Source: Dehalococcoidia bacterium | GTDB taxonomy: Bacteria; Chloroflexota; Dehalococcoidia; Lucifugimonadales; JAAXIE01 | Assembly: GCA_965263155.1 (NCBI GenBank) | Contig: OZ253586.1 | Span: 2,091,002 to 2,155,001, forward strand | Reading direction: 5' to 3' | DNA: 64,000 nt | Shown: positions 1 through 64,000 of the stretch, in pieces | Layout of the letters: the number at the start of each line of letters is the position of its first letter | Numbering within the stretch: the stretch's first letter is position 1 | Made by a program: the position numbers and the translations under genes | The notes under the pieces: generated by a model | The model's input: the letters and a program-made list of their open reading frames with translations, nothing else | Database searches by the model: none | What the model was told of the DNA's origin: nothing

Positions 1-407
1 CGAACCCGCCCCACCTGAGTCAAGGGAATACATGAGGGTAATATGCCTGAAAGCGATACTTTGCTGGCTTATCTGGTATCCAGCTTCCCGGGTGCCGTGG
101 GGTCTTGAGGTCGATCTTTTGTACACGCCAAAATGGCCTAGCCGATAGTCGGGCGTAGCTAAGCCGAACCCAGGAAATCTCTTCACATGAAGGAGCGTTG
201 CGCCCCGCTAGCCAATGCCGTCATCGGTGGTTGAATTGTACCTGTCTGCAATATGCCGTTAGGACCGCTAAGGGAGTACAGTGCGACCGTCGCAGGGGAC
301 AGTGCAGCACAAGGAACTATCTGAGGCCATCAGAGGGTGGGATGCTCAGGTCGGAACCGTAAAGACTCCTCTAATATGATCCCCCCGTAGTTGAGAAGGA
401 ATAGAAC

Positions 408-1058
408 ATGAACAAGAAAAAAGAGATATCCGAAAAATCGTTGGAGCTGAATGTTTGCATGGAGATACTCCAACGCCTCAGGGCTTACCCATCCTTCAGG
501 AAAGCGTCATGGGTCGGCTTGACCCAACGCGAGGAGCGTCAACAAGGATTAGACGCAAAGATTCGGAATACACCTGGTGTCGCCTTGATGCTACAGTTCA
601 AATCGCCTTGGGCAACTTCAAAGGTAGACAAGGCCTATACGTTCAGCATTAACAGAGAACAGCACAAGACCTTGGAGCGGCTTGGGTGTACTGATGCAGT
701 CCATTACGTTTTGCCACTGTACAGCAAGTGGTGGAAATTGGACCGGGATGCGCCAGATATTCTTCAAGATACCTGGCTTGTCCCTGTGAAGTGCATTCCG
801 TCCAGTTACCTCGTACGCGAGTTGACTACAATACAAGTGAAGAAGACGGCGTCCGCTGGAATTAAGGTATCTGGTTATCCTCGTTGGACTCCCACCTGCG
901 ACGCAATTAGAGCCGACGATTACTTCGAAGCAGCAGGACTTCTGTTAGATTTCAGGTCGTTGGGTATAGAACCGTCCGCCTTGAGGAGCTGGATCGATGG
1001 TTGGGAAGGAACGACATTGCGTTTCAGCGGCTTAGGAGTCTTTCACCTGCCCCTCTGA
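408..1058 (+). CDS. hypothetical protein (216 aa)
   Basis: Longest ORF in this stretch. A GAAGGA Shine-Dalgarno-like motif lies about 7 nt upstream of the ATG. It has a weak E..GLD-x14-QFK pattern reminiscent of PD-(D/E)xK nucleases. No family recognised. Confidence 0.45.
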   Translation: MNKKKEISEKSLELNVCMEILQRLRAYPSFRKASWVGLTQREERQQGLDAKIRNTPGVALMLQFKSPWATSKVDKAYTFSINREQHKTLERLGCTDAVHYVLPLYSKWWKLDRDAPDILQDTWLVPVKCIPSSYLVRELTTIQVKKTASAGIKVSGYPRWTPTCDAIRADDYFEAAGLLLDFRSLGIEPSALRSWIDGWEGTTLRFSGLGVFHLPL

Positions 1059-1165
1059 CGTGCCCCATAGATTGGTAGGATTGGCAGACAACGCTTTCGA
1101 CGGAGCGACCATGCGGACTTCGGGAGTTCATCAAGAACTAGCCTCGCGGGAGAATGCTGGCAATC

Positions 1166-1750
1166 TCAAGAGGATGGTTGCCAAAGAACCTCGCCGAACA
1201 CCGTTTCGGGCCAGAGGCCTACTACAGCCTTCTGGGCAAGGAGCCTAGAGGAGCACGTCGCCCCGTTAGCCAAGTAGCCTCTTACCAATGCGACGGCATC
1301 TCCTTCACTATCGTTGGCGGTCATGACCCGCGCCTGTTCGACATCTCGCGGAGTTATAGCCCGCATGAAGAAGTCGCACCACCTTGTCCTATATCCCTTC
1401 CTCTTTGGAATGTCGGGATGTTTTCCAAACCTGTAGAGCCCACTCTCTCGGACACTCCCACGCCGAAAACCTAGCGCCGGGGCATTCGCTGTAGTGAAGA
1501 ATGCAGACATATCGAAGTCCTTGACGCCGGTCGTACCGTCAATGTAGTGGAGTGCTGCGCCTTGGCACAGTGCAATACACACAAGTCGTTCCCGAAAGCC
1601 ATTGAGATTCCTATTGCGACCGAGTCGATACTCCAAGCACGCCCATGCGATGTCGCACAGATGGCGGAGGTCGCTCTCGGTGATAAGAGCGACGGAACGC
1701 TCAGACTCCACAGTCTGCGTTGAATCGAGGACGCACCCTTCCGTTGACAT
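1166..1750 (-). CDS. hypothetical protein, possibly Pol-beta-type nucleotidyltransferase fold
   Basis: 194-aa ORF convergent with 408..1058. The motif DGTTGVKDFDM resembles the G-x-x-G..D-x-D signature of minimal nucleotidyltransferases. The assignment is weak. Confidence 0.4.
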   Translation of the reverse strand: MSTEGCVLDSTQTVESERSVALITESDLRHLCDIAWACLEYRLGRNRNLNGFRERLVCIALCQGAALHYIDGTTGVKDFDMSAFFTTANAPALGFRRGSVRESGLYRFGKHPDIPKRKGYRTRWCDFFMRAITPRDVEQARVMTANDSEGDAVALVRGYLANGATCSSRLLAQKAVVGLWPETVFGEVLWQPSS

Positions 1751-2082
1751 GATCGGGGTCCCCTAGTCCTAACCGCCGTTCGCGCGACCCTAGTTTGTTT
1801 CCTATTGTAACAGGACCTCTGCACTCATCGACCACACTTGCCGATAAACGTTCCGGACAACGCCAAACCCTCGGCCCACGTCCTACACCTGTCGGCGCAC
1901 TGCTCCAGATAGTCTTCAAGGTACTCGTCGTCCCTCATTTCCCGAAGTCACGACGTCGATGGTCTCGCAGAAACCGTAGGCGGATGCGCTTGAGTTCGTC
2001 GTGGGGGTAGTTCTCTTCTGCCCATTGTCGCCGTTCCTCACGCTCGGCTTGGCTTCTCCCTTACTTAGGTGGCACCAGAAGG

Positions 2083-2245
2083 TCATGGCCTCGGCATTCG
2101 ATATCCTGCGTTAGCCACGGTCAAGATGTACTGCGGGTCTCCTGCGTCATCCCCCAGCTTCCGCTGCACCTTCTTCACCATGGACCCACCAACTGCGTAT
2201 CCCGCTGTAGCCGTCTCCCCACACACGTTGCAAAATCAAGAACCT
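2083..2245 (-). pseudogene. remnant of an OmpR/PhoB-type winged-helix (Trans_reg_C) C-terminus
   Basis: The minus-strand frame reads RFLILQRVCGETATAGYAVGGSMVKKVQRKLGDDAGDPQYILTVANAGYRMPRP*. This matches the ..LL..VWG....v.v.v.rLRrKLgdd...P.yI.TV.g.GYr consensus. A stop codon immediately precedes it and there is no receiver domain. Confidence 0.4.
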
Positions 2246-2957
2246 TCACGCTGAAGCTGCTCTTGGAGCTGTGACCTCTACGCATGCCGAGATAGTCCTA
2301 TAGCCGGACTACCTTGCCACGCCTCCGTGCCCGCCTTCGTCGAGCGTATGAATGGGCGCTGACCCCGCAACGGCAAACCACCGTCCCAAGAAGCACGATA
2401 AGAACAATCAGCCACCATGCCACACCTTCTCCCTCAGACACGTCTCCAGACGCAGGCTGCAGCGCCTCTGACCCTCGGGAGGCGTCATCGGCTGTAGAAA
2501 GTTGTCGTGGCAACCGGCTCAGCATTGGATGGCCCTACGGCAGTTGGTGCTAGCAGACCCGGTGGCGTTGAAGTTGGAGCACTTGCGGGCAATGCAGCAG
2601 GCGAGCCGATCGGAGCGGAGGCAGGGTCCGGTGAGGGCAGCCGGAGGGTAGAACGTGGAGAACACACGCGGGTCGAGGTTGTCGCTGGCGTAGGAGTCGA
2701 GGTACGCATAGCAACCGGAGTAGGAGTAGGCTCAGGGGTAGGCGTAGTTGCCACCCCCGGCTCTGGGCCGGGAATCGGAGTTGGAGTGGGTGCACTTGTC
2801 GGAGTTGGAGAAGGCGTAGTGGGAGCTGGTGTGGGGCCAGGCGTTGGCATCGAGGTGGTGGATGTAGGGGACCACCGAGGCTGAGGTGAACAACAACGTG
2901 GAGATCGACATTGCTCCGACCCAATCGGATAGCTACTGGCCTTAGGGAAACTTGGAA

Positions 2958-3062
2958 CTACGCAGCCTTTCCGATTCGGAACAGTTTTGTGGAGCAGACC
3001 GGGCATACACCCTGCGTGGCCGGGCGGCCATTCTTCATCGTGATGGCCTGGGGATTACTCAT
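2958..3062 (-). CDS. small zinc-ribbon protein, DUF5679-like (possibly degenerate)
   Basis: Not in the ORF track because it is under 60 aa. It reads MSNPQAITMKNGRPATQGVCPVCSTKLFRIGKAA*. The in-frame upstream sequence AYLFKCRSKRE looks like the first CxxC with its first Cys lost. I recognise the family consensus (..CxxC..mkNGr.a..G.CPvCGTk..RIgK) from memory only. Confidence 0.3.
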   Translation of the reverse strand: MSNPQAITMKNGRPATQGVCPVCSTKLFRIGKAA

Positions 3063-3698
3063 TTCCCTCTTGGACCGACATTTAAAACAATACGCTTCTA
3101 TGGGATGCCTCCAAATCGATGGTTACCATTTGGCTATCCTACAACATAAGAGGCGTGAGCCAGCGATTCCTCCTCAAGGGCCTCGAGGACGATACCCAAG
3201 AAGAGAAGACACCGGTTTGTGGTCCTCCGGCAGGTCTCCGATGCCCACATCTTCTCCTTCAACCGGCCTGGCTCGCGAACTACGACGACAACGACGGAAC
3301 GCTAGCCAGCTTCCCGGATGCGCCTCGCGAGTGAGCGGGGAAGTCCCAACACAATCCCCTATGCCACTCCGTCCAGGATGGTATGGAGAGATTCTATTTA
3401 GCTGACTCGCGCTGTCAAATAAAGTTACTACAGGATTGCCCGCTCGTGGTTGGCCCAAGATAACCGCAAGGCGCGACTACCAGGGGACGGCCCATACTCG
3501 TGAGGTGTTTCTCCAAACCACTCGCGACCTGCTCCCAGCCCGTACATGTTGCTCGGGATAATAGGCAACGTTCGCCGTTTCGCTATTGCATTGAGCTTCG
3601 TCCTAGACTCGTAGTCGGACCTAGTTGTGCCGTATCATGCGAAGGCCTCACTACCTGGTGTCAGACGGTAGGAGCCCAGATCGGAGGATTAGTGCTGT

Positions 3699-4169
3699 AT
3701 GCCGAACGATAGCTGTGAACAGGTTGACCTCATTCTCGCCGGCTGCGTCAAGAGCAAGCGCCATCGCGCTGGTCCTGCGCAGGACATCTACACATCAACC
3801 CTCTGGCGGCATCGGAGGGAGTATGCGGAATCGCATGGCTGTCCCTGGTACATTCTCAGCGCCAAGCACGGACTCCTAGCTCCCGATACTTGGATCGAGC
3901 CATATGATCTGGCGTTAGCCGGTCTCTCTGCCGCTGAACGTCGCGAGTGGTCTCTAGGAGTCTTGGATGACCTTGCTACACAGATGCAAACACTGGATGG
4001 AAAGATCATTGAGATTCACGCGGGCAAACCTTACGTGGAATTCGGCTTGGAAAACGGTCTTCGCGACGCCGGTGCAGTCATTCGCCGTCCGCTAGAACAT
4101 GTGGCAGGCCCAGGCCGTCAATTCACCTGGTATAGAGAACATATGGCTTCGTGTCCTTATGGAAGGTGA
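3699..4169 (+). CDS. DUF6884-like protein
   Basis: 156 aa. The pattern LAGCVKSKR...PAQDIYTSTLW...WYILSAKHGLLAPDTWIEPYDLAL matches the DUF6884 consensus as I remember it (C.s.K....a.dlY.S.lf......w.ILSAkhGLl.pd..i.PYD.tL). Confidence 0.55.
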   Translation: MPNDSCEQVDLILAGCVKSKRHRAGPAQDIYTSTLWRHRREYAESHGCPWYILSAKHGLLAPDTWIEPYDLALAGLSAAERREWSLGVLDDLATQMQTLDGKIIEIHAGKPYVEFGLENGLRDAGAVIRRPLEHVAGPGRQFTWYREHMASCPYGR

Positions 4170-5079
4170 GGGCATACAAGATGCGGGTAATGGCCACGTG
4201 GCCGGCGTGGCCGCGGCGATCGCCAGCGACTTCTATAATGACCGGTTAGACCTGTCCGCCAGGGGTGTGGCGCCGGGCAGCACATGGTCGCGAATGCCGG
4301 AGGTTGAATGCGTAATGCGCCTGCGCAATTCAGGTGCCTCTCACCGTACCGTACGCCTGTTCCTGACATTCGTGGCAGCCATGGACCGCGCCCGTGACGC
4401 CACGCGTCTTTGGAATAACGGACTCAGGCTCATTCAATCCTGTCCGGAGGTCTTTGAACCCGCTGAGGTTTCAGCGATCCCTATCTCCACGTTGCGCGCA
4501 AGTCTGTCCCAATATGGAGTGAGCCAACGTCATGGCCCCGACTCCTCCGCTTGGCACATCATTGCCCGTAGCCTCTCGGTAGGAGGAAACCCTGTAAGCA
4601 GGGTAGTGGATTCCGGCGTTGGGAACGCTGGAGAGTTGCTCAGCTACCTGCGTACCAGTTGCATGGGGCAATACCGGTTTCCCTTGCTCAGGGGTCCGAA
4701 GATTGGGCCAATGTGGGTTCGTATGCTTGTCGCTCCAGGAGGGGCGACTGTAGACGACATAGGCATCATCCCGGTCGCGGTGGATGTGCATGTTCGCCGT
4801 GTTACGCGAAACCTCGGAGTGGTGGACACTCTGGCCATGGCAGAAGGAGAAGCCAGACAAGTGATTCAGGACACGTGGCGCGCAGGCGTGGCCGGAACGA
4901 GAGTAGGTGGTCCGCCCGGAGTGAGCGACACCTGCGCGGCGCTTGACCCGGCCCTTTGGTTTTTCGGGAAGTTCGGGTGCAGTCATTGTGAGAACGCGCG
5001 CCTCCCGGTACCCATCGGTCGTGCGTGCAACCACTGTCAGCTTCGCAATTCAGTCTGTGCACGCCCAAATCGTGTGTAG
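4099..5079 (+). CDS. HhH-GPD / endonuclease III-like fold protein with a C-terminal Cys cluster
   Basis: PLLRGPKIGPMWVRMLV...IPVAVDVHVRRVTRNLGV resembles the hairpin-helix-hairpin region of EndoIII/MutY (vDtHv.Rv..RLGl). The C-terminus carries CSHC...CNHC. The likely real start is ATG 4159 (MEGEG), which overlaps the stop of the upstream gene. Confidence 0.5.
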   Translation: MWQAQAVNSPGIENIWLRVLMEGEGIQDAGNGHVAGVAAAIASDFYNDRLDLSARGVAPGSTWSRMPEVECVMRLRNSGASHRTVRLFLTFVAAMDRARDATRLWNNGLRLIQSCPEVFEPAEVSAIPISTLRASLSQYGVSQRHGPDSSAWHIIARSLSVGGNPVSRVVDSGVGNAGELLSYLRTSCMGQYRFPLLRGPKIGPMWVRMLVAPGGATVDDIGIIPVAVDVHVRRVTRNLGVVDTLAMAEGEARQVIQDTWRAGVAGTRVGGPPGVSDTCAALDPALWFFGKFGCSHCENARLPVPIGRACNHCQLRNSVCARPNRV

Positions 5080-6674
5080 CCTTGCTTCGCTAGCTCATCA
5101 GTTTACGCTCGATGCCATCCTGAGGGTTTCCGTCTAGGACTTTGTACTCGTGCCTCGCTATCTCTTCCCTTTCTGCCATCCTTCGATCTAATCGTCTCGC
5201 TAGCTTCAACACCAACGTGTCTTACGGACGCACTAAGCCTCATACGGTTGTCATGGGGCGAGAAACTGCCACGGCTTGACCATGCTGGGCTTTGTGCCCG
5301 AGTCAGATCGGGGCCACCGCACTGGACAAAATCAAGAACCTTTACTCTGACGCTCGTCCTGGACTTGTAGGCTGAGGCTGCCTCTCATCCCGTCTGTCTA
5401 GAGCCCGCTGCGAGGGGTGAGTGTAAGCTTCGACCTCACTCCCATTTCAGGCGTCTCCCACCCCAGCATCCTGTAGCCGACGAGGGGCTCGGCGAATACG
5501 TACTTCTGGTTGCTCCCGTCCTCGCTCACGATGGTGCGCAAGGGGTGGCAGGGTTGAGGCTAAGGCCCAGAAGGTCCCTCAGCAGCCGCGCGTCCCCGCC
5601 GGGGAATACCGCGTGTACACTGGCATACCCATCAGACGTTCACGAATTCGTCAAGAATCTTGCTCTTACTACCGGAACCGGAAGGAACAGACTCTCGACG
5701 ACAACTACTGGCATGGACCGTACACAACGGTAACGGAGGCAACTAAAGCCAGCCAGTCCGACCCGGATACCCGCTGGGACGCGCATCCCGGCGGACATTG
5801 TCGACCACCCGATGAGGGCACCGCCGAAGCGGGCTTCTCTACCTATGGGCTGATGTGACTACACCGGGAGGCCTACGCTTCTGTCCCCCTCGCCTTCCCT
5901 TCAGCGAATATCATCACCCTACCACAATCTTGCCTCAAAGCTCTCCGTCTCATACCACTGGTCCCACATCCTGCGATGTTATGACTTTGGCCTAGGGAGG
6001 CGTATGCGTCATCAGCACGACGGCCTCATCCTTTGCTTCGACAGCGATGACGGGGACTCCGTGTTGCTGTCTTGGTGCATAACCAACACCTCGGCAGTTT
6101 CATCCCGTGCTTGCAGTTCCTTGAGTAGGTCGCCGACTCTCATTCCGCAAGCAGACTCCTCACTCTCGCTGCAGTTCCCTCACGGCGTCCAACAGTGCCG
6201 ACGCTAATTCCAACGCCTGCTCACTAGTAAGGGTGACTTGGTAACGCCGATCCTCCGCCGCCCTAAGTCCTAGCCTAGTGCGAGTAACCCTGTTGTCGTC
6301 GGCGGTGGTTACGATGTCGATAGGCACTCCAGTCGTTGTTGCGATGGTTCTCATATCGCCTCCTCAACCAACGTCCATCAGGACCTAGCACGGTTCGCGC
6401 AATGTGACAAAAGTGGGGGGTTCTGCATCAGGAACGCCCCTTGATGCAAGAACCCTCGGCGGAATGGGCGTTTTTCGGGAAAGCCGGTGACCGCCGTGGG
6501 AGAAAGGGTTTTGGGGTGAGTACCGATACAAGGGTTCAGACCCCACTGCTCAACCACTTTCCAACGTGACGACTAGCATCACACATTAGCCATCGTCTCG
6601 GCCTGTGGCTTCGGGTGAATCTGACCGGATGTCCCAGCCACGAGGGTCGACTGCTGCCAACAACTGAGCTAGGG

Positions 6675-8534
6675 TCAGCGGGCTGCTATCACCAAGTCAG
6701 AATCCTGTCCCCAGCAGACCACTGAGCCGCTCTCCCTCACCCCGCAGGCGCGGTCGCTACCACCCGCGTCTATCGAAACAAACTTACCCTCGGGTGGCGT
6801 GGCTTGGCCGGTGAAGTTGCCATCGTAGTCCATGTTGGAACCCCAACAGGACACGGAGCCGTTTTCCTTCAATCCGCAGGTATGATCACGCCCGACGCTG
6901 ACAAAGGTAAACTTTCCTTCTGATGGCGTGGATTGGCCATGATCATTTTTTCCCCAGCAGGCAACGGCGCCGTCTACCAGCACACCGCAGGTGTGCCTTA
7001 GCCCGGCGTTTACTGTGGCAAACTTACCTTCCGGCGGAGTCGCTTGGCCAGTTATGCTGCCATCGAAGTCACTGTTTGAACCCCAGCAGGCCACAGAGCC
7101 GTCCAGCTTCACGCCGCAGGTGTAGAAGAACCCGGCACTGACCGAGGTGAACTTCCCTTCTGGCGGGATCGCTTGGCCGACAATGTTATCGTCATAGTCT
7201 TTGTTGGAACCCCAGCAAGCCACCTCTCTGTCCTCTCTTACGCCGCATGTGTGATTACCACCGGCGCTGACAGAGGTAAACTTCCCTGGCGGTGGCGTCG
7301 CTTGGCCAAAGTAATCGGAACCCCAGCAGGTTACGGAGCCGTCCATCCTCACCCCGCAGGTGTGACTCCCCGTGCTAACGGAGGCTAACTTCTCTATTGG
7401 TGGCGTGATTCGTGGGAACGACCTGTCTGCCCCACAAGCTAGGGAGCCGTCTTCTCGGATCCCGCAAATGCGGCTGGAACTGACGTTGACCGACGCGAAC
7501 GGTCCTTCCGGTCGCATCAGTTGGCCATAGGAGTCATCCCCCCAGCAGACGACGTTCCCGTCCTCCCTAACCCCACAGACGTGAGACTCTCCAGCGCTGA
7601 CCGAGATGAACCTCCCTGGCGGCGCCGTTGCTTGGCCAGAGAAATCGCTTCCCCAGCAGGCCGCGGAGCCATCTTGCCTTATCCCGCAGGTGTACCTGTC
7701 CTCTGCGCTTAGTGAATCAAACTTCCCTTCCGGTGCGTTCGATTGACCTTCGTCGTTTGCTCCCCAGCATTCCACGGAGCCATCCAGCCTGATCCCGCAG
7801 GTGTGATCGCCTCCCGCGCTAACCGAGTCAAACTTCCCTTCCGGCGGGTTCGCTTCGCCATCATCATTACCTCCCCAGCAGGCTACGGAGGCATCCTCCT
7901 TTATCCCGCAGGTGTGGTCGAATCCGCCACTGACCGAACGAAATATCCCTTCAGGTTTCGCGATACTGGCGAACACGTACCTTCCCCGACAGACTACAAG
8001 GCCGTTTTGCTTCACCCCGCAGGTGTGGCTTCCTCCAGCACTGACCGTGTTAAACCTCCCGTCGGGTTGTAGTGCTTGGCCAACCCTGTTGCCCCAAGGA
8101 TCATCGTTGGAACCCCAGCAGGCTACGTAGCCCGATTCTCTGACCGCGCAGGTATGACTAAGTCCAGCACTGATCGCGGTAAACTTTCCCTTGACTGGCG
8201 TCGATTGCCCATGCTCGTCATTTCCCCAGCAAACGGCAGTCGCATCCTCCCTTATTCCACAGGTGTGATGGCCTCCCGCACTGATGGCGACGAAAGTCGT
8301 ACCGGGGCCGAGTCCTTCGTCATCGCTGGTGTTGTCATCGCCATCGTTGGTCACGATGGGCCTGGGACCTCCATCTGTCGCCTCCGCTGTGGCTGAGGGG
8401 AAGGGAATCTGACCATAGCCTTCATCGCCTGAGCACCCAGTCAAACCAACTAATGGCGCGAAGAGCGAAACAGAGAGTACAAATGCGGCTATCTGCAGCG
8501 CAGATGTCCGTCTACGTCGAGAGGCGTTGAACAA
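6675..8534 (-). CDS. RCC1-repeat (beta-propeller) lipoprotein
   Basis: 619 aa. It has a signal peptide plus lipobox (LVGLTGC). There are at least 10 copies of the unit SAGxxHTCG(V/I)xxDGSxxCWGxNxxGQxxPPxGKF, which is typical of RCC1/BLIP-II repeats. Confidence 0.85.
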   Translation of the reverse strand: MFNASRRRRTSALQIAAFVLSVSLFAPLVGLTGCSGDEGYGQIPFPSATAEATDGGPRPIVTNDGDDNTSDDEGLGPGTTFVAISAGGHHTCGIREDATAVCWGNDEHGQSTPVKGKFTAISAGLSHTCAVRESGYVACWGSNDDPWGNRVGQALQPDGRFNTVSAGGSHTCGVKQNGLVVCRGRYVFASIAKPEGIFRSVSGGFDHTCGIKEDASVACWGGNDDGEANPPEGKFDSVSAGGDHTCGIRLDGSVECWGANDEGQSNAPEGKFDSLSAEDRYTCGIRQDGSAACWGSDFSGQATAPPGRFISVSAGESHVCGVREDGNVVCWGDDSYGQLMRPEGPFASVNVSSSRICGIREDGSLACGADRSFPRITPPIEKLASVSTGSHTCGVRMDGSVTCWGSDYFGQATPPPGKFTSVSAGGNHTCGVREDREVACWGSNKDYDDNIVGQAIPPEGKFTSVSAGFFYTCGVKLDGSVACWGSNSDFDGSITGQATPPEGKFATVNAGLRHTCGVLVDGAVACWGKNDHGQSTPSEGKFTFVSVGRDHTCGLKENGSVSCWGSNMDYDGNFTGQATPPEGKFVSIDAGGSDRACGVRESGSVVCWGQDSDLVIAAR

Positions 8535-9398
8535 TTTTCCCTCCCGGCTTGAGACCGGTGTTTCCGGTGTGCGTCCAGCAACATAGTATCAGCCGCCCGA
8601 AAGACATCGGGCTAGGTCGCAAAGAATATGGTGAGGAGTCGGGCGGGACTTCCATCGGCGCTCGTGGTTGCGGAGTTGGAGCCAGAGACCCAGTAGCGTG
8701 TCTGCGGGGCACTCCTCTTCTGCTTTTTCTGGAGCATGGCAAAATCGTACCACATATATATTTCCCTTCCATGCGGGTGGCGCTATTATTTCGAAAGACA
8801 GGTTCTTGGACCATGCTTCATATAGGGACGGCTCTAGTCCAAGCCGTCCCCACGAAGTGCTGGGTGGCACAAGGTGGGCTCGCAACGGCCCGGGCCGATG
8901 GGTTAGACCAATAGGCATGGGGACAGGCAAATCCGGGGTAATGTGGTCACGCGCGGACCAGGCAAACAGGTCGGAGCGCTCCGCCTCCTTACTTCAAACT
9001 GGCAGCAGCAATCGGCAGGCCCCGTTGGGTTCCCTGACCTGATGGCAGCCCCGTCATTGGACAAGATTCCCTTCAGAACCGCGCCTGACGGTCAAATGAG
9101 GGCTGTTGGAGCCTCAAGGCGGTGGCGTGTTTGGGGCGAGCCAATTTGGGCCACGGTGTGGGTCCGTAGCCCGCCTCTTGTTCTTCCGAATCTCCCAAAG
9201 CTGTCCAACTGAAGTAGTCTACTGTTCATCAGAGTCAAAGCGCACCCCACCATCTTGCACGATAGACAGAACCATCTTCGAGATGTGGTTGGGCAGCCTG
9301 TGAACCCACCAAGCCCCGAGACTCGGCGATTGTGATGCCTTAGCCCGGATCACGCGAGGATCCGTGGCAGTCGTCCACCAACGCCAAGGCATTCACTC

Positions 9399-9422
9399 CC
9401 TCATCGGCTTTCGCCGATGAGG
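9399..9422 (-). terminator. stable hairpin downstream of the FAH remnant
   Basis: Perfect 10-bp stem CCTCATCGGC / GCCGATGAGG with a TTTC loop. No clear U-tract follows, so terminator function is uncertain. Confidence 0.3.
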
Positions 9423-9454
9423 AGCGGGGTCATTCGACACTCCCCGAACCTCTG

Positions 9455-10015
9455 CTATCCGGCTGGCAGGGGTCGGGCCCGGCGGCCGGGTCCGCCGGCG
9501 CCCTCGCGCACGTCTTTGGCCGTCGCCTCGTCGACGCCCTTGGGCCAACGGCGCTTGAGGGGGTCGCTAACCGTGAAGGTGAATCTGCCCACACCCTCGA
9601 CGCCAATCTCAATGGTGTCGCCGTCCTGCATCGCGCCGAGGCCCTGGTGGTTGGTGCCCATGAAGAGCACGTCGCCGGGGCTGATCTCCTCGATAGCCGC
9701 CACGTACTCGATCGATTCGGCGATAGAGTGGGCGAGGTCGTCGGTGTTGTAGTTAACGCGCAGCTCGCCGTCGACGCTCAAGGTGACCTGCAACTTCTCC
9801 GGGTCCGCGATTTCGTCCTTGGTCACAATGCAGGGACCAAGGGGACAGAAGGTGGGGTGCGATTTGTGCTCCGCGACGGGCAGCGTGTCTGGCGCCCGGC
9901 CGCCGCCGGTTGCCGGCATTCGCGCCGAGACATCCACACCCGCCGTGTAGCCGAAGACGTAGTCCATGGCCTCCGACGCCGGGATGTCCTTGCCGCCCTT
10001 GCTGAAGACCAACAC
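9455..10015 (-). pseudogene. fumarylacetoacetate hydrolase (FAH) family protein, 5'-truncated
   Basis: It contains LVFSKGGKDIP..DYVFGYTAGVDVSAR...GPCIVTKDEI...SPGDVLFMGT, which is the C-terminal two-thirds of an FAH domain. The reading frame is cut at 10016/10017 by the end of an IS5-like fragment. Confidence 0.8.
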
Positions 10016-10017
10016 TA

Positions 10018-10150
10018 GCAGGCTGAGGAAGAATGGGGTTGTCGGTTTGACGTGGTGGGCTGAGTGGGCAGTGACGGCGTTCTCGCGAGATCGAAGACGG
10101 ACTTGGGGCCCCGGCGGACGCTTCAGGAGCTGGTCTACAGGGGGGCTGGG
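10018..10150 (-). mobile_element. IS5/IS1182-like terminal fragment (IRR end only)
   Basis: About 130 bp here align with 19049-19180 of the intact copy (GCAGGCTGAGGAAGAATGGGGTTGTCGGTTTGACG...). The fragment is preceded by TA. Confidence 0.7.
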
Positions 10151-11067
10151 GTGAGCTCATAGTAGGCATTCATATAGGCGATTGTCTTTTCTCGGGTGGT
10201 GCCTACAGCAGCAGCATCGATAACAACGACCTCAGCAGCATTGATCGCAGCACTTCGCGCGCGTTGCAGGATACCTTCTCCCGCTTCATAACTATTACTA
10301 ATAGCTGTTAGCTCTTTAGTCCAACTTTCAATCGTAAACTCTCGACTGAGACGTTCCGTCAGAATCTGGTCAAAGAACACTTCAAATCCATAGGTCGACA
10401 CGTGGTGGTCCAATTCTGGCTTTAGGCCGTACAAAAAGTCCGTCTTAGTCTCTTCGACGACAGATGCAACGTCATTCGGATCAGCTGAGTGTCCCGCACG
10501 TATGGCTTCCGAAAGAACCGCTAATCTCACAACAAATGTCGCAAGTGCGACGCTATCGATTCCATGCAATTCAATAACTGAAATCCTGCTTCCTAACACC
10601 TTTCCCAATCCTGAACTTTCAGGGATAAGTGAATCAGGATCGAATGGATTCCCGATTCTATCACCGACTTGTTCGTCCGGGACGATCCGGGAAACCGTCT
10701 CACGGAACAGGGTGAGCTGGTCTGATACAGTTGTTTGGGCTTCCATGATTTCAATATCAGTGATTGGATAACCATTTACACGGGCAACAATTGTTGCCTC
10801 TTCGTGATACTGAACTCCTCGTATCACTGGCCCCTTCCGTTCGCCAGTCATTGTGTTCACCGCGGATTGAGCTTGGAGGTCGTGCGCGTTGACCTGGGGG
10901 AGGGCAATTGGGGTCACAACAACCAACCCAAGATCGTCCCGAACTGTTGCTGATACTACTTGGGCCTTCCCGTCAGTTTGGACTGCCTCAGTTGCCAGCG
11001 TCCCATGGAGATTTGCAAATGCGACAGAAACAATGACGACAACTAGTACCAGATTACGCATTCGCAT
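10135..11067 (-). CDS. secreted protein, weak SurA-N/PpiD-like chaperone similarity
   Basis: The likely start is ATG 11067 (MRMRNLVLVVVIVSVAFANLHG signal/anchor). VNGYPITDIEI resembles the VNGe.It..e motif of SurA_N. The 3' end runs into the IS fragment, so the C-terminus may not be native. Confidence 0.5.
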   Translation of the reverse strand: MRMRNLVLVVVIVSVAFANLHGTLATEAVQTDGKAQVVSATVRDDLGLVVVTPIALPQVNAHDLQAQSAVNTMTGERKGPVIRGVQYHEEATIVARVNGYPITDIEIMEAQTTVSDQLTLFRETVSRIVPDEQVGDRIGNPFDPDSLIPESSGLGKVLGSRISVIELHGIDSVALATFVVRLAVLSEAIRAGHSADPNDVASVVEETKTDFLYGLKPELDHHVSTYGFEVFFDQILTERLSREFTIESWTKELTAISNSYEAGEGILQRARSAAINAAEVVVIDAAAVGTTREKTIAYMNAYYELTPAPL

Positions 11068-11111
11068 AATATGTTTCAATGACAATCCCTTGTCCCTTTC
11101 AGAGATCACAC

Positions 11112-11879
11112 TTATCCAACTTGGAAACATTGGCGAATATCTGGCGCCCCTCCATCCCAAAGAATGGCAGGGTGCGCACCAGAAAACACGGCAGTAAAGA
11201 CCTCCAAGAATCCATCTATAGTGCCAGCCCATGTGGCTCGGATCTCAACCCGATTACCTTCTTTTGTGCTGCGTGGGAATCGAGTGTCATTCTCCCAGCT
11301 CCATTTGGTCGAAAGAGGCTTCGTAATCGTAATGGTACCTTCTTCATCAAGATCGGTGTCCGATTCATGAATGTGAAACCACTCACCTCCATTCAAGAGG
11401 TATCGAGTTGTTGCGCTTTGATAGGCCATGCGCCCATTCGATTTAAGGTAGTGAGTATTAGTGTGGCTTATGAAGCCGTTACAGTTGTTGAACTCGATCC
11501 ATCTCTCCTCCATGCTATCAGCCGTCTTGACACTTCTGACGTCGAAGGGCACTCCCCTCGTCTCGTTGTCGGTCTCAGGAGAGTGATGACGGTAGACGTT
11601 AGCCACTAACGCGGTTGTCGGGGTGCCTTCAATCTTGTGTGACCACATTCCGCATTTTACACGGTTACAGGCACGTATTCTAATTTGGTAAGTCGTACCG
11701 TTGCTGAGTCCAAGAACCACTCCTTGTTGTAAGAAACTCTCTGCTGGCTCAAATATCACAGGGAGTTGCGAGGCAATCATGCCTATTTCATTGTGTTCCA
11801 ACTGGTAGGCATTAATCGGATCACCACCGTTTGGCGGCTTGGACCACCATACGTTCAAACTTCCATCATTCGGTGACAA
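11112..11879 (-). CDS. fibronectin type III domain + unknown C-terminal domain; probably the frameshifted 3' part of the upstream RCC1 gene
   Basis: It carries an FN3 signature: SLNVWWSKPPNGGDPINAYQLE...GLSNGTTYQIRIRACN. The frame stays open upstream of the listed TTG start (..IAGDWSGYAEEHLPGPPYKISELGILSPNDG). Confidence 0.6.
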   Translation of the reverse strand: MSPNDGSLNVWWSKPPNGGDPINAYQLEHNEIGMIASQLPVIFEPAESFLQQGVVLGLSNGTTYQIRIRACNRVKCGMWSHKIEGTPTTALVANVYRHHSPETDNETRGVPFDVRSVKTADSMEERWIEFNNCNGFISHTNTHYLKSNGRMAYQSATTRYLLNGGEWFHIHESDTDLDEEGTITITKPLSTKWSWENDTRFPRSTKEGNRVEIRATWAGTIDGFLEVFTAVFSGAHPAILWDGGAPDIRQCFQVG

Positions 11880-13042
11880 GATGCCAAGCTCAGATATCTT
11901 ATAAGGAGGGCCGGGGAGGTGTTCTTCCGCATAACCGGACCAGTCTCCAGCGATCCGTTGGCCCTCACCCCGCAGGTATGGGAATTCCCGGCGCTGATGG
12001 ACGCGAACTCGCCCCTGGACGGCGTGGCTTGCCCGTATCCATCATTGCCCCAACAGGCCACCGAGCCATCGGGCTTTATTCCGCAGGTATGGGCATATCC
12101 GGAGCTGATGGACGCGAACTCGCCCCCGGGCGGCGTGGCTTGCCCGTATCTATCATTGCCCCAACAGGCCACCGAGCCGTCGGCCCGGACTCCGCAGGTG
12201 TGGCTGTCCCCGGTGCTGATCGATGTAAACTTCCCTCTCCGCGGCGTTGTTTGACCGAGGTTATCCAGGCCCCAGCAGGCTACCAAGCCGTCGGTCTTCA
12301 CACCGCAGGTGTGATTCGACCCGGCGCCGACGGAAGTGAACCCGCCTTCGGGTGGCGTGGCTTGGCCGTACTCATCGTTGCCCCAGCATGCCACTGAGTT
12401 GTTGCCCTTCACCCAGCAGGTGTGGAACTGGCCCGCGCTGATAGTCTCGAGGATGGGTTGTCCCACCCATTGATCGCCCGACTCCGGCCCACCAGCCTCC
12501 CCAGCGGATTCCGAATCGTCCGTGGGTTCCCGATCATCCTGCGTGTCGTCGTCCCCTGGGAGGTCGGAAGTCGCCGCGGGACGGGCGCCGTCACCGTTGG
12601 TGCCTTCAGCAGATGTGCCTCCATCCTCCGCAGGCTCGTGAGTCTCCATTGGGAGAGGGCTGTCTTCGTTGACACCCCCAACCGGCGTGTCCCCGTCGCC
12701 CGCAAGCTCAGGACTCACTGCTGGGCTGAGGCTGTCTCCATTGGCGCTGTCAACCGGCGCGTCGTCTGCGGCCGCGGGAGTCTCCGTTGGGAGAGGGCGA
12801 TTTCTGTCTGCGTCGTCTGCAGGCTCGTTAGTGTTCGCTGGAAGGAGACTGACTCCGTTGGCAACGGCAACCGGGGTCTTGCCCGCAGGCACGGCAGTCT
12901 CCGCTGGGCGGGGATTGTCTGTGGTGGTCTGGGCATTAGGTGGATCTCGCTCGCCGCAGGTCGCCGAAACCGTGAGCACCAACCCCAGCAACAGTACCAG
13001 CCCAACCCTTGCCCAAATCGTGGGGCCGTCCCGTCCGGTCAT
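11855..13042 (-). CDS. RCC1-repeat lipoprotein with an acidic low-complexity linker
   Basis: The likely start is ATG 13042 (MTGRDGPTIWARVGLVLLLGLVLTVSATC lipobox). A D/E/P-rich linker is followed by 5 RCC1 units (HTCGVxxDGSxACWGxDxYGQATPPxGxF). Confidence 0.8.
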   Translation of the reverse strand: MTGRDGPTIWARVGLVLLLGLVLTVSATCGERDPPNAQTTTDNPRPAETAVPAGKTPVAVANGVSLLPANTNEPADDADRNRPLPTETPAAADDAPVDSANGDSLSPAVSPELAGDGDTPVGGVNEDSPLPMETHEPAEDGGTSAEGTNGDGARPAATSDLPGDDDTQDDREPTDDSESAGEAGGPESGDQWVGQPILETISAGQFHTCWVKGNNSVACWGNDEYGQATPPEGGFTSVGAGSNHTCGVKTDGLVACWGLDNLGQTTPRRGKFTSISTGDSHTCGVRADGSVACWGNDRYGQATPPGGEFASISSGYAHTCGIKPDGSVACWGNDGYGQATPSRGEFASISAGNSHTCGVRANGSLETGPVMRKNTSPALLIRYLSLASCHRMMEV

Positions 13043-13107
13043 CGTGGACTCCAGCCCTTCGGATAAGAAATTATACGCAATCCTACGTACAGGGGAAGTA
13101 AATGACC

Positions 13108-13156
13108 TATGTAATAGCCGGTGCGGGCGATGGGACTCGAACCACATGAGCAATGC
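13108..13156 (-). other. tRNA 3'-half-like fragment (not a functional tRNA)
   Basis: The minus strand reads ..CTCATGTGGTTCGAGTCCCATCGCCCGCACC. It has a GGTTCGAGTCC T-loop and an acceptor-like 3' strand. The T-stem is imperfect and there is no matching 5' acceptor strand. Confidence 0.25.
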
Positions 13157-13545
13157 CCGGCAGCTTTGTAGATACCTTGGCAGTGAAGCGGCCTACCGAA
13201 GCCGCCGCTTGTAGGGAGGGCCTACGCGCCTACTTGCTTTCCCGGTGCCTCCGGTAGAACCGCCACAGACCGTATGAGGCAGGCGATGGGAGTTGCGCGG
13301 CTCGACAGCGCTGGGGACGCTGGCAGTGGCCGGCGTACTGCCAGAGGGCGACCAAGAGAACTGAACCGGGCACCGCGAAACGGTCGAAAACCGATTGAAG
13401 CGACACTCCCGCCCAGTGAGGGACCTCTTCCTCTGGACATCGGACCACGAGAGGCGTGGGACTCGCATTCTTGGAACTCTGACTGGTTGGCATGGGCGAG
13501 GCAACGCACTTTTCGACCGCTGGCCGATGGTGGTGAGTCTCTCAG

Positions 13546-14185
13546 GTGGGTCCCATACGGTGGCCAAAGCAGACCGAGATTGCAGTCAGCGGTATTGGTA
13601 CGGTAGCTGCGGCCCGGATCACGCCACGCAACGGATCGACCGCGCCGTTCATCGCCGTCTCCGATGTACGGGCGATGGATAGGAACGCATCCCAGCGTCA
13701 AAAGCTCCTGGAGCTTTGGATATGCCGATGGTTCCGTCCACCGCATCATCTCGGACCTCTCGGCCTTCATCGGCCATGAAAATCCGCAGACACATCGCAT
13801 ACTAGCGACCGGTGACCTCAACATCCTGCATGGCTATGGCGATGGCAGCAGACCTCCATACTGGGAGGCACGCTACCGGTCCGTGTTCGTGAGGATGGCG
13901 TCCATTAGGCTGGAGTTCGTAGGGCCGCAGGTGCCAAACGGACGATAGGCAGAGACGAGCGCGATGCACGAACCTGCGGATTCTAGGAATGTCGTGACAT
14001 GTTATCTTCCCGGCAGGAACCCGACACTGCAAGCAATTATTCAACTCGGCTACGTCTTCGCCTCCCGTGGCTTCCATGAGGGCATCACGGTGAGGGCCAT
14101 GAATGGCGTTGAGGAATGGGGTACAAGCGACCACTGCCGCGTGCAGATCAAGATCGTGGACGGAGTAGCCCCCGCCGATATCTAA
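13546..14185 (+). pseudogene. endonuclease/exonuclease/phosphatase (EEP) family, decayed
   Basis: The motifs are HRIISDLSAFIG, ATGDLNILHGYG, YVFASRGF and EEWGTSDHCRVQI. A frameshift lies near 13660 and an in-frame TAG at 13946-13948. Confidence 0.6.
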
Positions 14186-14504
14186 TAGGGAGATGTCGCT
14201 CCATGGCGCAGTCATGGAGGAAACCGCACGATGATGGCCTGCAGGAGGCGCGATGGGAGGGCTCACTTTCATTCATGGGTGCCGCCCGGTTAGGGAACGT
14301 ACTGAGGACTCTTCCGAGTAGCGTCGCGTGATCAATGCCGCCATCAAGTTTGGCTCTCGGCGGATATGCCCCAATTGAGCTAAGTGCAAGCACTCGGCGG
14401 AAGGCCGTGTCGCTACACAGGGACTCTTGCCGCCTACGCCACTAGACCTGCTAGAGGGGGCACCCAGACATGTCGGGAGCAACCCCAGTCCTTCCCCCGC
14501 CCAT

Positions 14505-15104
14505 GGCGGAAGCGGAGGTGCGGGATGCGCGGCAGGCATGAGGAACAGGAAGTGATGTTGGCCTACGTGAATCTGGAGGAGCGGGTACCCAAGGACCATC
14601 CCCTGCGCACCATCAAGACCGTGGCCGACGAGGCGCTGAAACGTCTCTCACCTGAGTTCGACCGGATGTACTCCAAGGTGGGCCGGGCCTCGGTGCCACC
14701 GGAGCGATTGTTGAAGGCATCCCTGTTAATCTCCCTCTACTCGGTTCGCAGCGATCGAGCCTTCTGTGAGGAGCTGGAATACAATCTGCTGTTCCGCTGG
14801 TTTTTGGACATGAACCTGATGGAGCGGAGCTTCGACCCCACGGTGTTCACCAAGAACCGGAAACGACTGCTCGAACACAAGACGGGGCAGGCCCTGTTCG
14901 ATGAGGTGGTATGGGAGGCGGACCGCCGTGGACTGCTGTCGGACGAGCACTTCAGCGCTGGACGGGACATTGATAGAGGCAGTGGCCAGCATCAAGAGCT
15001 TCCGACGGCGCGAAGATCAGGAGGGATCACCTGATGATGACCCCGGCAATCCGTGGGTGGACTTTCGCGGAGAGAGGTTGAAGAACGAGACCCACGAGAG
15101 CAGG
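14505..15104 (+). mobile_element. IS5/IS1182-like internal fragment (both ends missing, frameshifted)
   Basis: It encodes MRGRHEEQEVMLAYVNLEERVPKDHPLRTIK...NETHES, which is near-identical to the other copies. There is a 1-nt insertion near 14950. Homology stops at about 15104, roughly 107 bp upstream of the LRR gene. Confidence 0.85.
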
Positions 15105-15210
15105 CTGCCGCCGTACGGGTTGCTGGCCACCTCCCCTGTGTCCAGTCGCGTCCTCTGCATACCAGCAAGCCGACTCTTCTGTTATTGTTGTTCTGACCAA
15201 AAGCGGCAAT

Positions 15211-18200
15211 ATGAAATTCGACCGAATGAAGTTCATCTTGGCCATACTCACCGCTTGTCTATTGTGGGGCAGTGGCGGCGCTATAACCCATGCGCTAGCT
15301 CAGGAAGGGCCGTGCGCCGATGGCATTGCTGTAGTCAGACCACGACAGAACCCATTGCTGGTACAAGATTGCAATCTCCTACTTGCATCCCGGAACACCT
15401 TGTCCAGGGTCGGCCGCAGACTAATATGGACAGTCAATACACCGATGCCCAAGTGGGATGGCATCTCGATATCCGGGTCGCCAGCTCGCGTCACGGCGCT
15501 GGTAATCCCGGGGGATGATGGTGGAGAGGGAAGTCTGAAGGGAAGCATACCTCGGGAATTGGGAGGCCTGACGGCGTTGGAGGTCTTGGATCTGAGCGGG
15601 AATGGGCTGACCGATAGCATCCCCGCAGAACTGGGTGAGCTTAAAGAACTTCGCACTTTGGATCTCAGCAGAAACAGTCTGACGTCGGAGATACCGGACG
15701 CCTTGGGTCGACTCACAAATCTACAGTCTTTGCGGTTGAATGGCAACGAATTGACCGGAGAACTCCCCAAGCAGTTAGGCGGACTTACAAAGCTGCAATG
15801 GTTGGAACTGTCCAACAACGAGCTAACCGGAGAGATTCCTCCAGAGTTGGGGAACATGACAAGTCTGGACTGGCTGAGTCTAGGGTCCAACCAGTTGACA
15901 GGCGAGATTACAAGAGAGTTGAGCCAGCTCCCTCGTCTTCGCGTACTGTGGCTGAGCTACAACCAGTTGACGGGCAGCATCCCGGCAGCATTAGGCCAGC
16001 TTAGGACCTTGGAGGAGCTGGATCTGGGCAACAACGAATTGACTGGAGGTATCCCAGAGGAATTGGGCGAGCTCGCCAATCTGAAGAAGCTGATTCTACT
16101 CGGTATCGAGCTTTCCGGGCCGATACCGGAAGCGCTACGTCGCCTTAACAGATTGGAATTGTTGTGGCTGCAACGCAATAGGTTGACAGGAGAAGTTCCG
16201 GCTTGGCTCGGCACACTAAGCCAGCTTACTTACTTAAACCTTGGTGAGAATCAATTGACGGGGGAGATCCCGGCGTCGCTCGGCGACCTAACCAACCTCC
16301 AACATTTGTCACTCGGCGACAACGAGTTGTCCGGGAAGATACCGCCCGAACTGGGTTATCTCTCCAGCTTGGAGTCATTGGACTTGACTGGCAACCAGCT
16401 AGTCGGGGGAATCCCTGTAGAGCTCGGCGGCCTGGCGACGCTCCAGTCGTTGGCCTTGCGCAAGAATCAGATTGAGGGCGAGATCCCATCAGTATTGGGT
16501 AGCCTTTCTAATCTGAGATATCTGTACCTAGGAGGAAACCGGCTGACCGGTGAGGTCCCGGAAACCCTAGGTGAACTCACGGAGCTCGTCTACCTAGAAT
16601 TGTATGGAAACCGGCTGACTGGGGAGTTCCCCGAGACCTTGGGCAAACTTGAGAATATACTCGGGGTTTGGCTACAGGATAACGACCTGACCGGTTGCGT
16701 CCCAACATCGTTCATTACTGATGGAGACATCCACATCGACAATACCGGCCTGAAATTCTGCTTCGCTGTAGACGACGCATCGGCCACCGTCGCCTCCCCC
16801 GCCTTGTTGACTGTGGCAGAGCACAACGCGCTCACCATCGAAGAATCTGTGCTGCTCGCAAACGACATCGAAACGACCAACTACGCGCTTCGCATCCTAC
16901 GTGTTGGCGACGCGGCCAACGGCAGAGTATCTCTGGATGGGTCCGCGGTAATCTACAGGCACGACGGGTCCGAGACGGCAACAGGTAGCTTTACCTACAC
17001 TGCCGGAGATGGCGTCCATGAGTCCACTGCGTTGGTGACGCTAGCTGTAACACCGGTAAACGACCCGCCCGTGGCATTCGACGACAACGCCGCCTTGGAA
17101 GAAGGGGGTATCCTTTTAATCGAGGCGCGTGTCCTGATTTCCAACGACGCGGATGCGGAGAGCGACGAACTAAAGATCTCAGCGATCGGTAACACGGACA
17201 ACGGCAGGCTGTTACTCGACGGGACGGCTATCATTTATGTACATGACGGGTCGGAGACGACCGCGGATAGCTTCACATACACCGTCACCGACGGCATGGA
17301 TACTGGTTCTGCGACGGTGACGCTCACCGTCACACCCGTGAACGACCCCCCAGTGGCACTCGACGACGACGACGCGGTTCAAGAAGGGGCGATGCTGTCG
17401 ATCCAGGCGTCGACTCTGCTGGCCAATGACACCGACGCAGAGAACAACAATATAAGAATTTCAGCGGTTGGGACTGCGGTCAACGGTACGGTCTCATTAG
17501 ACGGGACCACCGTCACCTATGAACATGATGGGTCGGAAACGAGCACAGATAGCTTCACCTACACAGTGAGCGACGGGACCTACACCGACTCTGCGACAGT
17601 GATGCTCACCGTGACCCCCGTGAATGACCCGCCTCTGCCACTCGACGACGCTGGCTCCACGGAAGAAGGCGGCATACTGATAGCTGAGGTATCGGTGTTG
17701 TTGGCCAACGACACCGATGCCGAGGATGACCCTCTGAAGGTCTCAACGGTCGGCGACGCCGTGAACGGGAATGTATCCCTAGACGGTTCGATCGTCATTT
17801 ATGAGCATGATGGATCTGAGACCACTACGGGCAGCTTTACCTACACCCTCAGCGACAGCATAGACACCGGCTCTGCAACAATGACCGTCACTGTAACTCC
17901 GGTGAACGACCATCCTGTGGCTCTCGACGACAACGCCACTTTGGAGGAAGGAGGGACGTTGTCCATCGAAGCCTCGACGTTGCTGGCCAACGATACCGAC
18001 GCGGAGAACAATGTGCTCAAAGTCTCAGCGGTCGGCGACGCCGTGAACGGCACAGTGATGTTGGGCGGATTAATCGTCACCTACGAGCATGACGGTTCAG
18101 AGACGATCACAGGTAGCTTTACCTATACCGTCAGCGACGGCATAGCCACCGGCTCTGCAATCATGACTGTCAATATAACTCCGGTAAACGACCCTCCTCT

Positions 18201-18867
18201 GGTTCTCGACGACGACGCCACTTTGGAGGAAGGAGGGACGCTGTCCATCGAATCGTCGGCGTTGCTGGCCAACGACACCGATGCGGAGAACGATGTGCTC
18301 AAAGTCTCAGTGGTCGGCGTTCCGGTGAACGGCACAGTGATGTTGGATGACGCTACCGTCACCTACGAGCATGACGGTTCGGAGACGACTACGGCCAGCT
18401 TTACCTACACCGTCAGTGACGGCATAGACACCCGCTCTGCAACGGTGGCTGTCAATATAACTCCGGTTAACGATCCCCCCGTGGCCGTCGACGATACTGC
18501 CTCTTTGGAAGAGGGGGCCACGCTAATGGTCGAGGCATCTATTCTGTTGGCCAACGACACGGATGAGGAGGGAGACACATTGCAACTCACAGAGGTGGGT
18601 GCCGCGGTCAACGGGGTGGTATCACTGGACGGGGCAACCATCACCTTTGAGCATGACGGATCAGAGACGACCATAGGCAGCTTCACCTACGTCGTCAGCG
18701 ACGGCGCAGACGACGCTTCCGGGTCAGTTATGATCACCGTGACACTGGTGGCAGACCTGCCCTTCGTGCTGTGGGTCGCACTAGTCCTTGGAGTCGGGCT
18801 TGTCACAGTGGTAGTTCTCGTGGCGATCCGGTCAATAAGGACCAGACAGCGACAGGGCAAACAGTAA
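15211..18867 (+). CDS. giant surface protein: signal peptide + 16 plant-type LRRs + 7 cadherin-like/VCBS-type domains + C-terminal TM anchor
   Basis: 1218 aa. The LRR unit is LxxLxxLxLxxNxLTGxIPxxLGx (24 aa). Seven 94-aa units each end in TPVNDPPVAxDD. The C-terminus is LPFVLWVALVLGVGLVTVVVLVAIR followed by basic residues. Confidence 0.9.
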   Translation: MKFDRMKFILAILTACLLWGSGGAITHALAQEGPCADGIAVVRPRQNPLLVQDCNLLLASRNTLSRVGRRLIWTVNTPMPKWDGISISGSPARVTALVIPGDDGGEGSLKGSIPRELGGLTALEVLDLSGNGLTDSIPAELGELKELRTLDLSRNSLTSEIPDALGRLTNLQSLRLNGNELTGELPKQLGGLTKLQWLELSNNELTGEIPPELGNMTSLDWLSLGSNQLTGEITRELSQLPRLRVLWLSYNQLTGSIPAALGQLRTLEELDLGNNELTGGIPEELGELANLKKLILLGIELSGPIPEALRRLNRLELLWLQRNRLTGEVPAWLGTLSQLTYLNLGENQLTGEIPASLGDLTNLQHLSLGDNELSGKIPPELGYLSSLESLDLTGNQLVGGIPVELGGLATLQSLALRKNQIEGEIPSVLGSLSNLRYLYLGGNRLTGEVPETLGELTELVYLELYGNRLTGEFPETLGKLENILGVWLQDNDLTGCVPTSFITDGDIHIDNTGLKFCFAVDDASATVASPALLTVAEHNALTIEESVLLANDIETTNYALRILRVGDAANGRVSLDGSAVIYRHDGSETATGSFTYTAGDGVHESTALVTLAVTPVNDPPVAFDDNAALEEGGILLIEARVLISNDADAESDELKISAIGNTDNGRLLLDGTAIIYVHDGSETTADSFTYTVTDGMDTGSATVTLTVTPVNDPPVALDDDDAVQEGAMLSIQASTLLANDTDAENNNIRISAVGTAVNGTVSLDGTTVTYEHDGSETSTDSFTYTVSDGTYTDSATVMLTVTPVNDPPLPLDDAGSTEEGGILIAEVSVLLANDTDAEDDPLKVSTVGDAVNGNVSLDGSIVIYEHDGSETTTGSFTYTLSDSIDTGSATMTVTVTPVNDHPVALDDNATLEEGGTLSIEASTLLANDTDAENNVLKVSAVGDAVNGTVMLGGLIVTYEHDGSETITGSFTYTVSDGIATGSAIMTVNITPVNDPPLVLDDDATLEEGGTLSIESSALLANDTDAENDVLKVSVVGVPVNGTVMLDDATVTYEHDGSETTTASFTYTVSDGIDTRSATVAVNITPVNDPPVAVDDTASLEEGATLMVEASILLANDTDEEGDTLQLTEVGAAVNGVVSLDGATITFEHDGSETTIGSFTYVVSDGADDASGSVMITVTLVADLPFVLWVALVLGVGLVTVVVLVAIRSIRTRQRQGKQ
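15535..16704 (+). repeat. 72-bp (24-aa) LRR tandem units, 16 copies plus a cap
   Basis: The phase is exact: the first unit starts at 15535 and the 17th partial unit starts at 16687 (15535 + 16x72). Confidence 0.9.
16780..18755 (+). repeat. 282-bp (94-aa) tandem cadherin-like units, 7 copies
   Basis: The PVNDPP codons recur at 17053, 17335, 17617, 17899, 18181 and 18463, an exact 282-bp period. Confidence 0.9.
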
Positions 18868-18877
18868 CCCTTTCCCC

Positions 18878-18897
18878 GTCCGGTTCCGCCACCGGAC
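18878..18897 (+). terminator. possible intrinsic terminator
   Basis: A GTCCGGT / ACCGGAC stem with a 6-nt loop lies 11 nt after the stop codon. It is followed by AGCGATTTCTCG, a weak T-tract. Confidence 0.3.
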
Positions 18898-19048
18898 AGC
18901 GATTTCTCGAAAGAACATCATAATGCCCATCGGGCAACCCACCCGAGACCGTCGCACGAGATTGCAGGACAGTGACTCGTTTCCACCTTTCCCCACCCTG
19001 ACATTCTGCCGTTGACGCCAACGCCACCCCCCTGCTAACCTCAATCTA

Positions 19049-20392
19049 ACAGGCTGCGGAAGAATGGGGTTGTCGGTTTCGACGTAGTTGGTTGAGTGGG
19101 CAGTGACGGCGTTTTCGCGAGATTGAAGACGGACTTGGGCCCTGGCGGACGGTTAGGAGGTGGCCTGCAGGGGCTCCGAGGCCCCGTCAGGCCATTTGGG
19201 GCGGGCTACGCCACGGGCGGGTCACACCGACTGAACGGCCCGGGTCTTCGGTGGCGACAGCCGGTTGGCCATCCGCACCAGGTTGTAAGCCGTGGCCACG
19301 AAGTATCCTGCCAGCCCGGTGCGCTCCACTCCCCGATACCGGGTCCGCCGAAATCCTCCCACCGTCTTCATCCACCCGAATATCTCCTCCACCCGCTTGC
19401 GAATCTTCTGGCTCATCCTGTAGCCCCGATGTCGTGTGGTGCGACCGTCTATCGCCGAGCGGGTTCGCTGAGCCACATGAGGCGTCACTCCACGATTGCG
19501 CATCGCCCTGACACACTCCCGCGTGTCGTAGCCCTTATCTCCCCCCAGGGTCTTGGGATGAAAGCCCCGCTGCCGGGCATCGGCCAGCATCACAGGCACA
19601 GCATCACGCTCGGCCGTGCCCGTCGCCCTGCTCACCACGAAGTCCGCCAGCAGTCCATTGCCTTTCTCCATGAGGGCGTGGCCCATGAATGACAGCCTAG
19701 CCTCTTTACCCTTGCCCTTGCGCATCAAACGCGCCTCCGGGTCCGTTCTGCTCCCATGGGTCTCGTTCCTCAACCTCTCCCCACGAAAGTCCACCGACGG
19801 GTTGCCCGAGTCATCATCGGGTGGTCCCTCCTGGTCTTCACGCCGTCGGAAGCTCTTGATGCTGGCCTGAGCCTCTATCAGCGTCCCGTCCACGCTGAAG
19901 CGCTCGTCCGACAACAGCCCGCGGCGGGCCGCCTCCCACACTACCTCGTCGAACAGAGCCTGTGCTGTCCTGTGCTCCAACAGACGCCGGCGGTTCTTGG
20001 TGAACACCGTCGGGTCGAAGCTGCGCTCCATCAGGTTCATGTCCAGAAACCAGCGAAACAGGAGATTGTATTCCAGCTCCTCGCAGAAGGCCCGCTCGCT
20101 ACGCACCGAGTAGAGGGAGATGAGCAACGACGCCTTCAGCAGCCGTTCCGGTGGCACCGACGCCCGGCCCACCTCCGAGTACATCCGGTCGAACTCCCCC
20201 GACAGACGCTCCAGGGCTTCGTCCGCCACGCCTTTGATGGTCCTGAGGGGGTGGTCTTTGGGGACACGTTCCTCCATGTCCACCAATGCCAGCATCGTTA
20301 CCTGCGGATCGCGTCTCCCTCTCATCGAACCACCACCTCCACTACCGGTGTGGTCGTATCCTATCTCACAATACCGCTTTTCCGCAGCCTGC
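19049..20392 (-). mobile_element. IS5/IS1182-like insertion sequence, the only copy with an intact transposase
   Basis: About 1344 bp. The imperfect terminal IRs are ACAGGCTGCGGAAGAATGG... and GCAGGCTGCGGAAAAGCGG... Both ends abut TA. Confidence 0.9.
19222..20325 (-). CDS. IS5/IS1182-type transposase (DUF772 N-terminal + DDE_Tnp_1)
   Basis: 367 aa. It contains ..PPERLLKASLLISLYSVRSERAFCEELEYNLLFRWFLDM.. (DUF772 motif), then GGDKGYD... and RKRVEEIFGWMK...RYRGVERTG...ATAYNLVRMA (DDE C-terminal motif). Confidence 0.9.
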   Translation of the reverse strand: MRGRRDPQVTMLALVDMEERVPKDHPLRTIKGVADEALERLSGEFDRMYSEVGRASVPPERLLKASLLISLYSVRSERAFCEELEYNLLFRWFLDMNLMERSFDPTVFTKNRRRLLEHRTAQALFDEVVWEAARRGLLSDERFSVDGTLIEAQASIKSFRRREDQEGPPDDDSGNPSVDFRGERLRNETHGSRTDPEARLMRKGKGKEARLSFMGHALMEKGNGLLADFVVSRATGTAERDAVPVMLADARQRGFHPKTLGGDKGYDTRECVRAMRNRGVTPHVAQRTRSAIDGRTTRHRGYRMSQKIRKRVEEIFGWMKTVGGFRRTRYRGVERTGLAGYFVATAYNLVRMANRLSPPKTRAVQSV

Positions 20393-20395
20393 TAG

Positions 20396-21853
20396 TATTA
20401 CAACGTCAGTTCAGGGAGGGATGTGGGGCGATGCCCGCATGGCGGCGCGGCGCTTGGCATGGGAGCGTCTAGCCCGTTCGTTACTGTCCTGCGTATCCTC
20501 CAGCCACCGCAGCAACTCTTCAGGTCCGAACCGTTCCCGGGGCAGCATTTCCCGCACCACCCGATAGACCTGCGGCCTCGTGATCCGGGGCATCTTTTTC
20601 CCCCCAAGCCTGTTGCAGGCTCAGCAGAAAAGCTCCGCCCAGCAGGCACAGGGCCACATGGTGATGCCAGCCAGCCCAGGTGCGGGTCTCGTACTCGTCC
20701 AGCCCCACGTCGCTTTTCTCCGTCTCGAACTCCGTTTCTATACGCCAACGGGATCCTCCCACGTATGCCAGGGTCTCCAACGGGGTATCCTCCGGTGCAT
20801 TGGACAGATAGTAGCGCAGTTCGCTGCCGTCCAGATTCCGGCGGTAAATGGCCCAGTGGATTTCGCCGGGCTTACGCCTGCGGGTTGGACGCACCCTCTG
20901 GGCACTGAACAGGTAGCTGCGTGGTCCCTGGCTTCCCTCGGCCACCGTAATCTCACGCCACGCCTCCTCCGTGATGGCATCGGCCCGCTCCGCCATGGTC
21001 CGACGCTGCCCGCTGCGGAGCCTCGGCTTGCGGGGACGCCCGAATCCCTGATACTCCACACTGGTCCAGGCAGGCTCCGGCGGCCACACCGTAAAGCCGG
21101 ACGGAACGTCCAGCACGTACCACATCCCCAAGGCCGCCAGGCCGTCGCGGAAGGACGGCGACATACCGAAGGCATCGTCCGCAGCGACCCATCCAGCCTT
21201 CAGGTGGCCCCGCTCCCGTGCCCGCCCCACCATCTCCAAGGCCAACTCCGTCTTCGACCGGTAGCCTTGCCTATCCTCCGGCACACCCGCCGCATCACAC
21301 CGGTCTTTGTCCGAGGTCCAACTCTCCGGCAGATACAGCCGTTTGTCCACCAAGGCCCGTCCCAACGGGCTGACATAGGCCAGAAACATTCCGGCCTGGC
21401 AGTTGGCCACCTTCCCCAGCCTCCCGCAGTACTGCCGGGCCACTCCCGCCGACTTCCATCCCTGCTTGGGAAAGTCGCTGCCCTCCAGCACCCATACCCC
21501 TTCCGGATGCTCCAGCCGGGTTTCCAGGTACTCCTGCAGCCGTCCTATAATCGCCTCATCGTCCCAGGGAGAATCAGTGAGAAACCGCTGCATCCCTCGG
21601 GCAGACCCCGGAACCGTCTCCGACAGGTTCTCAGCGTTGCGCCGCTCCCCGGACTGTACCAGCAGGGCCTGGAGATAATGACCGCTGTGCTCCCGCGTCT
21701 CCCGGCGGCCAAACAGCGGAGCGAAGTAAGCGTGAAAATCCCCAAAGGCCCCGTACACCTGTTCGAAAGCTGCCGCATCCACATCCCCACCTCACCTGCC
21801 TGCTCCCTCTCCAGCTACACAGCCATCCTATCAAACTAACTGACGTTGTAATA
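20396..21853 (-). mobile_element. IS701-family insertion sequence
   Basis: 1458 bp. It has perfect 16-bp terminal IRs (TATTACAACGTCAGTT). It is flanked by direct CTAG at 20392-20395 and 21854-21857. Confidence 0.9.
20520..21782 (-). CDS. IS701-family DDE transposase
   Basis: 420 aa. The N-terminal pattern ..YLQALLVQSGERRNAENLSETVPGSARGMQRFLTDSPWDDEAI.. and ..VLEGSDFPKQG..SAGVARQYCGRLGKVANCQ.. are characteristic of IS701/ISAs-like transposases. Confidence 0.9.
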   Translation of the reverse strand: MDAAAFEQVYGAFGDFHAYFAPLFGRRETREHSGHYLQALLVQSGERRNAENLSETVPGSARGMQRFLTDSPWDDEAIIGRLQEYLETRLEHPEGVWVLEGSDFPKQGWKSAGVARQYCGRLGKVANCQAGMFLAYVSPLGRALVDKRLYLPESWTSDKDRCDAAGVPEDRQGYRSKTELALEMVGRARERGHLKAGWVAADDAFGMSPSFRDGLAALGMWYVLDVPSGFTVWPPEPAWTSVEYQGFGRPRKPRLRSGQRRTMAERADAITEEAWREITVAEGSQGPRSYLFSAQRVRPTRRRKPGEIHWAIYRRNLDGSELRYYLSNAPEDTPLETLAYVGGSRWRIETEFETEKSDVGLDEYETRTWAGWHHHVALCLLGGAFLLSLQQAWGEKDAPDHEAAGLSGGAGNAAPGTVRT

Positions 21854-21857
21854 CTAG

Positions 21858-22846
21858 CAGGGTGCGGAAAAAGAGTTTTGTGAGTTAGGATGCCAGGGAG
21901 ACGTAGCGGAGGTGCGGGATGCGGGGCAGGCATGAGGAACAGGAAGTGATGTTGGCCTACGTGAATCTGGAGGAGCGGGTACCCAAGGACCATCCCCTGC
22001 GCACCATCAAGGCGGTGGCCGACGAGGCACTGGGACGTCTCTCACCCGAGTTCGACAGGATGTACTCCAACGTGGGCCGGGCATCGGTGCCACCGGAGCG
22101 ATTGCTGAAGGCGTCCCTGCTCATCTCCCTCTACTCGGGGCGCAGCGAGAGGGCCTTCTGCGAGGAGTTGGAATACAATCTGCTGTTTCGCTGGTTTTTG
22201 GACATGAACCTGATGGAGCGTAGCTTCCACCCGACGGTGTTCACCAAGAACAGGAAGCGATTGCTGGAACACCGTGTGGGCCAGGCCCTGTTCGACGAGG
22301 TGGTATGGGAGGCGGACCGCCGAGCACTTCAGCGTGGACGGGACACTGATAGAGGCAGTGGCCAGCATCAAGAGCTTCCGACAGCGAGATGAGGGGGAGG
22401 CACCGTCCGACGACGACCCCGGCAATCCGTGGGTGGACTTTCGTGGAGAGAGGTTGAAGAACGAGACCCACGAGAGCAGGACGGACCCCGAGGCCAGGTT
22501 GATGCGGAAGGGGAAGGGCAGGGAGGCCAGGCTGTCATTCATGGGCCACGCCCTGATGGAGAACGACAACGGGCTGTTGATGGACTTCGTGGTGAGCAGG
22601 GCCACGGGTAGGGCGGAGCGTGAGGCTGTGCCCGTGATGCTGGACGACGCCCGGCAGCGGGGGTACCGTCCCAGGACGCTGGGAGCTGATAAGGGGTACG
22701 ACACCCGGGAGTGTGTCAGGGCCATGCGTAACCCCGGGGGGTTACGCCTCACGTGGCACGGCGAACACACTCGGCGATAGACGGACGCACCACGCGGCAC
22801 GCTAGCTACAGGGCGAGTCAGAAGGTCCGCAAGCGTGTGGAGGAGA
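21858..22846 (+). mobile_element. IS5/IS1182-like copy, 3'-truncated and internally deleted
   Basis: It starts with IRL GCAGGGTGCGGAAAAAGAG. It has a 17-bp deletion relative to copy 26742 (near 22322). It shares that copy's 2-nt indel (RNPGGLRL). Homology ends at about 22846. Confidence 0.85.
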
Positions 22847-22949
22847 CTTTCTGTTTTTGGTGTCTTTACTCGTCCTATTCATTGTAGGCGCGTACACTGT
22901 GCCAGCAATACTGGGAGTGATATTTGGATGGTGACACTCCCCGCATCCC

Positions 22950-23183
22950 CTACCTCTCGGCAATCACCCTTACGTGGTGGGCCAGAGACCTAATCCTCAC
23001 CCCATGAGCATCAGGCCGAAGGTCAGTGGTCAGGATGACCGTCTCCTCCATCAGGTCTAGTACGGTCTTGGTGTTCCTCTCCTCTGGTGGCATATCGTCT
23101 ATGCCCTGAATGGTCATCGCCACTGCTGAGAGCAGCATCACCATGTCTTCCTCAACCATCGCTCCACTTATGAGATCAAGCAC
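22950..23183 (-). CDS. hypothetical protein (77 aa)
   Basis: This ORF lies downstream of 23338..24048 on the same strand. No motif recognised. Confidence 0.3.
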   Translation of the reverse strand: MLDLISGAMVEEDMVMLLSAVAMTIQGIDDMPPEERNTKTVLDLMEETVILTTDLRPDAHGVRIRSLAHHVRVIAER

Positions 23184-23337
23184 TTGTCGGTCCTTAGTCG
23201 CCCTCGTCCCCCTCTCGGGGTACTAAGGACAATCCTTAACCAGCCTGCGCCGGAGAGACATACTTATGCGGACACAAGGATTAGATGTTTGAACCATTGC
23301 ACAAGTAAGCCGCGAGAAGACCCGCTCAGGTGTGCAC

Positions 23338-24048
23338 TTACTCGATGTTTGGCATCTGGTCACCAGACAGCACACCGTACTCGATCCATGCTGACTCGCT
23401 GATCTTTACTCCGCTTGCATCATAGGTACTCGTCCGGTGCAGCACTGGTTCATCACTGACCACTTCCACCTCCCTTCGGATGGTGCGCTCGGGCAGACCA
23501 TGCCCGCTAGGGATGGTCTTGGTCTTGGAATATATAAGGCTGTCTTTACCGGCTAGGCTTCCTCGCCCCTGACTAGTATACCCTCCCTCGTTTTCTAGCC
23601 TCTGTGGATACCTCCAGAGCCGAGATAGCCATCCGGACAGTTTATACGGAGAGAACGGCGTGGTCATGCTCTCCCCACGGATCACGTCAGTGAAGGTGTT
23701 GGTTCCATCTCTGGCAACCGAGGTTGAGACCAGCTTGCCGGACTCGGCGTCATATACCTTGCCGACGGCCTCCACGACCTCCGTATCCTTCCCTATTCTA
23801 GACCACGATTCCTCTATCATGTTCTGTGTCCTAGCATTGGGTGTGTAGTAGATGAGCTTCTGGTACAGCACCGACCCATTAGTGAGACTGTGTAGAAGAT
23901 GGTCTCTGTGTTCTCTGGCTTCCTGTCCTATCTCCCGTGAGGAGAGAGTGCCAGAAGACACCCACCACAGGATGAGGCCCAGGGCTAGGCATGACAGAAC
24001 GAACGTTGCAGCAAACAGATACTTGACTCGAGCTGCGTCTGTCCACAT
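23338..24048 (-). CDS. membrane-anchored hypothetical protein (paralogue of 25119..25817)
   Basis: It has an N-terminal TM segment (YLFAATFVLSCLALGLILWW). It shares collinear blocks with 25119..25817: IEESW..G, GG(Y/F)T..G.G(S/T)L.G, EVEVV.D.P(V/L)LHR.S.YDA. Confidence 0.6.
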   Translation of the reverse strand: MWTDAARVKYLFAATFVLSCLALGLILWWVSSGTLSSREIGQEAREHRDHLLHSLTNGSVLYQKLIYYTPNARTQNMIEESWSRIGKDTEVVEAVGKVYDAESGKLVSTSVARDGTNTFTDVIRGESMTTPFSPYKLSGWLSRLWRYPQRLENEGGYTSQGRGSLAGKDSLIYSKTKTIPSGHGLPERTIRREVEVVSDEPVLHRTSTYDASGVKISESAWIEYGVLSGDQMPNIE

Positions 24049-24347
24049 CCCTTAATCCTCCTCCCCGCATCCAGAGGCCACTGCATCATCTAGTTTGAGC
24101 AACATGGCGCTGCCTCCGGCGCGGACGACTAAGGAGTCAGCCCGACCTCCCGAGGCACCTCTCTGGCCATCTTCGCGTCAGGTGACGTGTGGCCTTATCA
24201 GTTGTGGGCGGGCTACATGGGACGTGTCAACAGATTTATAGACGTGATTAATATCACAAGGCAGGGGTAGGTTTAAGGTGATTGTTGACAGAGAAACACG
24301 TTCCATGTGATATCTTAGTAATAATTAACCGACTAGAAGGAGGACAT

Positions 24348-24584
24348 GTGGTGTATGCAATCAACGTGGACAAGCCTACTCATATCATCAGAATCCACGA
24401 TGGCAGCTGCCCCACTTATATCTATTGGAACGGTGTTAAGAAGCCTGCCAATGGTGGCTGGAGCCTGTGTGACACTGAGGCTAAGGCATTAGCCAGGGCT
24501 AAGCATGAAGGCTCCAAGCTCACATGGGCGAAGATTGAGTGGCCTCGATGCCACTGTCCAGCTCCCCGCTCCCACAAGGTCTAG
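24348..24584 (+). CDS. hypothetical small protein (about 78 aa)
   Basis: GAAGGAGGA at 24336-24344 is followed by in-frame GTG codons at 24348 and 24351. The listed start at 24282 has no SD and is less likely. Confidence 0.4.
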   Translation: MVYAINVDKPTHIIRIHDGSCPTYIYWNGVKKPANGGWSLCDTEAKALARAKHEGSKLTWAKIEWPRCHCPAPRSHKV

Positions 24585-24629
24585 TTCCCAAAGTGTTGCT
24601 AAACAAGAAGTCTATGGTCAAAGGGAGGG

Positions 24630-24992
24630 GTGGGCATGGAGTACGCAGCGGTAGTTGAGGCACTCATATCCGGTGGGGATAACCGCATAGCCAGGGTGAG
24701 GCAGGTGAGCCTCGCAGAGATAGGAGGATGGTCTATCCTGTCGGGTAGGTGTCATATCCACGCAGGAGAGGGATTCGGAGAACCTCGCCTAGGGTTTTGG
24801 GTGGAGAGCAACCTACGACCACCATATCAGATGATCATGACTCGCTCAGGTGATCGTGTGACCATCTGTGAGGTCGAGTCTGACAGGATTCAGGATGGCT
24901 CTGGACCATCAGTTGATGTGCCCATGAGGAGACAGGTCACCCTGCATCAGTCCATCATGTCGGCGTTGGATGGAAGGCTCAGCCCAACCTAG
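24630..24992 (+). CDS. hypothetical protein (about 119 aa)
   Basis: AAGGGAGGGG lies immediately upstream. ATG 24636 is the likely start. Confidence 0.45.
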   Translation: MGMEYAAVVEALISGGDNRIARVRQVSLAEIGGWSILSGRCHIHAGEGFGEPRLGFWVESNLRPPYQMIMTRSGDRVTICEVESDRIQDGSGPSVDVPMRRQVTLHQSIMSALDGRLSPT

Positions 24993-25118
24993 GAGCGACT
25001 CAGAAACGTACGGAGCCTCTTGTTTATCTTTAATATCACACCACGAACCAGATATACACATCAACAACAGCTATTTCTCTCCGGTGCGGGCCTCGGCAAC
25101 GATACCTGCATGGACCAC

Positions 25119-25817
25119 CTAGTAAATACCGGCGACAAATCGGACACTGTACTCCAACAGGGACCTTTCATCCAAAAGCACCTCCCCTCCATCTTGAGCG
25201 TCGTAGATAGACTGCCTATGGAGGAGCGGGGCATCCCTGACCACCTCGACCTCATAACGCCATGTCGCCTCGCCCTCGGATTCACTGACAAGCAGCTTGG
25301 TGGTCTTCGTGAATATGGCACTGACTCGTCCGTACAGGGTGCCTTCACCTGTATATGTGAATCCACCTGATTCGAGGTCATCAATGCCTTCCCATGCCTT
25401 CTTCACCCAAGCTACCATGCCGTGGCTACCGATTGGATCGGATAATGTCATGGTTTCGTTGGATCCGAAGTCCGTGTGGATCATGGTTCCATTTCGGGAT
25501 GTAGTGCTGGACACCCGATCACCGTTCAGATCACGGACTTCACTCCTGAAGCCGATGAACATATCATCGCTCCCCACCAACATCCATGATTCCTCGATGG
25601 TATCAGGATTGGACGCTATCGAATCATATCTACTTAGGCGCATATAGAGGCTCTGTCCCTCAGTAAGGCCATCGATTAGTTGGTCTCGTGCCTTCTCTGC
25701 CACAGCCTGAGCAGCAGAATCCTGACCACACGACAAGGCAATCCAGAAACCGAAAGCCAGGATGAACAACAATGGCAGATTAGGATTGACCAATCGAGCA
25801 CGACTCAGCCCCATCAT
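25119..25817 (-). CDS. secreted/lipoprotein-like hypothetical protein (paralogue of 23338..24048)
   Basis: It has a signal peptide with LSC (LLFILAFGFWIALSC). Paralogy is described under 23338..24048. Confidence 0.6.
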   Translation of the reverse strand: MMGLSRARLVNPNLPLLFILAFGFWIALSCGQDSAAQAVAEKARDQLIDGLTEGQSLYMRLSRYDSIASNPDTIEESWMLVGSDDMFIGFRSEVRDLNGDRVSSTTSRNGTMIHTDFGSNETMTLSDPIGSHGMVAWVKKAWEGIDDLESGGFTYTGEGTLYGRVSAIFTKTTKLLVSESEGEATWRYEVEVVRDAPLLHRQSIYDAQDGGEVLLDERSLLEYSVRFVAGIY

Positions 25818-26281
25818 GGCCTCACCTTGAACGGTATGGGATTGCCCTTAGGATAGAGGCCATCAGACAGAGGCTCTCCGGACAGGGTGAACGCCATTAC
25901 CATATAAAGGTAGGTCTCATCCCGAACCACGAACTCCCCCGTGAATGCAACAATCCACACTGTTTCCCTCTGCCAACCCTCGGCATGGGTGCCTACCGTA
26001 TCCCCATACTCCCTCCATGATGCCTTCCTGATGTAGGAGCCATGAGGATTGCCCTGTAAACCACGGCTGAACGCATGGCTCAACGCCTTCTGGTATATCT
26101 CGTCCTGAGTCAAACTGCCTCCACTCTCAGGGAGACGATGCCAGTATCTACTGGACATAGGAGCTATTGGATCAACTAACCCACGTCGCCTCGCCCACCT
26201 CATCAAACCCATTGCATCTACCCTCCCAGGGGGAAGAACCCTGTCCAATGGACCGGTCAACATAGGATAGCTCCACGTCAA
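25814..26281 (-). CDS. hypothetical protein (155 aa), translationally coupled to 25119..25817
   Basis: Its stop overlaps the downstream start by 4 bp (ATGA at 25814-25817). Confidence 0.5.
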   Translation of the reverse strand: MTWSYPMLTGPLDRVLPPGRVDAMGLMRWARRRGLVDPIAPMSSRYWHRLPESGGSLTQDEIYQKALSHAFSRGLQGNPHGSYIRKASWREYGDTVGTHAEGWQRETVWIVAFTGEFVVRDETYLYMVMAFTLSGEPLSDGLYPKGNPIPFKVRP

Positions 26282-26741
26282 CCTTTATCGATATAATTCT
26301 ATCCAATCCGCAGGAGGGCGTCGATTTATTCAGTGTTATCGGGGTGTGCCGACTTTGCAGAGGATTACTCTGGGGAGCTCTGTGGAAGGTCGTCGGGCAA
26401 TGCATCCTATTGCATGGTATGTGTATTCGTAGCTTAATTATGGTGGAGATGTTGGCACTTGCGACCGGTACCGGACATCAGCTACGGAGGGGAGACGGCA
26501 TGGAGATGGCACTCATACGCAGGCAACACATACGATATGTCTAAAGATGGGACATGGAAGAACTGACGATCCTACTATGGAGGAAGGTCGTCATTCCATT
26601 TGGAGTATCGCTGATAAAGATCACCCCCTATACACATACCTATTTATCCCCTTGATTCTTGTTGGTCTTGGCGCATCAGCTCGGACGGGTGTGTCGATGG
26701 ACGGCCCGTGGCAGGATCGACTAATGAAGACCATGGGCTTA

Positions 26742-28082
26742 ACAGGGTGCGGAAAAAGAGTTTTGTGAGTTAGGATGCCAGGGAGACGGAGCGGAGGTGC
26801 GGGATGCGCGGCAGGCATGAGGAACAGGAAGTGATGTTGGCCTACGTGAATCTGGAGGAGCGGGTACCCAAGGACCATCCCCTGCGCACCATCAAGGCGG
26901 TGGCCGACGAGGCACTGGGACGTCTCTCACTCGAGTTCGACAGGATGTACTCCAACGTGGGCCGGGCATCGGTGCCACCGGAGCGATTGCTGAAGGCGTC
27001 CCTGCTCATCTCCCTCTACTCGGGGCGCAGCGAGAGGGCCTTCTGCGAGGAGTTGGAATACAATCTGCTGTTTCGCTGGTTTTTGGACATGAACCTGATG
27101 GAGCGTAGCTTCCACCCGACGGTGTTCACCAAGAACAGGAAGCGATTGCTGGAACACCGTGTGGGCCAGGCCCTGTTCGACGAGGTGGTATGGGAGGCGG
27201 ACCGCCGGGGACTGCTGTCGGACGAGCACTTCAGCGTGGACGGGACACTGATAGAGGCAGTGGCCAGCATCAAGAGCTTCCGACAGCGAGATGAGGGGGA
27301 GGCACCGTCCGACGACGACCCCGGCAATCCGTGGGTGGACTTTCGTGGAGAGAGGTTGAAGAACGAGACCCACGAGAGCAGGACGGACCCCGAGGCCAGG
27401 TTGATGCGGAAGGGGAAGGGCAGGGAGGCCAGGCTGTCATTCATGGGCCACGCGCTGATGGAGAACGGCAACGGGCTGTTGATGGACTTCGTGGTGAGCA
27501 GGGCCACGGGTAGGGCGGAGCGTGAGGCTGTGCCCGTGATGCTGGACGACGCCCGGCAGCGGGGGTACCGTCCCAGGACGCTGGGAGCTGATAAGGGGTA
27601 CGACACCCGGGAGTGTGTCAGGGCCATGCGTAACCCCGGGGGGTTACGCCTCACGTGGCACGGCGGACACACTCGGCGATAGACGGACGCACCACGAGGC
27701 ACGCTAGCTACAGGGCGAGTCAGAAGGTGCGCAAGAGGGTGGAGGAGATATTCGGGTGGATGAAGACGGTGGGGGGATTCCGGAGGGCGCGGTATCGGGG
27801 AGTTGAGAGGACTGGTCTGGCTGGGTACTTAGTGGCTACGGCCTACAACCTGGTGCGGATGGCTAACCTGGTGTCGTGTGAGAGGGCTCGGGCCCTCCAG
27901 CAGACGTGATCGCCTGGGCGTGGCAGTGCGCCCGTAAGGTCTGACGGGCCCTCCCAGCCCTTGCTGATCACCTCATGGTCCCTTGGCAGGGGTCCCAAAC
28001 CGCCTTCCGGCTAACCGAAAGCGTCAAACTTAACTCAAACCAGCCTCTTCGAACCAGTGAAATCCATTCTTCAGCAGCCTGT
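26742..28082 (+). mobile_element. IS5/IS1182-like full-length copy with a frameshifted transposase
   Basis: 1341 bp. IRL is ACAGGGTGCGGAAAAAGAG and IRR is ..CCATTCTTCAGCAGCCTGT. Both ends abut TA. Confidence 0.9.
26804..27909 (+). pseudogene. IS5/IS1182-type transposase, split by a 2-nt indel near 27630
   Basis: The ORFs 26804..27682 and 27655..27909 together equal the 367-aa intact protein. The AACCCCGGGGGGTTACG stretch replaces AATCGTGG(A/G)GTGACG of the other copies. Confidence 0.85.
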
Positions 28083-29991
28083 TAGTCATCGCACCTCGCA
28101 AGAGGGCGTATGCGATGTTTGCATCTCCCCGCTGTTCCTTCGTGGTGAGCGCCATATTCGTGGACAGGACGCTCTAACGCGGTAGTGTCCCAAAGCACTG
28201 CCGCCAAGGTCCGACCGCTGTTCCAACACTTCTCTGCTTGCCATCAGGGTGCGTTCCAACCATCCCCACGCTGAGCTGTCCTCCTATCGATGTCTTCGCA
28301 CTACTGCTCAGCAGCGAATCGAGATGTTCCCAACAGATTCTATTGACTTGTCAATTGTCTCACTTGTCTCACCGTTCAATACCGATTGTAGCAGGGTGAT
28401 GAAAAACGTCTGAGAGGTATGGACGCGAAGGTGCGAATGGGAAGGCCTTTGGTCACGCTTGGCGCAGCACGAACGGGAGGCATTCAAGAATGGCACATCC
28501 GACCAGCAGGTCGAGAGTCTGGTGGAGCTCACCCCCGAGGGCTTGTAGTGCCAAGAGCCTTGTTCCCACAGATATTAGAAAAGCTTAGAGACATGAAGAG
28601 TACCAAGGCGCACAAGTCCGCTTTCCTATCAGCCTTCGGGGTAACGCGTGACCTTCTTGGTTTTCTTACGTACCGTTGTTCCAAAGAAGTTCTCTCGATA
28701 TATTTGGAACATGACACGAGTTTGGGCTCCTTCCAGATAAACAGAGGAGGCAGTTTGTCGAATCAGTAAGCGAGTACGCTCTTCAAGATGAAGACGCTAG
28801 CGCTCTAAGCGACGAAGGGCTCTGAAGCATCTTCACTAACGATGAATACGAGGAACTTGTAGGAAGACTCCGACTTGAACTTCTCCCGCGTCTTGAAGAA
28901 ATCCGGCTGGAATGGGAAAACAATCATTCGCCAAGCGACTCGTCGGAAGAGTACATGCAACCGCTCTTGAATTTTCTGAGGTCACTATTGGTGGAGTTCG
29001 GTGGAGACCAAGGCCTGGCTAACGACATTGGCGAATCAACAATGGTTGACTAAGGAATGGATTGAGGACAATCAGATAGACGAACTTGACAGAGATCCTA
29101 GGCAACTGGGAAACATAGAATCGCCAAACGGACCCGAGAGGACACGAAGCATCTTCGACGACATCGATGCAGACGAGCAATCAGAAACGGAATGATGGCG
29201 CCTCCCAACAAAGGGTGCGTTCCCGCAGCTCAGTGGCCACGAAAGGCCACCGAACATGCGTTTGCTGCGACCAGGGGACTACAGTTCGGGCTCTTGTAAT
29301 CGTCTGCGGCCCCGGGGATGCTCCCAGCGTAGTCGATCAGCAAGCCTCCACGGAAGTAAGGCTTAGACGGCTCACCGCGCCTGAAGCCAGCTTGCTTGGG
29401 CGGGGCAGTCGGCAATCCCGTGGGGTCCTGTAGGGGCGCTCACACATGAGCGCCCCTTCAAGCTCCACCACACGGGACAAAGTCAAGAACCTTCAAGCTG
29501 ACGTTCGTCCTAGACTTGTGATCACGCCCTAGTTCCACCCCGTTGGGCGCAAGCTGCGCTAGGAACAGCGTAACAGGCACGCCGACAACGGATGTAGCTG
29601 GCAGACGCCCCTGCTGTAGGTAGCAGGCGCGTCTTTCGCTCGTCTCAAGTTGTCGACTTATCACTCCCGTTGCACCGCCCTCGACCCTCGATCCACGAAA
29701 GTCGGGCCGCGGTCGGGCGGGGGAGCAGTGGGATTGGGCTCGTTTCGGGGGTTAACTTGGCGGAATAACCGACATAACCCGATAACCTCACGCATAGAGA
29801 GGCTGCAAAACACAACACACCCTCAAAAGAGTAGAATGGATGCCATTCGAGAGAAACCAGCAGCGTTGATGGGAGGACAGATACTATCCTTTAGGATATG
29901 CGTGGGTCGTCGGAACCAGTTATGGATGCCTGAAGTTGAAGCCCGACCCTCCTGTGACCATCGATACTATCCAAAGTAAGGCGGATTAACT

Positions 29992-32319
29992 ATGGGGAGA
30001 TTTGGCAACCTGTGTATTCTACTCCTAGCGGTCCTTCTGACGTTGCCCACCGTGACGGCTTGCAGTAACGAAAATCCTGCATTGTCACCCCCTGACTCTG
30101 CGACGGCTTCACCTGTGGCCGCAACCCCGGAGCCGACGTCTACATCAATTCCAAGGACCACAGAAGAACTCACTGCAACTGCGCTATCCTCTGCTACCGC
30201 TTTGCCTGTGACCGCAACGCCGGAGCCTACCGCCACGTCAAGTTCGATAACCATCGACTGCGATGATCCGCGCTTCACGAAGCAGATTTTGGAGCTATCG
30301 AAGGACAATCAAAATCCGTTCTCGGCACGTATCCTAAAATTGTATTCGGATGTGGAGGAGCAGGAACGAACGAAAAAGGTCTTGCGTTGTAAGGGCACGG
30401 CGACCTTAAGCCGAGGTGGCGAATCATATATTACGTATCACTATGAGATAGACCGTGACGACGACGCGTTCATTGGGTACGAGATTGGAGACCCTATCTC
30501 GACGCCTACACCTGACACGATATCCTCACCTGGATTCACCCTGGACAACCCTCTATCGGCGGGTGATGTCCTACAAGGCTCTGATGGTACAGAGATACGT
30601 GTCTTAGGCGTAGTCGAAGATGCCCGAAGGCAGGTAGCTGAGAAAAACCAGTTCAACGACCCACCGAAAAAGGGAATGCGTTTCTACATGATTTCCGTCG
30701 AAGTTTCCTATCCTTCTGGCAGTGGATCTGTTGCAGTGAGCGACTTAGACTTCAGTCTGATTGGGGAGAACCGCGTTGTGTACGGCCCATTCGATTACGA
30801 CTGCGGGGTCATACCCAACGAGCTTGATGGTGAAGTGTATGGCGGAGGCAGGATAGAGGGCAACATCTGCTTTGAGATTGCCGAGGACGAGGCAGGCTTC
30901 TTCTTGATACACGAACCCGGATTCGGAGCAGAATCGCGCCGTTTCCTCAGTCTCCCCTACAGTGAAGTCAAAGAGCCAACACCGACCCTGGAGGCGACGG
31001 CCTCCCCCACAACACCACCTGAGCCAACAGCTACCCCAACACCCGAATCCATGCCAACACAGACCCCTACCGCAACGACCATGCCCACTCTTTCGCCAAC
31101 TGCCGTGCCCAGTGCCACTCCAACGGCCTTACTCAATGCTCCGCATAGCGTTTCTGGTCAAGGAACGGACATAAAATTCGTCGATCTTCCTGCTGGGCAG
31201 TGGGTAGTACAGACCGACTTATCCAATAACACCGACAGAGACCTTACCCAGATCCAGGTTGGGGGCGACTACGTTGTGACCGTGTTCGATCAATCATGGA
31301 GCGGCCGGTCGCTCATCAACGTTGGGACAGAATACTCCGAAATCCCTCCCGGCAGGACTCCCATTGAGACGAGGACTGCACAGGGCGCTTCCTGGACGAT
31401 CACCTTTGTAGATGCGCCACCGGCCTCAGACCCCACCGAGCCGGTCTCCGGACAGGGTCAAGACGTGAAGTTCGTCGACCTCCCTAACGGCCAATGGGTA
31501 GTTGAGATAGAAGTCTCGGGGAACAAGGGTGGCTACATCGACAATTTCGGCGTGGATATTGGTGGAATGAGTGTTGTCGATGAAAGCGGACACACGTGGA
31601 GCGGCAGGAAGCTCATCACCGTAGGGAACGCATATAGTGAGATTCCGACGGGCAGCACGGCTATTGAGGTCGAGGCTGAAAGCTCTGCTATGTGGACCCT
31701 TACATTCATCCAGGCTTCCTCGCTCCCAGCGTCAGACTTCTTAGAGAGCGTTTCTGGTCAGGGAACGGACATAAAATTCGTCGATCTTCCTGCTGGGCAG
31801 TGGGTAGTACAGACCGACTTATCCAATAACACCGACAGAGACCTTACCCAGATCCAGGTTGGGGGCGACTACGTTGTGACCGTGTTCGATCAATCATGGA
31901 GCGGCCGGTCGCTCATCAACGTTGGGACAGAATACTCCGAAATCCCTCCCGGCAGGACTCCCATTGAGACGAGGACTGCACAGGGCGCTTCCTGGACGAT
32001 CACCTTTGTAGATGCGCCACCGGCCTCAGACCCCACCGAGCCGGTCTCCGGACAGGGTCAAGACGTGAAGTTCGTCGACCTCCCTAACGGCCAATGGGTA
32101 GTTGAGATAGAAGTCTCGGGGAACAAGGGTGGCTACATCGACAATTTCGGCGTGGATATTGGTGGAATGAGTGTTGTCGATGAAAGCGGACACACGTGGA
32201 GCGGCAGGAAGCTCATCACCGTAGGGAACGCATATAGTGAGATTCCGCCGGGCAGCACGGCTATTGAGGTCGAGGCTGAAAGCCCTGCTATGTGGACCCT
32301 TACATTCACCCGGCAGTAA
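29992..32319 (+). CDS. secreted lipoprotein with a DUF4352-like domain and four beta-rich repeat domains
   Basis: 775 aa. It has a lipobox (LPTVTAC) and PT-rich linkers. The block FYMISVEVSYPSGSGSVAVSDLDFSLIGENRVVY resembles DUF4352. The C-terminal half is an A-B-A-B arrangement of about 95-aa units (VSGQGxDxKFVDLPxGQWVV...). Confidence 0.85.
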   Translation: MGRFGNLCILLLAVLLTLPTVTACSNENPALSPPDSATASPVAATPEPTSTSIPRTTEELTATALSSATALPVTATPEPTATSSSITIDCDDPRFTKQILELSKDNQNPFSARILKLYSDVEEQERTKKVLRCKGTATLSRGGESYITYHYEIDRDDDAFIGYEIGDPISTPTPDTISSPGFTLDNPLSAGDVLQGSDGTEIRVLGVVEDARRQVAEKNQFNDPPKKGMRFYMISVEVSYPSGSGSVAVSDLDFSLIGENRVVYGPFDYDCGVIPNELDGEVYGGGRIEGNICFEIAEDEAGFFLIHEPGFGAESRRFLSLPYSEVKEPTPTLEATASPTTPPEPTATPTPESMPTQTPTATTMPTLSPTAVPSATPTALLNAPHSVSGQGTDIKFVDLPAGQWVVQTDLSNNTDRDLTQIQVGGDYVVTVFDQSWSGRSLINVGTEYSEIPPGRTPIETRTAQGASWTITFVDAPPASDPTEPVSGQGQDVKFVDLPNGQWVVEIEVSGNKGGYIDNFGVDIGGMSVVDESGHTWSGRKLITVGNAYSEIPTGSTAIEVEAESSAMWTLTFIQASSLPASDFLESVSGQGTDIKFVDLPAGQWVVQTDLSNNTDRDLTQIQVGGDYVVTVFDQSWSGRSLINVGTEYSEIPPGRTPIETRTAQGASWTITFVDAPPASDPTEPVSGQGQDVKFVDLPNGQWVVEIEVSGNKGGYIDNFGVDIGGMSVVDESGHTWSGRKLITVGNAYSEIPPGSTAIEVEAESPAMWTLTFTRQ
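31147..32310 (+). repeat. 600-bp tandem duplication, nearly identical copies
   Basis: 31147-31746 versus 31747-32310. I saw only about 3 mismatches by eye (for example CAAGG/CAGGG, CCGACG/CCGCCG, AGCTCT/AGCCCT). Confidence 0.95.
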
Positions 32320-32339
32320 GACTGGAGGGAGGGGGGACT

Positions 32340-32731
32340 CCTGTCGCACTGTCCTCTGTGAGATGACTACGGTGAGGTCTGCCTCACGAATACGGCCACG
32401 GACCTCCCTTTTCCAGTGCTCGTCTATCGCTGCATTCACCGACGAATCCTTGATGCTGAACGGAGATTCTGGTTTCTGGGCTTGGGCGACAAATTGCCTC
32501 GTAATTCCTTATCGTGGTCGGAGTCAAAGCTTATGAATGCTCGCTTGATAGGCAAATTGTCCTCCATTCTGCGTTGTGAGAGTCAGTCCCATGAAGAGTT
32601 GAGGTCTCGATGATATGAATGCCGTCGGCCGATAAATTAGGAATGTGATTCCTTGCCTGTCCCACCAAAGCATGGCTGAGGTCGTCATATTGGTCGAAAT
32701 CGAAGCTGATAAATGTAAGTTTCATGGCCAC
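32340..32731 (-). pseudogene. TIR-like (DUF1863/ThsB-like) gene remnant with a duplicated 5' end
   Basis: There are two tandem N-terminal pieces: MKLTFISFDFDQYDDLSHALVGQARNHIPN.. and ..IKRAFISFDSDHDKELRGN(fs)FVAQAQKPESPFSIKDSSVNAAIDEHWKREVRGRIREADLTVVI. Several frameshifts are present. The 3' end is overrun by the end of 29992..32319. I recognise the family pattern (FISF..eD......D.S.......W...I...I......vv.i) from memory only. Confidence 0.35.
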
Positions 32732-33595
32732 GGCTTCTCTCCTCCAGTCGCCATATCATGTCTCGTAACACCGGGCCGAACTCGGCACTGCCCTTGGCGA
32801 GACACCGTAATCCCAGCACTTGCCACCTCACGATTACTCTGCGCCTCGGCGGGATACGCTGAGGGTGACCTTGATGGGATAGAGTCGGCGCGCAGGTCCG
32901 GCAGTCCTTGCGAAGGCTGTCGTGGTGGGCAATTCGCTTCGTTCAGCGGGTTTTGTATTCCGCAAGCATCATAAGCGACTACTTGATTCACCTTAGCCTT
33001 AGCTCATCGGTTGGCTCTGAGGTATGGGCCACAACCAGAAGGGTGACGGGCAGGATGAATCCCAGCCTCAGGGTGAACCTCCCATATTCGGTCATCATCC
33101 TAAATGAATAAACCTCTCCCCCGCAAGCTGCGAGAGGAGTCTATGGAAGCCAGGATGGGGTAACACTTTGGACGGGGGGGCCTTCGTCGGCAACAACGAC
33201 TCTCATGGTCAACTAAGCAGGATCATGGCGCCACCGAGGACATACGGGACATTCCAAACAGTGTCTACAGTGTGAAGAAAGGCATGGCCGAGGGCGTCTA
33301 CATCATGCTGAAGATGCCGGAGGAAGCGTTTGGTGAGGTGTTCTGGCGTTTCTACCCACTCGGCAACACGGCCCAACCCGTCACGTCCCCCCAACGATGT
33401 CCTTTCAATCGTGGAGGCCAGCAGTGATGAACACCGCTTCGACATATTGCCGGGCGAAAACCCATTCCGGCATCTGCAAGAGCCTCTGAAAGCCGCCGTT
33501 GACCAGATCGGCCAAGCGTACTTGGACGCCATCTCGACAGTAACGTCAGACAGTTTCACGCGACGCCTCAGGCAGTTCCTAAATCGGGACGATCT

Positions 33596-33950
33596 TTTGC
33601 AGTCCCCGCCCAGATGAGGGCGCTCAGGGACTACGCCAAGAACAACAATTACGTCGTGGCCCGCGAGTATATCGACGAGGCCGAGAGCGGGCGCATCGCC
33701 GACCGGCCCGAGTTCCGCAAGATGATCGACGAGGGCAGCAGGGCCAACTCCCCCTTTCAGGTCATCCTGGTATGGAAGTTCTCCCGGTTCACCCGCAAAC
33801 GGGAGCACGCCGTGGCCTTCAAGTCTATGCGCCGGCGTCGTGGCATCAAGGTGACCTCCATAAAGGGCACGCCGATGACACTCCAACAGGCAAGCTGATG
33901 GAGGCCATTGTCGAAAGCGTGGACGAGTTCTATTCGGAGAATCTTGCTCC
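33596..33950 (+). pseudogene. serine recombinase (resolvase/invertase catalytic domain) fragment
   Basis: It reads Q..MRALRDYAKNNNYVVAREYIDEAESGRIADRPEFRKMID...FQVILVWKFSRFTRKREH, then after a frameshift DDTPTGKLMEAIVESVDEFYSENLA. The N-terminal catalytic Ser region and the whole C-terminal part are missing. Confidence 0.6.
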
Positions 33951-34256
33951 CATTCTCCGTGGCCCTGCATCTGCTGCTCTCCGGCTTCCTCGTTCGACGC
34001 GCATCCCCGTGACATTCTCGCCGGGTTGAACAACCCCCGTCGCGGGTCTATTCTGCCTTTGGTATCGCAGTCAAGTCGCGACATGTGACGCCAAGACGCA
34101 CTCAAGGTCCTACAACCCTCTGGGCGTATTCACGCCACGGCCTGTAGGCGCAGGTGGGCGGGACGCAATAGATATGCTCTGGTCACAGCCAAGTTATGGC
34201 TACTACTCGTAAAGAATTGTCCCACCCACGTTGTAGCAATAAAGGAGCTTTCTTCA

Positions 34257-35606
34257 ATGACCGGAATGAGTCAACTTTTGCGTATAGGGCCACTGATACT
34301 CCTTCTCTGCTTTCTGGTACTAGGCAATCGGGGGAACGCATTTGCTCAAGGGCAAGGTCAGTGCTCCGCCTACGACCCAGACATTGAGTGGCTGGAGTCC
34401 GTCTACGACCAATACTCCATCTGCTACACGGCTCAATACACCGACGATGTCGAGTTTGTAAGCGGGATCATAGAAGACGCGAAGCAGCTGATGAAAGACA
34501 AATACCAGTCGGACACGCTTCGCGATGGCAACACACGAACACTACACGTCAACATTATGCTTGTACCGGAGCCCAATCATGAGGCGACTGTCAGCAGTAC
34601 ACGATTCAAGTGTTGCTATGATTCATCAGGAAGGCTGAGCTCCCGCGGGCAATTCGCGCAAATACCATATCTGGCCCCCGGACACAGCGATTGGAGAGCG
34701 TCTCCTACTTTTGGTCGTGCTCGTCAAACCCCGGACAACTTCCATGCCAAGACCATCACGCATGAGTTTGTGCATGCCATTCAGCGTACGGTCTGGAGGG
34801 CAAGCCAGAATGTGCCACAATGGTTCAGTGAGGGCCAAGCGGAATACGACGGGATGTTCCACACCACTGAATACAACCGGACCATTGCCTTTAGAAATCT
34901 AGTCGACCTTGTCTATCGCCGACATAGGGATGATATCCTCTTGGGTCAGACTCTTGCGAGCGACGAGACCACTCTCGTAGTCGCAGACATCTACGGTAGC
35001 GCAAATATCGTGCTGAAGTACCTGTCGGGGCGTCTTGGAGAAGGGTTCCAACTGCGTCTCATGAAGCATAGTGAGCCGACATTCAATGAGGCCCTGACGG
35101 CTGAAATCGAGACCGCTGGGACGAGTATGCAAGCGGAGTTCGCAGGACTGCGCGATTGGCTGGATAGGTGTTATGCCAACTCACACGACTGCGATGTTGA
35201 AAGGATCGCAGCCAGCGGAGAGGCCGGGGCTGCGGATGACGTTGATAGTCCAAACGCTGATCCAGACGAGGACAGGGGCACTGGTGGAGGAGATGTCGAA
35301 CCGGACCCACCATCCAAGCCAAGCGTATCCCTATCCTTAGCCCAGCCGCAAGTAGGTGTGAGCTTGACGGCTATGGTCAGTGACCCAGAGACTGGGATCA
35401 GCAGCGCTAATTGGAAGTGGGAGAGTTCAGCGGATGGGACAACCGGTTGGTCGTTGGTAGCCATTGGTGGTGGCCTCTCCAGCACCTACACTCCGTCCGA
35501 ACCCGATGCTGGGAAACGTCTGCGGGCTACCGCCACTTACAGGACCTCCGACGGCCATACCAAGCGGGCTTCGGCCATATCTGACCTACAGGTGGTGAAT
35601 GAATGA
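34257..35606 (+). CDS. secreted HExxH metallopeptidase-like protein with a C-terminal W-x-W-E repeat domain
   Basis: It has a signal peptide (LILLLCFLVLGNRGNAFAQG) and ITHEFVHAIQ (HExxH). The C-terminal unit ANWKWESSADGTTGW....YTPSEPDAGKRLRATATY is the same repeat type as in 60934..62190. Confidence 0.8.
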   Translation: MTGMSQLLRIGPLILLLCFLVLGNRGNAFAQGQGQCSAYDPDIEWLESVYDQYSICYTAQYTDDVEFVSGIIEDAKQLMKDKYQSDTLRDGNTRTLHVNIMLVPEPNHEATVSSTRFKCCYDSSGRLSSRGQFAQIPYLAPGHSDWRASPTFGRARQTPDNFHAKTITHEFVHAIQRTVWRASQNVPQWFSEGQAEYDGMFHTTEYNRTIAFRNLVDLVYRRHRDDILLGQTLASDETTLVVADIYGSANIVLKYLSGRLGEGFQLRLMKHSEPTFNEALTAEIETAGTSMQAEFAGLRDWLDRCYANSHDCDVERIAASGEAGAADDVDSPNADPDEDRGTGGGDVEPDPPSKPSVSLSLAQPQVGVSLTAMVSDPETGISSANWKWESSADGTTGWSLVAIGGGLSSTYTPSEPDAGKRLRATATYRTSDGHTKRASAISDLQVVNE

Positions 35607-36868
35607 GAACGGCAATCGTCTTTGTAGCTCTGGTTCTGCTCTTGAGCGGGCTGGGATGCTCCTCGGGACTTACTGAGGTAGAGGTCAGGCAAATGGTCGA
35701 GGAATATTCCGTGCCTGGCCCCAAGGGTGACGCGGGAGAGCCAGGCGCTCAAGCTCCTCAGGGTGAACAAGGCCCGAAGGGGGATACCGGTGATGCCGGT
35801 GAGGCAGGACAAGTCGGTCCACAAGGTGAACGGGGGGAGGAGGGGTCGCAAGGGGAGGTCGGACCGAAGGGAGGCTCCGGTGACACTGGTGCAGAAGGGC
35901 AGAAAGGTGATGCGGGAACTCAGGGAACTCAGGGAACTCAGGGTGAAGCCGGACCCGGGGGCCAGAAGGGGGAACGAGGAGCGCCTTACGCGATCCTCGA
36001 TCGGGCACAGTTGGTGGAGCGCGTAAGCGAGGCATTGGTTGGGATCAGAACGCCCGTTGGTCGGGGTTCCGGGTTCATCTTTGACACTATAGGGTGGGTG
36101 ATTACCAACTCCAGCATCGTGTTTGGATCTGAAATGGTCGACGTTATCTTGGCGGATGGAACTATTGAGCAGGGTACTGTCGTCGGGCGATACCAGGATG
36201 TGGGGCTTGCTGTGGTCCGTATTGAGGCTGAACGGTCCTTCTCCTCAATCGCATGGGCCAATGATGACACGGTCTTTGCCGGAGATGAGGTGCTCGCTCT
36301 GGGATACGCCGGTGCGGACGTGGGCTGGTTAGTATCGGTATCCTCTGGGGTCATCTCGGCCAAGGGTACATGCCCTGACGGCAGCTACGATCCCAGCCTA
36401 TCGGTCGAGTGCATTCAGACCGACGCAAGCATCAACACCGCGAACAGTGGTGGTCCATTGATCAACCTGGTGGGAGAGGTAGTCGGCATAAATCTCAGCC
36501 CTCCACAGAGTTTGGAGGAGGAGGGATTCGCAATCTCCCAGAGATGGGCTCGTGAATATATTCCAGATATGATGAGCGGATGGTCCTTGATGCCGCCAAG
36601 AGAGTTCGAGGTCTCTCCCGGCGAGTCACAGGAAGTGCCGTTCGATGCATCTGGAACTTGGGCAATGCATCTTGTAATGTCATCCAGCGAACCGCTAACC
36701 GTTGAGCTACTCGGATGCCCCGGTACGGGTAGATGGTCAGGCACAGATTCCCTCAATTGGATATGGCATCGGACTTGTTCGGGAGATCTACGCCTAGCCT
36801 TCGACAACCGACAGGCACGGCCCGCTCAAGTGGACCTGTTCTTCCGGTTACTTATAATCTCAGGATAG
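35603..36868 (+). CDS. lipoprotein with a collagen-like Gly-X-Y region fused to a trypsin-like (S1/HtrA-type) serine protease domain
   Basis: There is a 4-bp ATGA overlap with the upstream gene. The lipobox is LLLSGLGC. An uninterrupted G-X-Y run of about 33 triplets begins GPKGDAGEPG..GQKGERG. Protease motifs are GSGFIFD..GWVITNSSIV and TDASINTANSGGPLIN. Confidence 0.85.
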   Translation: MRTAIVFVALVLLLSGLGCSSGLTEVEVRQMVEEYSVPGPKGDAGEPGAQAPQGEQGPKGDTGDAGEAGQVGPQGERGEEGSQGEVGPKGGSGDTGAEGQKGDAGTQGTQGTQGEAGPGGQKGERGAPYAILDRAQLVERVSEALVGIRTPVGRGSGFIFDTIGWVITNSSIVFGSEMVDVILADGTIEQGTVVGRYQDVGLAVVRIEAERSFSSIAWANDDTVFAGDEVLALGYAGADVGWLVSVSSGVISAKGTCPDGSYDPSLSVECIQTDASINTANSGGPLINLVGEVVGINLSPPQSLEEEGFAISQRWAREYIPDMMSGWSLMPPREFEVSPGESQEVPFDASGTWAMHLVMSSSEPLTVELLGCPGTGRWSGTDSLNWIWHRTCSGDLRLAFDNRQARPAQVDLFFRLLIISG

Positions 36869-37038
36869 GGTTTGTGGCATGAGCGGCGTGGCTTAGAGGG
36901 ACACCAAGGCTTGGGATGCTGGTCTGATGTTAGTTAAGCGATTCTACTGTAGCAGGTGTAACCTGCCTCGTGAAGTCACGGGACTGGATTACAGCCAAGC
37001 ATGATCTGCCCCCCAAAGCTAGCCTCGCATCCCAGGTC

Positions 37039-38142
37039 CTAGTTATGGCAGCCCCTCGCCTCTATGTCCCAAACCGTCTCCACCACACCATTCCTTACGC
37101 CAATGAACCGGTCCCAGCGGCTGACCATGGCGTCCTGCTGGCCAGGAATCAGCAAGACTTGGTCGCCGATTTCCAAGGTCGCCCCGCCACCTACTCGGAA
37201 AACTATCCTGTCCCCATCCATTTCAGTGACGATGACGCCGGGCGGGTCTTCCACGCGTGGAAGACCCTTTAGCCCGCCTACCGCTTTCGCGCCGGCATCC
37301 CCAACAGCCACTCCCGATCGAGGCGCGCTGATAATGGTGGTCAGCACCTTGCCAGCAAACTGGAAATCGGGCATATACTCGTATCCCGTCTCCATAATCA
37401 GGTAGGTGCCACCCTGAACCTCGGTAACGCCGGGCATATCGCCAGCCACGTCGTAGCTCCAGGTCTCTCCAGTCGAGATAATTTCCACCGGCAGGCCGAC
37501 CGCCACGATAGCGTCCTTCAAGTCAAGTACCGGTTGAACCAGACGGTGTATCTCGGTAACCCGGTCCTCCCGGTCTGAAGAAGGTTCAGCCATCATCTGG
37601 TGGCTCATAATCCCCTTGAAGGTAAGGCCGGGCAGCGAGTCAATCAATTGGGCTAGAGCCACTCCCGATTCGATCTCCCGGACACCACAGCGGACCAGCC
37701 CGGTCTCCTGCTCAATGACTACCCCTATGTGGACGCCCTGGGCTGACGCTGCCAGGGAGAGATCGCGCGCGTTCTTCTCGCTGTCGCAGGCCACCAACAA
37801 TTCCGCCTCACGGGCCAGGGTACAAAGGCGTTCAATCTTCAGCGGCACGACCACCTCACTGGTGATGAAGACGCTGCCCACGCCGCCGCGCACCATCACC
37901 TCTGCCTCGGCGACCTTGGCGGTGCAGACCCCGCCAACAGTACCGCCCCGGCGGATTTGCCGCAGGGCCAAGGCCGGCGTCTTGTGGTTCTTGCTGTGGC
38001 CCCGCAGCTTGCTGCTACGCCCCTCGTAGAAGTCGGCCATCACGCCCATATTGCCGTCCAGCGCGTCCATATCCAGAATCAGGCAGGGCGTGTCCAGTTC
38101 CGACAACGGCGTACCGGGTTGGGGTCGATAAAGTTCGTGCAT
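37039..38142 (-). CDS. DSD1-like PLP enzyme (alanine-racemase-N fold; D-serine dehydratase / D-threonine aldolase family)
   Basis: The likely start is ATG 38142, with GGAGG 8 nt upstream. The motifs are LDTPCLILDMDALDGNM and LRGHSKNHKTPALALRQ (PLP lysine region). It is a paralogue of the next gene. Confidence 0.8.
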   Translation of the reverse strand: MHELYRPQPGTPLSELDTPCLILDMDALDGNMGVMADFYEGRSSKLRGHSKNHKTPALALRQIRRGGTVGGVCTAKVAEAEVMVRGGVGSVFITSEVVVPLKIERLCTLAREAELLVACDSEKNARDLSLAASAQGVHIGVVIEQETGLVRCGVREIESGVALAQLIDSLPGLTFKGIMSHQMMAEPSSDREDRVTEIHRLVQPVLDLKDAIVAVGLPVEIISTGETWSYDVAGDMPGVTEVQGGTYLIMETGYEYMPDFQFAGKVLTTIISAPRSGVAVGDAGAKAVGGLKGLPRVEDPPGVIVTEMDGDRIVFRVGGGATLEIGDQVLLIPGQQDAMVSRWDRFIGVRNGVVETVWDIEARGCHN

Positions 38143-38207
38143 ACCAAGACCTCCATGGATAGCCTCATCCTTCGCCCTCCGGACGAGTGGCGAGGTGAGA
38201 GCCCCGT

Positions 38208-39413
38208 CTAATCCTGCCGGCCCCGCGCGGCGATGGGCCAATACCCCACCAGCTTGCCGCCCCTTACCGCTCGGATGTAGTCAAATTGGTTTACGCAGAG
38301 AGCCAGGTTATGGGGAACCAGCCATGCCCTGTCCCCCGGCATCAACCGCCCCCAAGCCTGCTCCTCCAACTCCAGGATCCCGTGCTCGGCACTGAACCTG
38401 GTGGCGGTGGCGCCGTCCATTCCGTCCAAAGTCGGCAGCCCGAAATCGGGAGCCATGGCCTTGTGCCCGGCATCCAACACCGCCCGGCCGGGCACAGGAT
38501 GACTGATTACCGTGGCCAGAACCCGGGCTGCTGGGGCCAACTCCGGGCGAATCCGGCAGGTCTCGGCGTCCATCAATGGATAGGCCCCCGCCTGCACCTC
38601 GGTTACGCCGGAGATGTTCTGGGCTATGTCGTAGTTGTAGGTGCTGCCCACGCTGACCATCTCCACCGGCAGACCCTCACGCTCCAGCAGTTCCCTCGTG
38701 TCCACCACCGGCTGCAAGCGCCGACGGGTTTCCGCCTCCAACTCGGCGCGGTCGGTGATGGCCATGGGCCCCTCATGGGACATGAGGCCCCTGAGTTCCA
38801 CCCATTTCACGCTTGGGCAGGTGGCTGTCACGAATTGGGCAAGTTCCAGAGCTTCCAAGCCGGGAGCCACGCCTCCTCTTCCGTAACCTGAGTCGATATC
38901 CACCACTACTCTCAGGCTCTCCCCTGCCACCTCGAACGCCTCGGCCAGGTCACGCACATTGCGTGGGTTGTCAACCGCGAGGGCAACAGAAGTGCCATTA
39001 CTCTTGCATAAAGCGCAAAGACGGAGAATTTTGGACTTCGTTACCACTCTGCCGGTGATCAGTATCTCGTCGAAACCGGCCGAGGCGAACGTTTCCGCCT
39101 CGCCCAGCGTATTTACGGCGATGCCCCTGAATTTGCGCGTGGGCACCCCAACGTAATCGGTATCGACCAGATGCCAATCCATGGATCGCATTTGTTCCCA
39201 GCCAATATCAGGGCACCCGTGGCAGGACATATGCGGGCGCAGCCAGACATCGTTCGTGATTTCATACCACCCTCTCATGTCGCCTGTCCGCGCATCAAAG
39301 GAGCGATGAACCGTATCCATGTTCCGCGTCATCACATCCAGGTCCACCACCAGTGCCGGGGTGTCCAGTTCTTCTTGAGAAGTTCCCACCGGCTGGAAAA
39401 TCGGTCGTTCCAT
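38208..39413 (-). CDS. DSD1-like PLP enzyme, tandem paralogue
   Basis: It carries LDTPALVVDLDVMTRNMDTV. The layout is collinear with 37039..38142 (..VTEVQ(G/A)G(T/A)Y.., ..G(Q/D)(Q/R)(V/A)(L/W)L(I/V)P..). Confidence 0.8.
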   Translation of the reverse strand: MERPIFQPVGTSQEELDTPALVVDLDVMTRNMDTVHRSFDARTGDMRGWYEITNDVWLRPHMSCHGCPDIGWEQMRSMDWHLVDTDYVGVPTRKFRGIAVNTLGEAETFASAGFDEILITGRVVTKSKILRLCALCKSNGTSVALAVDNPRNVRDLAEAFEVAGESLRVVVDIDSGYGRGGVAPGLEALELAQFVTATCPSVKWVELRGLMSHEGPMAITDRAELEAETRRRLQPVVDTRELLEREGLPVEMVSVGSTYNYDIAQNISGVTEVQAGAYPLMDAETCRIRPELAPAARVLATVISHPVPGRAVLDAGHKAMAPDFGLPTLDGMDGATATRFSAEHGILELEEQAWGRLMPGDRAWLVPHNLALCVNQFDYIRAVRGGKLVGYWPIAARGRQD

Positions 39414-40351
39414 TAGTTCCGTCCCTCTGGTCGATACTTCCTGCGGTCAGAATATTGCTGGCAGAATATCACAAGAGCGGCATGCGGCTGAACTCGGAGT
39501 TCAGCCGTTCCTGGGTCCCGTCAGCCATGGCCCTATGGTACGCGGGGATGCTCTCACGAGATGCCGGAGGGTCTCGGGGCGACGGGGGGTGTCCGGTGCT
39601 GGGGAATCGCTCTAGGGACGATATCTCGATGAGCGCCTTACAACCGAGGTCGTATTTGCCCGTCATGCGAGAGCACCATCCAAGCTCAAGAGCCTTGGCC
39701 AGCTCATTGGGTATCGGCCCCGTCAGCTGGTTCTTTTCCACCACCGACCTGGGTAAAGGTTCTGGTCATGCGGGTAGGTAGATAGTGGCTTGGCAAATAG
39801 AGATACTCCCAGAAGCTAGTCCGGGTCCCGGGCGAGGCACACGACCCTCGCGAAAAGGCGGAAGATGCCCCGCGGCTAGGCGGAGCCTTTGTTCTGGCGA
39901 GGCCGTCTGATGCCATTACAGACACGTTACTAGCACGGGAGCTTCACGCTTTTCGCTGGCTAGTAAGCATCATGGGTATCACGGGCCACTACTTGCCCTG
40001 CTATTGCGAGCTACCCCCAAACTCTTCACGCGGAAAGGACTGCGGCATTTCACCTTAGCCCAAGGCAAGGAGAAAAGGCCCCTAGCTGTACAGTGGGGCT
40101 CTTTTGCTGTTGTTAGTACTCCTTCCGTTGCCTCGGCGAGGATTAAGACGGGTTACCGAGCGGGGGCCCGGTTGGCAGGAGGCTGACTCGCCAGCGAACT
40201 CGTGCGGCAGAGGAAGTAGCCGCCCTGCGCCTTAAATGGTGCCCCAGAGGCCAAGCCGGCCATCGATGGGTGAAACCATCGTCCACCCACCTCACTGGCA
40301 TGCCTAGCAACGCCACTGTACGACCGCTACGCTTTTGTCTTCGTGGTTGAC

Positions 40352-40360
40352 TGGTATAAT
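40352..40360 (+). promoter_or_regulatory. extended -10 promoter element (TGGTATAAT)
   Basis: TGnTATAAT lies 33 nt upstream of ATG 40393. A GAAGGAA SD follows. The paralogue at 59401 carries the analogous TGATATAAT. Confidence 0.4.
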
Positions 40361-40392
40361 CCCGGCGACACACTACCCGAAGGAATACTGAA

Positions 40393-40692
40393 ATGCCAGA
40401 GTTTGAGGTCGTGGCCCTCCGAGAGGCAATGATGTCCTCAACTACCACCGGAAAGAGAGCACAAATAGCGCAGGAATATGCCGGCTATATCGGACGCCTG
40501 CGCCCCGATGAGGCAGGCAGACTCACACCCTCAGATGGGGAAACCGTCGCCACCGTGCGCCGTCGCCTGGGTTCGGCAGCGAAAGCTTCAGGAAGAAGCA
40601 TACAAATAAGACGCGTCGGCACCGACATCTACTTTTGGGAGGACGCTCCCAAAAGGCGTGGCGGGAGGCCACGCAAGAATCCCTCGCCCTGA
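40393..40692 (+). CDS. small basic protein with an AT-hook-like C-terminus (RRGGRPRKN); paralogue of 59090..59401
   Basis: 99 aa. It is about 60% identical by eye to the 103-aa ORF at 59090..59401. The promoter and SD architecture are conserved. No family recognised. Confidence 0.7.
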   Translation: MPEFEVVALREAMMSSTTTGKRAQIAQEYAGYIGRLRPDEAGRLTPSDGETVATVRRRLGSAAKASGRSIQIRRVGTDIYFWEDAPKRRGGRPRKNPSP

Positions 40693-40836
40693 CCCACTTC
40701 GCCACCGCCCGCACGCACAGGACGAGAGGGTTGTCCGGTACTCCGCAGACTAGGAGAACCCCTTCCAACCGGAGCTTGCAAATATGTGTGGTCGCCGAGG
40801 CGTTGGCTCCCCATTCCCCGGGTGGATGGTGAGTTC

Positions 40837-41061
40837 ATGCCACTGAGCGTACTCACTTGGAATGTTCAGTGGGCTACTCCCAACTCGTGGCGAACTACCG
40901 ACATCTCCAGCCGCATTGATCGACACTCGCCTGACGTTGTCGGTCTCACCGAGACCCATGTGGGACTGCTCTCTCAACGTGGGCACACGATCTCCTCGAG
41001 CAAGCGGGGCTCTATCCCTCGCTACATCTGGACGCTGCATCTGCATGAGTGCCAAATGTGA
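40837..41061 (+). pseudogene. EEP-family nuclease/phosphatase, N-terminal fragment only
   Basis: MPLSVLTWNVQWA....ISSRIDRHSPDVVGLTETH matches the l.v.tWNv.......i...i....pDvv.LqE start of EEP domains. The ORF then degenerates and stops after about 75 aa. Confidence 0.45.
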
Positions 41062-41118
41062 CCGGCATTTTGGCAGACCAGGGGCACTACTAGGAAGGGT
41101 GGAGTTTAGGGCCAAGCC

Positions 41119-42924
41119 ATGCTAAGACTCCTTGGTGTCACCAACTTCGCCACCATAGAACAGCTCGAAATAGAGTTGGTGCCCGGCTTTAGTGTACTAA
41201 CCGGGGAGACGGGAGCGGGTAAGTCGATCATCGTGGACGCGCTGAGCCTTCTACTTGGAGGACGCGCCGATGTTGGCATGGTACGTTCTGGCACTCGCCA
41301 GTCCAGAGTAGAGGGCATCTTCCTGCTTAGGGGCGACATGTCTCAGAGAATCAATGTTGCTCTTGCTGAGTACGGAATTGACGTCGCCGAAGAGGAGATA
41401 CTTCTCGCTCGGGAGGTCAACCTGGATGGACGCAACACCTGCCGCGTGAACGGGCGAATCGTATCTCTCAGGATGTTAAACTCACTGGCGAGATACCTGG
41501 TGGACATCCATGGTCAAAATCAGCACTTATCCCTTCTCCGCGTGCGTGAGCATATGGATATCCTGGACAAGTATGGAGGGCTATGGCAACTTCGCACCGA
41601 GGTGGCAGAGAGGGTCCGCCAACTAGCGGAGGTGCGCCAAGAGTTAGACGGGCTTTTGAAGGATGAAGAAGAGCTCGGTCAACGAATCGATTATCTGAGG
41701 TATCAAGTAGAGGAGATCAGCACAGCAAATCTACGCCCAACTGAAGATCATGACCTGACCCTGGAGAGGGACCGGGGCGCCAACGCAGAGCGAATCATCA
41801 CACTGTCCGACCAAGCCTACAGAGTACTATCCGATAGCTCCGACCGGCACGAATCGGTCATGGATCTTATCGGGCAGGTGTCCAAGGACCTTTCCGAGCT
41901 GGAACGACTGGACCCCTCGTTGAATCAGAACCGTGAGACGGTAGACGCCTTGACCCACCAGGTAGAGGAGTTGGCGCGTGCACTCCGAGGCTATCGTGAT
42001 GGCATCGAACACAGCGCGAACCGTCTTCAGGAGGTTGAGGAGCGTTTGGGCTTGATCAACAATCTCAAAAGGAAGTACGGCAGTACCATCGAAGAAATCC
42101 TGGCCTTTGGCGAGAGGGTCTCGCAGGAGCTGGAAAAGCTGCATCACAGCGAAGAGCGTGCGGAGGAATTGAAATCCCGAGAGATCAAGCTTCGAACGCA
42201 GGTCGGCAGACTTGCGGGTCAGCTCTCCGAAGCCCGGCGACGCGCAGCCAAGCGCTTGGCTGATGCTATACAGGAAGAGGTCGCCGGGCTGCCCTTGGGA
42301 CACGCTCAAGTGCTTGTGGATATCCGTCAATCAGACTCGGATGACGGTGTGCCGGTTGGGACCGCGGAGTCGGTCTCCTACACAACACCTTCTTTAGGCG
42401 GGGAGTCTGTCAGGCATCTCGCGTTCAACGGGACAGGTATAGACTCCGTGGAATTCTTGATCTCTCTGAACCCAGGTGAACCGCCACGACCCCTAGCCAG
42501 AATCGCCTCGGGAGGAGAAGCCTCCAGGCTGATGCTTGCCATTAAGACAATCCTATCCACGGCTGACCAGATTCCGATACTCGTGTTCGACGAAGTCGAT
42601 GCGGGGATAGGAGGCCGAGTCGGGAGTGTCCTGGGTGAGAAACTATGGGGTCTGTCCAAGAGCCACCAGGTCCTATGTGTAACTCACCTCCCACAAATAG
42701 CGTGCTATGCAGACCACCACGCTAAGGTTACAAAACTCGCCTCACATGATAGGACCGTGACATCGGTGGAGGTTCTGGACGGTGAGGCCAGGGTGACGGA
42801 ACTTAGTCAGATGCTGGGCTCCGATAGCGGCGCTACCCGCACCAACGCCTTGGAGATGTTACTGCAGGCCAAGAACTGGAAGGAGAGCAAAAGGGTGTAC
42901 CCCATGCAGGAAACCCTTGCATAA
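41119..42924 (+). CDS. recN: DNA repair protein RecN
   Basis: 601 aa. It starts MLRLLGVTNFATIEQLEIELVPGFSVLTGETGAGKSIIVDALSLLLGGRAD. It has a long coiled-coil middle. The C-terminus carries ASGGEASRLMLAIK and LVFDEVDAGIGG. Confidence 0.95.
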   Translation: MLRLLGVTNFATIEQLEIELVPGFSVLTGETGAGKSIIVDALSLLLGGRADVGMVRSGTRQSRVEGIFLLRGDMSQRINVALAEYGIDVAEEEILLAREVNLDGRNTCRVNGRIVSLRMLNSLARYLVDIHGQNQHLSLLRVREHMDILDKYGGLWQLRTEVAERVRQLAEVRQELDGLLKDEEELGQRIDYLRYQVEEISTANLRPTEDHDLTLERDRGANAERIITLSDQAYRVLSDSSDRHESVMDLIGQVSKDLSELERLDPSLNQNRETVDALTHQVEELARALRGYRDGIEHSANRLQEVEERLGLINNLKRKYGSTIEEILAFGERVSQELEKLHHSEERAEELKSREIKLRTQVGRLAGQLSEARRRAAKRLADAIQEEVAGLPLGHAQVLVDIRQSDSDDGVPVGTAESVSYTTPSLGGESVRHLAFNGTGIDSVEFLISLNPGEPPRPLARIASGGEASRLMLAIKTILSTADQIPILVFDEVDAGIGGRVGSVLGEKLWGLSKSHQVLCVTHLPQIACYADHHAKVTKLASHDRTVTSVEVLDGEARVTELSQMLGSDSGATRTNALEMLLQAKNWKESKRVYPMQETLA

Positions 42925-43530
42925 CCGCCATGGACGTAGACTCGAACCTATCGCATGTCCATTGGTACAGTCGGCCAGAGTGCTAAGCTGAACTTCAGCG
43001 AGAAGGACCCGCACCGCATGACCAACGACCGCCACCTACGGATTCATGCGGACGGAACCTCTGAGTCTCTTGAGGCCCTTCAAGAAATGTACGGATACCC
43101 TGGAGGCGCCGACCCAGCTACGGCGCTTTTGTTCCAACAGGGACCTCTGCGTCAAAGCGCTGCTCCTCAGCCGCTGTGGAGTGAGGGAACCGAGACCTTC
43201 ACCTGCTTCGATTCTCGCCTCGACCTCAGCCGTGCTAATAGAAGGGGAGCACTCTGAGGCGTTTGACCGCACCGTGTATTCGCGGAATGGAGTTTAATCT
43301 CTGCACGGCGCTGCAGGAGATCCCTCAACCGAGGCGGTGCGAGGCACCTAGGCCGTTATTGCGAGGGGGCACCAACCTGCCAGCAGTAGGCATCCGGTTC
43401 ACTGCACTCATTTCAGGGCAGTTGCAGCCGATAGTGGGGAGGACACACGAATTCTGCCACAGGCGACGAGAACACTGTATTATGCTACCATAAATCCATA
43501 ATTCCATTTGTTACAGAGGACTCTGACACG

Positions 43531-43806
43531 ATGAAGGTAATCAGCGTGGCCGTCGACGATGAAACCCACCGCCTGGCTAGGATCAAGGCCGCCCAGAAGG
43601 GCACATCCATGTCCGCCCTGCTGAGGGAGTACCTTCTGCAGGTACTCAGGGAGGACGGCGACCGTCCTCCTGCGGAGACCGAGCCGCAGCGCAGGGCGAG
43701 AAACTTGGACGAGGTCATGGCAAGGTTTGAGGCGGAGGGCGTGGGTTTAAATGCCAGTGAAAGGCTGAGCAGGGAGGAGCTGTACGAGAGGCATGCGTCT
43801 CGCTGA
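43531..43806 (+). CDS. vapB: ribbon-helix-helix (CopG/Arc-type) antitoxin, VapB-like
   Basis: MKVISVAVDDETHRLARIKAAQKGTSMSALLREYL is a typical RHH N-terminus. It overlaps the downstream PIN gene by 14 nt. Confidence 0.8.
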   Translation: MKVISVAVDDETHRLARIKAAQKGTSMSALLREYLLQVLREDGDRPPAETEPQRRARNLDEVMARFEAEGVGLNASERLSREELYERHASR

Positions 43807-44200
43807 CACCAACATCCTGATCTATGCGGCCGACACCTCCCCAGAAGAAAGACAAAAGAGAGCAAGGGCCGCGGAGGTTCTCAAGACAGAGGATCTGTGT
43901 CTGTCTGTACAGGTCCTCCAAGAGTTCTACCACCAGGCTACGCGACCGACAGGCAGACTTGGTATGTCCCACGAGCAAGCCCTGGCTTTCCTGGACCCCT
44001 TCATGGACCTGACCATCCAGCCGGTAACTCAGGAAGTGTTCAGGGCGGCTGCAGAGATTGCAAACAGGCACAATATCTCCTACTGGGACGCCGCCATAGT
44101 GGCGGCGGCACGAATTCTGGGATGCGACGCGGTCTATTCGGAAGACCTCAACCAAGGCCAGTCATACGACGGCGTCGTGGTGATAAACCCCTTTCGCTGA
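43793..44200 (+). CDS. vapC: PIN-domain toxin VapC
   Basis: The motifs are MRLADTNILIYA (first acidic D), ..YWDAAIVAAA.. and ..VYSEDL. Confidence 0.85.
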   Translation: MRLADTNILIYAADTSPEERQKRARAAEVLKTEDLCLSVQVLQEFYHQATRPTGRLGMSHEQALAFLDPFMDLTIQPVTQEVFRAAAEIANRHNISYWDAAIVAAARILGCDAVYSEDLNQGQSYDGVVVINPFR

Positions 44201-44545
44201 TCGCAAGGGAGATGACTTGCTATCCTGTGGCCCAAATGTCCGTGCTGTGAGAGCGGCCGGAAGTAGGTGAAGTGAGGCCACGTTGACCGTGGCCTGCCCC
44301 AGGAGAAGCTTCTAAAAACGATCCGCTCATTCTTGAGACGAGAAACGCACAGACCATTAGTTGGGTTGCAGCAGACAATTGAGAGACACACTTTGAATGG
44401 GAGGCCCCACAGTTGCTAGATCAGTTTTTCCCGTCTCCATCCGGTCAAAAACACCCCCCGGACCTACTCTGAGAATAGAGATTTACGGAATCGCCGGTAC
44501 CGATAGATAGGATTTCACAGGGGCCTTTTACTCCTCTTAACCGGC

Positions 44546-44604
44546 TTTGCCCCAAAAGTCGCGTTTGGCCCAAAAGTCGGCAGTTTGGCCCAATAGTCCC
44601 TGAG
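44546..44604. repeat. three tandem imperfect 18-21-bp direct repeats
   Basis: The units are CTTTGCCCCAAAAGTCGCG, TTTGGCCCAAAAGTCGGCAG and TTTGGCCCAATAGTCCCTGAG. They lie in the gap between two convergent genes. Confidence 0.6.
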
Positions 44605-44792
44605 ATATGAACCTCCCTCAGTGCTTACCGTCCATATCGTCGCTCGGCCTCCGCCAAAGCCCGCTTGTCCGTGCGCCCCATGAACGCCAGGACAATCACC
44701 GCCGGTATGGGGAACTAAAGATGTACAGGTTGACCGGAGGGGTGGGGAGCATATCCCCACCCCTCTCTTATAGTGAGAAATGAAGCGTCCTC

Positions 44793-45224
44793 CTATTCCG
44801 GCGTCTCACATGAATAAGATGGACTCAACGAGGCCTGAGGCTGAGGCGAAAGGGGATTCTGGTCCATCCTCTGCACATATATCGTGTTACCTGTATGCAG
44901 ATCAATGAGGGTACGAGAACCCAATGGCGCTTTCAGGAGGCAAGTCATAATCTCTGCACATTCCACCCCACTGAATCGTGGAACCTGATGGGTTACCTTA
45001 ATCTTTACCTCTTTGGCCGTCTCCTCAATATGAGATACAGCTGCCCCTCGTTCGCAGGAGTTCACGGCAAACCTGATAACATCCGGCCCATCCAGATATA
45101 CATGGCCGTCCAGTATCTCCACACCTCCCCTCCAACCACAGCCTCCGCCTACTAAGACCAGAACGACCAGTCCAGCGGCAACCACTAGTAGGCGACGGCG
45201 CATCATCGCTAGTGATCTTTCCAC
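44793..45224 (-). CDS. hypothetical lipoprotein
   Basis: It has a signal peptide with Cys (LLVVAAGLVVLVLVGGGC). No family recognised. Confidence 0.55.
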   Translation of the reverse strand: MERSLAMMRRRLLVVAAGLVVLVLVGGGCGWRGGVEILDGHVYLDGPDVIRFAVNSCERGAAVSHIEETAKEVKIKVTHQVPRFSGVECAEIMTCLLKAPLGSRTLIDLHTGNTIYVQRMDQNPLSPQPQASLSPSYSCETPE

Positions 45225-45567
45225 TTCTCGGCTCTTCCAGGAATGCCCAATGGCGACCAGCTATCTTCCTCTAGGGCTAATATGGAACAAGGAGGGCACG
45301 ATGCCCCCTCCGAGACAAAAGGTCATGCAAAGGCACCGTGGTAGCTGTGGGGTAGCTCGCATCAGGGGCTCAAAGAACCCAGCAAAGGGCGGGCACGTCG
45401 CGGGTTTGGGCAGGGCACAACTCCACTGATAGCCCCCTTCGGCTTTACAGAATAACTATTGTGTGAACCACAGTCTCCGACAAACGGTGGGCCAGCAAGA
45501 CCACCAGCAGCACCTGAAACCCACCCGCTTCCAAGGTTGCGGCCACGATCTCACGCAGGTTCACTTA

Positions 45568-46913
45568 GCAGGCTGCTGAAGAATAGTTTCTGGGCCGGTT
45601 AGGCATACTGGTTTAAGTGGGCGTGGAATGGCTTTCGCTGGAGAGTAGGGCGGTCTGGGGTTCCAGCGGGCGCGACTCGGGTGGGGATCAGCAAGGGCTG
45701 GGAGGGCCCGCCAGACCTTACGGGCACACAGCCACGCTCAGGGGATCACGCCGTCCGAACGGCCCGAGTCCTCTCACACGCCACCAGGTTCGCCATCCGC
45801 ACCAGGTTGTAGGCCGTAGCCACAAAGTACCCAGCCAGCCCCGTCCTCTCTACTCCCCGGTACCGTGTCCTCCGTAATCCTCCCACTGTCTTCATCCACC
45901 CGAACACCTCCTCCACCCTCTTGCGTACCTTCTGGCTCGCCCTTGTAGCTAGCGTGCCTCGTGGTGCGCCCGTCTATCGCCGAGTGTGTCCGCCGCGCCA
46001 CGTGAGGCGTCACCCCACGATTGCGCATAGCCCTGACACACTCCCGGGTGTCGTAGCCCTTATCAGCTCCCAGGGTCCTGGGACGGTATCCCCCGCTGCC
46101 GGGCGTCGTCCAGCATCACGGGCACAGCCTCACGCTCCGCCCTACCCGTGGCCCTGCTCACCACGAAGTCCATCAACAGCCCGTTGCCGTTCTCCATCAG
46201 CGCGTGGCCCATGAATGACAGCCTAGCCTCCCTGCCCTTCCCCTTCCGCATCAACCTGGCCTCGGGGTCCGTCCTGCTCTCGTGGGTCTCGTTCTTCAAC
46301 CTCTCTCCACGAAAGTCCACCCACGGATTGCCTGGATCGTCGCCGGGCGGTGGCTCCCCCTCATCTCGCCGCCGGAAGCTCTTGATGCTGGCCACTGCCT
46401 CTATCAGCGTCCCGTCCACGCTGAAGTGCTCGTCCGACAGCAGTCCACGGCGGTCCGCCTCCCATACCACCTCGTCGAACAGGGCCTGTCCCACACGGTG
46501 TTCCAGCAATCGTTTCCGGTTTTTTGTGAACACCGTGGGGTCAAAGCTAGGCTCCATCAGGTTCATGTCCAGAAACCAGCGAAAGAGGAGATTGTATTCC
46601 AACTCCTCGCAGAAGGCCCTCTCGCTGCGCACCGAGTAGAGGGATATGAGCAGGGAGGCCTTCAGCAATCGCTCCGGTGACACCGATGCCCGGCCCACCC
46701 TGGAGTACATCCGGTCGAACTCGGGTGAGAGACGTTTCAGCGCCTCGTCGGCCACCGCCTTGATGGTGCGTAGAGGATGGTCCTTGGGTACCCGCTTCTC
46801 CAGATTCACGTAGGCCAACATCACTTCCTGTTCCTCATGCCTGCCGCGCATCCCCCACCTCCGCTGCGTCTCCCCGGCATCCTATCTCACAAAACTCTTT
46901 TCCCGCACCCTGT
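45568..46913 (-). mobile_element. IS5/IS1182-like full-length copy, transposase decayed by frameshifts
   Basis: Both IRs are present, each abutting TA. The transposase is split into ORF 46063..46851 plus fragments such as 45774..46028. Confidence 0.9.
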
Positions 46914-46923
46914 TAGGTCTCCG

Positions 46924-48102
46924 TCATGCGTTGGGCCAACCCACCATGCAAAGCAGGTCATCAATTTGGTCAATGTGCCGAGGGTGGATTCTGGGCGTGG
47001 GACCTCCTTCGGCATGGTCGGCCCACAGAGCAAAGGTAACCCCTTTCAGGTAGACGAGGTAGTCCATAAACTGGTCTCGGCTTATCCGGTGTTCTTTGGC
47101 GGGGTCAATTACCTCGGGACCAACAAAAGGGGCAGGTGACAGGGTGAAGCCCCGGACCTGCGGGTCGCCCATCCTAAACGAGCCGCTGTGAGATGCCCTC
47201 CCGTAGATGAACCGTTGGGTTCCCGTTCCCGTGGGGAATCCATCCCAGCATTGATGCTGCACGCCATCAATATCAACATCGATGAGATTTCTCTTCGAAG
47301 CATATTCCTTAATGCCGATGAAGGCTTGATATGGGAATCCGCAAGTGTCTCTTATCTGAGACATTCGGGAGAATAGCATGTCGGCATCGCCATCCGCCTC
47401 ATACTTTGCATTGACCTCATTTACGGCTGAAGTGTAGTCCCCCATCTCCTTGTGGTAGTCACTCCAACTCTTCGTGTCCAGGTCCACCAGCTCTTCCATC
47501 TTGCGCGCCCGGCAAGGCACTGCGTAAGGTTCGACTATAACAGGTTCGGTTAGGTAACCCGGGTCTTCATCTGCGGTACCTCGGGCGTCGTCTCCGACCC
47601 GCACCGCATAAACGTCGATGCCTTGCTGTCGCAGGGTATCAATCTTCTTCCAGCTTGGGGATGACGTATCCACGACCTCAATGATAGCCGTCGGCTTCCA
47701 AGCGTTCCTCGCGTACAGGCTGATGTCCGGGGTGAATCTGTTGAAAGGCTCCTCTAGTTCTGCCCGCCCGCCTCTAAGCCCATGGAGCAGGTTGTGCACT
47801 ACGGGGAACCCGCCCCCGCATATGCAATCGAACGGCTCGCGGTAGATGACGTGAAAGCAGCTACGTCGCGGATAGGGACGGGACCGTTGGCTGGCCAGCG
47901 CAGACTCCAGTACCTCGAAGTCCGGCTGGTCGCGCATGTGGTCAGCAATCTCAATCGAACGGAACTCATGGGGCGTTGCCCTGCCGTAGTAGGAAGCTTT
48001 ATCTTCCTGGGATAGTGCGTTTTTTAGCCTGTTCCACAACACGACCTTGGTGGCCCAGTGCGGAGTGCCTTCTGGATGCAGAGGTGTCCCCATGTTCATC
48101 AA
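46924..48102 (-). CDS. hypothetical protein with a PD-(D/E)xK / CoiA-like nuclease motif
   Basis: 392 aa and AT-richer than the flanks. FTPDISLY...PTAIIEVVDTSSPSWKK resembles the PD...E(I/V)xxS..K core of CoiA-type restriction-endonuclease-fold proteins. The rest is unrecognised. Confidence 0.6.
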   Translation of the reverse strand: MMNMGTPLHPEGTPHWATKVVLWNRLKNALSQEDKASYYGRATPHEFRSIEIADHMRDQPDFEVLESALASQRSRPYPRRSCFHVIYREPFDCICGGGFPVVHNLLHGLRGGRAELEEPFNRFTPDISLYARNAWKPTAIIEVVDTSSPSWKKIDTLRQQGIDVYAVRVGDDARGTADEDPGYLTEPVIVEPYAVPCRARKMEELVDLDTKSWSDYHKEMGDYTSAVNEVNAKYEADGDADMLFSRMSQIRDTCGFPYQAFIGIKEYASKRNLIDVDIDGVQHQCWDGFPTGTGTQRFIYGRASHSGSFRMGDPQVRGFTLSPAPFVGPEVIDPAKEHRISRDQFMDYLVYLKGVTFALWADHAEGGPTPRIHPRHIDQIDDLLCMVGWPNA

Positions 48103-48134
48103 TGGTGCCCCCTTCTCTTTGAGAATAACTATTG

Positions 48135-48507
48135 TAGGAGTCCGGGGCCGTGGTCATCACCGGCGTGACGGCGGTGTGCTCCGGAGACTCCTTCCGCTGA
48201 CCAAAGACGGCCCTCGCCTGCTCCCGGGTGAGGATTCCCCGCAGGGTGAAGTCCCGCGCAATCAGGAACACGGCGTCCAGGCCGTGACTCTCCATGGCGT
48301 GGAGCGCCGCCCGGGGGCCCTGCCGCTCGTACACCACAACGTTGGGCCCCCGCATAATGGTCTTCGCCTGGATGACCTCGGCCCTGGAGACGTCGCGCAC
48401 TAACTCCGTCACGTAGTCGTCGGGGGCAAGGTGACTATCTCCTCCGACGAGTCCTCTTGGATAATCTCTCCGTCCCGCATGATGGCAATACGGTCGCCTA
48501 TCTTGTG
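48135..48507 (-). pseudogene. glycine-betaine/proline ABC transporter ATPase (ProV/OpuAA-like), C-terminal fragment with a CBS domain
   Basis: It reads KIGDRIAIMRDGEIIQ..EEIV..(frameshift)..PDDYVTELVRDV..VIQAKTIM.....HGLDAVFLI..LRGILT. The 5' end is cut by the IS fragment at 48508. Confidence 0.6.
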
Positions 48508-48772
48508 CTGGCTGGGTACTTTGTGGCTACGGCTTACAACCTGTTGCGGATGGCGAACCTGGCGTCGTGTCAGAGGGCTCGGGCCGTTCAGTCCGTGTGA
48601 TTTGCCTGGGGTGCAAAGCGCCCCAAGGGTCTGATGAGGCCTCCCAGCCCTTGCTGACCACCTCTCGGGCCGGCCCGTGGGCTCCATGCCCCCTTCCGGC
48701 CTACTGCTAAGCGTCGCCGCCCGCTAGAACCGGCCACGTCTTACCAAGGAAACCTATTCTTCAGCAGCCTGC
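48508..48772 (+). mobile_element. IS5/IS1182-like 3'-terminal fragment
   Basis: It aligns with 27815-28082 of the full copy. It ends ..CTATTCTTCAGCAGCCTGC followed by TA. Confidence 0.85.
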
Positions 48773-48804
48773 TAGTGGCGCCGCACTACAATCGGTGCCT
48801 GCCT

Positions 48805-49830
48805 TCAAGGGAGGTGCTGATGGAAAATGCCAATCAATATTCTTCCGTCTGTCCCTTCATCGCCGATATGGAAATGGATTCGGTTCCGGTGTGCCTCCAG
48901 TTTCGAGTGCCATTCGCACCGATATACCCGGCCCCCGAATTCGGCGTCGCGGTATCGCATCAACGTCTCGCTCGTCCGAATGTTTCCTTCAATACTAACA
49001 TCAATTCCTAGGCGCATAGAAATGCTCATTGAGGAACCAAGTTCAGCTCTGTACAATTCGAGAAACCTATCATTGATCAACGATAGGTGACGAACCACCT
49101 CGGGACGCCTGTTGACATACGCACCTCCGAAGTGTCGAAAGTTTACAGTGGGTGCGAAAGCCAAGTCGGGAAACGCCTTCGCAGCGATTGCAAAGAACTC
49201 ACCCTCGGGAATATTTTCTACCTTGTACAACGTTCGATAAAAGGTTGGATGATCAGCCGGAGTTACAACAAACACAACGTCGACTAGTCTAGGTTGCGTG
49301 ATCTGATCGACAGCATGTGCACCACCGCTGAAGCGATGTCGTGCCGTTACAATTGCCATTCCACAGCCCGCCATGACCGTCTTGCGAGCCCAAGCTATCC
49401 CGAAGCTGTGGTGCGGCTCTTGATCTACTACGACCTCATCATCAATGACAGTGGTGGGGTTTTCATCCCAAGCGCCGCAGCGTCCAAGCAATCGCAGCAG
49501 GTGTGATGAGATGTCATGGTCGAACACGTCACCGTGGGCGAGTACATTGGCGACATCCTCTCCTTCCAAACAGGTGAGCGAACCCCAACCCGACAGAATA
49601 TCAACGCGTTCGCCGCCTTCAAGCAGCGCCTGTAACTCGCCGATCATGGATTCGACCTCTGCCTCTCGCTCACCTGCAGGTACACGATCCAGCATTAGAG
49701 AGTTCTCGTCTACAACGAAGCGGCACTTGGCCTTAGCCACGACGTCTGATCCTCGACAGTTCCGCAAGATCATGCTCGGCCTGATCAAAAAATCCGGATG
49801 GCCAAAGGTCGAGTGTTCCGGTATTGCCAA
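48805..49830 (-). CDS. unknown protein, third gene of the DUF262/ATPase operon
   Basis: The ORF is 341 aa. More likely starts are GTG 49740 (overlapping the ATPase stop in GTGGCTAA) or ATG 49773. The C-terminus is CEWHSKLEAHRNRIHFHIGDEGTDGRILIGIFHQHLP. No family recognised. Confidence 0.65.
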   Translation of the reverse strand: MAIPEHSTFGHPDFLIRPSMILRNCRGSDVVAKAKCRFVVDENSLMLDRVPAGEREAEVESMIGELQALLEGGERVDILSGWGSLTCLEGEDVANVLAHGDVFDHDISSHLLRLLGRCGAWDENPTTVIDDEVVVDQEPHHSFGIAWARKTVMAGCGMAIVTARHRFSGGAHAVDQITQPRLVDVVFVVTPADHPTFYRTLYKVENIPEGEFFAIAAKAFPDLAFAPTVNFRHFGGAYVNRRPEVVRHLSLINDRFLELYRAELGSSMSISMRLGIDVSIEGNIRTSETLMRYRDAEFGGRVYRCEWHSKLEAHRNRIHFHIGDEGTDGRILIGIFHQHLP

Positions 49831-50824
49831 GTGTTATCTCAGCGCTATCGCCTCCGCCAGGTCCAAGAAAATGGATTGCGACATCCTTTGCTGGGAGAAG
49901 ACGTTCGTTTGTAACAGCGAGACGGATGCCATTGAGAACGTGGTCGCTATGGGTCTCAATCACCACCTGAACGCCGGTAGCTGCTAGGCGGACCAGGAAT
50001 CTGCCGATCTGTGACTGTCCTGCTGGGTGAAGGTGCGCTTCGGGATTTTCAACGATGAATACGGAGCCAGCAGTGCTACCCAAGGCGGCGGCGATGATGG
50101 GGAGTGTGTAAGTCAGTCCAAATCCTACGTTTCCCGGCCGCGTCCACTCTGAGGTTACGTCCATGTCGCGAAAACGGAGTGTGGCGGCATTGGCTTGTAG
50201 AAGCCACGTCGCTTGCAATTGAACCGGCCGCACGATCGAGGATAACCATGCCTCAGACTGCGCCACAAGCGTTGCCGCTAGGCTGCTGCCGATACTGGAC
50301 GGATGGAGCAGCAGGTCTTGTACGCGATGGCGCGAGAAGCGGGCCAATACGTATGCAGTAAACTGACCTTGGACGCCCACATCCACGCGGTCGGCGGTGT
50401 CGCCGGGGACTTCGGAAAGGTCTCGCGGACCAACACGCTCAGCACACAAATAAGTGCCGACATACCAGTCTCGGCTGCCGGTTCGAGGATCTACGTCCAC
50501 TCGCTCTAGCGCGACACTGCGCTCAGCTTGCGGGATTTCCAACCGGAATATATCCGTGCCGGTATCCCCAGTTGCTATCACCTCTATGAGCTGCTCTGTC
50601 GCTCGGTGATTGAGCACGTCTTGGGCCTCGCCCAGTGCCAGTCCCAGACTTCCATTCAGCTGAACACGTGGGCCGGTGGTGGACGCGATCTCTGCAAGCG
50701 CGATCGCTTGTAGCACCGAACTCTTACCACAACTATTTACTCCAGTGATCACAGTCAATTGCCCGAAACGAAGTGCGATTTGTTCAAATGCCTTGAAGTT
50801 ATGAATCTCCAAAGAGCGAATCAT
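49733..50824 (-). CDS. ABC-type ATPase of the AAA_15/AAA_21 + DUF3696 class
   Basis: It starts MIRSLEIHNFKAF..LTVITGVNSCGKSSVLQAI (Walker A). It also carries VFIVENPEAHLHPAGQ (Walker B/D-loop) and VVIETHSDHVLNGIRL (H-loop, DUF3696-like tail). Confidence 0.85.
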   Translation of the reverse strand: MIRSLEIHNFKAFEQIALRFGQLTVITGVNSCGKSSVLQAIALAEIASTTGPRVQLNGSLGLALGEAQDVLNHRATEQLIEVIATGDTGTDIFRLEIPQAERSVALERVDVDPRTGSRDWYVGTYLCAERVGPRDLSEVPGDTADRVDVGVQGQFTAYVLARFSRHRVQDLLLHPSSIGSSLAATLVAQSEAWLSSIVRPVQLQATWLLQANAATLRFRDMDVTSEWTRPGNVGFGLTYTLPIIAAALGSTAGSVFIVENPEAHLHPAGQSQIGRFLVRLAATGVQVVIETHSDHVLNGIRLAVTNERLLPAKDVAIHFLGPGGGDSAEITLGNTGTLDLWPSGFFDQAEHDLAELSRIRRRG

Positions 50825-51981
50825 CCGCTGATTGCCTCCATGATGATGGCCCTTGTCTTCTCGAATCTAGTATGGACAGAGACACTATCTCCTGTAGCAG
50901 ATGATACAGAACCAATGTAGGTAGCATCTCTAGTCATGACCTCGCGGGCAGATCGACAAATGTCGTGCTTTGATTTAGTGACAGCATCAGCCTCGGCTTT
51001 TGCAAGTTGTATGGTCCAAGCTTCGAAGAGCGCTCGATTGAATGGGTTTCGGCGCTCACTGTTCGTCGGCCATTTGCGGAATGCGTAGTCGCCAAATACG
51101 TCATGTGCGAGATCCAATCCGCGTGCGAACGCCGCAGAGATGCCAGCAAGAACACGGTCATCGAGTACCGTTGGATCGTCAATGTCTCGGGTTGCCTGGA
51201 GAAGAAAACTGTCTAGTGTATTGTCTTTAGAATACTTGTCTGGCGTCAGGTGCCAGAAAGCCGTGAATCGGAGTGCGATCTCTTGGTCAACCATTCGTTT
51301 GTGGTTGCGCATTGATACTGGAGTAGCTTTCTCGAAGGCGGGCAACGCAACTAGCTGCTTCAAGAACATCCGACTCCTTTTCTTGGCGACGCAATGTCGG
51401 ATCTCTTGGCCAGTGAGTGGCGTACCTCCAGTATTGATTCGTCGGAAGATATCGTACATCACATCAGGAGGAGTCGTTGGCGCGATTACATGAGCGACAA
51501 TTTGCGTATTGTAGATACGGCGCTTCCAGACAATGGGTAGATCATCGAAACGTTTGCCCTTGACGTCAGCGAGGTATTCGAGGCCATTGAGGGGAAATCC
51601 TCCCTTGCCATTACTACCGCCGGTGACAAAGTCATTTACGGTTGATAGTCGTTGGACGCCATCTACGACCTGTAGCATCCCTTCAGCGTCTTCGGCAAAG
51701 TAGAAGGCCGGAAGTGGTATTTGCAATAGTATTGACTCAATCAGTTGGGCTCTCTGGACCGCCTTCCAGACTTGCAAGCGCTGGAAGTCTGGGGCGAGGT
51801 CCAGACTCCCGTCGGCGATGAGATCGATCATGTTTCGAAGCGAAAAATTGTTCGTGGCGACTCGAATGCTCTCAGGATCCCAAGGACGTTCGATATCCCG
51901 AAACTGGGGGTCTTCGGGTTCGATCTGTAAATCGTCGGAGCCTGGTTGGTCAATAGTGTCTTGGGAGTCCGTCACGCGCAT
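50821..51981 (-). CDS. DUF262 (ParB/Srx-fold, GmrSD-N-like) protein
   Basis: LAPDFQRLQVWKAVQRAQLIESILLQIPLPAFYFAED...LQVVDGVQRLSTVNDFV matches the DUF262 core (FQR..vW......LI.Si....piP.....e.....v.DG.QRl.T...f). It lacks an obvious DUF1524/HNH tail. It overlaps the ATPase gene by 4 bp (ATGA). Confidence 0.85.
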   Translation of the reverse strand: MRVTDSQDTIDQPGSDDLQIEPEDPQFRDIERPWDPESIRVATNNFSLRNMIDLIADGSLDLAPDFQRLQVWKAVQRAQLIESILLQIPLPAFYFAEDAEGMLQVVDGVQRLSTVNDFVTGGSNGKGGFPLNGLEYLADVKGKRFDDLPIVWKRRIYNTQIVAHVIAPTTPPDVMYDIFRRINTGGTPLTGQEIRHCVAKKRSRMFLKQLVALPAFEKATPVSMRNHKRMVDQEIALRFTAFWHLTPDKYSKDNTLDSFLLQATRDIDDPTVLDDRVLAGISAAFARGLDLAHDVFGDYAFRKWPTNSERRNPFNRALFEAWTIQLAKAEADAVTKSKHDICRSAREVMTRDATYIGSVSSATGDSVSVHTRFEKTRAIIMEAISG

Positions 51982-52422
51982 CTCCTCTCTCTACAACTCA
52001 AGGGTATCATCCCGGGATTCCCCGTGGCTGGCCTCAGGGTTGGAAGGTAGGTAACATGGCGGCATCATAATAAACTGCTCTTTCGATGTCGGTCAAACTC
52101 CCAGATCTTCAAACGGAAGACACGACTCCAGTGGCAAACCACCCTTGTTGTCCAGTTGATAGTCATTGCGGTCCGCCACACACGTTTTTGAGCCCCTCAA
52201 AGGGAATATGGCTCTGCGGGAGCCTCCATCTCTCTCTCGTGAGGATCTCCCCTCCCGTAGCTAGGGACCGAACAAAATCTGCCGATTGGTTCCAGCACTC
52301 CGCGAAACGGCACTTGGCGCGGCCACCTGAGCGAGTTGGAAGACTAATCCCACCAACGTGCACGGTGGACAGAACCGTCTTCCAGATGTGGCTTGGTGGG
52401 TTGCGAGTCTGCCGACGCGCTA

Positions 52423-53074
52423 ACACGCTGCGGAAGAATGGGTTTTCGCAGTCAGACGTGTCCAGTCTGAGTGGCGGCGACGTCCTGAGTGGGCCGGAAC
52501 GTCGGTCTGGGATCCACGGGCATGATTCAGGTGGGGATCAGCAAGGGCTAGGAGGGCCCGTCAGACCTTGCCGGCGCACTGCCACGCTCAGGGGAGCGAG
52601 TCCGACCGGCCCGAGCCCTCTCATACGACACCAGGTTAGCCATCCGCACCAGGTTGTAGGCCGTAGCCACCAAGTACTCAGCCAGCCCCGTCCGTTCAAT
52701 ACCCCGGTACCGTGTCGGCCGTAGTCCCCCCACCGCCTTCATCCACCCGAACACCTCCTCCACACGCCTGCGGACCTTCTGGCTCGCCCTGTAGCCAGCG
52801 TGCCGTGTGGTGCGTCCGTCTATCGCCGAGTGTGTCCGCCGCGCCACGTGAGGCGTCACCCCCCGGTTGCGCATGGTCCCGACACACTCCCGGGTGTCGT
52901 AGCCCTTGTCAGCTTCCAACGTCTTGGGACGGTATCCCCGCTGCCTCGCATCGTCGAGCATCACGGGTACTGCTTCCCGCTCCGCCCTACCCGTGGCCCT
53001 GCTCACCATGAAGTCCATCAGCAACCCGTTGCCGTTCCTATCCTATCCCATAAATTTATTTTTCAGCAGCCTGC
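52423..53074 (-). mobile_element. IS5/IS1182-like deletion derivative (IRR end + 3' half of the transposase + a second IR-like end)
   Basis: It begins with IRR ACACGCTGCGGAAGAATGG at 52423. ORF 52548..53024 is the C-terminal 158 aa of the transposase. Homology stops at about 53037. A 25-bp ATAAATTTATTTTTCAGCAGCCTGC end follows at 53050-53074. Both ends abut TA. Confidence 0.85.
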
Positions 53075-53089
53075 TAATGGTATCTCTCC

Positions 53090-53692
53090 CGTATAGGCGG
53101 GGCGCAAGGGGCATTTGTCAGAGATAGTGGGTGGGTTAGGGCGGCTCGGCGCTCGGTGAGTACTACCCTGCGGGATATCCTCCTGGATTGAGGACCTGCA
53201 TGGCGGAACATCGCGGACGGTGAAGGTGGGGACGCCTCTGGTGGTGGCTCTGAGGGTGGTGGCGGCGGGGTCGTGTGCGCCGATTGCGGGTGGATGCGTA
53301 TGGGCGGTATTCGGGGTTCCGGGGGCAGGGCAGTGATGGGGCGGACACGTCGGGGGAGATGTTCCTGCGGGGGACGCATATCACGCAAGCGGACGGGCTG
53401 GTGGAGTTTGAGACGATCTATCTGGAGTGGTATCCGGGGAGGACGGCGCATATCCACTTCAGGGCGTCTACGGAGGAGGGGAGTCTGGTGTTGTCGCAGT
53501 TGTATTTCCCGGATGAGGTGACGGATGTGGTGTAACTCGGGGGTGCCGTATTCGTTTCGGAAGGACCGTGGGACGCGGAATGGGAATGATGGCGTGTTGC
53601 GGGGGGACCTGGGGGTGTTGATGGGGGATGTGGTGGAAGATGGGGAGGGGTGGGTGGTGGAGTTGGTTGTGGGGGTTGGGAGGTGAGGGGGC
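53090..53692 (+). pseudogene. intradiol ring-cleavage dioxygenase, decayed
   Basis: Pieces lie in three frames: GTPLVVALRVVAAGSCAPIAG; then VDAYGRYSGF....FLRGTHITQADGLVEFETIY..WYPGRTAHIHFRAS....SQLYFPDE; then PYSFRKDRGTRNGNDGV....VVELVVG. Confidence 0.6.
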
Positions 53693-53812
53693 TGACTATC
53701 CTGATAAACGCTTATTGCGCAGAAACGGCCACACAGACACAGCACGTACCATACTATGCTCGGAAAGTAGGCCGCCTCGAGACCCCCTACTGACTTCTGA
53801 GCACATAGGAAA

Positions 53813-55225
53813 TCACATTTTCTCTGTCATAGCCGCCTTAGCAATCCCCAAAGCCAGTTGATGGTTAGTGTCCTCATATTTCAACTGTCTAAGGGCTTCC
53901 ACGTACACTACGGGCGCCAAATCGGACGGGTTACCTGCTTGACTGGCCCATTCACGACATCTCTTGATGAACCCCGGGACGGGACATCCAGTCAGATACT
54001 CCTCAATGTTGAACCATGCTCCTGCCTGATCATTGGTTGGCCAAGTGTGTCTGCGGAAGGGGCTGTCGCTGTGGAACAGAACCGACAGCTCCAGGATGAT
54101 CGGGTCGATACAAGCTGGAGCAGAGCCGACGTTAGCGAAATCTATAACGACTGCTCCTTCCGACCCATTGCAAAGAACGTTAGAGCCGTGTAGGTCTCCG
54201 TGCTGATAGCTTGTTGTTATCTCCTGTTCAGTGCTCTCAAACTTCTCTATCGCACCGAGTGTTGCTTGATATTTGAGCAATCTGGAGTCACTAATTCGTT
54301 GCGCCCGCAGGTCATGGATACTGTGAGGTGTAGGTTCACAGAATTTGGTCCAAGGCTCAAAAAGGGCTTGGAGTCTTTCAACGATGGCCATAGCAGCGGC
54401 CTCGTCCTGAGCCAAGAGGGTAAACAAGCTCTGAGAATAATCTTCTGCTAGCTGGTAACACAGTGCTTCTCGTTTCCCGATACCCGCTTCGAGCTCGCGA
54501 TTCAACGCTGGATATGTCCCCATCTTGAGGAGCGGACTCACGTAAGAGCGGTAATTTTGCCTTTCAGCTTCTATTTTCGCTCGCACGTCGATTTTCATAA
54601 AGTAATTGGCGAGTGTGCGCCCTCGATCATCCGCAACCCTTAGCTTAAGGGTCTGGGCGCCTGACAGCCCACCCAAAGTACTACCTTCAACACTAGTGCC
54701 GTGATGTGAGCGGGCCACGAGTTGCAATGCTCGATTGTCAATATGGTCAAGACCACTACCACCATCCGATAGCTTTATATCGATAAGTTCCAACAGTGCT
54801 AATTCGGCGTTAAAGTGTCTGACTCTCTCCACACACGACAAGAATTCGTCTTTAGGTAGCAGGTGGGTCATGGGGTACCGCTCATCGGTCCCAAAAATGT
54901 TCTGTGTTCCTCCAGTAGAGAGCCTCTCTACAACATTTCCGCTTGTGCCAAAGCCGGTAAAGAACAAGCAAGGTGTACCTGGCGTGCAGTTCCTTATCTC
55001 AGCATGCACCGCGAGCCCATGTTCCTCAAAGATGTCGAGACCTCCATCTTGAGGAGGCAGACGCAAGTCGCAAATGATGAAATCGAATTCGTGCTGTTCA
55101 AGTTTCTCGACGGCACTCGAGCGGCTTCTTGCGATAACTATGGCTATGCTTGGCTCTAGGGTGGACAGACGTGCGCGTAGCCTGTCGACGACACCCGGTT
55201 CATCCTCAACGAGGAGGAGTTTCAT
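53813..55225 (-). CDS. response-regulator receiver domain fused to an aminoglycoside-phosphotransferase/protein-kinase-like fold
   Basis: 470 aa. The receiver (REC) part reads MKLLLVEDEP..FDFIICDLRLP..CLFFTGFG. The kinase-fold part has ANYFMKID (Lys), YQHGDLHGSNVLC (catalytic loop) and AVVIDFANVG (DFG equivalent). Confidence 0.85.
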   Translation of the reverse strand: MKLLLVEDEPGVVDRLRARLSTLEPSIAIVIARSRSSAVEKLEQHEFDFIICDLRLPPQDGGLDIFEEHGLAVHAEIRNCTPGTPCLFFTGFGTSGNVVERLSTGGTQNIFGTDERYPMTHLLPKDEFLSCVERVRHFNAELALLELIDIKLSDGGSGLDHIDNRALQLVARSHHGTSVEGSTLGGLSGAQTLKLRVADDRGRTLANYFMKIDVRAKIEAERQNYRSYVSPLLKMGTYPALNRELEAGIGKREALCYQLAEDYSQSLFTLLAQDEAAAMAIVERLQALFEPWTKFCEPTPHSIHDLRAQRISDSRLLKYQATLGAIEKFESTEQEITTSYQHGDLHGSNVLCNGSEGAVVIDFANVGSAPACIDPIILELSVLFHSDSPFRRHTWPTNDQAGAWFNIEEYLTGCPVPGFIKRCREWASQAGNPSDLAPVVYVEALRQLKYEDTNHQLALGIAKAAMTEKM

Positions 55226-56238
55226 TTTCCTGCAGCCTCACGAGGCCATCGCACTTCGCATGAGACTCCAGACTCAGCCCGCGGGGTAAGGCGAAGTGAC
55301 CCGCCCATGGACTGTATGGCTCTTTGAGCTATGGGAAGTCCCATTCCAAGATGGCCCTCGTCCTTGGACTTAGTGCTAGTACCCAACTCGTTGACGCGAT
55401 CCGCCCCGGGTGGAAGCCCACATCCTCGGTCGAGGACCACAACCCAGTTATCGGTATTTGTCATTCCCCAGTTTAGAATGATGGGACGCTGGCTACACTC
55501 ATGAACCTCAAGCGTAGCCTCAATAGCATTTCGAAGCGCGTTTGCTAAAGCAATCTCAATCAACGCTGGATCTCCCATCGTCACCACGGGACCTTGTCCA
55601 CCCAGCGATAGCTCTACTACCGGCTGCTGGGTTGTGGTGTCGGCATCATTTTCGAGACCGAAGTTCCGATTTTCTTCCTGTTCAAAGGCATCTAAGGTCG
55701 CCCGGCCGTGGCGTACCTCATCAGTTGCAACTCGTACGACAAGGTCGGTGAGATTGAATTCCTGAATAAGCGGTGCCGTAGAGGCTTTTCGAAGTCGCTG
55801 TATTGTGTCTAGAAACGACCGCGCTCGACCGACCGATTGTTTGGTTGCGCTGCATTCATAATAGGCTATTTCTCGCTCAGCAGCGTCGTCTATAAAGCCA
55901 ATTAGAGGTCGCAACTCATGGAGGAACATCGCCGATGTTTCTTCGATCGCTTGGGCACGAATTTCTTCGTGGGCTTGAACATCTGGCAACGAATCGACGA
56001 CCACTTTGGCCGCGACTGGAAGCTCGGATGGCGAGGTCATCGCTGAACGTTTTAGGGCCCTATCAAGAGCTTGCTGCACCCAAGAATTAGGTTCAATAGC
56101 CCTAGCTTTCGATACCCTGTAACGACAGGCTGGTGTCGCGTTACGCGCGAGGAAGCGTGCAGCTCGAAGACGCTCGCTCGGTGCCGCGGCAGGCACCCGC
56201 TCTAGGACAGCAAGAGCTTGATCATTATCCATGGCCAT
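55222..56238 (-). CDS. soluble histidine kinase (no TM segments)
   Basis: The H-box is FLHELRPLIGF, the N-box is LANALRNAIEA, and the G-boxes are VVLDRGCGLP and GHLGMGLPIAQR. A helical N-terminal region of about 90 aa precedes them. The start is ATG 56238 or 56232, overlapping the ATPase stop. The stop overlaps the RR start (ATGA). Confidence 0.85.
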   Translation of the reverse strand: MAMDNDQALAVLERVPAAAPSERLRAARFLARNATPACRYRVSKARAIEPNSWVQQALDRALKRSAMTSPSELPVAAKVVVDSLPDVQAHEEIRAQAIEETSAMFLHELRPLIGFIDDAAEREIAYYECSATKQSVGRARSFLDTIQRLRKASTAPLIQEFNLTDLVVRVATDEVRHGRATLDAFEQEENRNFGLENDADTTTQQPVVELSLGGQGPVVTMGDPALIEIALANALRNAIEATLEVHECSQRPIILNWGMTNTDNWVVVLDRGCGLPPGADRVNELGTSTKSKDEGHLGMGLPIAQRAIQSMGGSLRLTPRAESGVSCEVRWPREAAGK

Positions 56239-58144
56239 CGCCGAGCACATCCTGATAGAACATAGCCCGCCTTTGGAACGCTTTAACACCCCCTTCCATC
56301 ACGGATGTTATTGCCCTCGCCGTAGCAGGAACGTCTAGCTTACCGGTGTGTTCGACGAACCCGCGGCGCCCGTCTGACGCGAGTCGGACAACAAGATCTG
56401 CATCCCCAAGTACCGGGATATTTGCATTGTGTGACGCCAATATGAACTGGTCTCCTGCGTGCCGTTTTCGTAGCTGCTCAACTAACGTTTCGGTAATGAA
56501 CGCATTATCTAGATGATCTTCAGGTTGGTCAATGATCAGCAGCTCTCCGTGGCCACTCAGGAGAATGGGTAAGACGACTGTGCAACGCTGCCCTATAGAA
56601 AGTCGATTGGATCGCTTGTAGTCTATTCCGTCCAAGAGGGACATCTCCACTGCGTCGTCGATCGGGGCCGCAACAATGTCAGCGAGGCTATGTGACTGCA
56701 GATAAGTCATCATGTTTATTGCTCGTTCAGTAGTAATATCAGCTGCCTCTGTGATAGCGTCAATATCGCTGGATTCTACTGCCTCGACTAGTTCAAGAGG
56801 AGACATGCAGGCGGCGAGGAGGGGAGCTAAGGAATTATAGTGAAGACCACTTCCACGCAGCGCGCTCGCGATGATATTCGCATAGCCATCGGTCATACCG
56901 GACTCGACTAGTTCGCTCCTTATTTCGGGACTAAGATCGGCGTTTAACTTCTGCGTGATCTGAAAACGAGACTTATATCGTTCAGTTCTGTCCTGCTCAA
57001 GTGCCTCAAAAATACGGCGTCGCAAAGCTTGAAGCTCCGCGACTCGCTTAGTGCGCTCATCTGCGAGAACTTCTAATGCTCCCAGCTGAGCTTCGCGTTC
57101 TGTAAGAATCTCCACTTGTCTCGTCAGTGCTCCTGCACCCGCCTGCAGTTCCTCCAATGCACGGCGAGACGCTCGGGCCTTCTCATCCGTTAGGAGGCGG
57201 TCGGAGGAATTGTCAGTAATGAGCACCTGAATATCGGACTCTGCAGATTCTAGGATGGCGATAGTGGTTCTTAGGGCTTGCGCGGCTGCGGTACTCCTTT
57301 GCCGAATCCCCGATAGGAGATCATTTTCGCCAGCGCTGTCGGGCCATGGCTCGATTGTTCGCAGTCCCTCGGCGATATTGACCAGGGTCTGGCGCAAACT
57401 GCCCAGCGTGGTCGTGGTCCTGTCGTAGACGCCACTCCTGACCCCAAGAATGGCAGCCCGAGCTTGGAGCTCCGCAAGCTCTCGGCGATCGTTTTCAGTC
57501 GTTGCAATTGACTTGAGCAAATCTCTTTGCTGTTCGACCGCATGAAGCCGCTCACTACGGACCGTCTGCATGTCCGAGATTTGCTCGCTAATGGATCTGA
57601 GTTCATCCCGTACGCCGCTAATCTCTGCCGTAATTGAGCGCAAAGTCGAAGTGAGAGAAACCCGTCGCTGGTCAATTTCTCCCCTATTGAGCCTGAAGCG
57701 ATCGATTAGGAGAAGCCTACCAGTCGCCTGTGCGCCAACCGCTTCGATCTCACTTTGCGCAAGAACCGTGACAGGTGGAATCTGTCGGGTGGATCGAGGA
57801 ACCTCGTCGCGAGCGGCCCGGGTCACAACGAAACGCTCGCCTGCATCTCGAAGGACCAAAGAGATTTGTCCGCCCTGAAGAACACTGAGCGCCTGCTGAT
57901 GTCCTCGGCGCGCTGCGTCCTCGGTGAAGGCTGAAGCTCCAAGGGCGAATCTAATGAGCTCTATCAACGATGTCTTTCCAGTTCCACGGGCGCCAATGAG
58001 GACATTCAACCCAGGAACGAACTCGACATTAAGACCATTTAGGAATCCATCCTCAATCTGCACTTGCTCTATAAGCACTTTTGCACTCCAGGCTTGCTTT
58101 AGCGGTATGTGAGACGTTACTAATTCGAAAGCTAGGCGCGTCAT
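56225..58144 (-). CDS. SMC/Rad50-like ABC ATPase with a long central helical insert
   Basis: The likely start is ATG 58144 (MTRLAFELV). The listed 58240 start reads through from the HyuB remnant. Walker A is GARGTGKTS. The middle of about 350 aa is Q/E/R/L-rich. The signature-like motif is LSIGQR and Walker B is LLIIDQPEDHLD, followed by ILASHNANIPV. Confidence 0.85.
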   Translation of the reverse strand: MTRLAFELVTSHIPLKQAWSAKVLIEQVQIEDGFLNGLNVEFVPGLNVLIGARGTGKTSLIELIRFALGASAFTEDAARRGHQQALSVLQGGQISLVLRDAGERFVVTRAARDEVPRSTRQIPPVTVLAQSEIEAVGAQATGRLLLIDRFRLNRGEIDQRRVSLTSTLRSITAEISGVRDELRSISEQISDMQTVRSERLHAVEQQRDLLKSIATTENDRRELAELQARAAILGVRSGVYDRTTTTLGSLRQTLVNIAEGLRTIEPWPDSAGENDLLSGIRQRSTAAAQALRTTIAILESAESDIQVLITDNSSDRLLTDEKARASRRALEELQAGAGALTRQVEILTEREAQLGALEVLADERTKRVAELQALRRRIFEALEQDRTERYKSRFQITQKLNADLSPEIRSELVESGMTDGYANIIASALRGSGLHYNSLAPLLAACMSPLELVEAVESSDIDAITEAADITTERAINMMTYLQSHSLADIVAAPIDDAVEMSLLDGIDYKRSNRLSIGQRCTVVLPILLSGHGELLIIDQPEDHLDNAFITETLVEQLRKRHAGDQFILASHNANIPVLGDADLVVRLASDGRRGFVEHTGKLDVPATARAITSVMEGGVKAFQRRAMFYQDVLGDGHG

Positions 58145-58166
58145 TGTAATCTTTTGGGGACTGACG

Positions 58167-58998
58167 CTAGGTCTGGCCTCGTGAGGACACCAAGCCTCCT
58201 GCGCAATAGTCGCATACCATAACCGAAGCGTCCACTCCATAGTCCTGGGCTGCCTGGTCGGGGGTGATGTAGCCGTTGATGAGGTCTTGTTGGATGCTCT
58301 GGGGGTTGCCGTAGCCTCCGGCGCCGGCTACGTCGTAGGCGATGGAGTAGCCGTCTCGGAGACGGGGAAGGCGGGGCCCTTGCTGTTGCGGGTGTCGCGG
58401 TTGCCTTGGGGGTCGACTACGTGGACGCTGGTGGGGGCGCCAGCGTGGCCTCCCTGCAGCCGAAGGGTGGCGACTTGGTGCGCTCGCAGCAGATGGTGGC
58501 GGTGGCGGTGTGGCCCAAGACACGCCATTCGCGACGCACCCCGCAGCCTCCACGGTACTGGCCTGCGCCACCGCTGTCGGGACGATTTCGTACTTGTCCA
58601 CCTGCACTGGGAAGCGCATCTCCAGCTCCTCCACAGGGGTCTTCATGGTGTTGCTGATGCCTGCCTTCACCGCGTCGATGCCGTCCTGATTGGGGCAGGC
58701 GCCCATGCCACCGCCGAGGGTCTCGTAGCTGACGTAACGCTGGCCGGTGCGGGGGTCCTGGCCTCCGAGGGTCAGGATGGCGGAGGTGCCTTGGGAGCAG
58801 GCTAGGGCGCGCTCGGGGTAGCCTTGGGCCACGGCACCGAACACCATGTCAGCGATTGCGGTGGGTCATCTCGTGGTTGGCGTAGACGACCGGGGCGGGG
58901 GGCAGCACGTTGACCACGCTGCCTTCTGGGGCAACGACGTCGACGGCGCGCCAAGTGCCGGAGTTGGGGGGAATGATGTCGTTGGGGTCGTTGATCAT
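58167..58998 (-). pseudogene. hydantoinase B/oxoprolinase (HyuB) family, truncated at both ends and frameshifted
   Basis: The pieces are ..NSGTWRAVDVVAPEGSVVNVLPPAPVVYANHEM..; ..AILTLGGQDPRTGQRYVSYETLGGGMGA...NTMKTPVEELEMRFPV..; and ..GAGGYGNPQ....ITPDQAAQDYGV. They lie in at least 3 frames. Confidence 0.75.
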
Positions 58999-59089
58999 CA
59001 ACCTTCGCGCCAAGGGCTACTAGCCAGCATGGTCATAGGAAGGGTCAAAAGGCCTAAACACTCACGGTCACCAACACTTGAGACTTCCT

Positions 59090-59401
59090 TTAGCACGCAA
59101 CACCATCAGGGTTGGCGTTCTTCCGAGGTCGGCCGCCTCGCCGTTTGGACGGTTCTTCCCAGAAGTATATCTCTGCCCCGACCCGCTTTATCTGGATATT
59201 CTTCCCAGAAGCTTTCACCGCAGAGCCCAGGCGACGGCGCAAGGTAGCCACGGCTTCGCCGTGTGAGGGCGTGAGCTTGCCTGCCTCGTCACGACCTAGT
59301 TGGTCAATGAACTGAGAGTACTCCCGTATGACATCGGAACGGTCTCTGGAGAATGAAGACACAATTGCCTGCTGTCGTGGTACGAGCTCGAACTCCGGCA
59401 T
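59090..59401 (-). CDS. small basic protein with an AT-hook-like C-terminus; paralogue of 40393..40692
   Basis: 103 aa: MPEFELV...DEAGKLTPSHGEAVATLRRRLGSAVKASGKNIQIKRVGAEIYFWEEPSKRRGGRPRKN. A GGAAGGAGA SD lies upstream. Confidence 0.7.
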   Translation of the reverse strand: MPEFELVPRQQAIVSSFSRDRSDVIREYSQFIDQLGRDEAGKLTPSHGEAVATLRRRLGSAVKASGKNIQIKRVGAEIYFWEEPSKRRGGRPRKNANPDGVAC

Positions 59402-59433
59402 GGGAGATCTCCTTCCTTGGGATGGCTGGGCGG

Positions 59434-59442
59434 ATTATATCA
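59434..59442 (-). promoter_or_regulatory. extended -10 promoter element (TGATATAAT on the minus strand)
   Basis: The reverse complement of 59434-59442 is TGATATAAT, about 32 nt upstream of ATG 59401. It mirrors the element at 40352-40360. Confidence 0.4.
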
Positions 59443-59659
59443 AGGCGAGGAGCAGCAACGAGAAACCGCTCGATGCGAGGTTATCACGCGAAATTCCAAG
59501 CGTCTCCAACGGCTGTTCCAAGATGCGAGACGTCAAGATTCAAACGCCCCGGAATTCCACGCGTTATCGCTATGGACCCTTGAAGAAAGGCCGACGCTGG
59601 CGTATGTGCCTGAAACTGCACGTTGAGCAGGCCGTGGCCCGCAAGATTGCGCTCAGCAG

Positions 59660-60448
59660 CTATCGTCCGTCCTGTCTATACCCCATGCACTCCTCGAAAT
59701 CTCTGGAGAAGGGATGCACTTTCCCGGTTTCCAGTACGCTGGCTGCACAGTGGCTATGAGGGTGTGGTTCCTGCTCGCTGGAGCTGTTTCTCCCCATCAA
59801 CTCATGGCGCAGGTGTTCCAGCACATGTTTCGTTGCCCCCATGCGCGCCAAGCATCGTAGATCCTGATAAAGTTCGGGCTCGCCCTCGCAGTATGACGTC
59901 AACGCCCTATCCGTCTCTTCCTCCCATACCAGAGCCATCCTGTCAGCCGTTCTCTGGGCGACCGGCAGGGCGGTGCCCAGCACCTGTCCTTCGTCCTCTT
60001 TTCTCACGCTGGGGAAGCTCCATCGCAGCCTGAGGTGTTGGAATCCCTGGTCTTCCAGCATCTCCTCCCAGGTGGCGAACTCACAAGTGGCATACGTCGT
60101 ATACCCGAGCTCGGCCTCAAGGAGTCGTGATGTCTTGGCCAGCTCGTGCCTTGAGTTGAAGCAATCATTGGTGTGCTCCTTCAGGGCTCGCGTCTGGTCG
60201 CCGTCCATGCCCATCGATCTTGCCAGTGCTTCCATCATGTCGGCCGATGCCTCCTCAAGGGAGGCAGTGATCCGGGGTTCCAGCCTGTCGCAGATGTCCA
60301 GCAGTGCTGACTGTTGCCGGGTCAGCAGGGGCTGTATGGCAGCCCGGAAAACCGTCCGGTCTTGCTTGCAGTAGTCGCATCCACAGGTCCTCAGGTAGTG
60401 GGACCCCATCCCTGGGCCTCGGCTCCGGTGGTAGGCCCTGCGCCGCAC
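59660..60448 (-). CDS. hypothetical protein (262 aa)
   Basis: This long ORF lies upstream of, and on the same strand as, 59090..59401. It has a Cys-rich N-terminus (CGCDYC). No family recognised. Confidence 0.45.
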   Translation of the reverse strand: MRRRAYHRSRGPGMGSHYLRTCGCDYCKQDRTVFRAAIQPLLTRQQSALLDICDRLEPRITASLEEASADMMEALARSMGMDGDQTRALKEHTNDCFNSRHELAKTSRLLEAELGYTTYATCEFATWEEMLEDQGFQHLRLRWSFPSVRKEDEGQVLGTALPVAQRTADRMALVWEEETDRALTSYCEGEPELYQDLRCLARMGATKHVLEHLRHELMGRNSSSEQEPHPHSHCAASVLETGKVHPFSRDFEECMGYRQDGR

Positions 60449-60454
60449 TTCTAG

Positions 60455-60700
60455 GTAGGAATCCCTGATGAACTCAGAGGTGACACCGTTACGGCGTCCA
60501 CCGAGGAGGGTGCGTACTCCTTTGCCGGGGTTCTGAGGGATTCGGACAAGGTCGAACAGTCGGTGGGAGGCCCTACCGAGCTAACCGTCAGCGCCACTCC
60601 CCCTCTGACTCCCACACCCATGCCGACACCAACACCGACGCCTAGTCCCACACCAGCTGCCCCTACGCCTTCCTCTACACCGCACGGTAGTCATGAATAG
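60455..60700 (+). pseudogene. 3' fragment of a secreted protein (PT-rich tail)
   Basis: The frame is open with no start codon: ..EEGAYSFAGVLRDSDKVEQSVGGPTELTVSATPPLTPTPMPTPTPTPSPTPAAPTPSS..*. Confidence 0.3.
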
Positions 60701-60933
60701 AGAGTTCTATCGAACCTCTACCCTAGCCCTGGACACACTTGTCGTATATGAGCAAGAGCACGAAGATACCCAAACCCAACAGCAACAGGCGTCAGTTCAA
60801 ATGTCATCCCCTCACAAATAATGATCGGGTTAGGGAAGGCAGAAAACCATCGCTCCAGGGTGAGGCACGACTGTGATAACGAAAGTGGTAACGAGATGAT
60901 ACGAACGCCAATTATAGCTATGTAAATCAGGTT

Positions 60934-62190
60934 GTGGGGCAGGGGGAGAGTTCGCCCGGAACTGGGGAGCCCGTGTGGAGCAACATCCTTGGGGCGACGG
61001 CGGCCAGCTATACGCCAGTGACGATGGATGCAGGGCGCGTACTACGCGCTGAGGTGACTTATCGGGACGGGAATGGAACAAACAGAAGTGCCGCCAGTGG
61101 CCCTACTGCTCGGGTTGACCAGCGGGGCATGGTTACGCTGTCTCCATCAATGCCGGTGGTGGGGGAAGTACTGACGGCGACGCTGACTGATGAAGACGGG
61201 GATACTACCGGCGAGGTGTGGTTGTGGGAGAGATCCTTGGGGGGAAGCGCTGGCTCATGGGCGACCATTGATGGAGTGCTGATGGCGAGCTACACACCGG
61301 TGGCCCCTGCCGACGTAGGCGCGTTTCTGCGTGTCACGGTGACTTATAGCGATGGAATAGGGACTGGTAGGACCGCCGTCAGCGCGCCAACAGACCGACT
61401 GGACCAGCGGGGAGCCGTGGGATTGAGTTCCAATGTCCCGGATGTGGGCGTCCAGCTGACGGCAACGCTGACTGACCCAGACGGCATGATGACCAACGCG
61501 GAGTGGCGGTGGCAGTGGTCGCCGAGTAGCGGTATGCAGTCGTGGAACGATGTGCCGGGAGCGGAAGGCGCTACGTATTCGCCAACGACGGCTGACGAAA
61601 GGATGCTTCTGCGGGTCACAGTGGTCTACGACGATGCTATAGGCGGCGGGCGGATGGTGGCGAGTCCTGCTACCGATCGTGTGGGGAAGCCCGGGGTGGT
61701 CAGCTTGGACTCCGGCCTCCCAGTGGCGGGCACGGCGCTCACGGCAATGCTGACGGACCCAGACGATAGCATCGCCAATGTAGTGTGGCAATGGGAGAGC
61801 TCCGATTTTGGGGGCGAGCCTCCATGGGCGGTGGTTTCTGGTGCGGAGTCTGCCATCTATACACCGCAGCCAAGCGATGCGGGTCGTCGGCTGCGCGCAG
61901 CAGCAGTGTACAGCGACGCTAGGGGTGAAGGGCGAACAGCTAGGAGCTTGCCAACCGCACCCGTGGACCAGGAGGGCGCAGTCAGCCTGTCAACGTATAC
62001 GCCCGAGGTAGGCACAGGGGTAGTGGCCGCTTTGACCGACCCGGATGGAGGCGTGGCCAACGAGACGTGGCAGTGGGAGAGGCCGACGGATGACGACGGG
62101 AACGTTTCGGGTCATATGTGGCAGTGGGGGCGTGCAGCAGCGGATGCAGATGCAGCTATACGCCCCGAACCGATGATGGTGTGTGGGTAG
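60934..62190 (+). CDS. repeat protein with four to five units of about 95 aa each (W-x-W-E-R ... YTP...DAG..LR..V.Y.D); probably 5'-truncated
   Basis: Each unit reads (E/V)W.WERS.....W..I.GA....YTP...D.G..LR..V.Y.D..G..R.A.S..T..V...G.V.LS...P.VG..LTA.LTDPDG. There is no signal peptide at the listed start. Confidence 0.7.
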   Translation: MGQGESSPGTGEPVWSNILGATAASYTPVTMDAGRVLRAEVTYRDGNGTNRSAASGPTARVDQRGMVTLSPSMPVVGEVLTATLTDEDGDTTGEVWLWERSLGGSAGSWATIDGVLMASYTPVAPADVGAFLRVTVTYSDGIGTGRTAVSAPTDRLDQRGAVGLSSNVPDVGVQLTATLTDPDGMMTNAEWRWQWSPSSGMQSWNDVPGAEGATYSPTTADERMLLRVTVVYDDAIGGGRMVASPATDRVGKPGVVSLDSGLPVAGTALTAMLTDPDDSIANVVWQWESSDFGGEPPWAVVSGAESAIYTPQPSDAGRRLRAAAVYSDARGEGRTARSLPTAPVDQEGAVSLSTYTPEVGTGVVAALTDPDGGVANETWQWERPTDDDGNVSGHMWQWGRAAADADAAIRPEPMMVCG

Positions 62191-62248
62191 TCTCAGTCAG
62201 GAGTCCCCACGACTTGAGTTGCATGGGAGTATTCAGGAGCTAATAGCA

Positions 62249-62284
62249 GGAGCCTCCGGCCGGTCCGGACCGGCCGGGGGCTCC
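62249..62284 (+). terminator. GC-rich hairpin, possible terminator
   Basis: GGAGCCTCCGGCCGGTCCGGACCGGCCGGGGGCTCC is a near-perfect palindrome 59 nt after the stop. It is followed by ACTGATTTGC. Confidence 0.4.
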
Positions 62285-63140
62285 ACTGATTTGCAGCCAT
62301 TTGCGGCAACCTCGAATGATGCCGGGCAAAACTGTCACAGAGCCGACGATAGATGTTGACTGCCCAAGTTGCGACCTCTTCAGCGAGCTCCATCGGCTGA
62401 AGCCATAACACCCCAAGCCAAAAAAACTTAGGCGATCTGACATCTCGCCACCGGGTACGCTAATGCCCGACTGGTGCCCGGTCTCCGGGGAAGAGTTTCC
62501 CAACACCCCAGCTATGGAGTCCCACTTGTGGACCGCCCAGGCGTCCATGCCTCGAAGCGAGGACTTCGGGGATGTAGCGCCACCATCGAATCGACACCCC
62601 GACGCCGATCTGACCGGCCGAGTCGGGCCGAGGCTGATAACAAACGTGATAACAGCCTACCTGCTGCGTATCTACGCCATAGCTGAGACTGGGGACTGAC
62701 CCCTCACAGGTCGCCCGGCTTTTCTGGGGCCATTCTTGGGAGGGAAGCACCTAGAACCTCAGAATAAGGCGCCCCAGGCAACCCAAGCCTGTCCACAACC
62801 GGGAGATGCAGCCGTGACCAAAAATGGTTTCACAAATTTCAGTGAAATCAGCTACAGAAAAACGCGCGGCAGCTACGACCAGTCTGAAATCGCCGCTGGG
62901 AACCAGAAGGTCCTCCCCGCGCACCAATTGGGCCTCACTGTCGAACAAGCCGCGCGCTTCGCCGGTGTCTCCGCCCTCCCTGCGCTAGCCACTGGTGCCC
63001 CGATGTCTAGGCAGACGGGCAGCCTTCAACAATCGTAAGACCCTGGCCGGCTGGCCCCAGCGTTGACGGCTACCATAGTCGCAGATACACTCGCAAAGTC
63101 TGGCTGGGCCGCGCGCAAGCTGAAGCAGGAGCTATGGAAT

Positions 63141-64000
63141 ATGGGCTGGTCATCTCATCATCCATCGGGACTAATCCATTACTCGCCGAGCCGCAGCTTC
63201 CGCGGCTACACCCTCATCTGCACCGGAGGCGGCGGCGACGCCTATCTTCTGGACATGGAAGGCAGGGTATGCCACACATGGCGTTCAGAGGCGGGTATCG
63301 ATTACGCCTACCTGCTGCCCAATGGCAACCTGCTGCTGCGGGCCAACCCTCCTACGGAAGTCGATGTGGGGAACATCGGCGGCTCCTCCTCCAAGCTGGA
63401 GGAACTGGACTGGGACAGCAACCTTGTGTGGGAGCTGGACAATCCCATGGTGCACCACGACTTCGAGAGGTTGTCCAACGGCAACACGCTGGCCCTGCTC
63501 TTTGAGCGCATGCCCGTCGATTTGTCCGCCAGAGTGCAGGGAGGCTACGTCAGCGACAACGACCCACAAGAGATGGTCAGCGACATGGTGCAGGAAATCA
63601 CTCCCGACGGCTCGGTCGTATGGGAGTGGCACGCTTGGCAACACTTGGACGTGCAGGAAGACCTGATTTGCCCTCTGGAGGGTCGACGCGAGTGGACTCA
63701 CCAGAACACCTTGAACGTCATGCCCAACGGCGACCTGCTGGTCAGCTTCCGCCAGACTAGCGTCATCGCTATCGTGGACAAGGCAACAGGCAACTTCAGC
63801 TGGAAGTGGGGACCGGGCCAAATATCCCATCAGCACCACCCTACTCCCTTGGAGAACGGCCGGATATTACTGTTCGATAACGGCGCTCACCGGAGAGGCG
63901 TCAACTTTTCCCGCATCCTAGAAGTAGACCCCAACACCAACGAAATCGGCTGGGAGTATCGGGGCGACCCGCCCATCTCCTTCTACAGCTACAACATAAG
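63141..64000 (+). CDS. arylsulfotransferase (ASST)-like beta-propeller protein, partial (runs off the window)
   Basis: It is absent from the ORF track because there is no stop in the window. The frame is open from 63039 and ATG 63141 is the likely start. Motifs: GYTLICTGGGGDAYLLDMEGRVCHTW, LLPNGNLLL, ELDWDSNLVWE, HHDFERLSNGNTLAL, ITPDGSVVWEWHAWQH, WTHQNTLNVMPNGDLLVSFR, AIVDKATGNFSWKWG, QHHPTPLENGRILLFDNG. Confidence 0.8.
   Translation, partial: MGWSSHHPSGLIHYSPSRSFRGYTLICTGGGGDAYLLDMEGRVCHTWRSEAGIDYAYLLPNGNLLLRANPPTEVDVGNIGGSSSKLEELDWDSNLVWELDNPMVHHDFERLSNGNTLALLFERMPVDLSARVQGGYVSDNDPQEMVSDMVQEITPDGSVVWEWHAWQHLDVQEDLICPLEGRREWTHQNTLNVMPNGDLLVSFRQTSVIAIVDKATGNFSWKWGPGQISHQHHPTPLENGRILLFDNGAHRRGVNFSRILEVDPNTNEIGWEYRGDPPISFYSYNI

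Follow-up and report, generated by a model that had tools for sequence, protein, structure and literature searches.

A probable intact Type I Menshen (NsnABC) locus on a compact cassette among insertion sequence fragments in an uncultured, probably Dehalococcoidia, genome

Organization and surroundings of the locus

According to the list of open reading frames of the window (the whole stretch of 64,000 nucleotides that was analysed), positions 48805-51981 are occupied by three co-directional and overlapping genes, all carried by the minus strand (Table 1). These genes of an uncultured, probably Dehalococcoidia, genome had no names and are here labelled nsnA, nsnB, and nsnC, on the grounds given below. 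At the junction between genes 1 and 2, which reads GCGGATGATTCG, the ATGA at 50824-50821 is common to the ATG of gene 2 and the TGA of gene 1. For gene 3, the GTG at 49740 is the best start: it overlaps the final 8 nt of gene 2, including the TAA at 49735-49733, a GAGGA is found 9 nt upstream, and the alignment with the PADLOC NsnC model begins, at model position 1, right after it. Moreover, the exact 311-aa product was found in a public collection, and most of its homologues are 306-311 aa long. The first-pass annotation of this DNA had described the genes as translationally coupled and the start of gene 3 as overlapping the stop of the ATPase gene, and both points hold. Gene 1 may alternatively start at the GTG at 51975, giving 384 aa in place of 386; this is the start called on a near-identical contig (L001), and an AGGAG is located 6 nt upstream. 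The promoter-like site preceding nsnA is a consensus match only, the four such sites of the region being not clearly above the shuffled expectation of 2.1 +/- 1.4. The greater AT-richness of the operon relative to its flanks, also described earlier, was found again but is modest, with a GC content of 53.3% in the operon compared with 57.4% in the window and 63-64% in the adjoining insertion sequence (IS) fragments.

Table 1. Genes and other features of the Menshen locus (window coordinates)
Feature	Position	Strand	Description
nsnA (gene 1 ORF)	50821..51981	-	386 aa; ParB-like DUF262 protein with C-terminal helical (ParBDB-type) region; PADLOC and Pfam; predicted sensor
nsnB (gene 2 ORF)	49733..50824	-	363 aa; ABC ATPase (AAA_15/AAA_21) with DUF3696 tail; PADLOC and Pfam; predicted transducer holding/regulating NsnC
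Gene 3 ORF	48805..49830	-	341 aa counted from first TTG
nsnC (gene 3, preferred start)	48805..49740	-	311 aa; two-domain predicted effector; PADLOC NsnC PDLC03914
Promoter-like site	52067..52096	-	TTGACC-18 nt-TATTAT; 10/12 consensus matches; some 85 nt 5' of nsnA
Mobile Menshen cassette	48780..52212	-	About 3.3 kb; sole DNA common to four other Dehalococcoidia genome loci
IS5/IS1182-type transposase fragment, 5'-truncated	52517..53080	-	Upstream of cassette; D1-D4 repeats 87-90% identical to 45667-46192
Near-complete frameshifted IS copy	45667..46919	-	DUF772 N-terminal part (1.1e-19) and DDE in another frame
IS debris	48507..48778		Directly downstream of nsnC; inverted fragment 48507-48672 and 29-nt repeat 48750-48778

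The extent of the cassette was defined by blastn comparison with four loci (L007, L008, L009, and L014) sharing 85-91% identity, in which homology starts at 52008-52212 and ends at 48780 in all cases, the flanks being unrelated. IS debris had been reported on both sides of the operon, and this was confirmed by the fragments found upstream (52517-53080) and downstream (48507-48778 and 45667-46919). Within the upstream fragment, the ORF at 52548-53024 matches DDE_Tnp_1 (Pfam, 1e-11), and the downstream IS copy has the same orientation and is 87-90% identical. The 29-nt repeat next to nsnC is 86% identical to 53052-53080, and the homology of the cassette ends one base from it. Since the cassette lies inside IS debris, its promoter context may be disturbed.

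Assignment of the three genes to Menshen

All three products were matched over their full length by PADLOC models: NsnA at 8.7e-116 (residues 12-384 against model positions 17-383 of 385), NsnB at 4e-97 (residues 1-358 against positions 1-344 of 345), and NsnC, with model PDLC03914, at 1.6e-76, or 1.1e-76 for the 311-aa form (residues 6-311 against positions 1-313 of 314). This full-length match identifies gene 3 as NsnC. Gene 3 had previously been considered unrecognised and the trio unnamed; neither statement stands, as the trio maps to Menshen, a system already known and named, and the present work is therefore a sound annotation of another intact copy, not a discovery. Millman et al. (2022) first reported Menshen, and Li et al. 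(2025; PMC12065111) analysed it in detail by bioinformatics; Gerdes (2025; PMC11980606) described the same trio under the name ptuXYZ. The Menshen system of Solibacillus silvestris, the only one for which protection is shown in the cited literature, protects against T2, T4, T6, and Fado, and this protection is abolished on loss of the DUF262 gene. Li et al. report Menshen in 27 phyla, with Chloroflexota not among the listed major carrier groups (PMC12065111).

The domain content agrees with this assignment. NsnA matches Pfam GmrSD_N/DUF262 (6.3e-22) at residues 55-196, where the motifs QRLQVW (67-72), DGVQR (107-111), and FRRIN (179-183) are intact. Its alignment to the PADLOC model reaches residue 384 of 386, spanning the predicted helical C-terminal (ParBDB) part; no DUF1524 was matched in Pfam at E <= 0.1, and no relative was found in PDB by sequence. 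As nsnA carries no extra N-terminal domain, the system belongs to Type I. NsnB matches AAA_15 (3.8e-20), AAA_21 (5.6e-19), and, at residues 311-356, DUF3696 (1.7e-8), with an intact Walker A (GVNSCGKS, 28-35), GFG (234-236), Walker B (FIVEN, 256-260), and H-loop (ETHSDH, 290-295). Its Walker B ends with EN in place of DE, a feature described for NsnB together with the GxG signature by Li et al., and all the motifs that these authors give for NsnA and NsnB were found here (PMC12065111). Sequence comparison of NsnB with PDB returned distant matches only (OLD 6p74 at 3.7e-9, PtuA at about 5e-6). The earlier view of a defence operon, in which an AAA_15/DUF3696 ABC ATPase and a third protein accompany a DUF262 protein devoid of DUF1524, is thus supported by both Pfam and PADLOC.

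The A-B-C order was kept in 7/7 contigs looked up, including cases where NsnC identity is as low as 33% and where the surroundings are unrelated. Among 27 loci from GTDB species-representative genomes, 20, from Chloroflexota, Actinomycetota, and Proteobacteria, have the three genes intact and adjacent, while one runs off the end of its contig (L022), two are interrupted or fragmented (L013 and L027), and four are reduced to remnants of the nsnC 3'-end (L029, L030, L033, and L034). Homologues of gene 3 beside DUF262/DUF3696 pairs, which the first-pass annotation had proposed to look for, are therefore abundant. The subfamily of this NsnC comprises 739 clusters at 50% identity, and nearly all of those listed are 290-335 aa long. 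Comparison with three relatives gave dN/dS values of 0.18-0.28 across the operon (nsnA, 0.18-0.21; nsnB, 0.20-0.27; nsnC, 0.23-0.28), showing that all three genes are under purifying selection. With the full-length HMM matches and the conserved synteny, these values indicate real genes under selection. We consider with a probability of about 0.9 that the locus is an intact Type I Menshen, predicted to be anti-phage, on a roughly 3.3-kb cassette that is exchanged between Dehalococcoidia-like genomes and is located here in a defence-rich region, with IS fragments around it.

The effector domain and a working model

NsnC matched no Pfam family. Its AlphaFold2 model (pLDDT 93.0 overall and 94.6 for the C-domain) is composed of an alpha/beta N-domain (1-175) and a conserved C-domain (176-311), the latter with five residues, R264, H278, K280, R287, and H309, that do not vary among 118 sequences whose identity goes as low as 22%. 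Divergence is faster in the N-domain: among homologues of 44-50% identity, it retains 31-42% against 60% for the C-domain. The C-domain also matches the NsnC models 03908, 03899, 03912, and 03879, and recurs in six or more other NsnC models of PADLOC. Both observations fit the published arrangement, in which a polymorphic N-domain is joined to shuffled effector domains (PMC12065111). Li et al. distinguish 35 inPIN and 15 effector families in NsnC, and place most C-domains in the BECR superfamily (PMC12065111). A PIN-like nature of the N-domain is weakly suggested by one match to the MCPIP1 PIN domain (E=2) and by the literature.

The C-domain is a putative nuclease, and the effector function, previously suspected in gene 3, most plausibly resides in NsnC. 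The His/Arg/Lys set on the sheet and C-terminal extension by which BECR domains are recognised is present as R264/H278/K280/R287/H309, and H278-R287-H309 fits the PB-BECR1 'H-R-H triad' of Li et al. (PMC12065111), a correspondence that we infer and that does not come from an alignment. Foldseek returned no match at E <= 0.001 in PDB or BFVD, and no nuclease, toxin, or BECR Pfam family was recognisable among the 118 NsnC members. With hand-entered test sequences, the hhalign probabilities for RelE, YoeB, YafQ, HigB, MqsR, and ParE did not exceed 8% and were not above those of shuffled controls, and HMM scores against the same set except MqsR fell within the shuffled range. The earlier suggestion of a RelE-like gene 3 is thus in line with the published BECR placement of NsnC C-domains but received no support from Foldseek, Pfam, or the profile tests. 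The HEPN alternative, also raised at that time, is not supported because the candidate Rx4-6H motif lies in a beta-strand: HRNRIHFH (284-291) falls in the predicted strand 287-291 of a domain that is alpha/beta, not all-alpha, and within this motif only R287 is invariant, R285 and H291 being not conserved.

The working model follows that of Li et al. (PMC12065111), which draws on parallels with GmrSD/SspE, Septu, PARIS, and Gabija. NsnA would bind invading phage DNA, possibly in a modified or otherwise non-self state, via its ParB-like DUF262 NTPase domain, centred on DGVQR, and its helical C-terminal DNA-binding domain. Once bound to DNA, NsnA would stimulate the NsnB ABC ATPase, a predicted tetramer whose paired DUF3696 tails may clamp the N-domain of NsnC; an NsnB4-NsnC2 assembly is predicted in the literature. 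ATP binding or hydrolysis by NsnB would then release or remodel NsnC, whose C-domain, with the five invariant residues as a putative catalytic set, may cut nucleic acid, most likely RNA, and thereby block the replication of the phage, whether by a direct effect or through abortion of the infected cell.

Several features of NsnC bear on whether its PIN-like N-domain might be catalytic too, and not just a docking or RNA-binding module, a reading that we regard as unlikely. Acidic residues of this domain are conserved in the 118 sequences (D11, 93%; E12, 98%; D76, 90%; D92, 80%; E175, 89%), D11/E12 come right after the first beta-strand as does the first acidic residue of PIN domains, and a 2026 preprint argues for an active PIN domain in another NsnC subfamily. 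However, none of these acidic positions is invariant, in contrast to the five residues of the C-domain; no conserved acidic residue is found in helix 22-41, the expected place of the second glutamate of PIN domains; and according to both Li et al. (PMC12065111) and Gerdes (PMC11980606) the catalytic set is missing from NsnC PIN-like domains. A more specific version, in which a C-domain of unclassified nuclease fold, not a BECR RNase, uses the R264/H278/K280/R287/H309 set and is combined with a working acidic site (D11/E12/D76/D92/E175), appears quite unlikely; if true, this branch of Menshen would rely on a dual nuclease, with a target and chemistry unlike those of the published model.

Cleavage of RNA by NsnC is also to be weighed against a mode of action that mainly targets DNA and resembles type IV restriction, with NsnA nicking or cutting phage DNA, or NsnC cutting DNA instead of RNA, and NsnB as a motor or regulator. 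The DUF262 relatives GmrSD, BrxU, and SspE act on DNA, the DUF262 protein is a putative nuclease for Gerdes (PMC11980606), NsnA matches PADLOC REase_II (5.2e-11), and the Foldseek and profile tests tied the NsnC C-domain to no RNase fold. Yet the cutter in GmrSD/SspE is DUF1524, which is absent here, DUF262 acting in these systems as sensor and NTPase. Furthermore, of the 15 families of NsnC C-domains, 12 or more are probably nucleases, nine of these being BECR RNase-type (PMC12065111), and the most conserved residues among all the operon products sit in the NsnC C-domain. DNA targeting is accordingly considered improbable.

The IS fragments flanking the cassette on both sides, together with the six fragmented or truncated Menshen copies mentioned above, all from related Dehalococcoidia genomes, could point to a decaying relic that surrounding IS activity has silenced or rendered non-functional. 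This is very improbable given three open reading frames with all motifs intact, the low dN/dS values, the retention of ribosome-binding sites and coupling overlaps, and the conservation with L014 of about 230 bp upstream (to 52212), including the promoter-like site. Assignment to another DUF262/ABC-ATPase system (PD-T4-2, Dazbog, Septu, PARIS, Gabija, or an HEC/PDC candidate), to which the weaker PADLOC matches with PD-T4-2_A (9.5e-31), HEC-03B (1.4e-31), PDC-M55A (1.7e-23), AriA (3.8e-23), and GajA/PtuA (about 1e-14) could point, is effectively refuted by Nsn models that match full-length with E-values lower by 60 to 85 orders of magnitude, by a gene 3 matching NsnC models only, and by the absence of PtuB/HNH, AriB, GajB, and Toprim partners from the operon.

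Significance and comparison with known systems

With the identification of Menshen, the region at 49-58 kb in the window may be interpreted as a defence island. The published picture of the Menshen mechanism is left unchanged by this locus, which instead informs the ecology of the system: a compact cassette of about 3.3 kb moves between related genomes and is often destroyed by insertion sequences.

As in other Type I Menshen systems, all three genes are present in the order A-B-C. NsnA displays a helical C-domain after DUF262 motifs I-III, and lacks both DUF1524 and an extra N-terminal domain; NsnB has the GxxxxGKS Walker A, the EN Walker B, GxG, and the DUF3696 tail; and NsnC has two domains, with catalytic-looking conserved residues in the C-domain. 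The difference lies in the host, here an uncultured and probably Dehalococcoidia (Chloroflexota) organism. With GmrSD, BrxU, and SspE, NsnA shares the N-terminal ParB-like DUF262 domain and its QRxxxW, DGxQR, and FxxxN motifs, as well as a following helical domain that is related according to Li et al. (PMC12065111). In contrast to these proteins, NsnA has no DUF1524/HNH, effector and ATPase being found on separate proteins; membership in this group was rejected, as there is no DUF262-DUF1524 fusion and NsnA ends at 386 aa.

NsnB belongs to the same AAA_15/AAA_21 ABC ATPase class as Septu (PtuAB), PARIS (AriAB), Gabija (GajAB), and OLD, with which Menshen also shares a predicted logic, an ATPase oligomer holding and gating a toxic nuclease. 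Unlike in Septu, PARIS, and Gabija, the predicted partner nuclease of Menshen is unrelated, being neither PtuB (HNH), nor AriB (Toprim), nor a GajA C-domain; the predicted sensor is a DUF262 protein of its own; and NsnB ends with a DUF3696 tail. Membership in these systems was rejected, the resemblance being restricted to the ATPase class, and weak, with neighbouring genes that match no PtuB, AriB, or GajB. Finally, the secondary structure of NsnC residues 193-311 is compatible with the order seen in the RelE/YoeB/YafQ BECR toxins (short strand, long helix, helix, strands). The invariant residues sit at places like those of RelE-like active sites, with H278/K280 and R287 on consecutive strands and H309 directly behind the final one. 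NsnC differs from these toxins by the lack of a significant Foldseek, sequence, or profile match, by an inserted extra helix and hairpin (258-274), and by a C-domain that is fused to a 175-residue N-domain and not paired with an antitoxin.

Identity and layout of the operon

The three minus-strand genes form a named anti-phage system, Menshen, and constitute a new intact Type I copy, carried by an uncultured lineage on a small mobile cassette. Their identity was settled by searches of PADLOC-DB, in which genes 1, 2 and 3 matched NsnA, NsnB and NsnC, respectively, and are therefore Menshen components (see table). The Nsn models outscored the runner-up systems by at least 60 orders of magnitude (PD-T4-2_A, 9.5e-31; HEC-03B, 1.4e-31; AriA, 3.8e-23; GajA and PtuA, about 1e-14), and these scores, together with the partner genes, ruled out PD-T4-2, Septu, PARIS and Gabija. 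The first-pass annotation had described gene 1 as a DUF262 protein without a recognisable DUF1524 tail and gene 2 as an AAA_15/21 ATPase ending in DUF3696. Pfam bore out both descriptions, with GmrSD_N (DUF262) and no DUF1524 match in gene 1, and AAA_15, AAA_21 and DUF3696 in gene 2. Gene 3, which it had left unrecognised and which has no family match in Pfam or NCBIfam, proved to be a full-length NsnC, and the trio thus belongs to an already named system, an outcome that the annotation had listed as contrary to its proposal.

Features of the Menshen-bearing block and its surroundings (window positions)
Feature	Position	Strand	Details
gene 1 (nsnA)	51981..50821	-	ORF, 386 aa; PADLOC NsnA, E 8.7e-116, residues 12-384 vs model 17-383 of 385
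gene 2 (nsnB)	50824..49733	-	ORF, 363 aa; PADLOC NsnB, E 4e-97, residues 1-358 vs model 1-344 of 345
gene 3 (nsnC)	49830..48805	-	ORF, 341 aa counted from first TTG; PADLOC NsnC (PDLC03914), E 1.6e-76, model 1-313 of 314
promoter-like TTGACC-18-TATTAT	52096-52067		cassette upstream region; consensus match only
IS5/IS1182-type fragment, DDE_Tnp_1	52517-53080		directly outside cassette
IS5/IS1182-type inverted piece	48507-48672		directly outside cassette
IS5/IS1182-type frameshifted copy	45667-46919		
29-nt repeat (AAACCTATTCTTCAGCAGCCTGCTAGTGG)	48750-48778, 53052-53080, 46891-46919		at start of each IS copy
392-aa ORF and two short ORFs (137, 92 aa)	46924-48687	-	between IS copy and cassette
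three-gene operon	53813-58240	-	adjoins Menshen
mad3-like ABC ATPase	41119-42924	+	601 aa; PADLOC mad3 4e-35
VapBC-like pair	about 43530-44200	+	FitA-like RHH + PIN

The ORFs lie where they had been annotated, and the predicted translational overlaps are present. An ATGA at 50824-50821 is common to the end of gene 1 and the start of gene 2, and the ATG of gene 2 has GGAGG ahead of it by 10 nt. For gene 3, the most likely start is GTG 49740, for a product of 311 aa: the overlap with gene 2 is then 8 nt, GAGGA precedes the GTG by 9 nt, residue 6 aligns with the first position of the NsnC model in PADLOC, and the resulting protein is itself present in a public collection, where homologues are mostly 306-311 aa long. 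A possible alternative start for gene 1 is GTG 51975 (384 aa), the one annotated on a near-identical metagenome contig, L001. With only about 55 residues ahead of DUF262 and a total length equal to that of the model, NsnA places the system in Type I of the classification by Li et al. (2025; PMC12065111).

A mobile cassette and its neighbourhood

Comparison by blastn with the four closest loci, all in Dehalococcoidia genomes (85-91% nucleotide identity), limited the homology to positions 48780-52008/52212; beyond it, the flanks were unrelated in each of the four genomes. The mobile cassette is thus about 3.3 kb long and includes a short upstream region. Judged by the closest kin of this mobile cassette, the host is probably a Dehalococcoidia bacterium. 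As the first-pass annotation had noted, IS debris is found on both sides. One copy of the 29-nt repeat, which is probably the IS terminal repeat, lies a single base past the end of the cassette homology. GC content is 53.3% in the operon, 57.4% in the window and 63-64% in the adjoining IS fragments.

Between the frameshifted IS copy and the cassette, the 392-aa ORF had no match in Pfam or PADLOC. The two shorter ORFs resemble by eye the C-terminal portion of an ATPase from an ABC transporter (…DRIAIMRDGEII…), a likeness that Pfam did not confirm, and may derive from a gene broken by insertions. On the other side, the adjoining operon (GC 53.0%, similar to Menshen) is a 'ternary complex'-type conflict system, probably the one that the first-pass annotation counted as its first defence-like operon. 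Its products are a 671-aa ATPase of the ABC/SMC-like kind (PADLOC Ppl 5.2e-19, mad3 3.8e-17), a 355-aa GHKL protein with HATPase_c, and a protein of 470 aa that combines a receiver domain with TCAD9 and APH-like kinase domains. The mad3-like ATPase and the VapBC-like pair, the latter taken from the L001 gene table, suggest a defence island covering at least 41-58 kb. Contig L001 (ENA ERZ25068833, ctg54071) is 99.975% identical to the window across 12 kb and therefore represents the same strain or population, independently assembled.

Conservation and decay of Menshen loci

Clustering at 50% identity divides the NsnC family into 739 clusters, of which 241 score below 1e-30, and the 150 clusters listed are mostly 290-335 aa long, with some shorter fragments; a collection clustered at 90% held 138 homologues. 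A GmrSD_N gene, an AAA_15/DUF3696 gene and nsnC followed one another in all seven contigs looked up, where NsnC identity falls to 33% and neighbourhoods are quite different. Among GTDB species representatives, 20 of 27 loci had the three genes intact and adjacent, with hosts in Actinomycetota, Dehalococcoidia and three proteobacterial classes (Alpha, Beta and Gamma); of the others, one was cut by a contig end, two were interrupted or fragmented and four were short nsnC 3' remnants. Gene 3 thus has the homologues beside DUF262/DUF3696 pairs whose absence would have spoken against the initial proposal. Four GTDB matches lack NsnA and NsnB alike, and all four are truncated remnants of nsnC rather than stand-alone toxins. 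Nor is a fourth gene conserved, the 197-aa ORF that follows nsnC in one relative (L007) falling outside the shared block. In IMG/VR, this NsnC family is absent from viral contigs.

Compared with three relatives (79-92% protein identity), dN/dS was 0.18-0.21 for nsnA, 0.20-0.27 for nsnB and 0.23-0.28 for nsnC, with no stop codons; judged from their sequences, the three genes are "alive". Between more distant relatives, NsnC changes faster in its N-domain (31-42% identity) than in its C-domain (60%).

Several decayed copies were found in Dehalococcoidia genomes (L013, L027, L029, L030, L033 and L034), some as interrupted or fragmented operons, others as the last 45-50 nsnC codons only. These remnants adjoin IS fragments in both loci inspected, L029 (e.g. 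MMRLRDVEFNGQVYHCEWHSKIEPHRNRIHF...) and L033, which points to frequent loss of Menshen through IS activity. One Dehalococcoidia chromosome (OZ240213.1) carries two systems, L010 and L011, whose NsnC are 50% and 48% identical to that of the window, and whose NsnA are 65% and 28% identical, a contrast that reads as a sign of shuffling between sensor and effector modules.

NsnC, proposed working and comparison with known Menshen systems

NsnC was modelled with AlphaFold2 from a 40-sequence alignment (pLDDT 93.0, pTM 0.89; C-domain alone, pLDDT 94.6). In the model, residues 1-175 form an alpha/beta domain, and residues 176-311 begin with a helix that leads through a short strand into a long helix (208-232), followed by helix 237-244, strand 247-250, helix 258-264 and five strands (265-268, 271-274, 277-280, 287-291 and 301-307). 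In a set of 118 sequences with identities as low as 22%, only R264, H278, K280, R287 and H309 are invariant in the whole protein, and because they fall in the C-domain, this is considered the catalytic part. Nearly invariant are A189, F190, P191, L219, D224, S249, E251, T254 (Ile in the window's protein), G304 and L310. The C-domain recurs in at least six further NsnC models of PADLOC; PDLC03879, for example, is matched by 114 of the 118 members (best E 1.4e-17). This makes the C-domain an effector module widespread in Menshen. In the N-domain, acidic positions D11, E12, D76, D92 and E175 are kept at 80-98% in the same sequences, none being invariant; from conservation, a catalytic role for them is conceivable, and a 2026 preprint argues for one in another NsnC subfamily.

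Two folds had been guessed for gene 3. The RelE-like scheme is matched by the C-domain in the order of its secondary-structure elements and in the placement of its invariant residues, found on two consecutive strands and immediately past the final one. By eye, NsnC also recalls YoeB (W-x-x-R/K, HR, a hydrophobic strand, and H near the C-terminus), a likeness without statistical support, since C-domain alignments scored no better than shuffled controls in hhalign against RelE, YoeB, YafQ, HigB, MqsR and ParE, or in HMM scoring against the same comparators minus MqsR; these comparators were single, approximate sequences. Foldseek returned nothing at E <= 0.001 for the whole model against PDB (best matches: carbamate kinases and Mre11, TM about 0.2; a weak PIN match, 3v34, E=2) or for the C-domain against PDB and BFVD. 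Pfam (E <= 1) detected no nuclease or toxin family among the 118 members, only scattered matches and EryCIII-like_N in 10 of them, and a profile search of PDB sequences gave a single, spurious N-domain match (E=0.022). The HEPN guess was discarded, as HRNRIHFH forms a beta-strand in which R287 alone is invariant.

In the model of Li et al. (PMC12065111), from which the working proposed here is drawn, NsnA would sense phage DNA through DUF262 and a DNA-binding C-domain, while paired DUF3696 tails of an NsnB tetramer would hold the NsnC N-domain. ATP binding or hydrolysis would then free or activate NsnC, whose C-domain would cleave phage or host RNA. No structure has been solved for any Menshen protein. 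The S. silvestris system protects against T2, T4, T6 and Fado, and this protection requires the DUF262 gene.

Several features agree with published Menshen systems. The faster divergence of the NsnC N-domain is in line with its published polymorphism. NsnA contains QRLQVW (67-72), DGVQR (107-111) and FRRIN (179-183); NsnB has a GVNSCGKS Walker A (28-35), a Walker B that closes with EN instead of DE (FIVEN, 256-260), GFG (234-236) in place of the SGG signature, and an H-loop histidine within ETHSDH (290-295). These details match the family description of Li et al. (PMC12065111), who report PB-BECR1, with its H-R-H triad, as the prevalent Menshen effector domain; compared by description only, H278-R287-H309 fits this triad.

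Follow-up and report, generated by a model that had tools for sequence, protein, structure and literature searches.

What does a compact set of three overlapping open reading frames on the minus strand (53813-58144), read from the sequence of a 64,000-nucleotide stretch (the window), do for its host? The preliminary description took it for a candidate undescribed defence system in which an SMC/Rad50-like ATPase is joined to two-component signalling. The features on which the argument rests are the following.

56225..58078, minus strand: gene 1, SMC/Rad50-type ABC ATPase, 617 aa (639 aa from the alternative ATG 58144)
57968..57994, minus strand: gene 1 Walker A, GARGTGKTS, residues 29-37 in the 617-aa numbering (translation)
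56834..56860, minus strand: conserved LRGSGLHYN motif of gene 1, within a helical insertion ahead of the signature motif
56225..56238, minus strand: gene 1 stop/gene 2 start overlap, TAA 56227-56225 within the start region (ATG 56238 or 56232)
55222..56238, minus strand: gene 2, histidine kinase (soluble) of 338 aa, or 336 aa with ATG 56232 as start
55918..55920, minus strand: codon of gene 2 His107, predicted phospho-acceptor in MFLHELRPL (alignment and translation)
55222..55225, minus strand: gene 2 stop/gene 3 start overlap, shared ATGA (TGA 55224-55222, ATG 55225-55223)
53813..55225, minus strand: gene 3, response regulator, 470 aa, receiver domain and protein-kinase-like TCAD9/APH-type domain
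55067..55069, minus strand: codon of gene 3 Asp53, predicted phospho-acceptor in IICDLRLP (alignment and translation)
54173..54205, minus strand: gene 3 catalytic loop QHGDLHGSNVL with D344 and N349 (alignment and translation)
54128..54151, minus strand: gene 3 metal-binding 'DFG-like' motif VVIDFANV with D362 (alignment and translation)
58167-58847, upstream of the cassette: hydantoinase B/caprolactamase fragment (domain searches)
48805-51981, neighbour of the cassette: NsnA/B/C operon (PADLOC; E 9e-116, 4e-97 and 2e-76)

Both stop/start overlaps can be read directly from the sequence, the one between genes 1 and 2 spanning 14 or 8 nt depending on the gene 2 start, and they bear out the translational coupling that had been claimed for the three genes. 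The start of gene 1 needs correction: it had been placed at ATG 58144, and GTG 58078 is probably used instead, since it is preceded by GGAG and since gene callers and most homologues give a protein of 617 aa.

The cassette is indeed AT-richer than its surroundings, with a GC content of 53.0%, whereas each immediate flank has 61% and the window as a whole 57.4%; its GC3 is 48-52%, and four further ORFs in the window have 59-72%. Its genes are under purifying selection (dN/dS 0.10-0.16 against the closest relative, L009). As first described, it is wedged between remnants of metabolic genes, namely the upstream hydantoinase B/caprolactamase fragment, which L009 (89% identical) retains as a whole gene, and, downstream, a weakly matching dioxygenase fragment together with an IS remnant. 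The low GC and GC3 and the IS remnants alongside agree with a mobile context, and the second defence-like operon reported to adjoin the cassette proves to be NsnABC.

Domains and conserved residues of the three proteins

The domain composition first proposed holds for all three proteins, both in Pfam matches and in motifs found by translation. Gene 1 is an SMC/Rad50-type ABC ATPase that matches AAA_21, SMC_N and AAA_23 and carries GARGTGKTS, LSIGQR and LLIIDQPEDHLD; in the 617-aa numbering its Q-loop is Gln 108, its signature LSIGQR and its Walker B LLIIDQPEDHLD, alongside His550. Walker A (G29, R31, G32, G34, K35, T36 and S37), Walker B, the signature motif and the H-loop are invariant among 36 homologues. 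The protein has an antiparallel coiled coil, each arm of which measures approximately 110-127 residues; its apex loop is EPWPDSAGENDLL, and neither a zinc hook nor a hinge is found there in the AF2 model (pLDDT 89) or the translation. A Pfam search with the LRGSGLHYN helical module returned no match. Foldseek matched the model to JetC, Rad50, Smc, MukB, LmuB, RecN and RecF, with JetC the best, and the PADLOC models for LmuB gave weak matches (E 3e-11). The nearest ATPases by sequence are the anti-phage TrlF, Spaf_1101 and Ppl. Gene 1 aligns to positions 290-943 of the 944 in the NCBIfam TrlF profile (E 6e-77), with a score of 260 bits that falls short of the curated cut-off of 350 bits. By these comparisons it is a PHP-less relative of the TrlF/Ppl ATPases.

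Gene 2 had been described as a complete histidine kinase core without membrane segments, and the domain searches and the alignment agree with this. HATPase_c covers residues 222-334 (E 1e-11), and the H, N and G boxes are present in the translated motifs MFLHELRPL, NALRNAIEA, LDRGCGLP and HLGMGLP. The DHp domain contains H107 and the CA domain N237, D270-G272-G274 and G298-G300, and all seven residues are invariant among 32 homologues. At the N-terminus, before these domains, lies a helical stretch of ~90 aa that carries the conserved pattern ERLRAARFL...NSWV..ALD. Domain searches found no membrane-associated or other sensory domain, no long hydrophobic stretch is seen in the homologue alignment, and no PADLOC model matched the protein.

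Gene 3 likewise agrees with its description as a receiver fused to an APH/protein-kinase-like fold, with matches to Response_reg (E 1e-10), TCAD9 (E 4.5e-18; 66 bits against a cut-off of 40) and APH (E 8e-6) and additional NCBIfam APH(6)/kinase matches. The profile match refines the assignment, as the kinase-fold domain is the one already catalogued as Pfam TCAD9, an APH-like fold and an effector-type domain named from vWA-MoxR-VMAP conflict systems (PMC7159879). The receiver (residues 1-125; E7, D8, D53, K125) is followed by a helical linker (125-146) and a kinase-like domain (~150-470) with a GGLSGA loop, K211, E221, QHGDLHGxN at 341-349 and D362. D53, K125, K211, E221, D344, N349 and D362 are invariant among 32 homologues, and the translation contains IICDLRLP, QHGDLHGSNVL and VVIDFANV. 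For the AF2 model (pLDDT 92) the best Foldseek matches are APH(3')-Ia/IIa, glucosamine kinase and Rv3168, with a steroid kinase also among the closest folds; identity to the APHs is 13-18% and the target-normalised TM-score approximately 0.5-0.58. The PADLOC models PDC-M60B/C cover only the first ~60 receiver residues.

Linkage, mobility and neighbourhood

The three genes form an obligate unit, and the syntenic conservation on which the earlier proposal depended is found across phyla. When anchored on the receiver-kinase, the co-linear triad is present in 33 of about 38 informative genome loci; in 80 metagenome loci anchored on the histidine kinase, the receiver-kinase lies downstream in 70/70 and the ATPase upstream in 64/65, and effector swapping is not seen. 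The cassette genes are the only ones conserved across 35 loci, with no fourth gene conserved beside them. The receiver-kinase occurs without its partners in one Dehalococcoidia clade (L023, L025, L029 and L039).

The distribution is patchy and spans at least five phyla, with hosts among Chloroflexota, Actinomycetota, Latescibacterota, Obscuribacteraceae and Gammaproteobacteria. Most copies are chromosomal, and 47 are on plasmids, of which 36 records are Piscirickettsia salmonis plasmids; the other carriers are conjugative IncF plasmids of Klebsiella pneumoniae, with the triad ~4.7 kb from the replication gene repA on the Klebsiella plasmid, pMBL287 of Vibrio alginolyticus, and plasmids of Rhodococcus, Rhizobium and Phaeobacter. 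The triad was not found in phage genomes. The cassette is a horizontally mobile, self-contained three-gene signalling unit.

The expectation that homologues would sit beside defence genes is borne out in part. Known defence genes occur within 5 kb of the triad in roughly one quarter to one third of loci and almost never in controls, where the same method, applied to the surroundings of unrelated response regulators (130 ORFs), yielded almost exclusively generic matches. The neighbours include a PLD-family gene along with restriction-modification methyltransferases (L002), BREX together with TIR genes of the Thoeris type (L004), HmaC and HEPN genes (L005), a type I REase (L015), MzaE (L020), DrmD (L024), an SMEK-domain protein (L084) and AbiEii (L085). 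The expectation fails for many copies that lie among metabolic genes, as in L003, L006, Rhodococcus L081, many actinobacterial loci and others.

Candidate functions of the triad

In our judgement the triad most likely serves in conflict with invading DNA, either as phage defence or by restricting plasmids and further mobile elements, a reading that we favour with some caution. We infer the sensor role of the ATPase, the direction of the signal, the activation of the kinase by phosphorylation, its substrate and the biological role. The ATPase would probably grip DNA that is foreign or abnormal when ATP drives its heads to engage, as in Rad50, JetC and LmuB. The histidine kinase, which lacks a sensor of its own beyond the short helical N-terminus, would read the state of the ATPase, autophosphorylate on His107 and pass the phosphoryl group to Asp53 of the gene 3 receiver. 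The phosphorylated receiver may then activate the fused APH/TCAD9-type kinase, and phosphorylation of a small molecule or protein might arrest growth or block the invader.

A defence role is plausible. In its favour are the coupling and obligate linkage of the three genes, their invariant catalytic residues and purifying selection, the mobility of the cassette, the kinship of the ATPase with TrlF, Spaf_1101 and Ppl, the naming of TCAD9 from conflict systems, the phosphorelay precedent of Detocs, and the defence genes at other triad loci and, as NsnABC, in the window. Against it, the effector is not obviously toxic and in fold comes closest to small-molecule kinases, the architecture is rigid, many copies have metabolic neighbours, and the receiver-kinase stands alone in one clade.

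It is conceivable, if rather unlikely, that the triad is a 'selfish' module of plasmids or mobile elements and not host immunity, its ATPase monitoring the status of plasmid or chromosomal DNA and its phosphorelay-controlled kinase enforcing plasmid maintenance, competitor exclusion or post-segregational growth arrest. The plasmid records, the proximity of the Klebsiella copy to repA, the best structural match of gene 1 to JetC of the anti-plasmid Wadjet and the absence from phage genomes all fit such a module, whereas the chromosomal location of most copies and the lack of any partition, toxin-antitoxin or replication gene conserved with the triad do not; moreover, the two readings overlap, given that anti-plasmid activity is also 'defence'.

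We consider it improbable that the triad serves resistance or the control of metabolism through a small-molecule kinase, the phosphorelay switching on the APH-like enzyme to phosphorylate an antibiotic, xenobiotic or metabolite and the ATPase acting as an accessory regulator. The closest folds of the effector, its Pfam APH and NCBIfam APH(6)/kinase matches, the metabolic surroundings at several loci and the low-molecular-weight substrates suggested for APH-like kinases of ternary systems (Kaur et al., PMC7159879) point that way, but the resemblance to APHs is distant in both identity and TM-score, the obligate coiled-coil SMC/Rad50-type partner has no known role in small-molecule sensing, and neither a ligand-binding or membrane domain in the histidine kinase nor a conserved transporter or biosynthetic gene nearby was found. 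Very unlikely, in turn, is accessory DNA-damage or repair signalling by the host, in which a Rad50-like ATPase would detect breaks and the phosphorelay kinase tune physiology. An automatically assigned RefSeq GO term, 'double-strand break repair', on the ATPase and its matches to Rad50, RecN and RecF by sequence and structure suggest this; yet a partner nuclease of the Mre11/SbcD type is absent, repair genes are not conserved nearby, the coiled-coil apex is without the zinc hook, and the cassette is scattered in its occurrence, carried on plasmids and foreign in base composition.

Comparison with known systems

The earlier statement that no named system has this composition agrees with PADLOC 2.0.0, NCBIfam, RefSeq product names and the searched literature, none of which names the triad. 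Nor is it Detocs, Lamassu or Ppl, the composition differing from each. A His-Asp phosphorelay is established as an immune switch for Detocs (Rousset et al. 2023, bioRxiv 10.1101/2023.01.24.525353), in which, as in the triad, a compact operon pairs a cytoplasmic histidine kinase with a receiver fused to an enzymatic effector; defence by Detocs requires the His and Asp residues. The differences noted in the preliminary description are upheld: Detocs needs DtcB, a separate receiver protein that serves as a 'buffer', for which the triad has no conserved counterpart; its effectors swap among PNP nucleosidases (80%), endonucleases and TM domains, whereas that of the triad is always a TCAD9/APH-like kinase; and it has no SMC-like ATPase. 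In addition, the presumed sensor of DtcA consists of TPR repeats at the N-terminus, in place of the ~90-aa helical region that is all the triad kinase has there.

TrlF and Ppl are closest to gene 1 by sequence (the TrlF profile, the Spaf_1101 family and the Ppl C-terminal head), and the TrlF partner TrlG is a GHKL-type ATPase-domain protein (AlbA_2 and HATPase_c_4; Photorhabdus locus trlR-trlF-trlG). However, gene 1 is missing their N-terminal domain of ~290 aa (the annotation of TrlF is histidinol phosphatase, and for Ppl a PHP domain is reported), and a further score is likewise below the curated cut-off (85 vs 1000 bits). Ppl consists of one gene (Gao et al. 2020), and TRL (temperature-restriction locus) includes neither a receiver nor a kinase-fold protein. 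Lamassu (LmuB and LmuA, with or without LmuC) and Wadjet (JetABCD) also use a coiled-coil ATPase of the SMC/Rad50 fold as presumed DNA sensor, but the coiled coil of gene 1 is shorter and hingeless, LmuA/LmuC and JetA/B/D homologues are absent from the triad, and their output is a nuclease or another effector that is bound directly, instead of the phosphorelay to a kinase proposed here.

The vWA-MoxR-VMAP systems share the TCAD9/APH-like kinase domain and have sporadic receiver domains among their effectors, with no histidine kinases among the vWA-associated ones (Kaur, Burroughs, Iyer, Aravind 2020, PMC7159879), whereas vWA, MoxR and VMAP genes were not found beside the triad. Ambrosia (AbrR/A/B/C/D) is likewise a defence cluster with a histidine kinase-like HATPase and a receiver protein (bioRxiv 10.1101/2025.09.30.679545), but in it a wHTH is joined to the receiver, presumably to control transcription of an MTase/HNH pair, and it lacks both the SMC-like ATPase and the kinase-fold effector. 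Overall, the rigid architecture of the triad sets it apart from Detocs, Lamassu and CBASS.

The cassette and its surroundings in the window

On the minus strand of the window, positions 53813-58240 hold three long open reading frames (longest forms 671, 355 and 470 aa), and every motif quoted for them in the preliminary description was recovered on translation. The genes and their neighbours towards lower coordinates are as follows.

58167-58847 (-), hydantoinase B/caprolactamase-beta gene, 5'-truncated
56225-58078 (-), gene 1, SMC/Rad50-type ATPase
55222-56238 (-), gene 2, histidine kinase (HK)
53813-55225 (-), gene 3, receiver domain fused to a kinase-like domain (RR-kinase)
52517-53080, IS copy or remnant with DUF772 and DDE_Tnp_1 transposase
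48805-51981 (-), NsnA (DUF262/GmrSD_N), NsnB (AAA_15/AAA_21/DUF3696) and NsnC, identified by PADLOC
48507-48778, IS copy or remnant of the same kind
45565-46919, IS copy or remnant of the same kind (87-90% identity among the three)

The three genes are co-translated. As had been claimed, gene 2 ends and gene 3 begins within a shared ATGA at 55225-55222, and the gene 1 stop (TAA, 56227-56225) lies 8 or 14 nt within gene 2, depending on whether the latter begins at ATG 56232 or 56238. The start of gene 1 is the one point that shifts: ATG 58144, the start originally proposed, is possible, and GTG 58078, with GGAG 8 nt upstream, is preferred. Since the 617-aa product given by the gene callers and by nearly all homologues corresponds to GTG 58078, gene 1 is taken as 56225-58078. 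A further ATG, at 58240, falls within the preceding hydantoinase-fragment ORF. Nucleotide identity with the closest relative, a Dehalococcoidia MAG (locus L009), is 89% over window positions 53710-58999, and dN/dS between the two (0.10, 0.16 and 0.14 for genes 1, 2 and 3) points to three real genes under constraint. The cassette is indeed AT-richer than its flanks, with a GC content of 53.0% against 61%, and its GC3 is 48-52% against 59-72% in four other ORFs of the window. A scan for promoters and terminators gave a signal no better than chance, and the window contains no tRNA that could mark an integration site.

The gene described as a decayed metabolic neighbour on the upstream side is the truncated hydantoinase B gene, which is intact in L009 (583 aa, L009:5308-7059); the triad lies downstream of it in both genomes. 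In L009, about 4.4 kb absent from the window (L009:11506-15917) separate the triad from the next shared segment (window 53202-53686). What the preliminary description called a "second defence-like operon" proved to be a complete NsnABC, a system catalogued in PADLOC (E 9e-116, 4e-97 and 2e-76 for NsnA, NsnB and NsnC), likewise low in GC (53.3%). All three IS copies share the terminal sequence TTAGCAGGCTGCTGAAGAATA; those at 48507-48778 and 52517-53080 flank the Nsn operon in the manner of a composite transposon, and the end of the latter lies about 730 nt from the triad.

Several other genes in this stretch deserve mention. Two ORFs between two of the IS remnants, 46924-48102 (-) of 392 aa and 47999-48412 (-) of 137 aa, match nothing in Pfam, PADLOC or NCBIfam, and their defence- and IS-rich position makes them a candidate for a further accessory gene pair. 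A second SMC_N/AAA_23 ATPase of 601 aa with a coiled-coil-type insertion (41119-42924 (+), Pfam SMC_N E 2e-17) could be RecN or another defence-type ATPase. The 418-aa product of 60934-62190 (+), with about four tandem repeats of about 100 aa (...TATLTDPDG...WQW...) and a Pfam SCAB-Ig match, is probably a repeat protein of the surface or adhesion type, and 35603-36868 (+) joins collagen triple-helix repeats to a trypsin-like peptidase (Trypsin_2, E 5e-21), an unusual architecture in bacteria.

Linkage, distribution and defence context

A scan anchored on the RR-kinase, with one genome per species, returned 72 loci, of which about 38 were informative in having a full-length match and sufficient flank. 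The expectation that the triad is conserved in other genomes was borne out: ATPase, HK and RR-kinase stand in one order and on one strand in 33 of these roughly 38 loci. Besides contig edges and fragments, the exceptions form one clade of four Dehalococcoidia (L007/L023, L025, L029 and L039) with a solo RR-kinase of 35-37% identity that retains all catalytic residues. At L007/L023, the only locus of this clade read in detail, an OmpR-type response regulator and Tad-pilus/vWA-FHA genes adjoin the RR-kinase, and the clade may represent a different wiring of the same effector.

The same picture emerged from 80 metagenome loci anchored on the HK, where the RR-kinase lies downstream in all 70 loci with room for it and the ATPase upstream in 64 of 65, the lone exception being a degraded copy. 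Given these counts, no exchange of effector or sensor, such as an HK paired with other receiver-effector fusions, was seen among the 80 loci. Nor did a fourth conserved gene emerge from all-against-all ORF clustering of 35 loci, which yielded the three genes and antisense shadow ORFs only. It is evident that the trio is an obligate unit. The RR-kinase family comprises 547 clusters (50% identity) at E <= 1e-30 in an exhaustive profile search, and the best 150 clusters are 464-501 aa long, barring two truncated fragments.

The triad occurs across distant lineages. Within Chloroflexota it is found in Dehalococcoidia/SAR202, Caldilineaceae and Tepidiformaceae; within Actinomycetota in Humibacillus, Lentzea, Mycobacterium, Propioniciclava, Leucobacter, Arthrobacter, Rhodococcus, Acidimicrobiia and Solirubrobacterales; and elsewhere in Latescibacterota, Obscuribacteraceae and Gammaproteobacteria (Erwinia sp. 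JUb26, Photobacterium angustum). The cassette is also carried by 47 plasmids, 36 of them from Piscirickettsia salmonis and three from Klebsiella pneumoniae, with Vibrio alginolyticus, Rhodococcus, Rhizobium, Phaeobacter, Leclercia, Pantoea and others among the remaining hosts; seven of the 47, including the Klebsiella IncF plasmid examined, are typed as conjugative. In Klebsiella the triad occupies positions 38405-42550 of plasmid NZ_CP054974, and in V. alginolyticus it is carried by pMBL287. On several P. salmonis plasmids two hypothetical proteins are annotated where the RR-kinase region lies, which may reflect a split gene or a faulty gene call. The phage collections INPHARED and IMG/VR gave no match, and a search of 5,426 complete E. 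coli genomes for DNA near-identical to the Klebsiella copy, and for such DNA only, found none.

Known defence genes are recognisable beside roughly a quarter to a third of triad copies. The window copy has NsnABC as its neighbour, and further cases are tabulated below.

Table. Defence-related genes near the triad at other loci.
L002: two DNA methyltransferases, PLD-family gene, S subunit, AlbA_2 gene
L004: two ThsB-type TIR genes, BREX BrxL/PglZ
L005: AAA_15-DUF3226 pair, AlbA_2-HATPase_c_4, HEPN/nucleotidyltransferase pair, HEPN-DUF499 (= HmaC)
L015: type I restriction enzyme
L020: MzaE
L024: DISARM DrmD
L084: SMEK-domain protein
L085: AbiEii

PADLOC was run in two sets on neighbouring ORFs (150 aa or longer, up to 5 kb away) at 37 triad loci; the first set, of 128 ORFs, matched 106 defence-model families and the second, of 89 ORFs, matched 14. 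A control processed in the same way, with 130 ORFs near unrelated response regulators in 30 genomes, matched 39 families, almost all of them generic (NtrC-type AAA regulators, ABC ATPases and Ser/Thr kinases). Mapped defence neighbours are present at at least 9 of about 39 loci, a small sample, and PDC-M41A, PDC-M45C, PDC-S04, mad2 and RmrA are further unmapped PADLOC matches near triads. The copies at L003 and L006, the one on the Rhodococcus chromosome and most of those in the second set lie among ordinary genes. The genomic context is therefore suggestive, favouring a defence role moderately and not decisively.

The three proteins

Gene 1, named "AAA family ATPase" in RefSeq, matches AAA_21, SMC_N and AAA_23 in Pfam and has the head architecture of SMC/Rad50-type proteins, in which a coiled coil separates Walker A from the signature motif, Walker B and H-loop. 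These four motifs and the Q-loop Gln are invariant across 36 homologues. In an AlphaFold2 model built with those homologues (pLDDT 89), the ABC head is divided by an antiparallel coiled coil predicted to ascend through residues 132-240 and descend through 256-382. Its apex loop, EPWPDSAGENDLL, is conserved, and neither a CxxC Cys pair of a zinc hook nor an SMC hinge domain is seen there in the model or the translation. An extra helical module (397-469) bears the nearly invariant LRGSGLHYN, which gives the impression of a helix-hairpin-helix; the module has no Pfam match even at E <= 10. Foldseek comparison of the model with the PDB retrieved JetC of Wadjet, Rad50, Smc heads, MukB, Lamassu LmuB and RecN (E 1e-10 to 1e-5), as well as RecF.

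By sequence, gene 1 comes closest in NCBIfam to the "TrlF family AAA-like ATPase" (E 6e-77), with a score of 260 bits against a curated cut-off of 350; Spaf_1101 (136 bits, cut-off 475) and Ppl_antiphage (85 bits, cut-off 1000) follow, likewise sub-threshold. PADLOC matched the Ppl C-terminus and mad3, and weakly LmuB/AriA/GajA. The alignment to TrlF covers profile positions 290-943 of 944, and gene 1 thus has all but the N-terminal ~290 aa of the profile; the DNA upstream of it is the hydantoinase fragment. TrlF carries a histidinol-phosphatase annotation and a PHP domain has been reported for Ppl; in gene 1, Pfam finds no PHP domain. A stand-alone PHP gene two genes downstream of the triad at L006 (L006:12621-13502) was considered as a fourth member and rejected; as it is not conserved at the other loci, it is probably coincidental.

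Gene 2 ("ATP-binding protein" or "HAMP domain-containing sensor histidine kinase" in RefSeq) matches HATPase_c in Pfam (E 1e-11). Across 32 homologues, with identity down to 37%, H107 (MFLHELRPL), N237, D270/G272/G274 and G298/G300 are invariant, so that the DHp histidine and the N, G1 and G2 boxes of a classical histidine kinase are all present. Its DHp region matches no HisKA model, or any other Pfam model, at E <= 10. The N-terminal ~90 residues carry a conserved pattern (ERLRAARFL...NSWV..ALD) and leave the impression of a HEAT/PBS-lyase repeat; the first 88 aa have no Pfam match even at E <= 10. Pfam recognises only HATPase-type domains in gene 2, and no sensory domain, and the kinase appears to be soluble.

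Gene 3 ("response regulator" or "phosphotransferase" in RefSeq) consists of a receiver domain, a long helix and a protein-kinase-like domain. The receiver (Pfam Response_reg, E 1e-10) has the acidic pocket, phospho-accepting Asp and conserved Lys of its class, with E7, D8, D53 and K125 invariant and T84 nearly so. The kinase-like domain scores 66.1 bits for TCAD9 (PF19974; gathering cut-off 40) and more weakly for APH, the aminoglycoside-phosphotransferase-like fold. Because the Gly-rich loop, K211, E221, QHGDLHGxN (D344, N349) and D362 are invariant, the kinase should be active. An AF2 model (pLDDT 92) shows a kinase-like fold whose nearest solved structures, APH(3')-Ia/IIa, glucosamine kinase, Rv3168 and a steroid kinase, would place it nearest the small-molecule-kinase branch of the fold. 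TCAD9 is counted among the protein-kinase-like families, and its name derives from the vWA-MoxR-VMAP "ternary" conflict systems, among whose effectors active APH-like kinases and occasional receiver domains, and no histidine kinases, have been described (PMC7159879). Searched against solved structures by sequence, the triad proteins gave only generic REC, Rad50/ABC and HK matches.

Function and relation to known systems

How might these parts work together? The ATPase is the likely input, since the HK has no input domain and was never found without it; Rad50, JetC and LmuB serve as models for its presumed task, the ATP-dependent sensing of DNA ends or of foreign DNA. Next, the HK would pass a phosphoryl group to D53 in the receiver, and the kinase domain of gene 3, thereby released or dimerised, would in turn phosphorylate a target. 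The modelled fold hints at a small molecule, and a protein is possible. In a reverse wiring, the kinase could instead regulate the ATPase.

A role in defence or against mobile elements appears somewhat better than an even prospect. The narrower proposal, that an SMC/Rad50-like DNA sensor acts through a His-Asp phosphorelay on an APH/TCAD9-type kinase as a new type of bacterial immune signalling, is more tentative and falls a little short of even. Here the kinase would modify a cellular or invader molecule, possibly a nucleotide or cofactor, such that infection is stopped or plasmids are eliminated. A module for the maintenance or competition of plasmids and other mobile elements, which overlaps with defence in the broad sense and with which carriage on plasmids would agree, is unlikely, though the likeliest of the alternatives. 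The nearest folds of gene 3 would suit a small-molecule kinase whose regulated activity serves resistance or metabolism, which we consider improbable, and the Rad50-like head an accessory DNA-damage signalling module, for which the chances seem slimmer still. A conflict system accounts for the SMC-class ATPase, the strict three-gene linkage and the horizontal mobility, taken together, at least as well as any of these.

Should the immune-signalling proposal be true, the cassette would be the first defence system in which an SMC-class sensor drives two-component signalling, and also the first whose effector is a receiver-gated kinase. An immune or anti-plasmid function would make it the second, architecturally distinct case after Detocs of phosphotransfer as an immune switch, with an SMC/Rad50-class sensor wired to a signalling cascade and not to a nuclease, and would provide a function for the TCAD9 kinase domain, which also occurs in vWA-MoxR conflict systems and CRISPR-linked loci. 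The cassette lends itself directly to experiment, because organisms that can be grown and manipulated, and plasmids too, carry it (Klebsiella pneumoniae IncF plasmids, Vibrio alginolyticus, Erwinia, Photobacterium, Rhodococcus qingshengii and Piscirickettsia salmonis plasmids), and its frequency on fish-pathogen and Klebsiella plasmids makes it relevant to plasmid ecology.

The claim that this combination is undescribed holds for PADLOC 2.0.0, NCBIfam, RefSeq product names and the searched literature, none of which names it. In the window, Klebsiella and Vibrio copies alike, neither the HK nor the kinase part of the RR-kinase has a match among the PADLOC 2.0.0 models; NCBIfam gave only generic or sub-threshold matches to the triad; and no description of the triad was found in the searched literature. 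Lamassu was rejected, as LmuB matches are weak and partial (E 3e-11, N-terminal part) and no operon protein matches LmuA or LmuC, and so was a vWA-MoxR-VMAP ternary system, of which no vWA, MoxR AAA+ or VMAP component appears in eight triad gene tables or among the conserved genes. Membership in Ppl/TrlF fails on the missing N-terminal region of the TrlF profile and on scores under the cut-off. The closest named relative of gene 1 is TrlF of the Photorhabdus TRL operon, where trlF adjoins the gene for TrlG, a protein of the AlbA_2/Schlafen kind that contains a GHKL-type HATPase_c_4 domain; a TrlF-type ATPase beside a protein with a GHKL ATPase domain may be a recurring theme.

Detocs and Ambrosia are the only two-component-based defence systems in the searched literature, and the triad shares with them only generic HK/REC chemistry. 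Whereas DtcA of Detocs has N-terminal TPR repeats, the HK of the triad has none; DtcB is a stand-alone receiver, and at the eight loci whose gene tables were read the operon contains no additional receiver; DtcC joins its receiver to a PNP, endonuclease or TM effector, in contrast to the TCAD9/APH kinase-like domain of gene 3. The PADLOC match to Detocs covers only the first ~60 receiver residues, and membership was rejected. The contrasts drawn earlier, the lack of a buffer receiver and the kinase-fold effector, agree with the clustering of 35 loci and with Pfam, AF2 and Foldseek. Overall, the three genes form a real module, conserved and widespread though unnamed, that is built from parts of known kinds: a Ppl/TrlF-related SMC-like defence ATPase, a Detocs-like phosphorelay and a TCAD9 conflict-system kinase.
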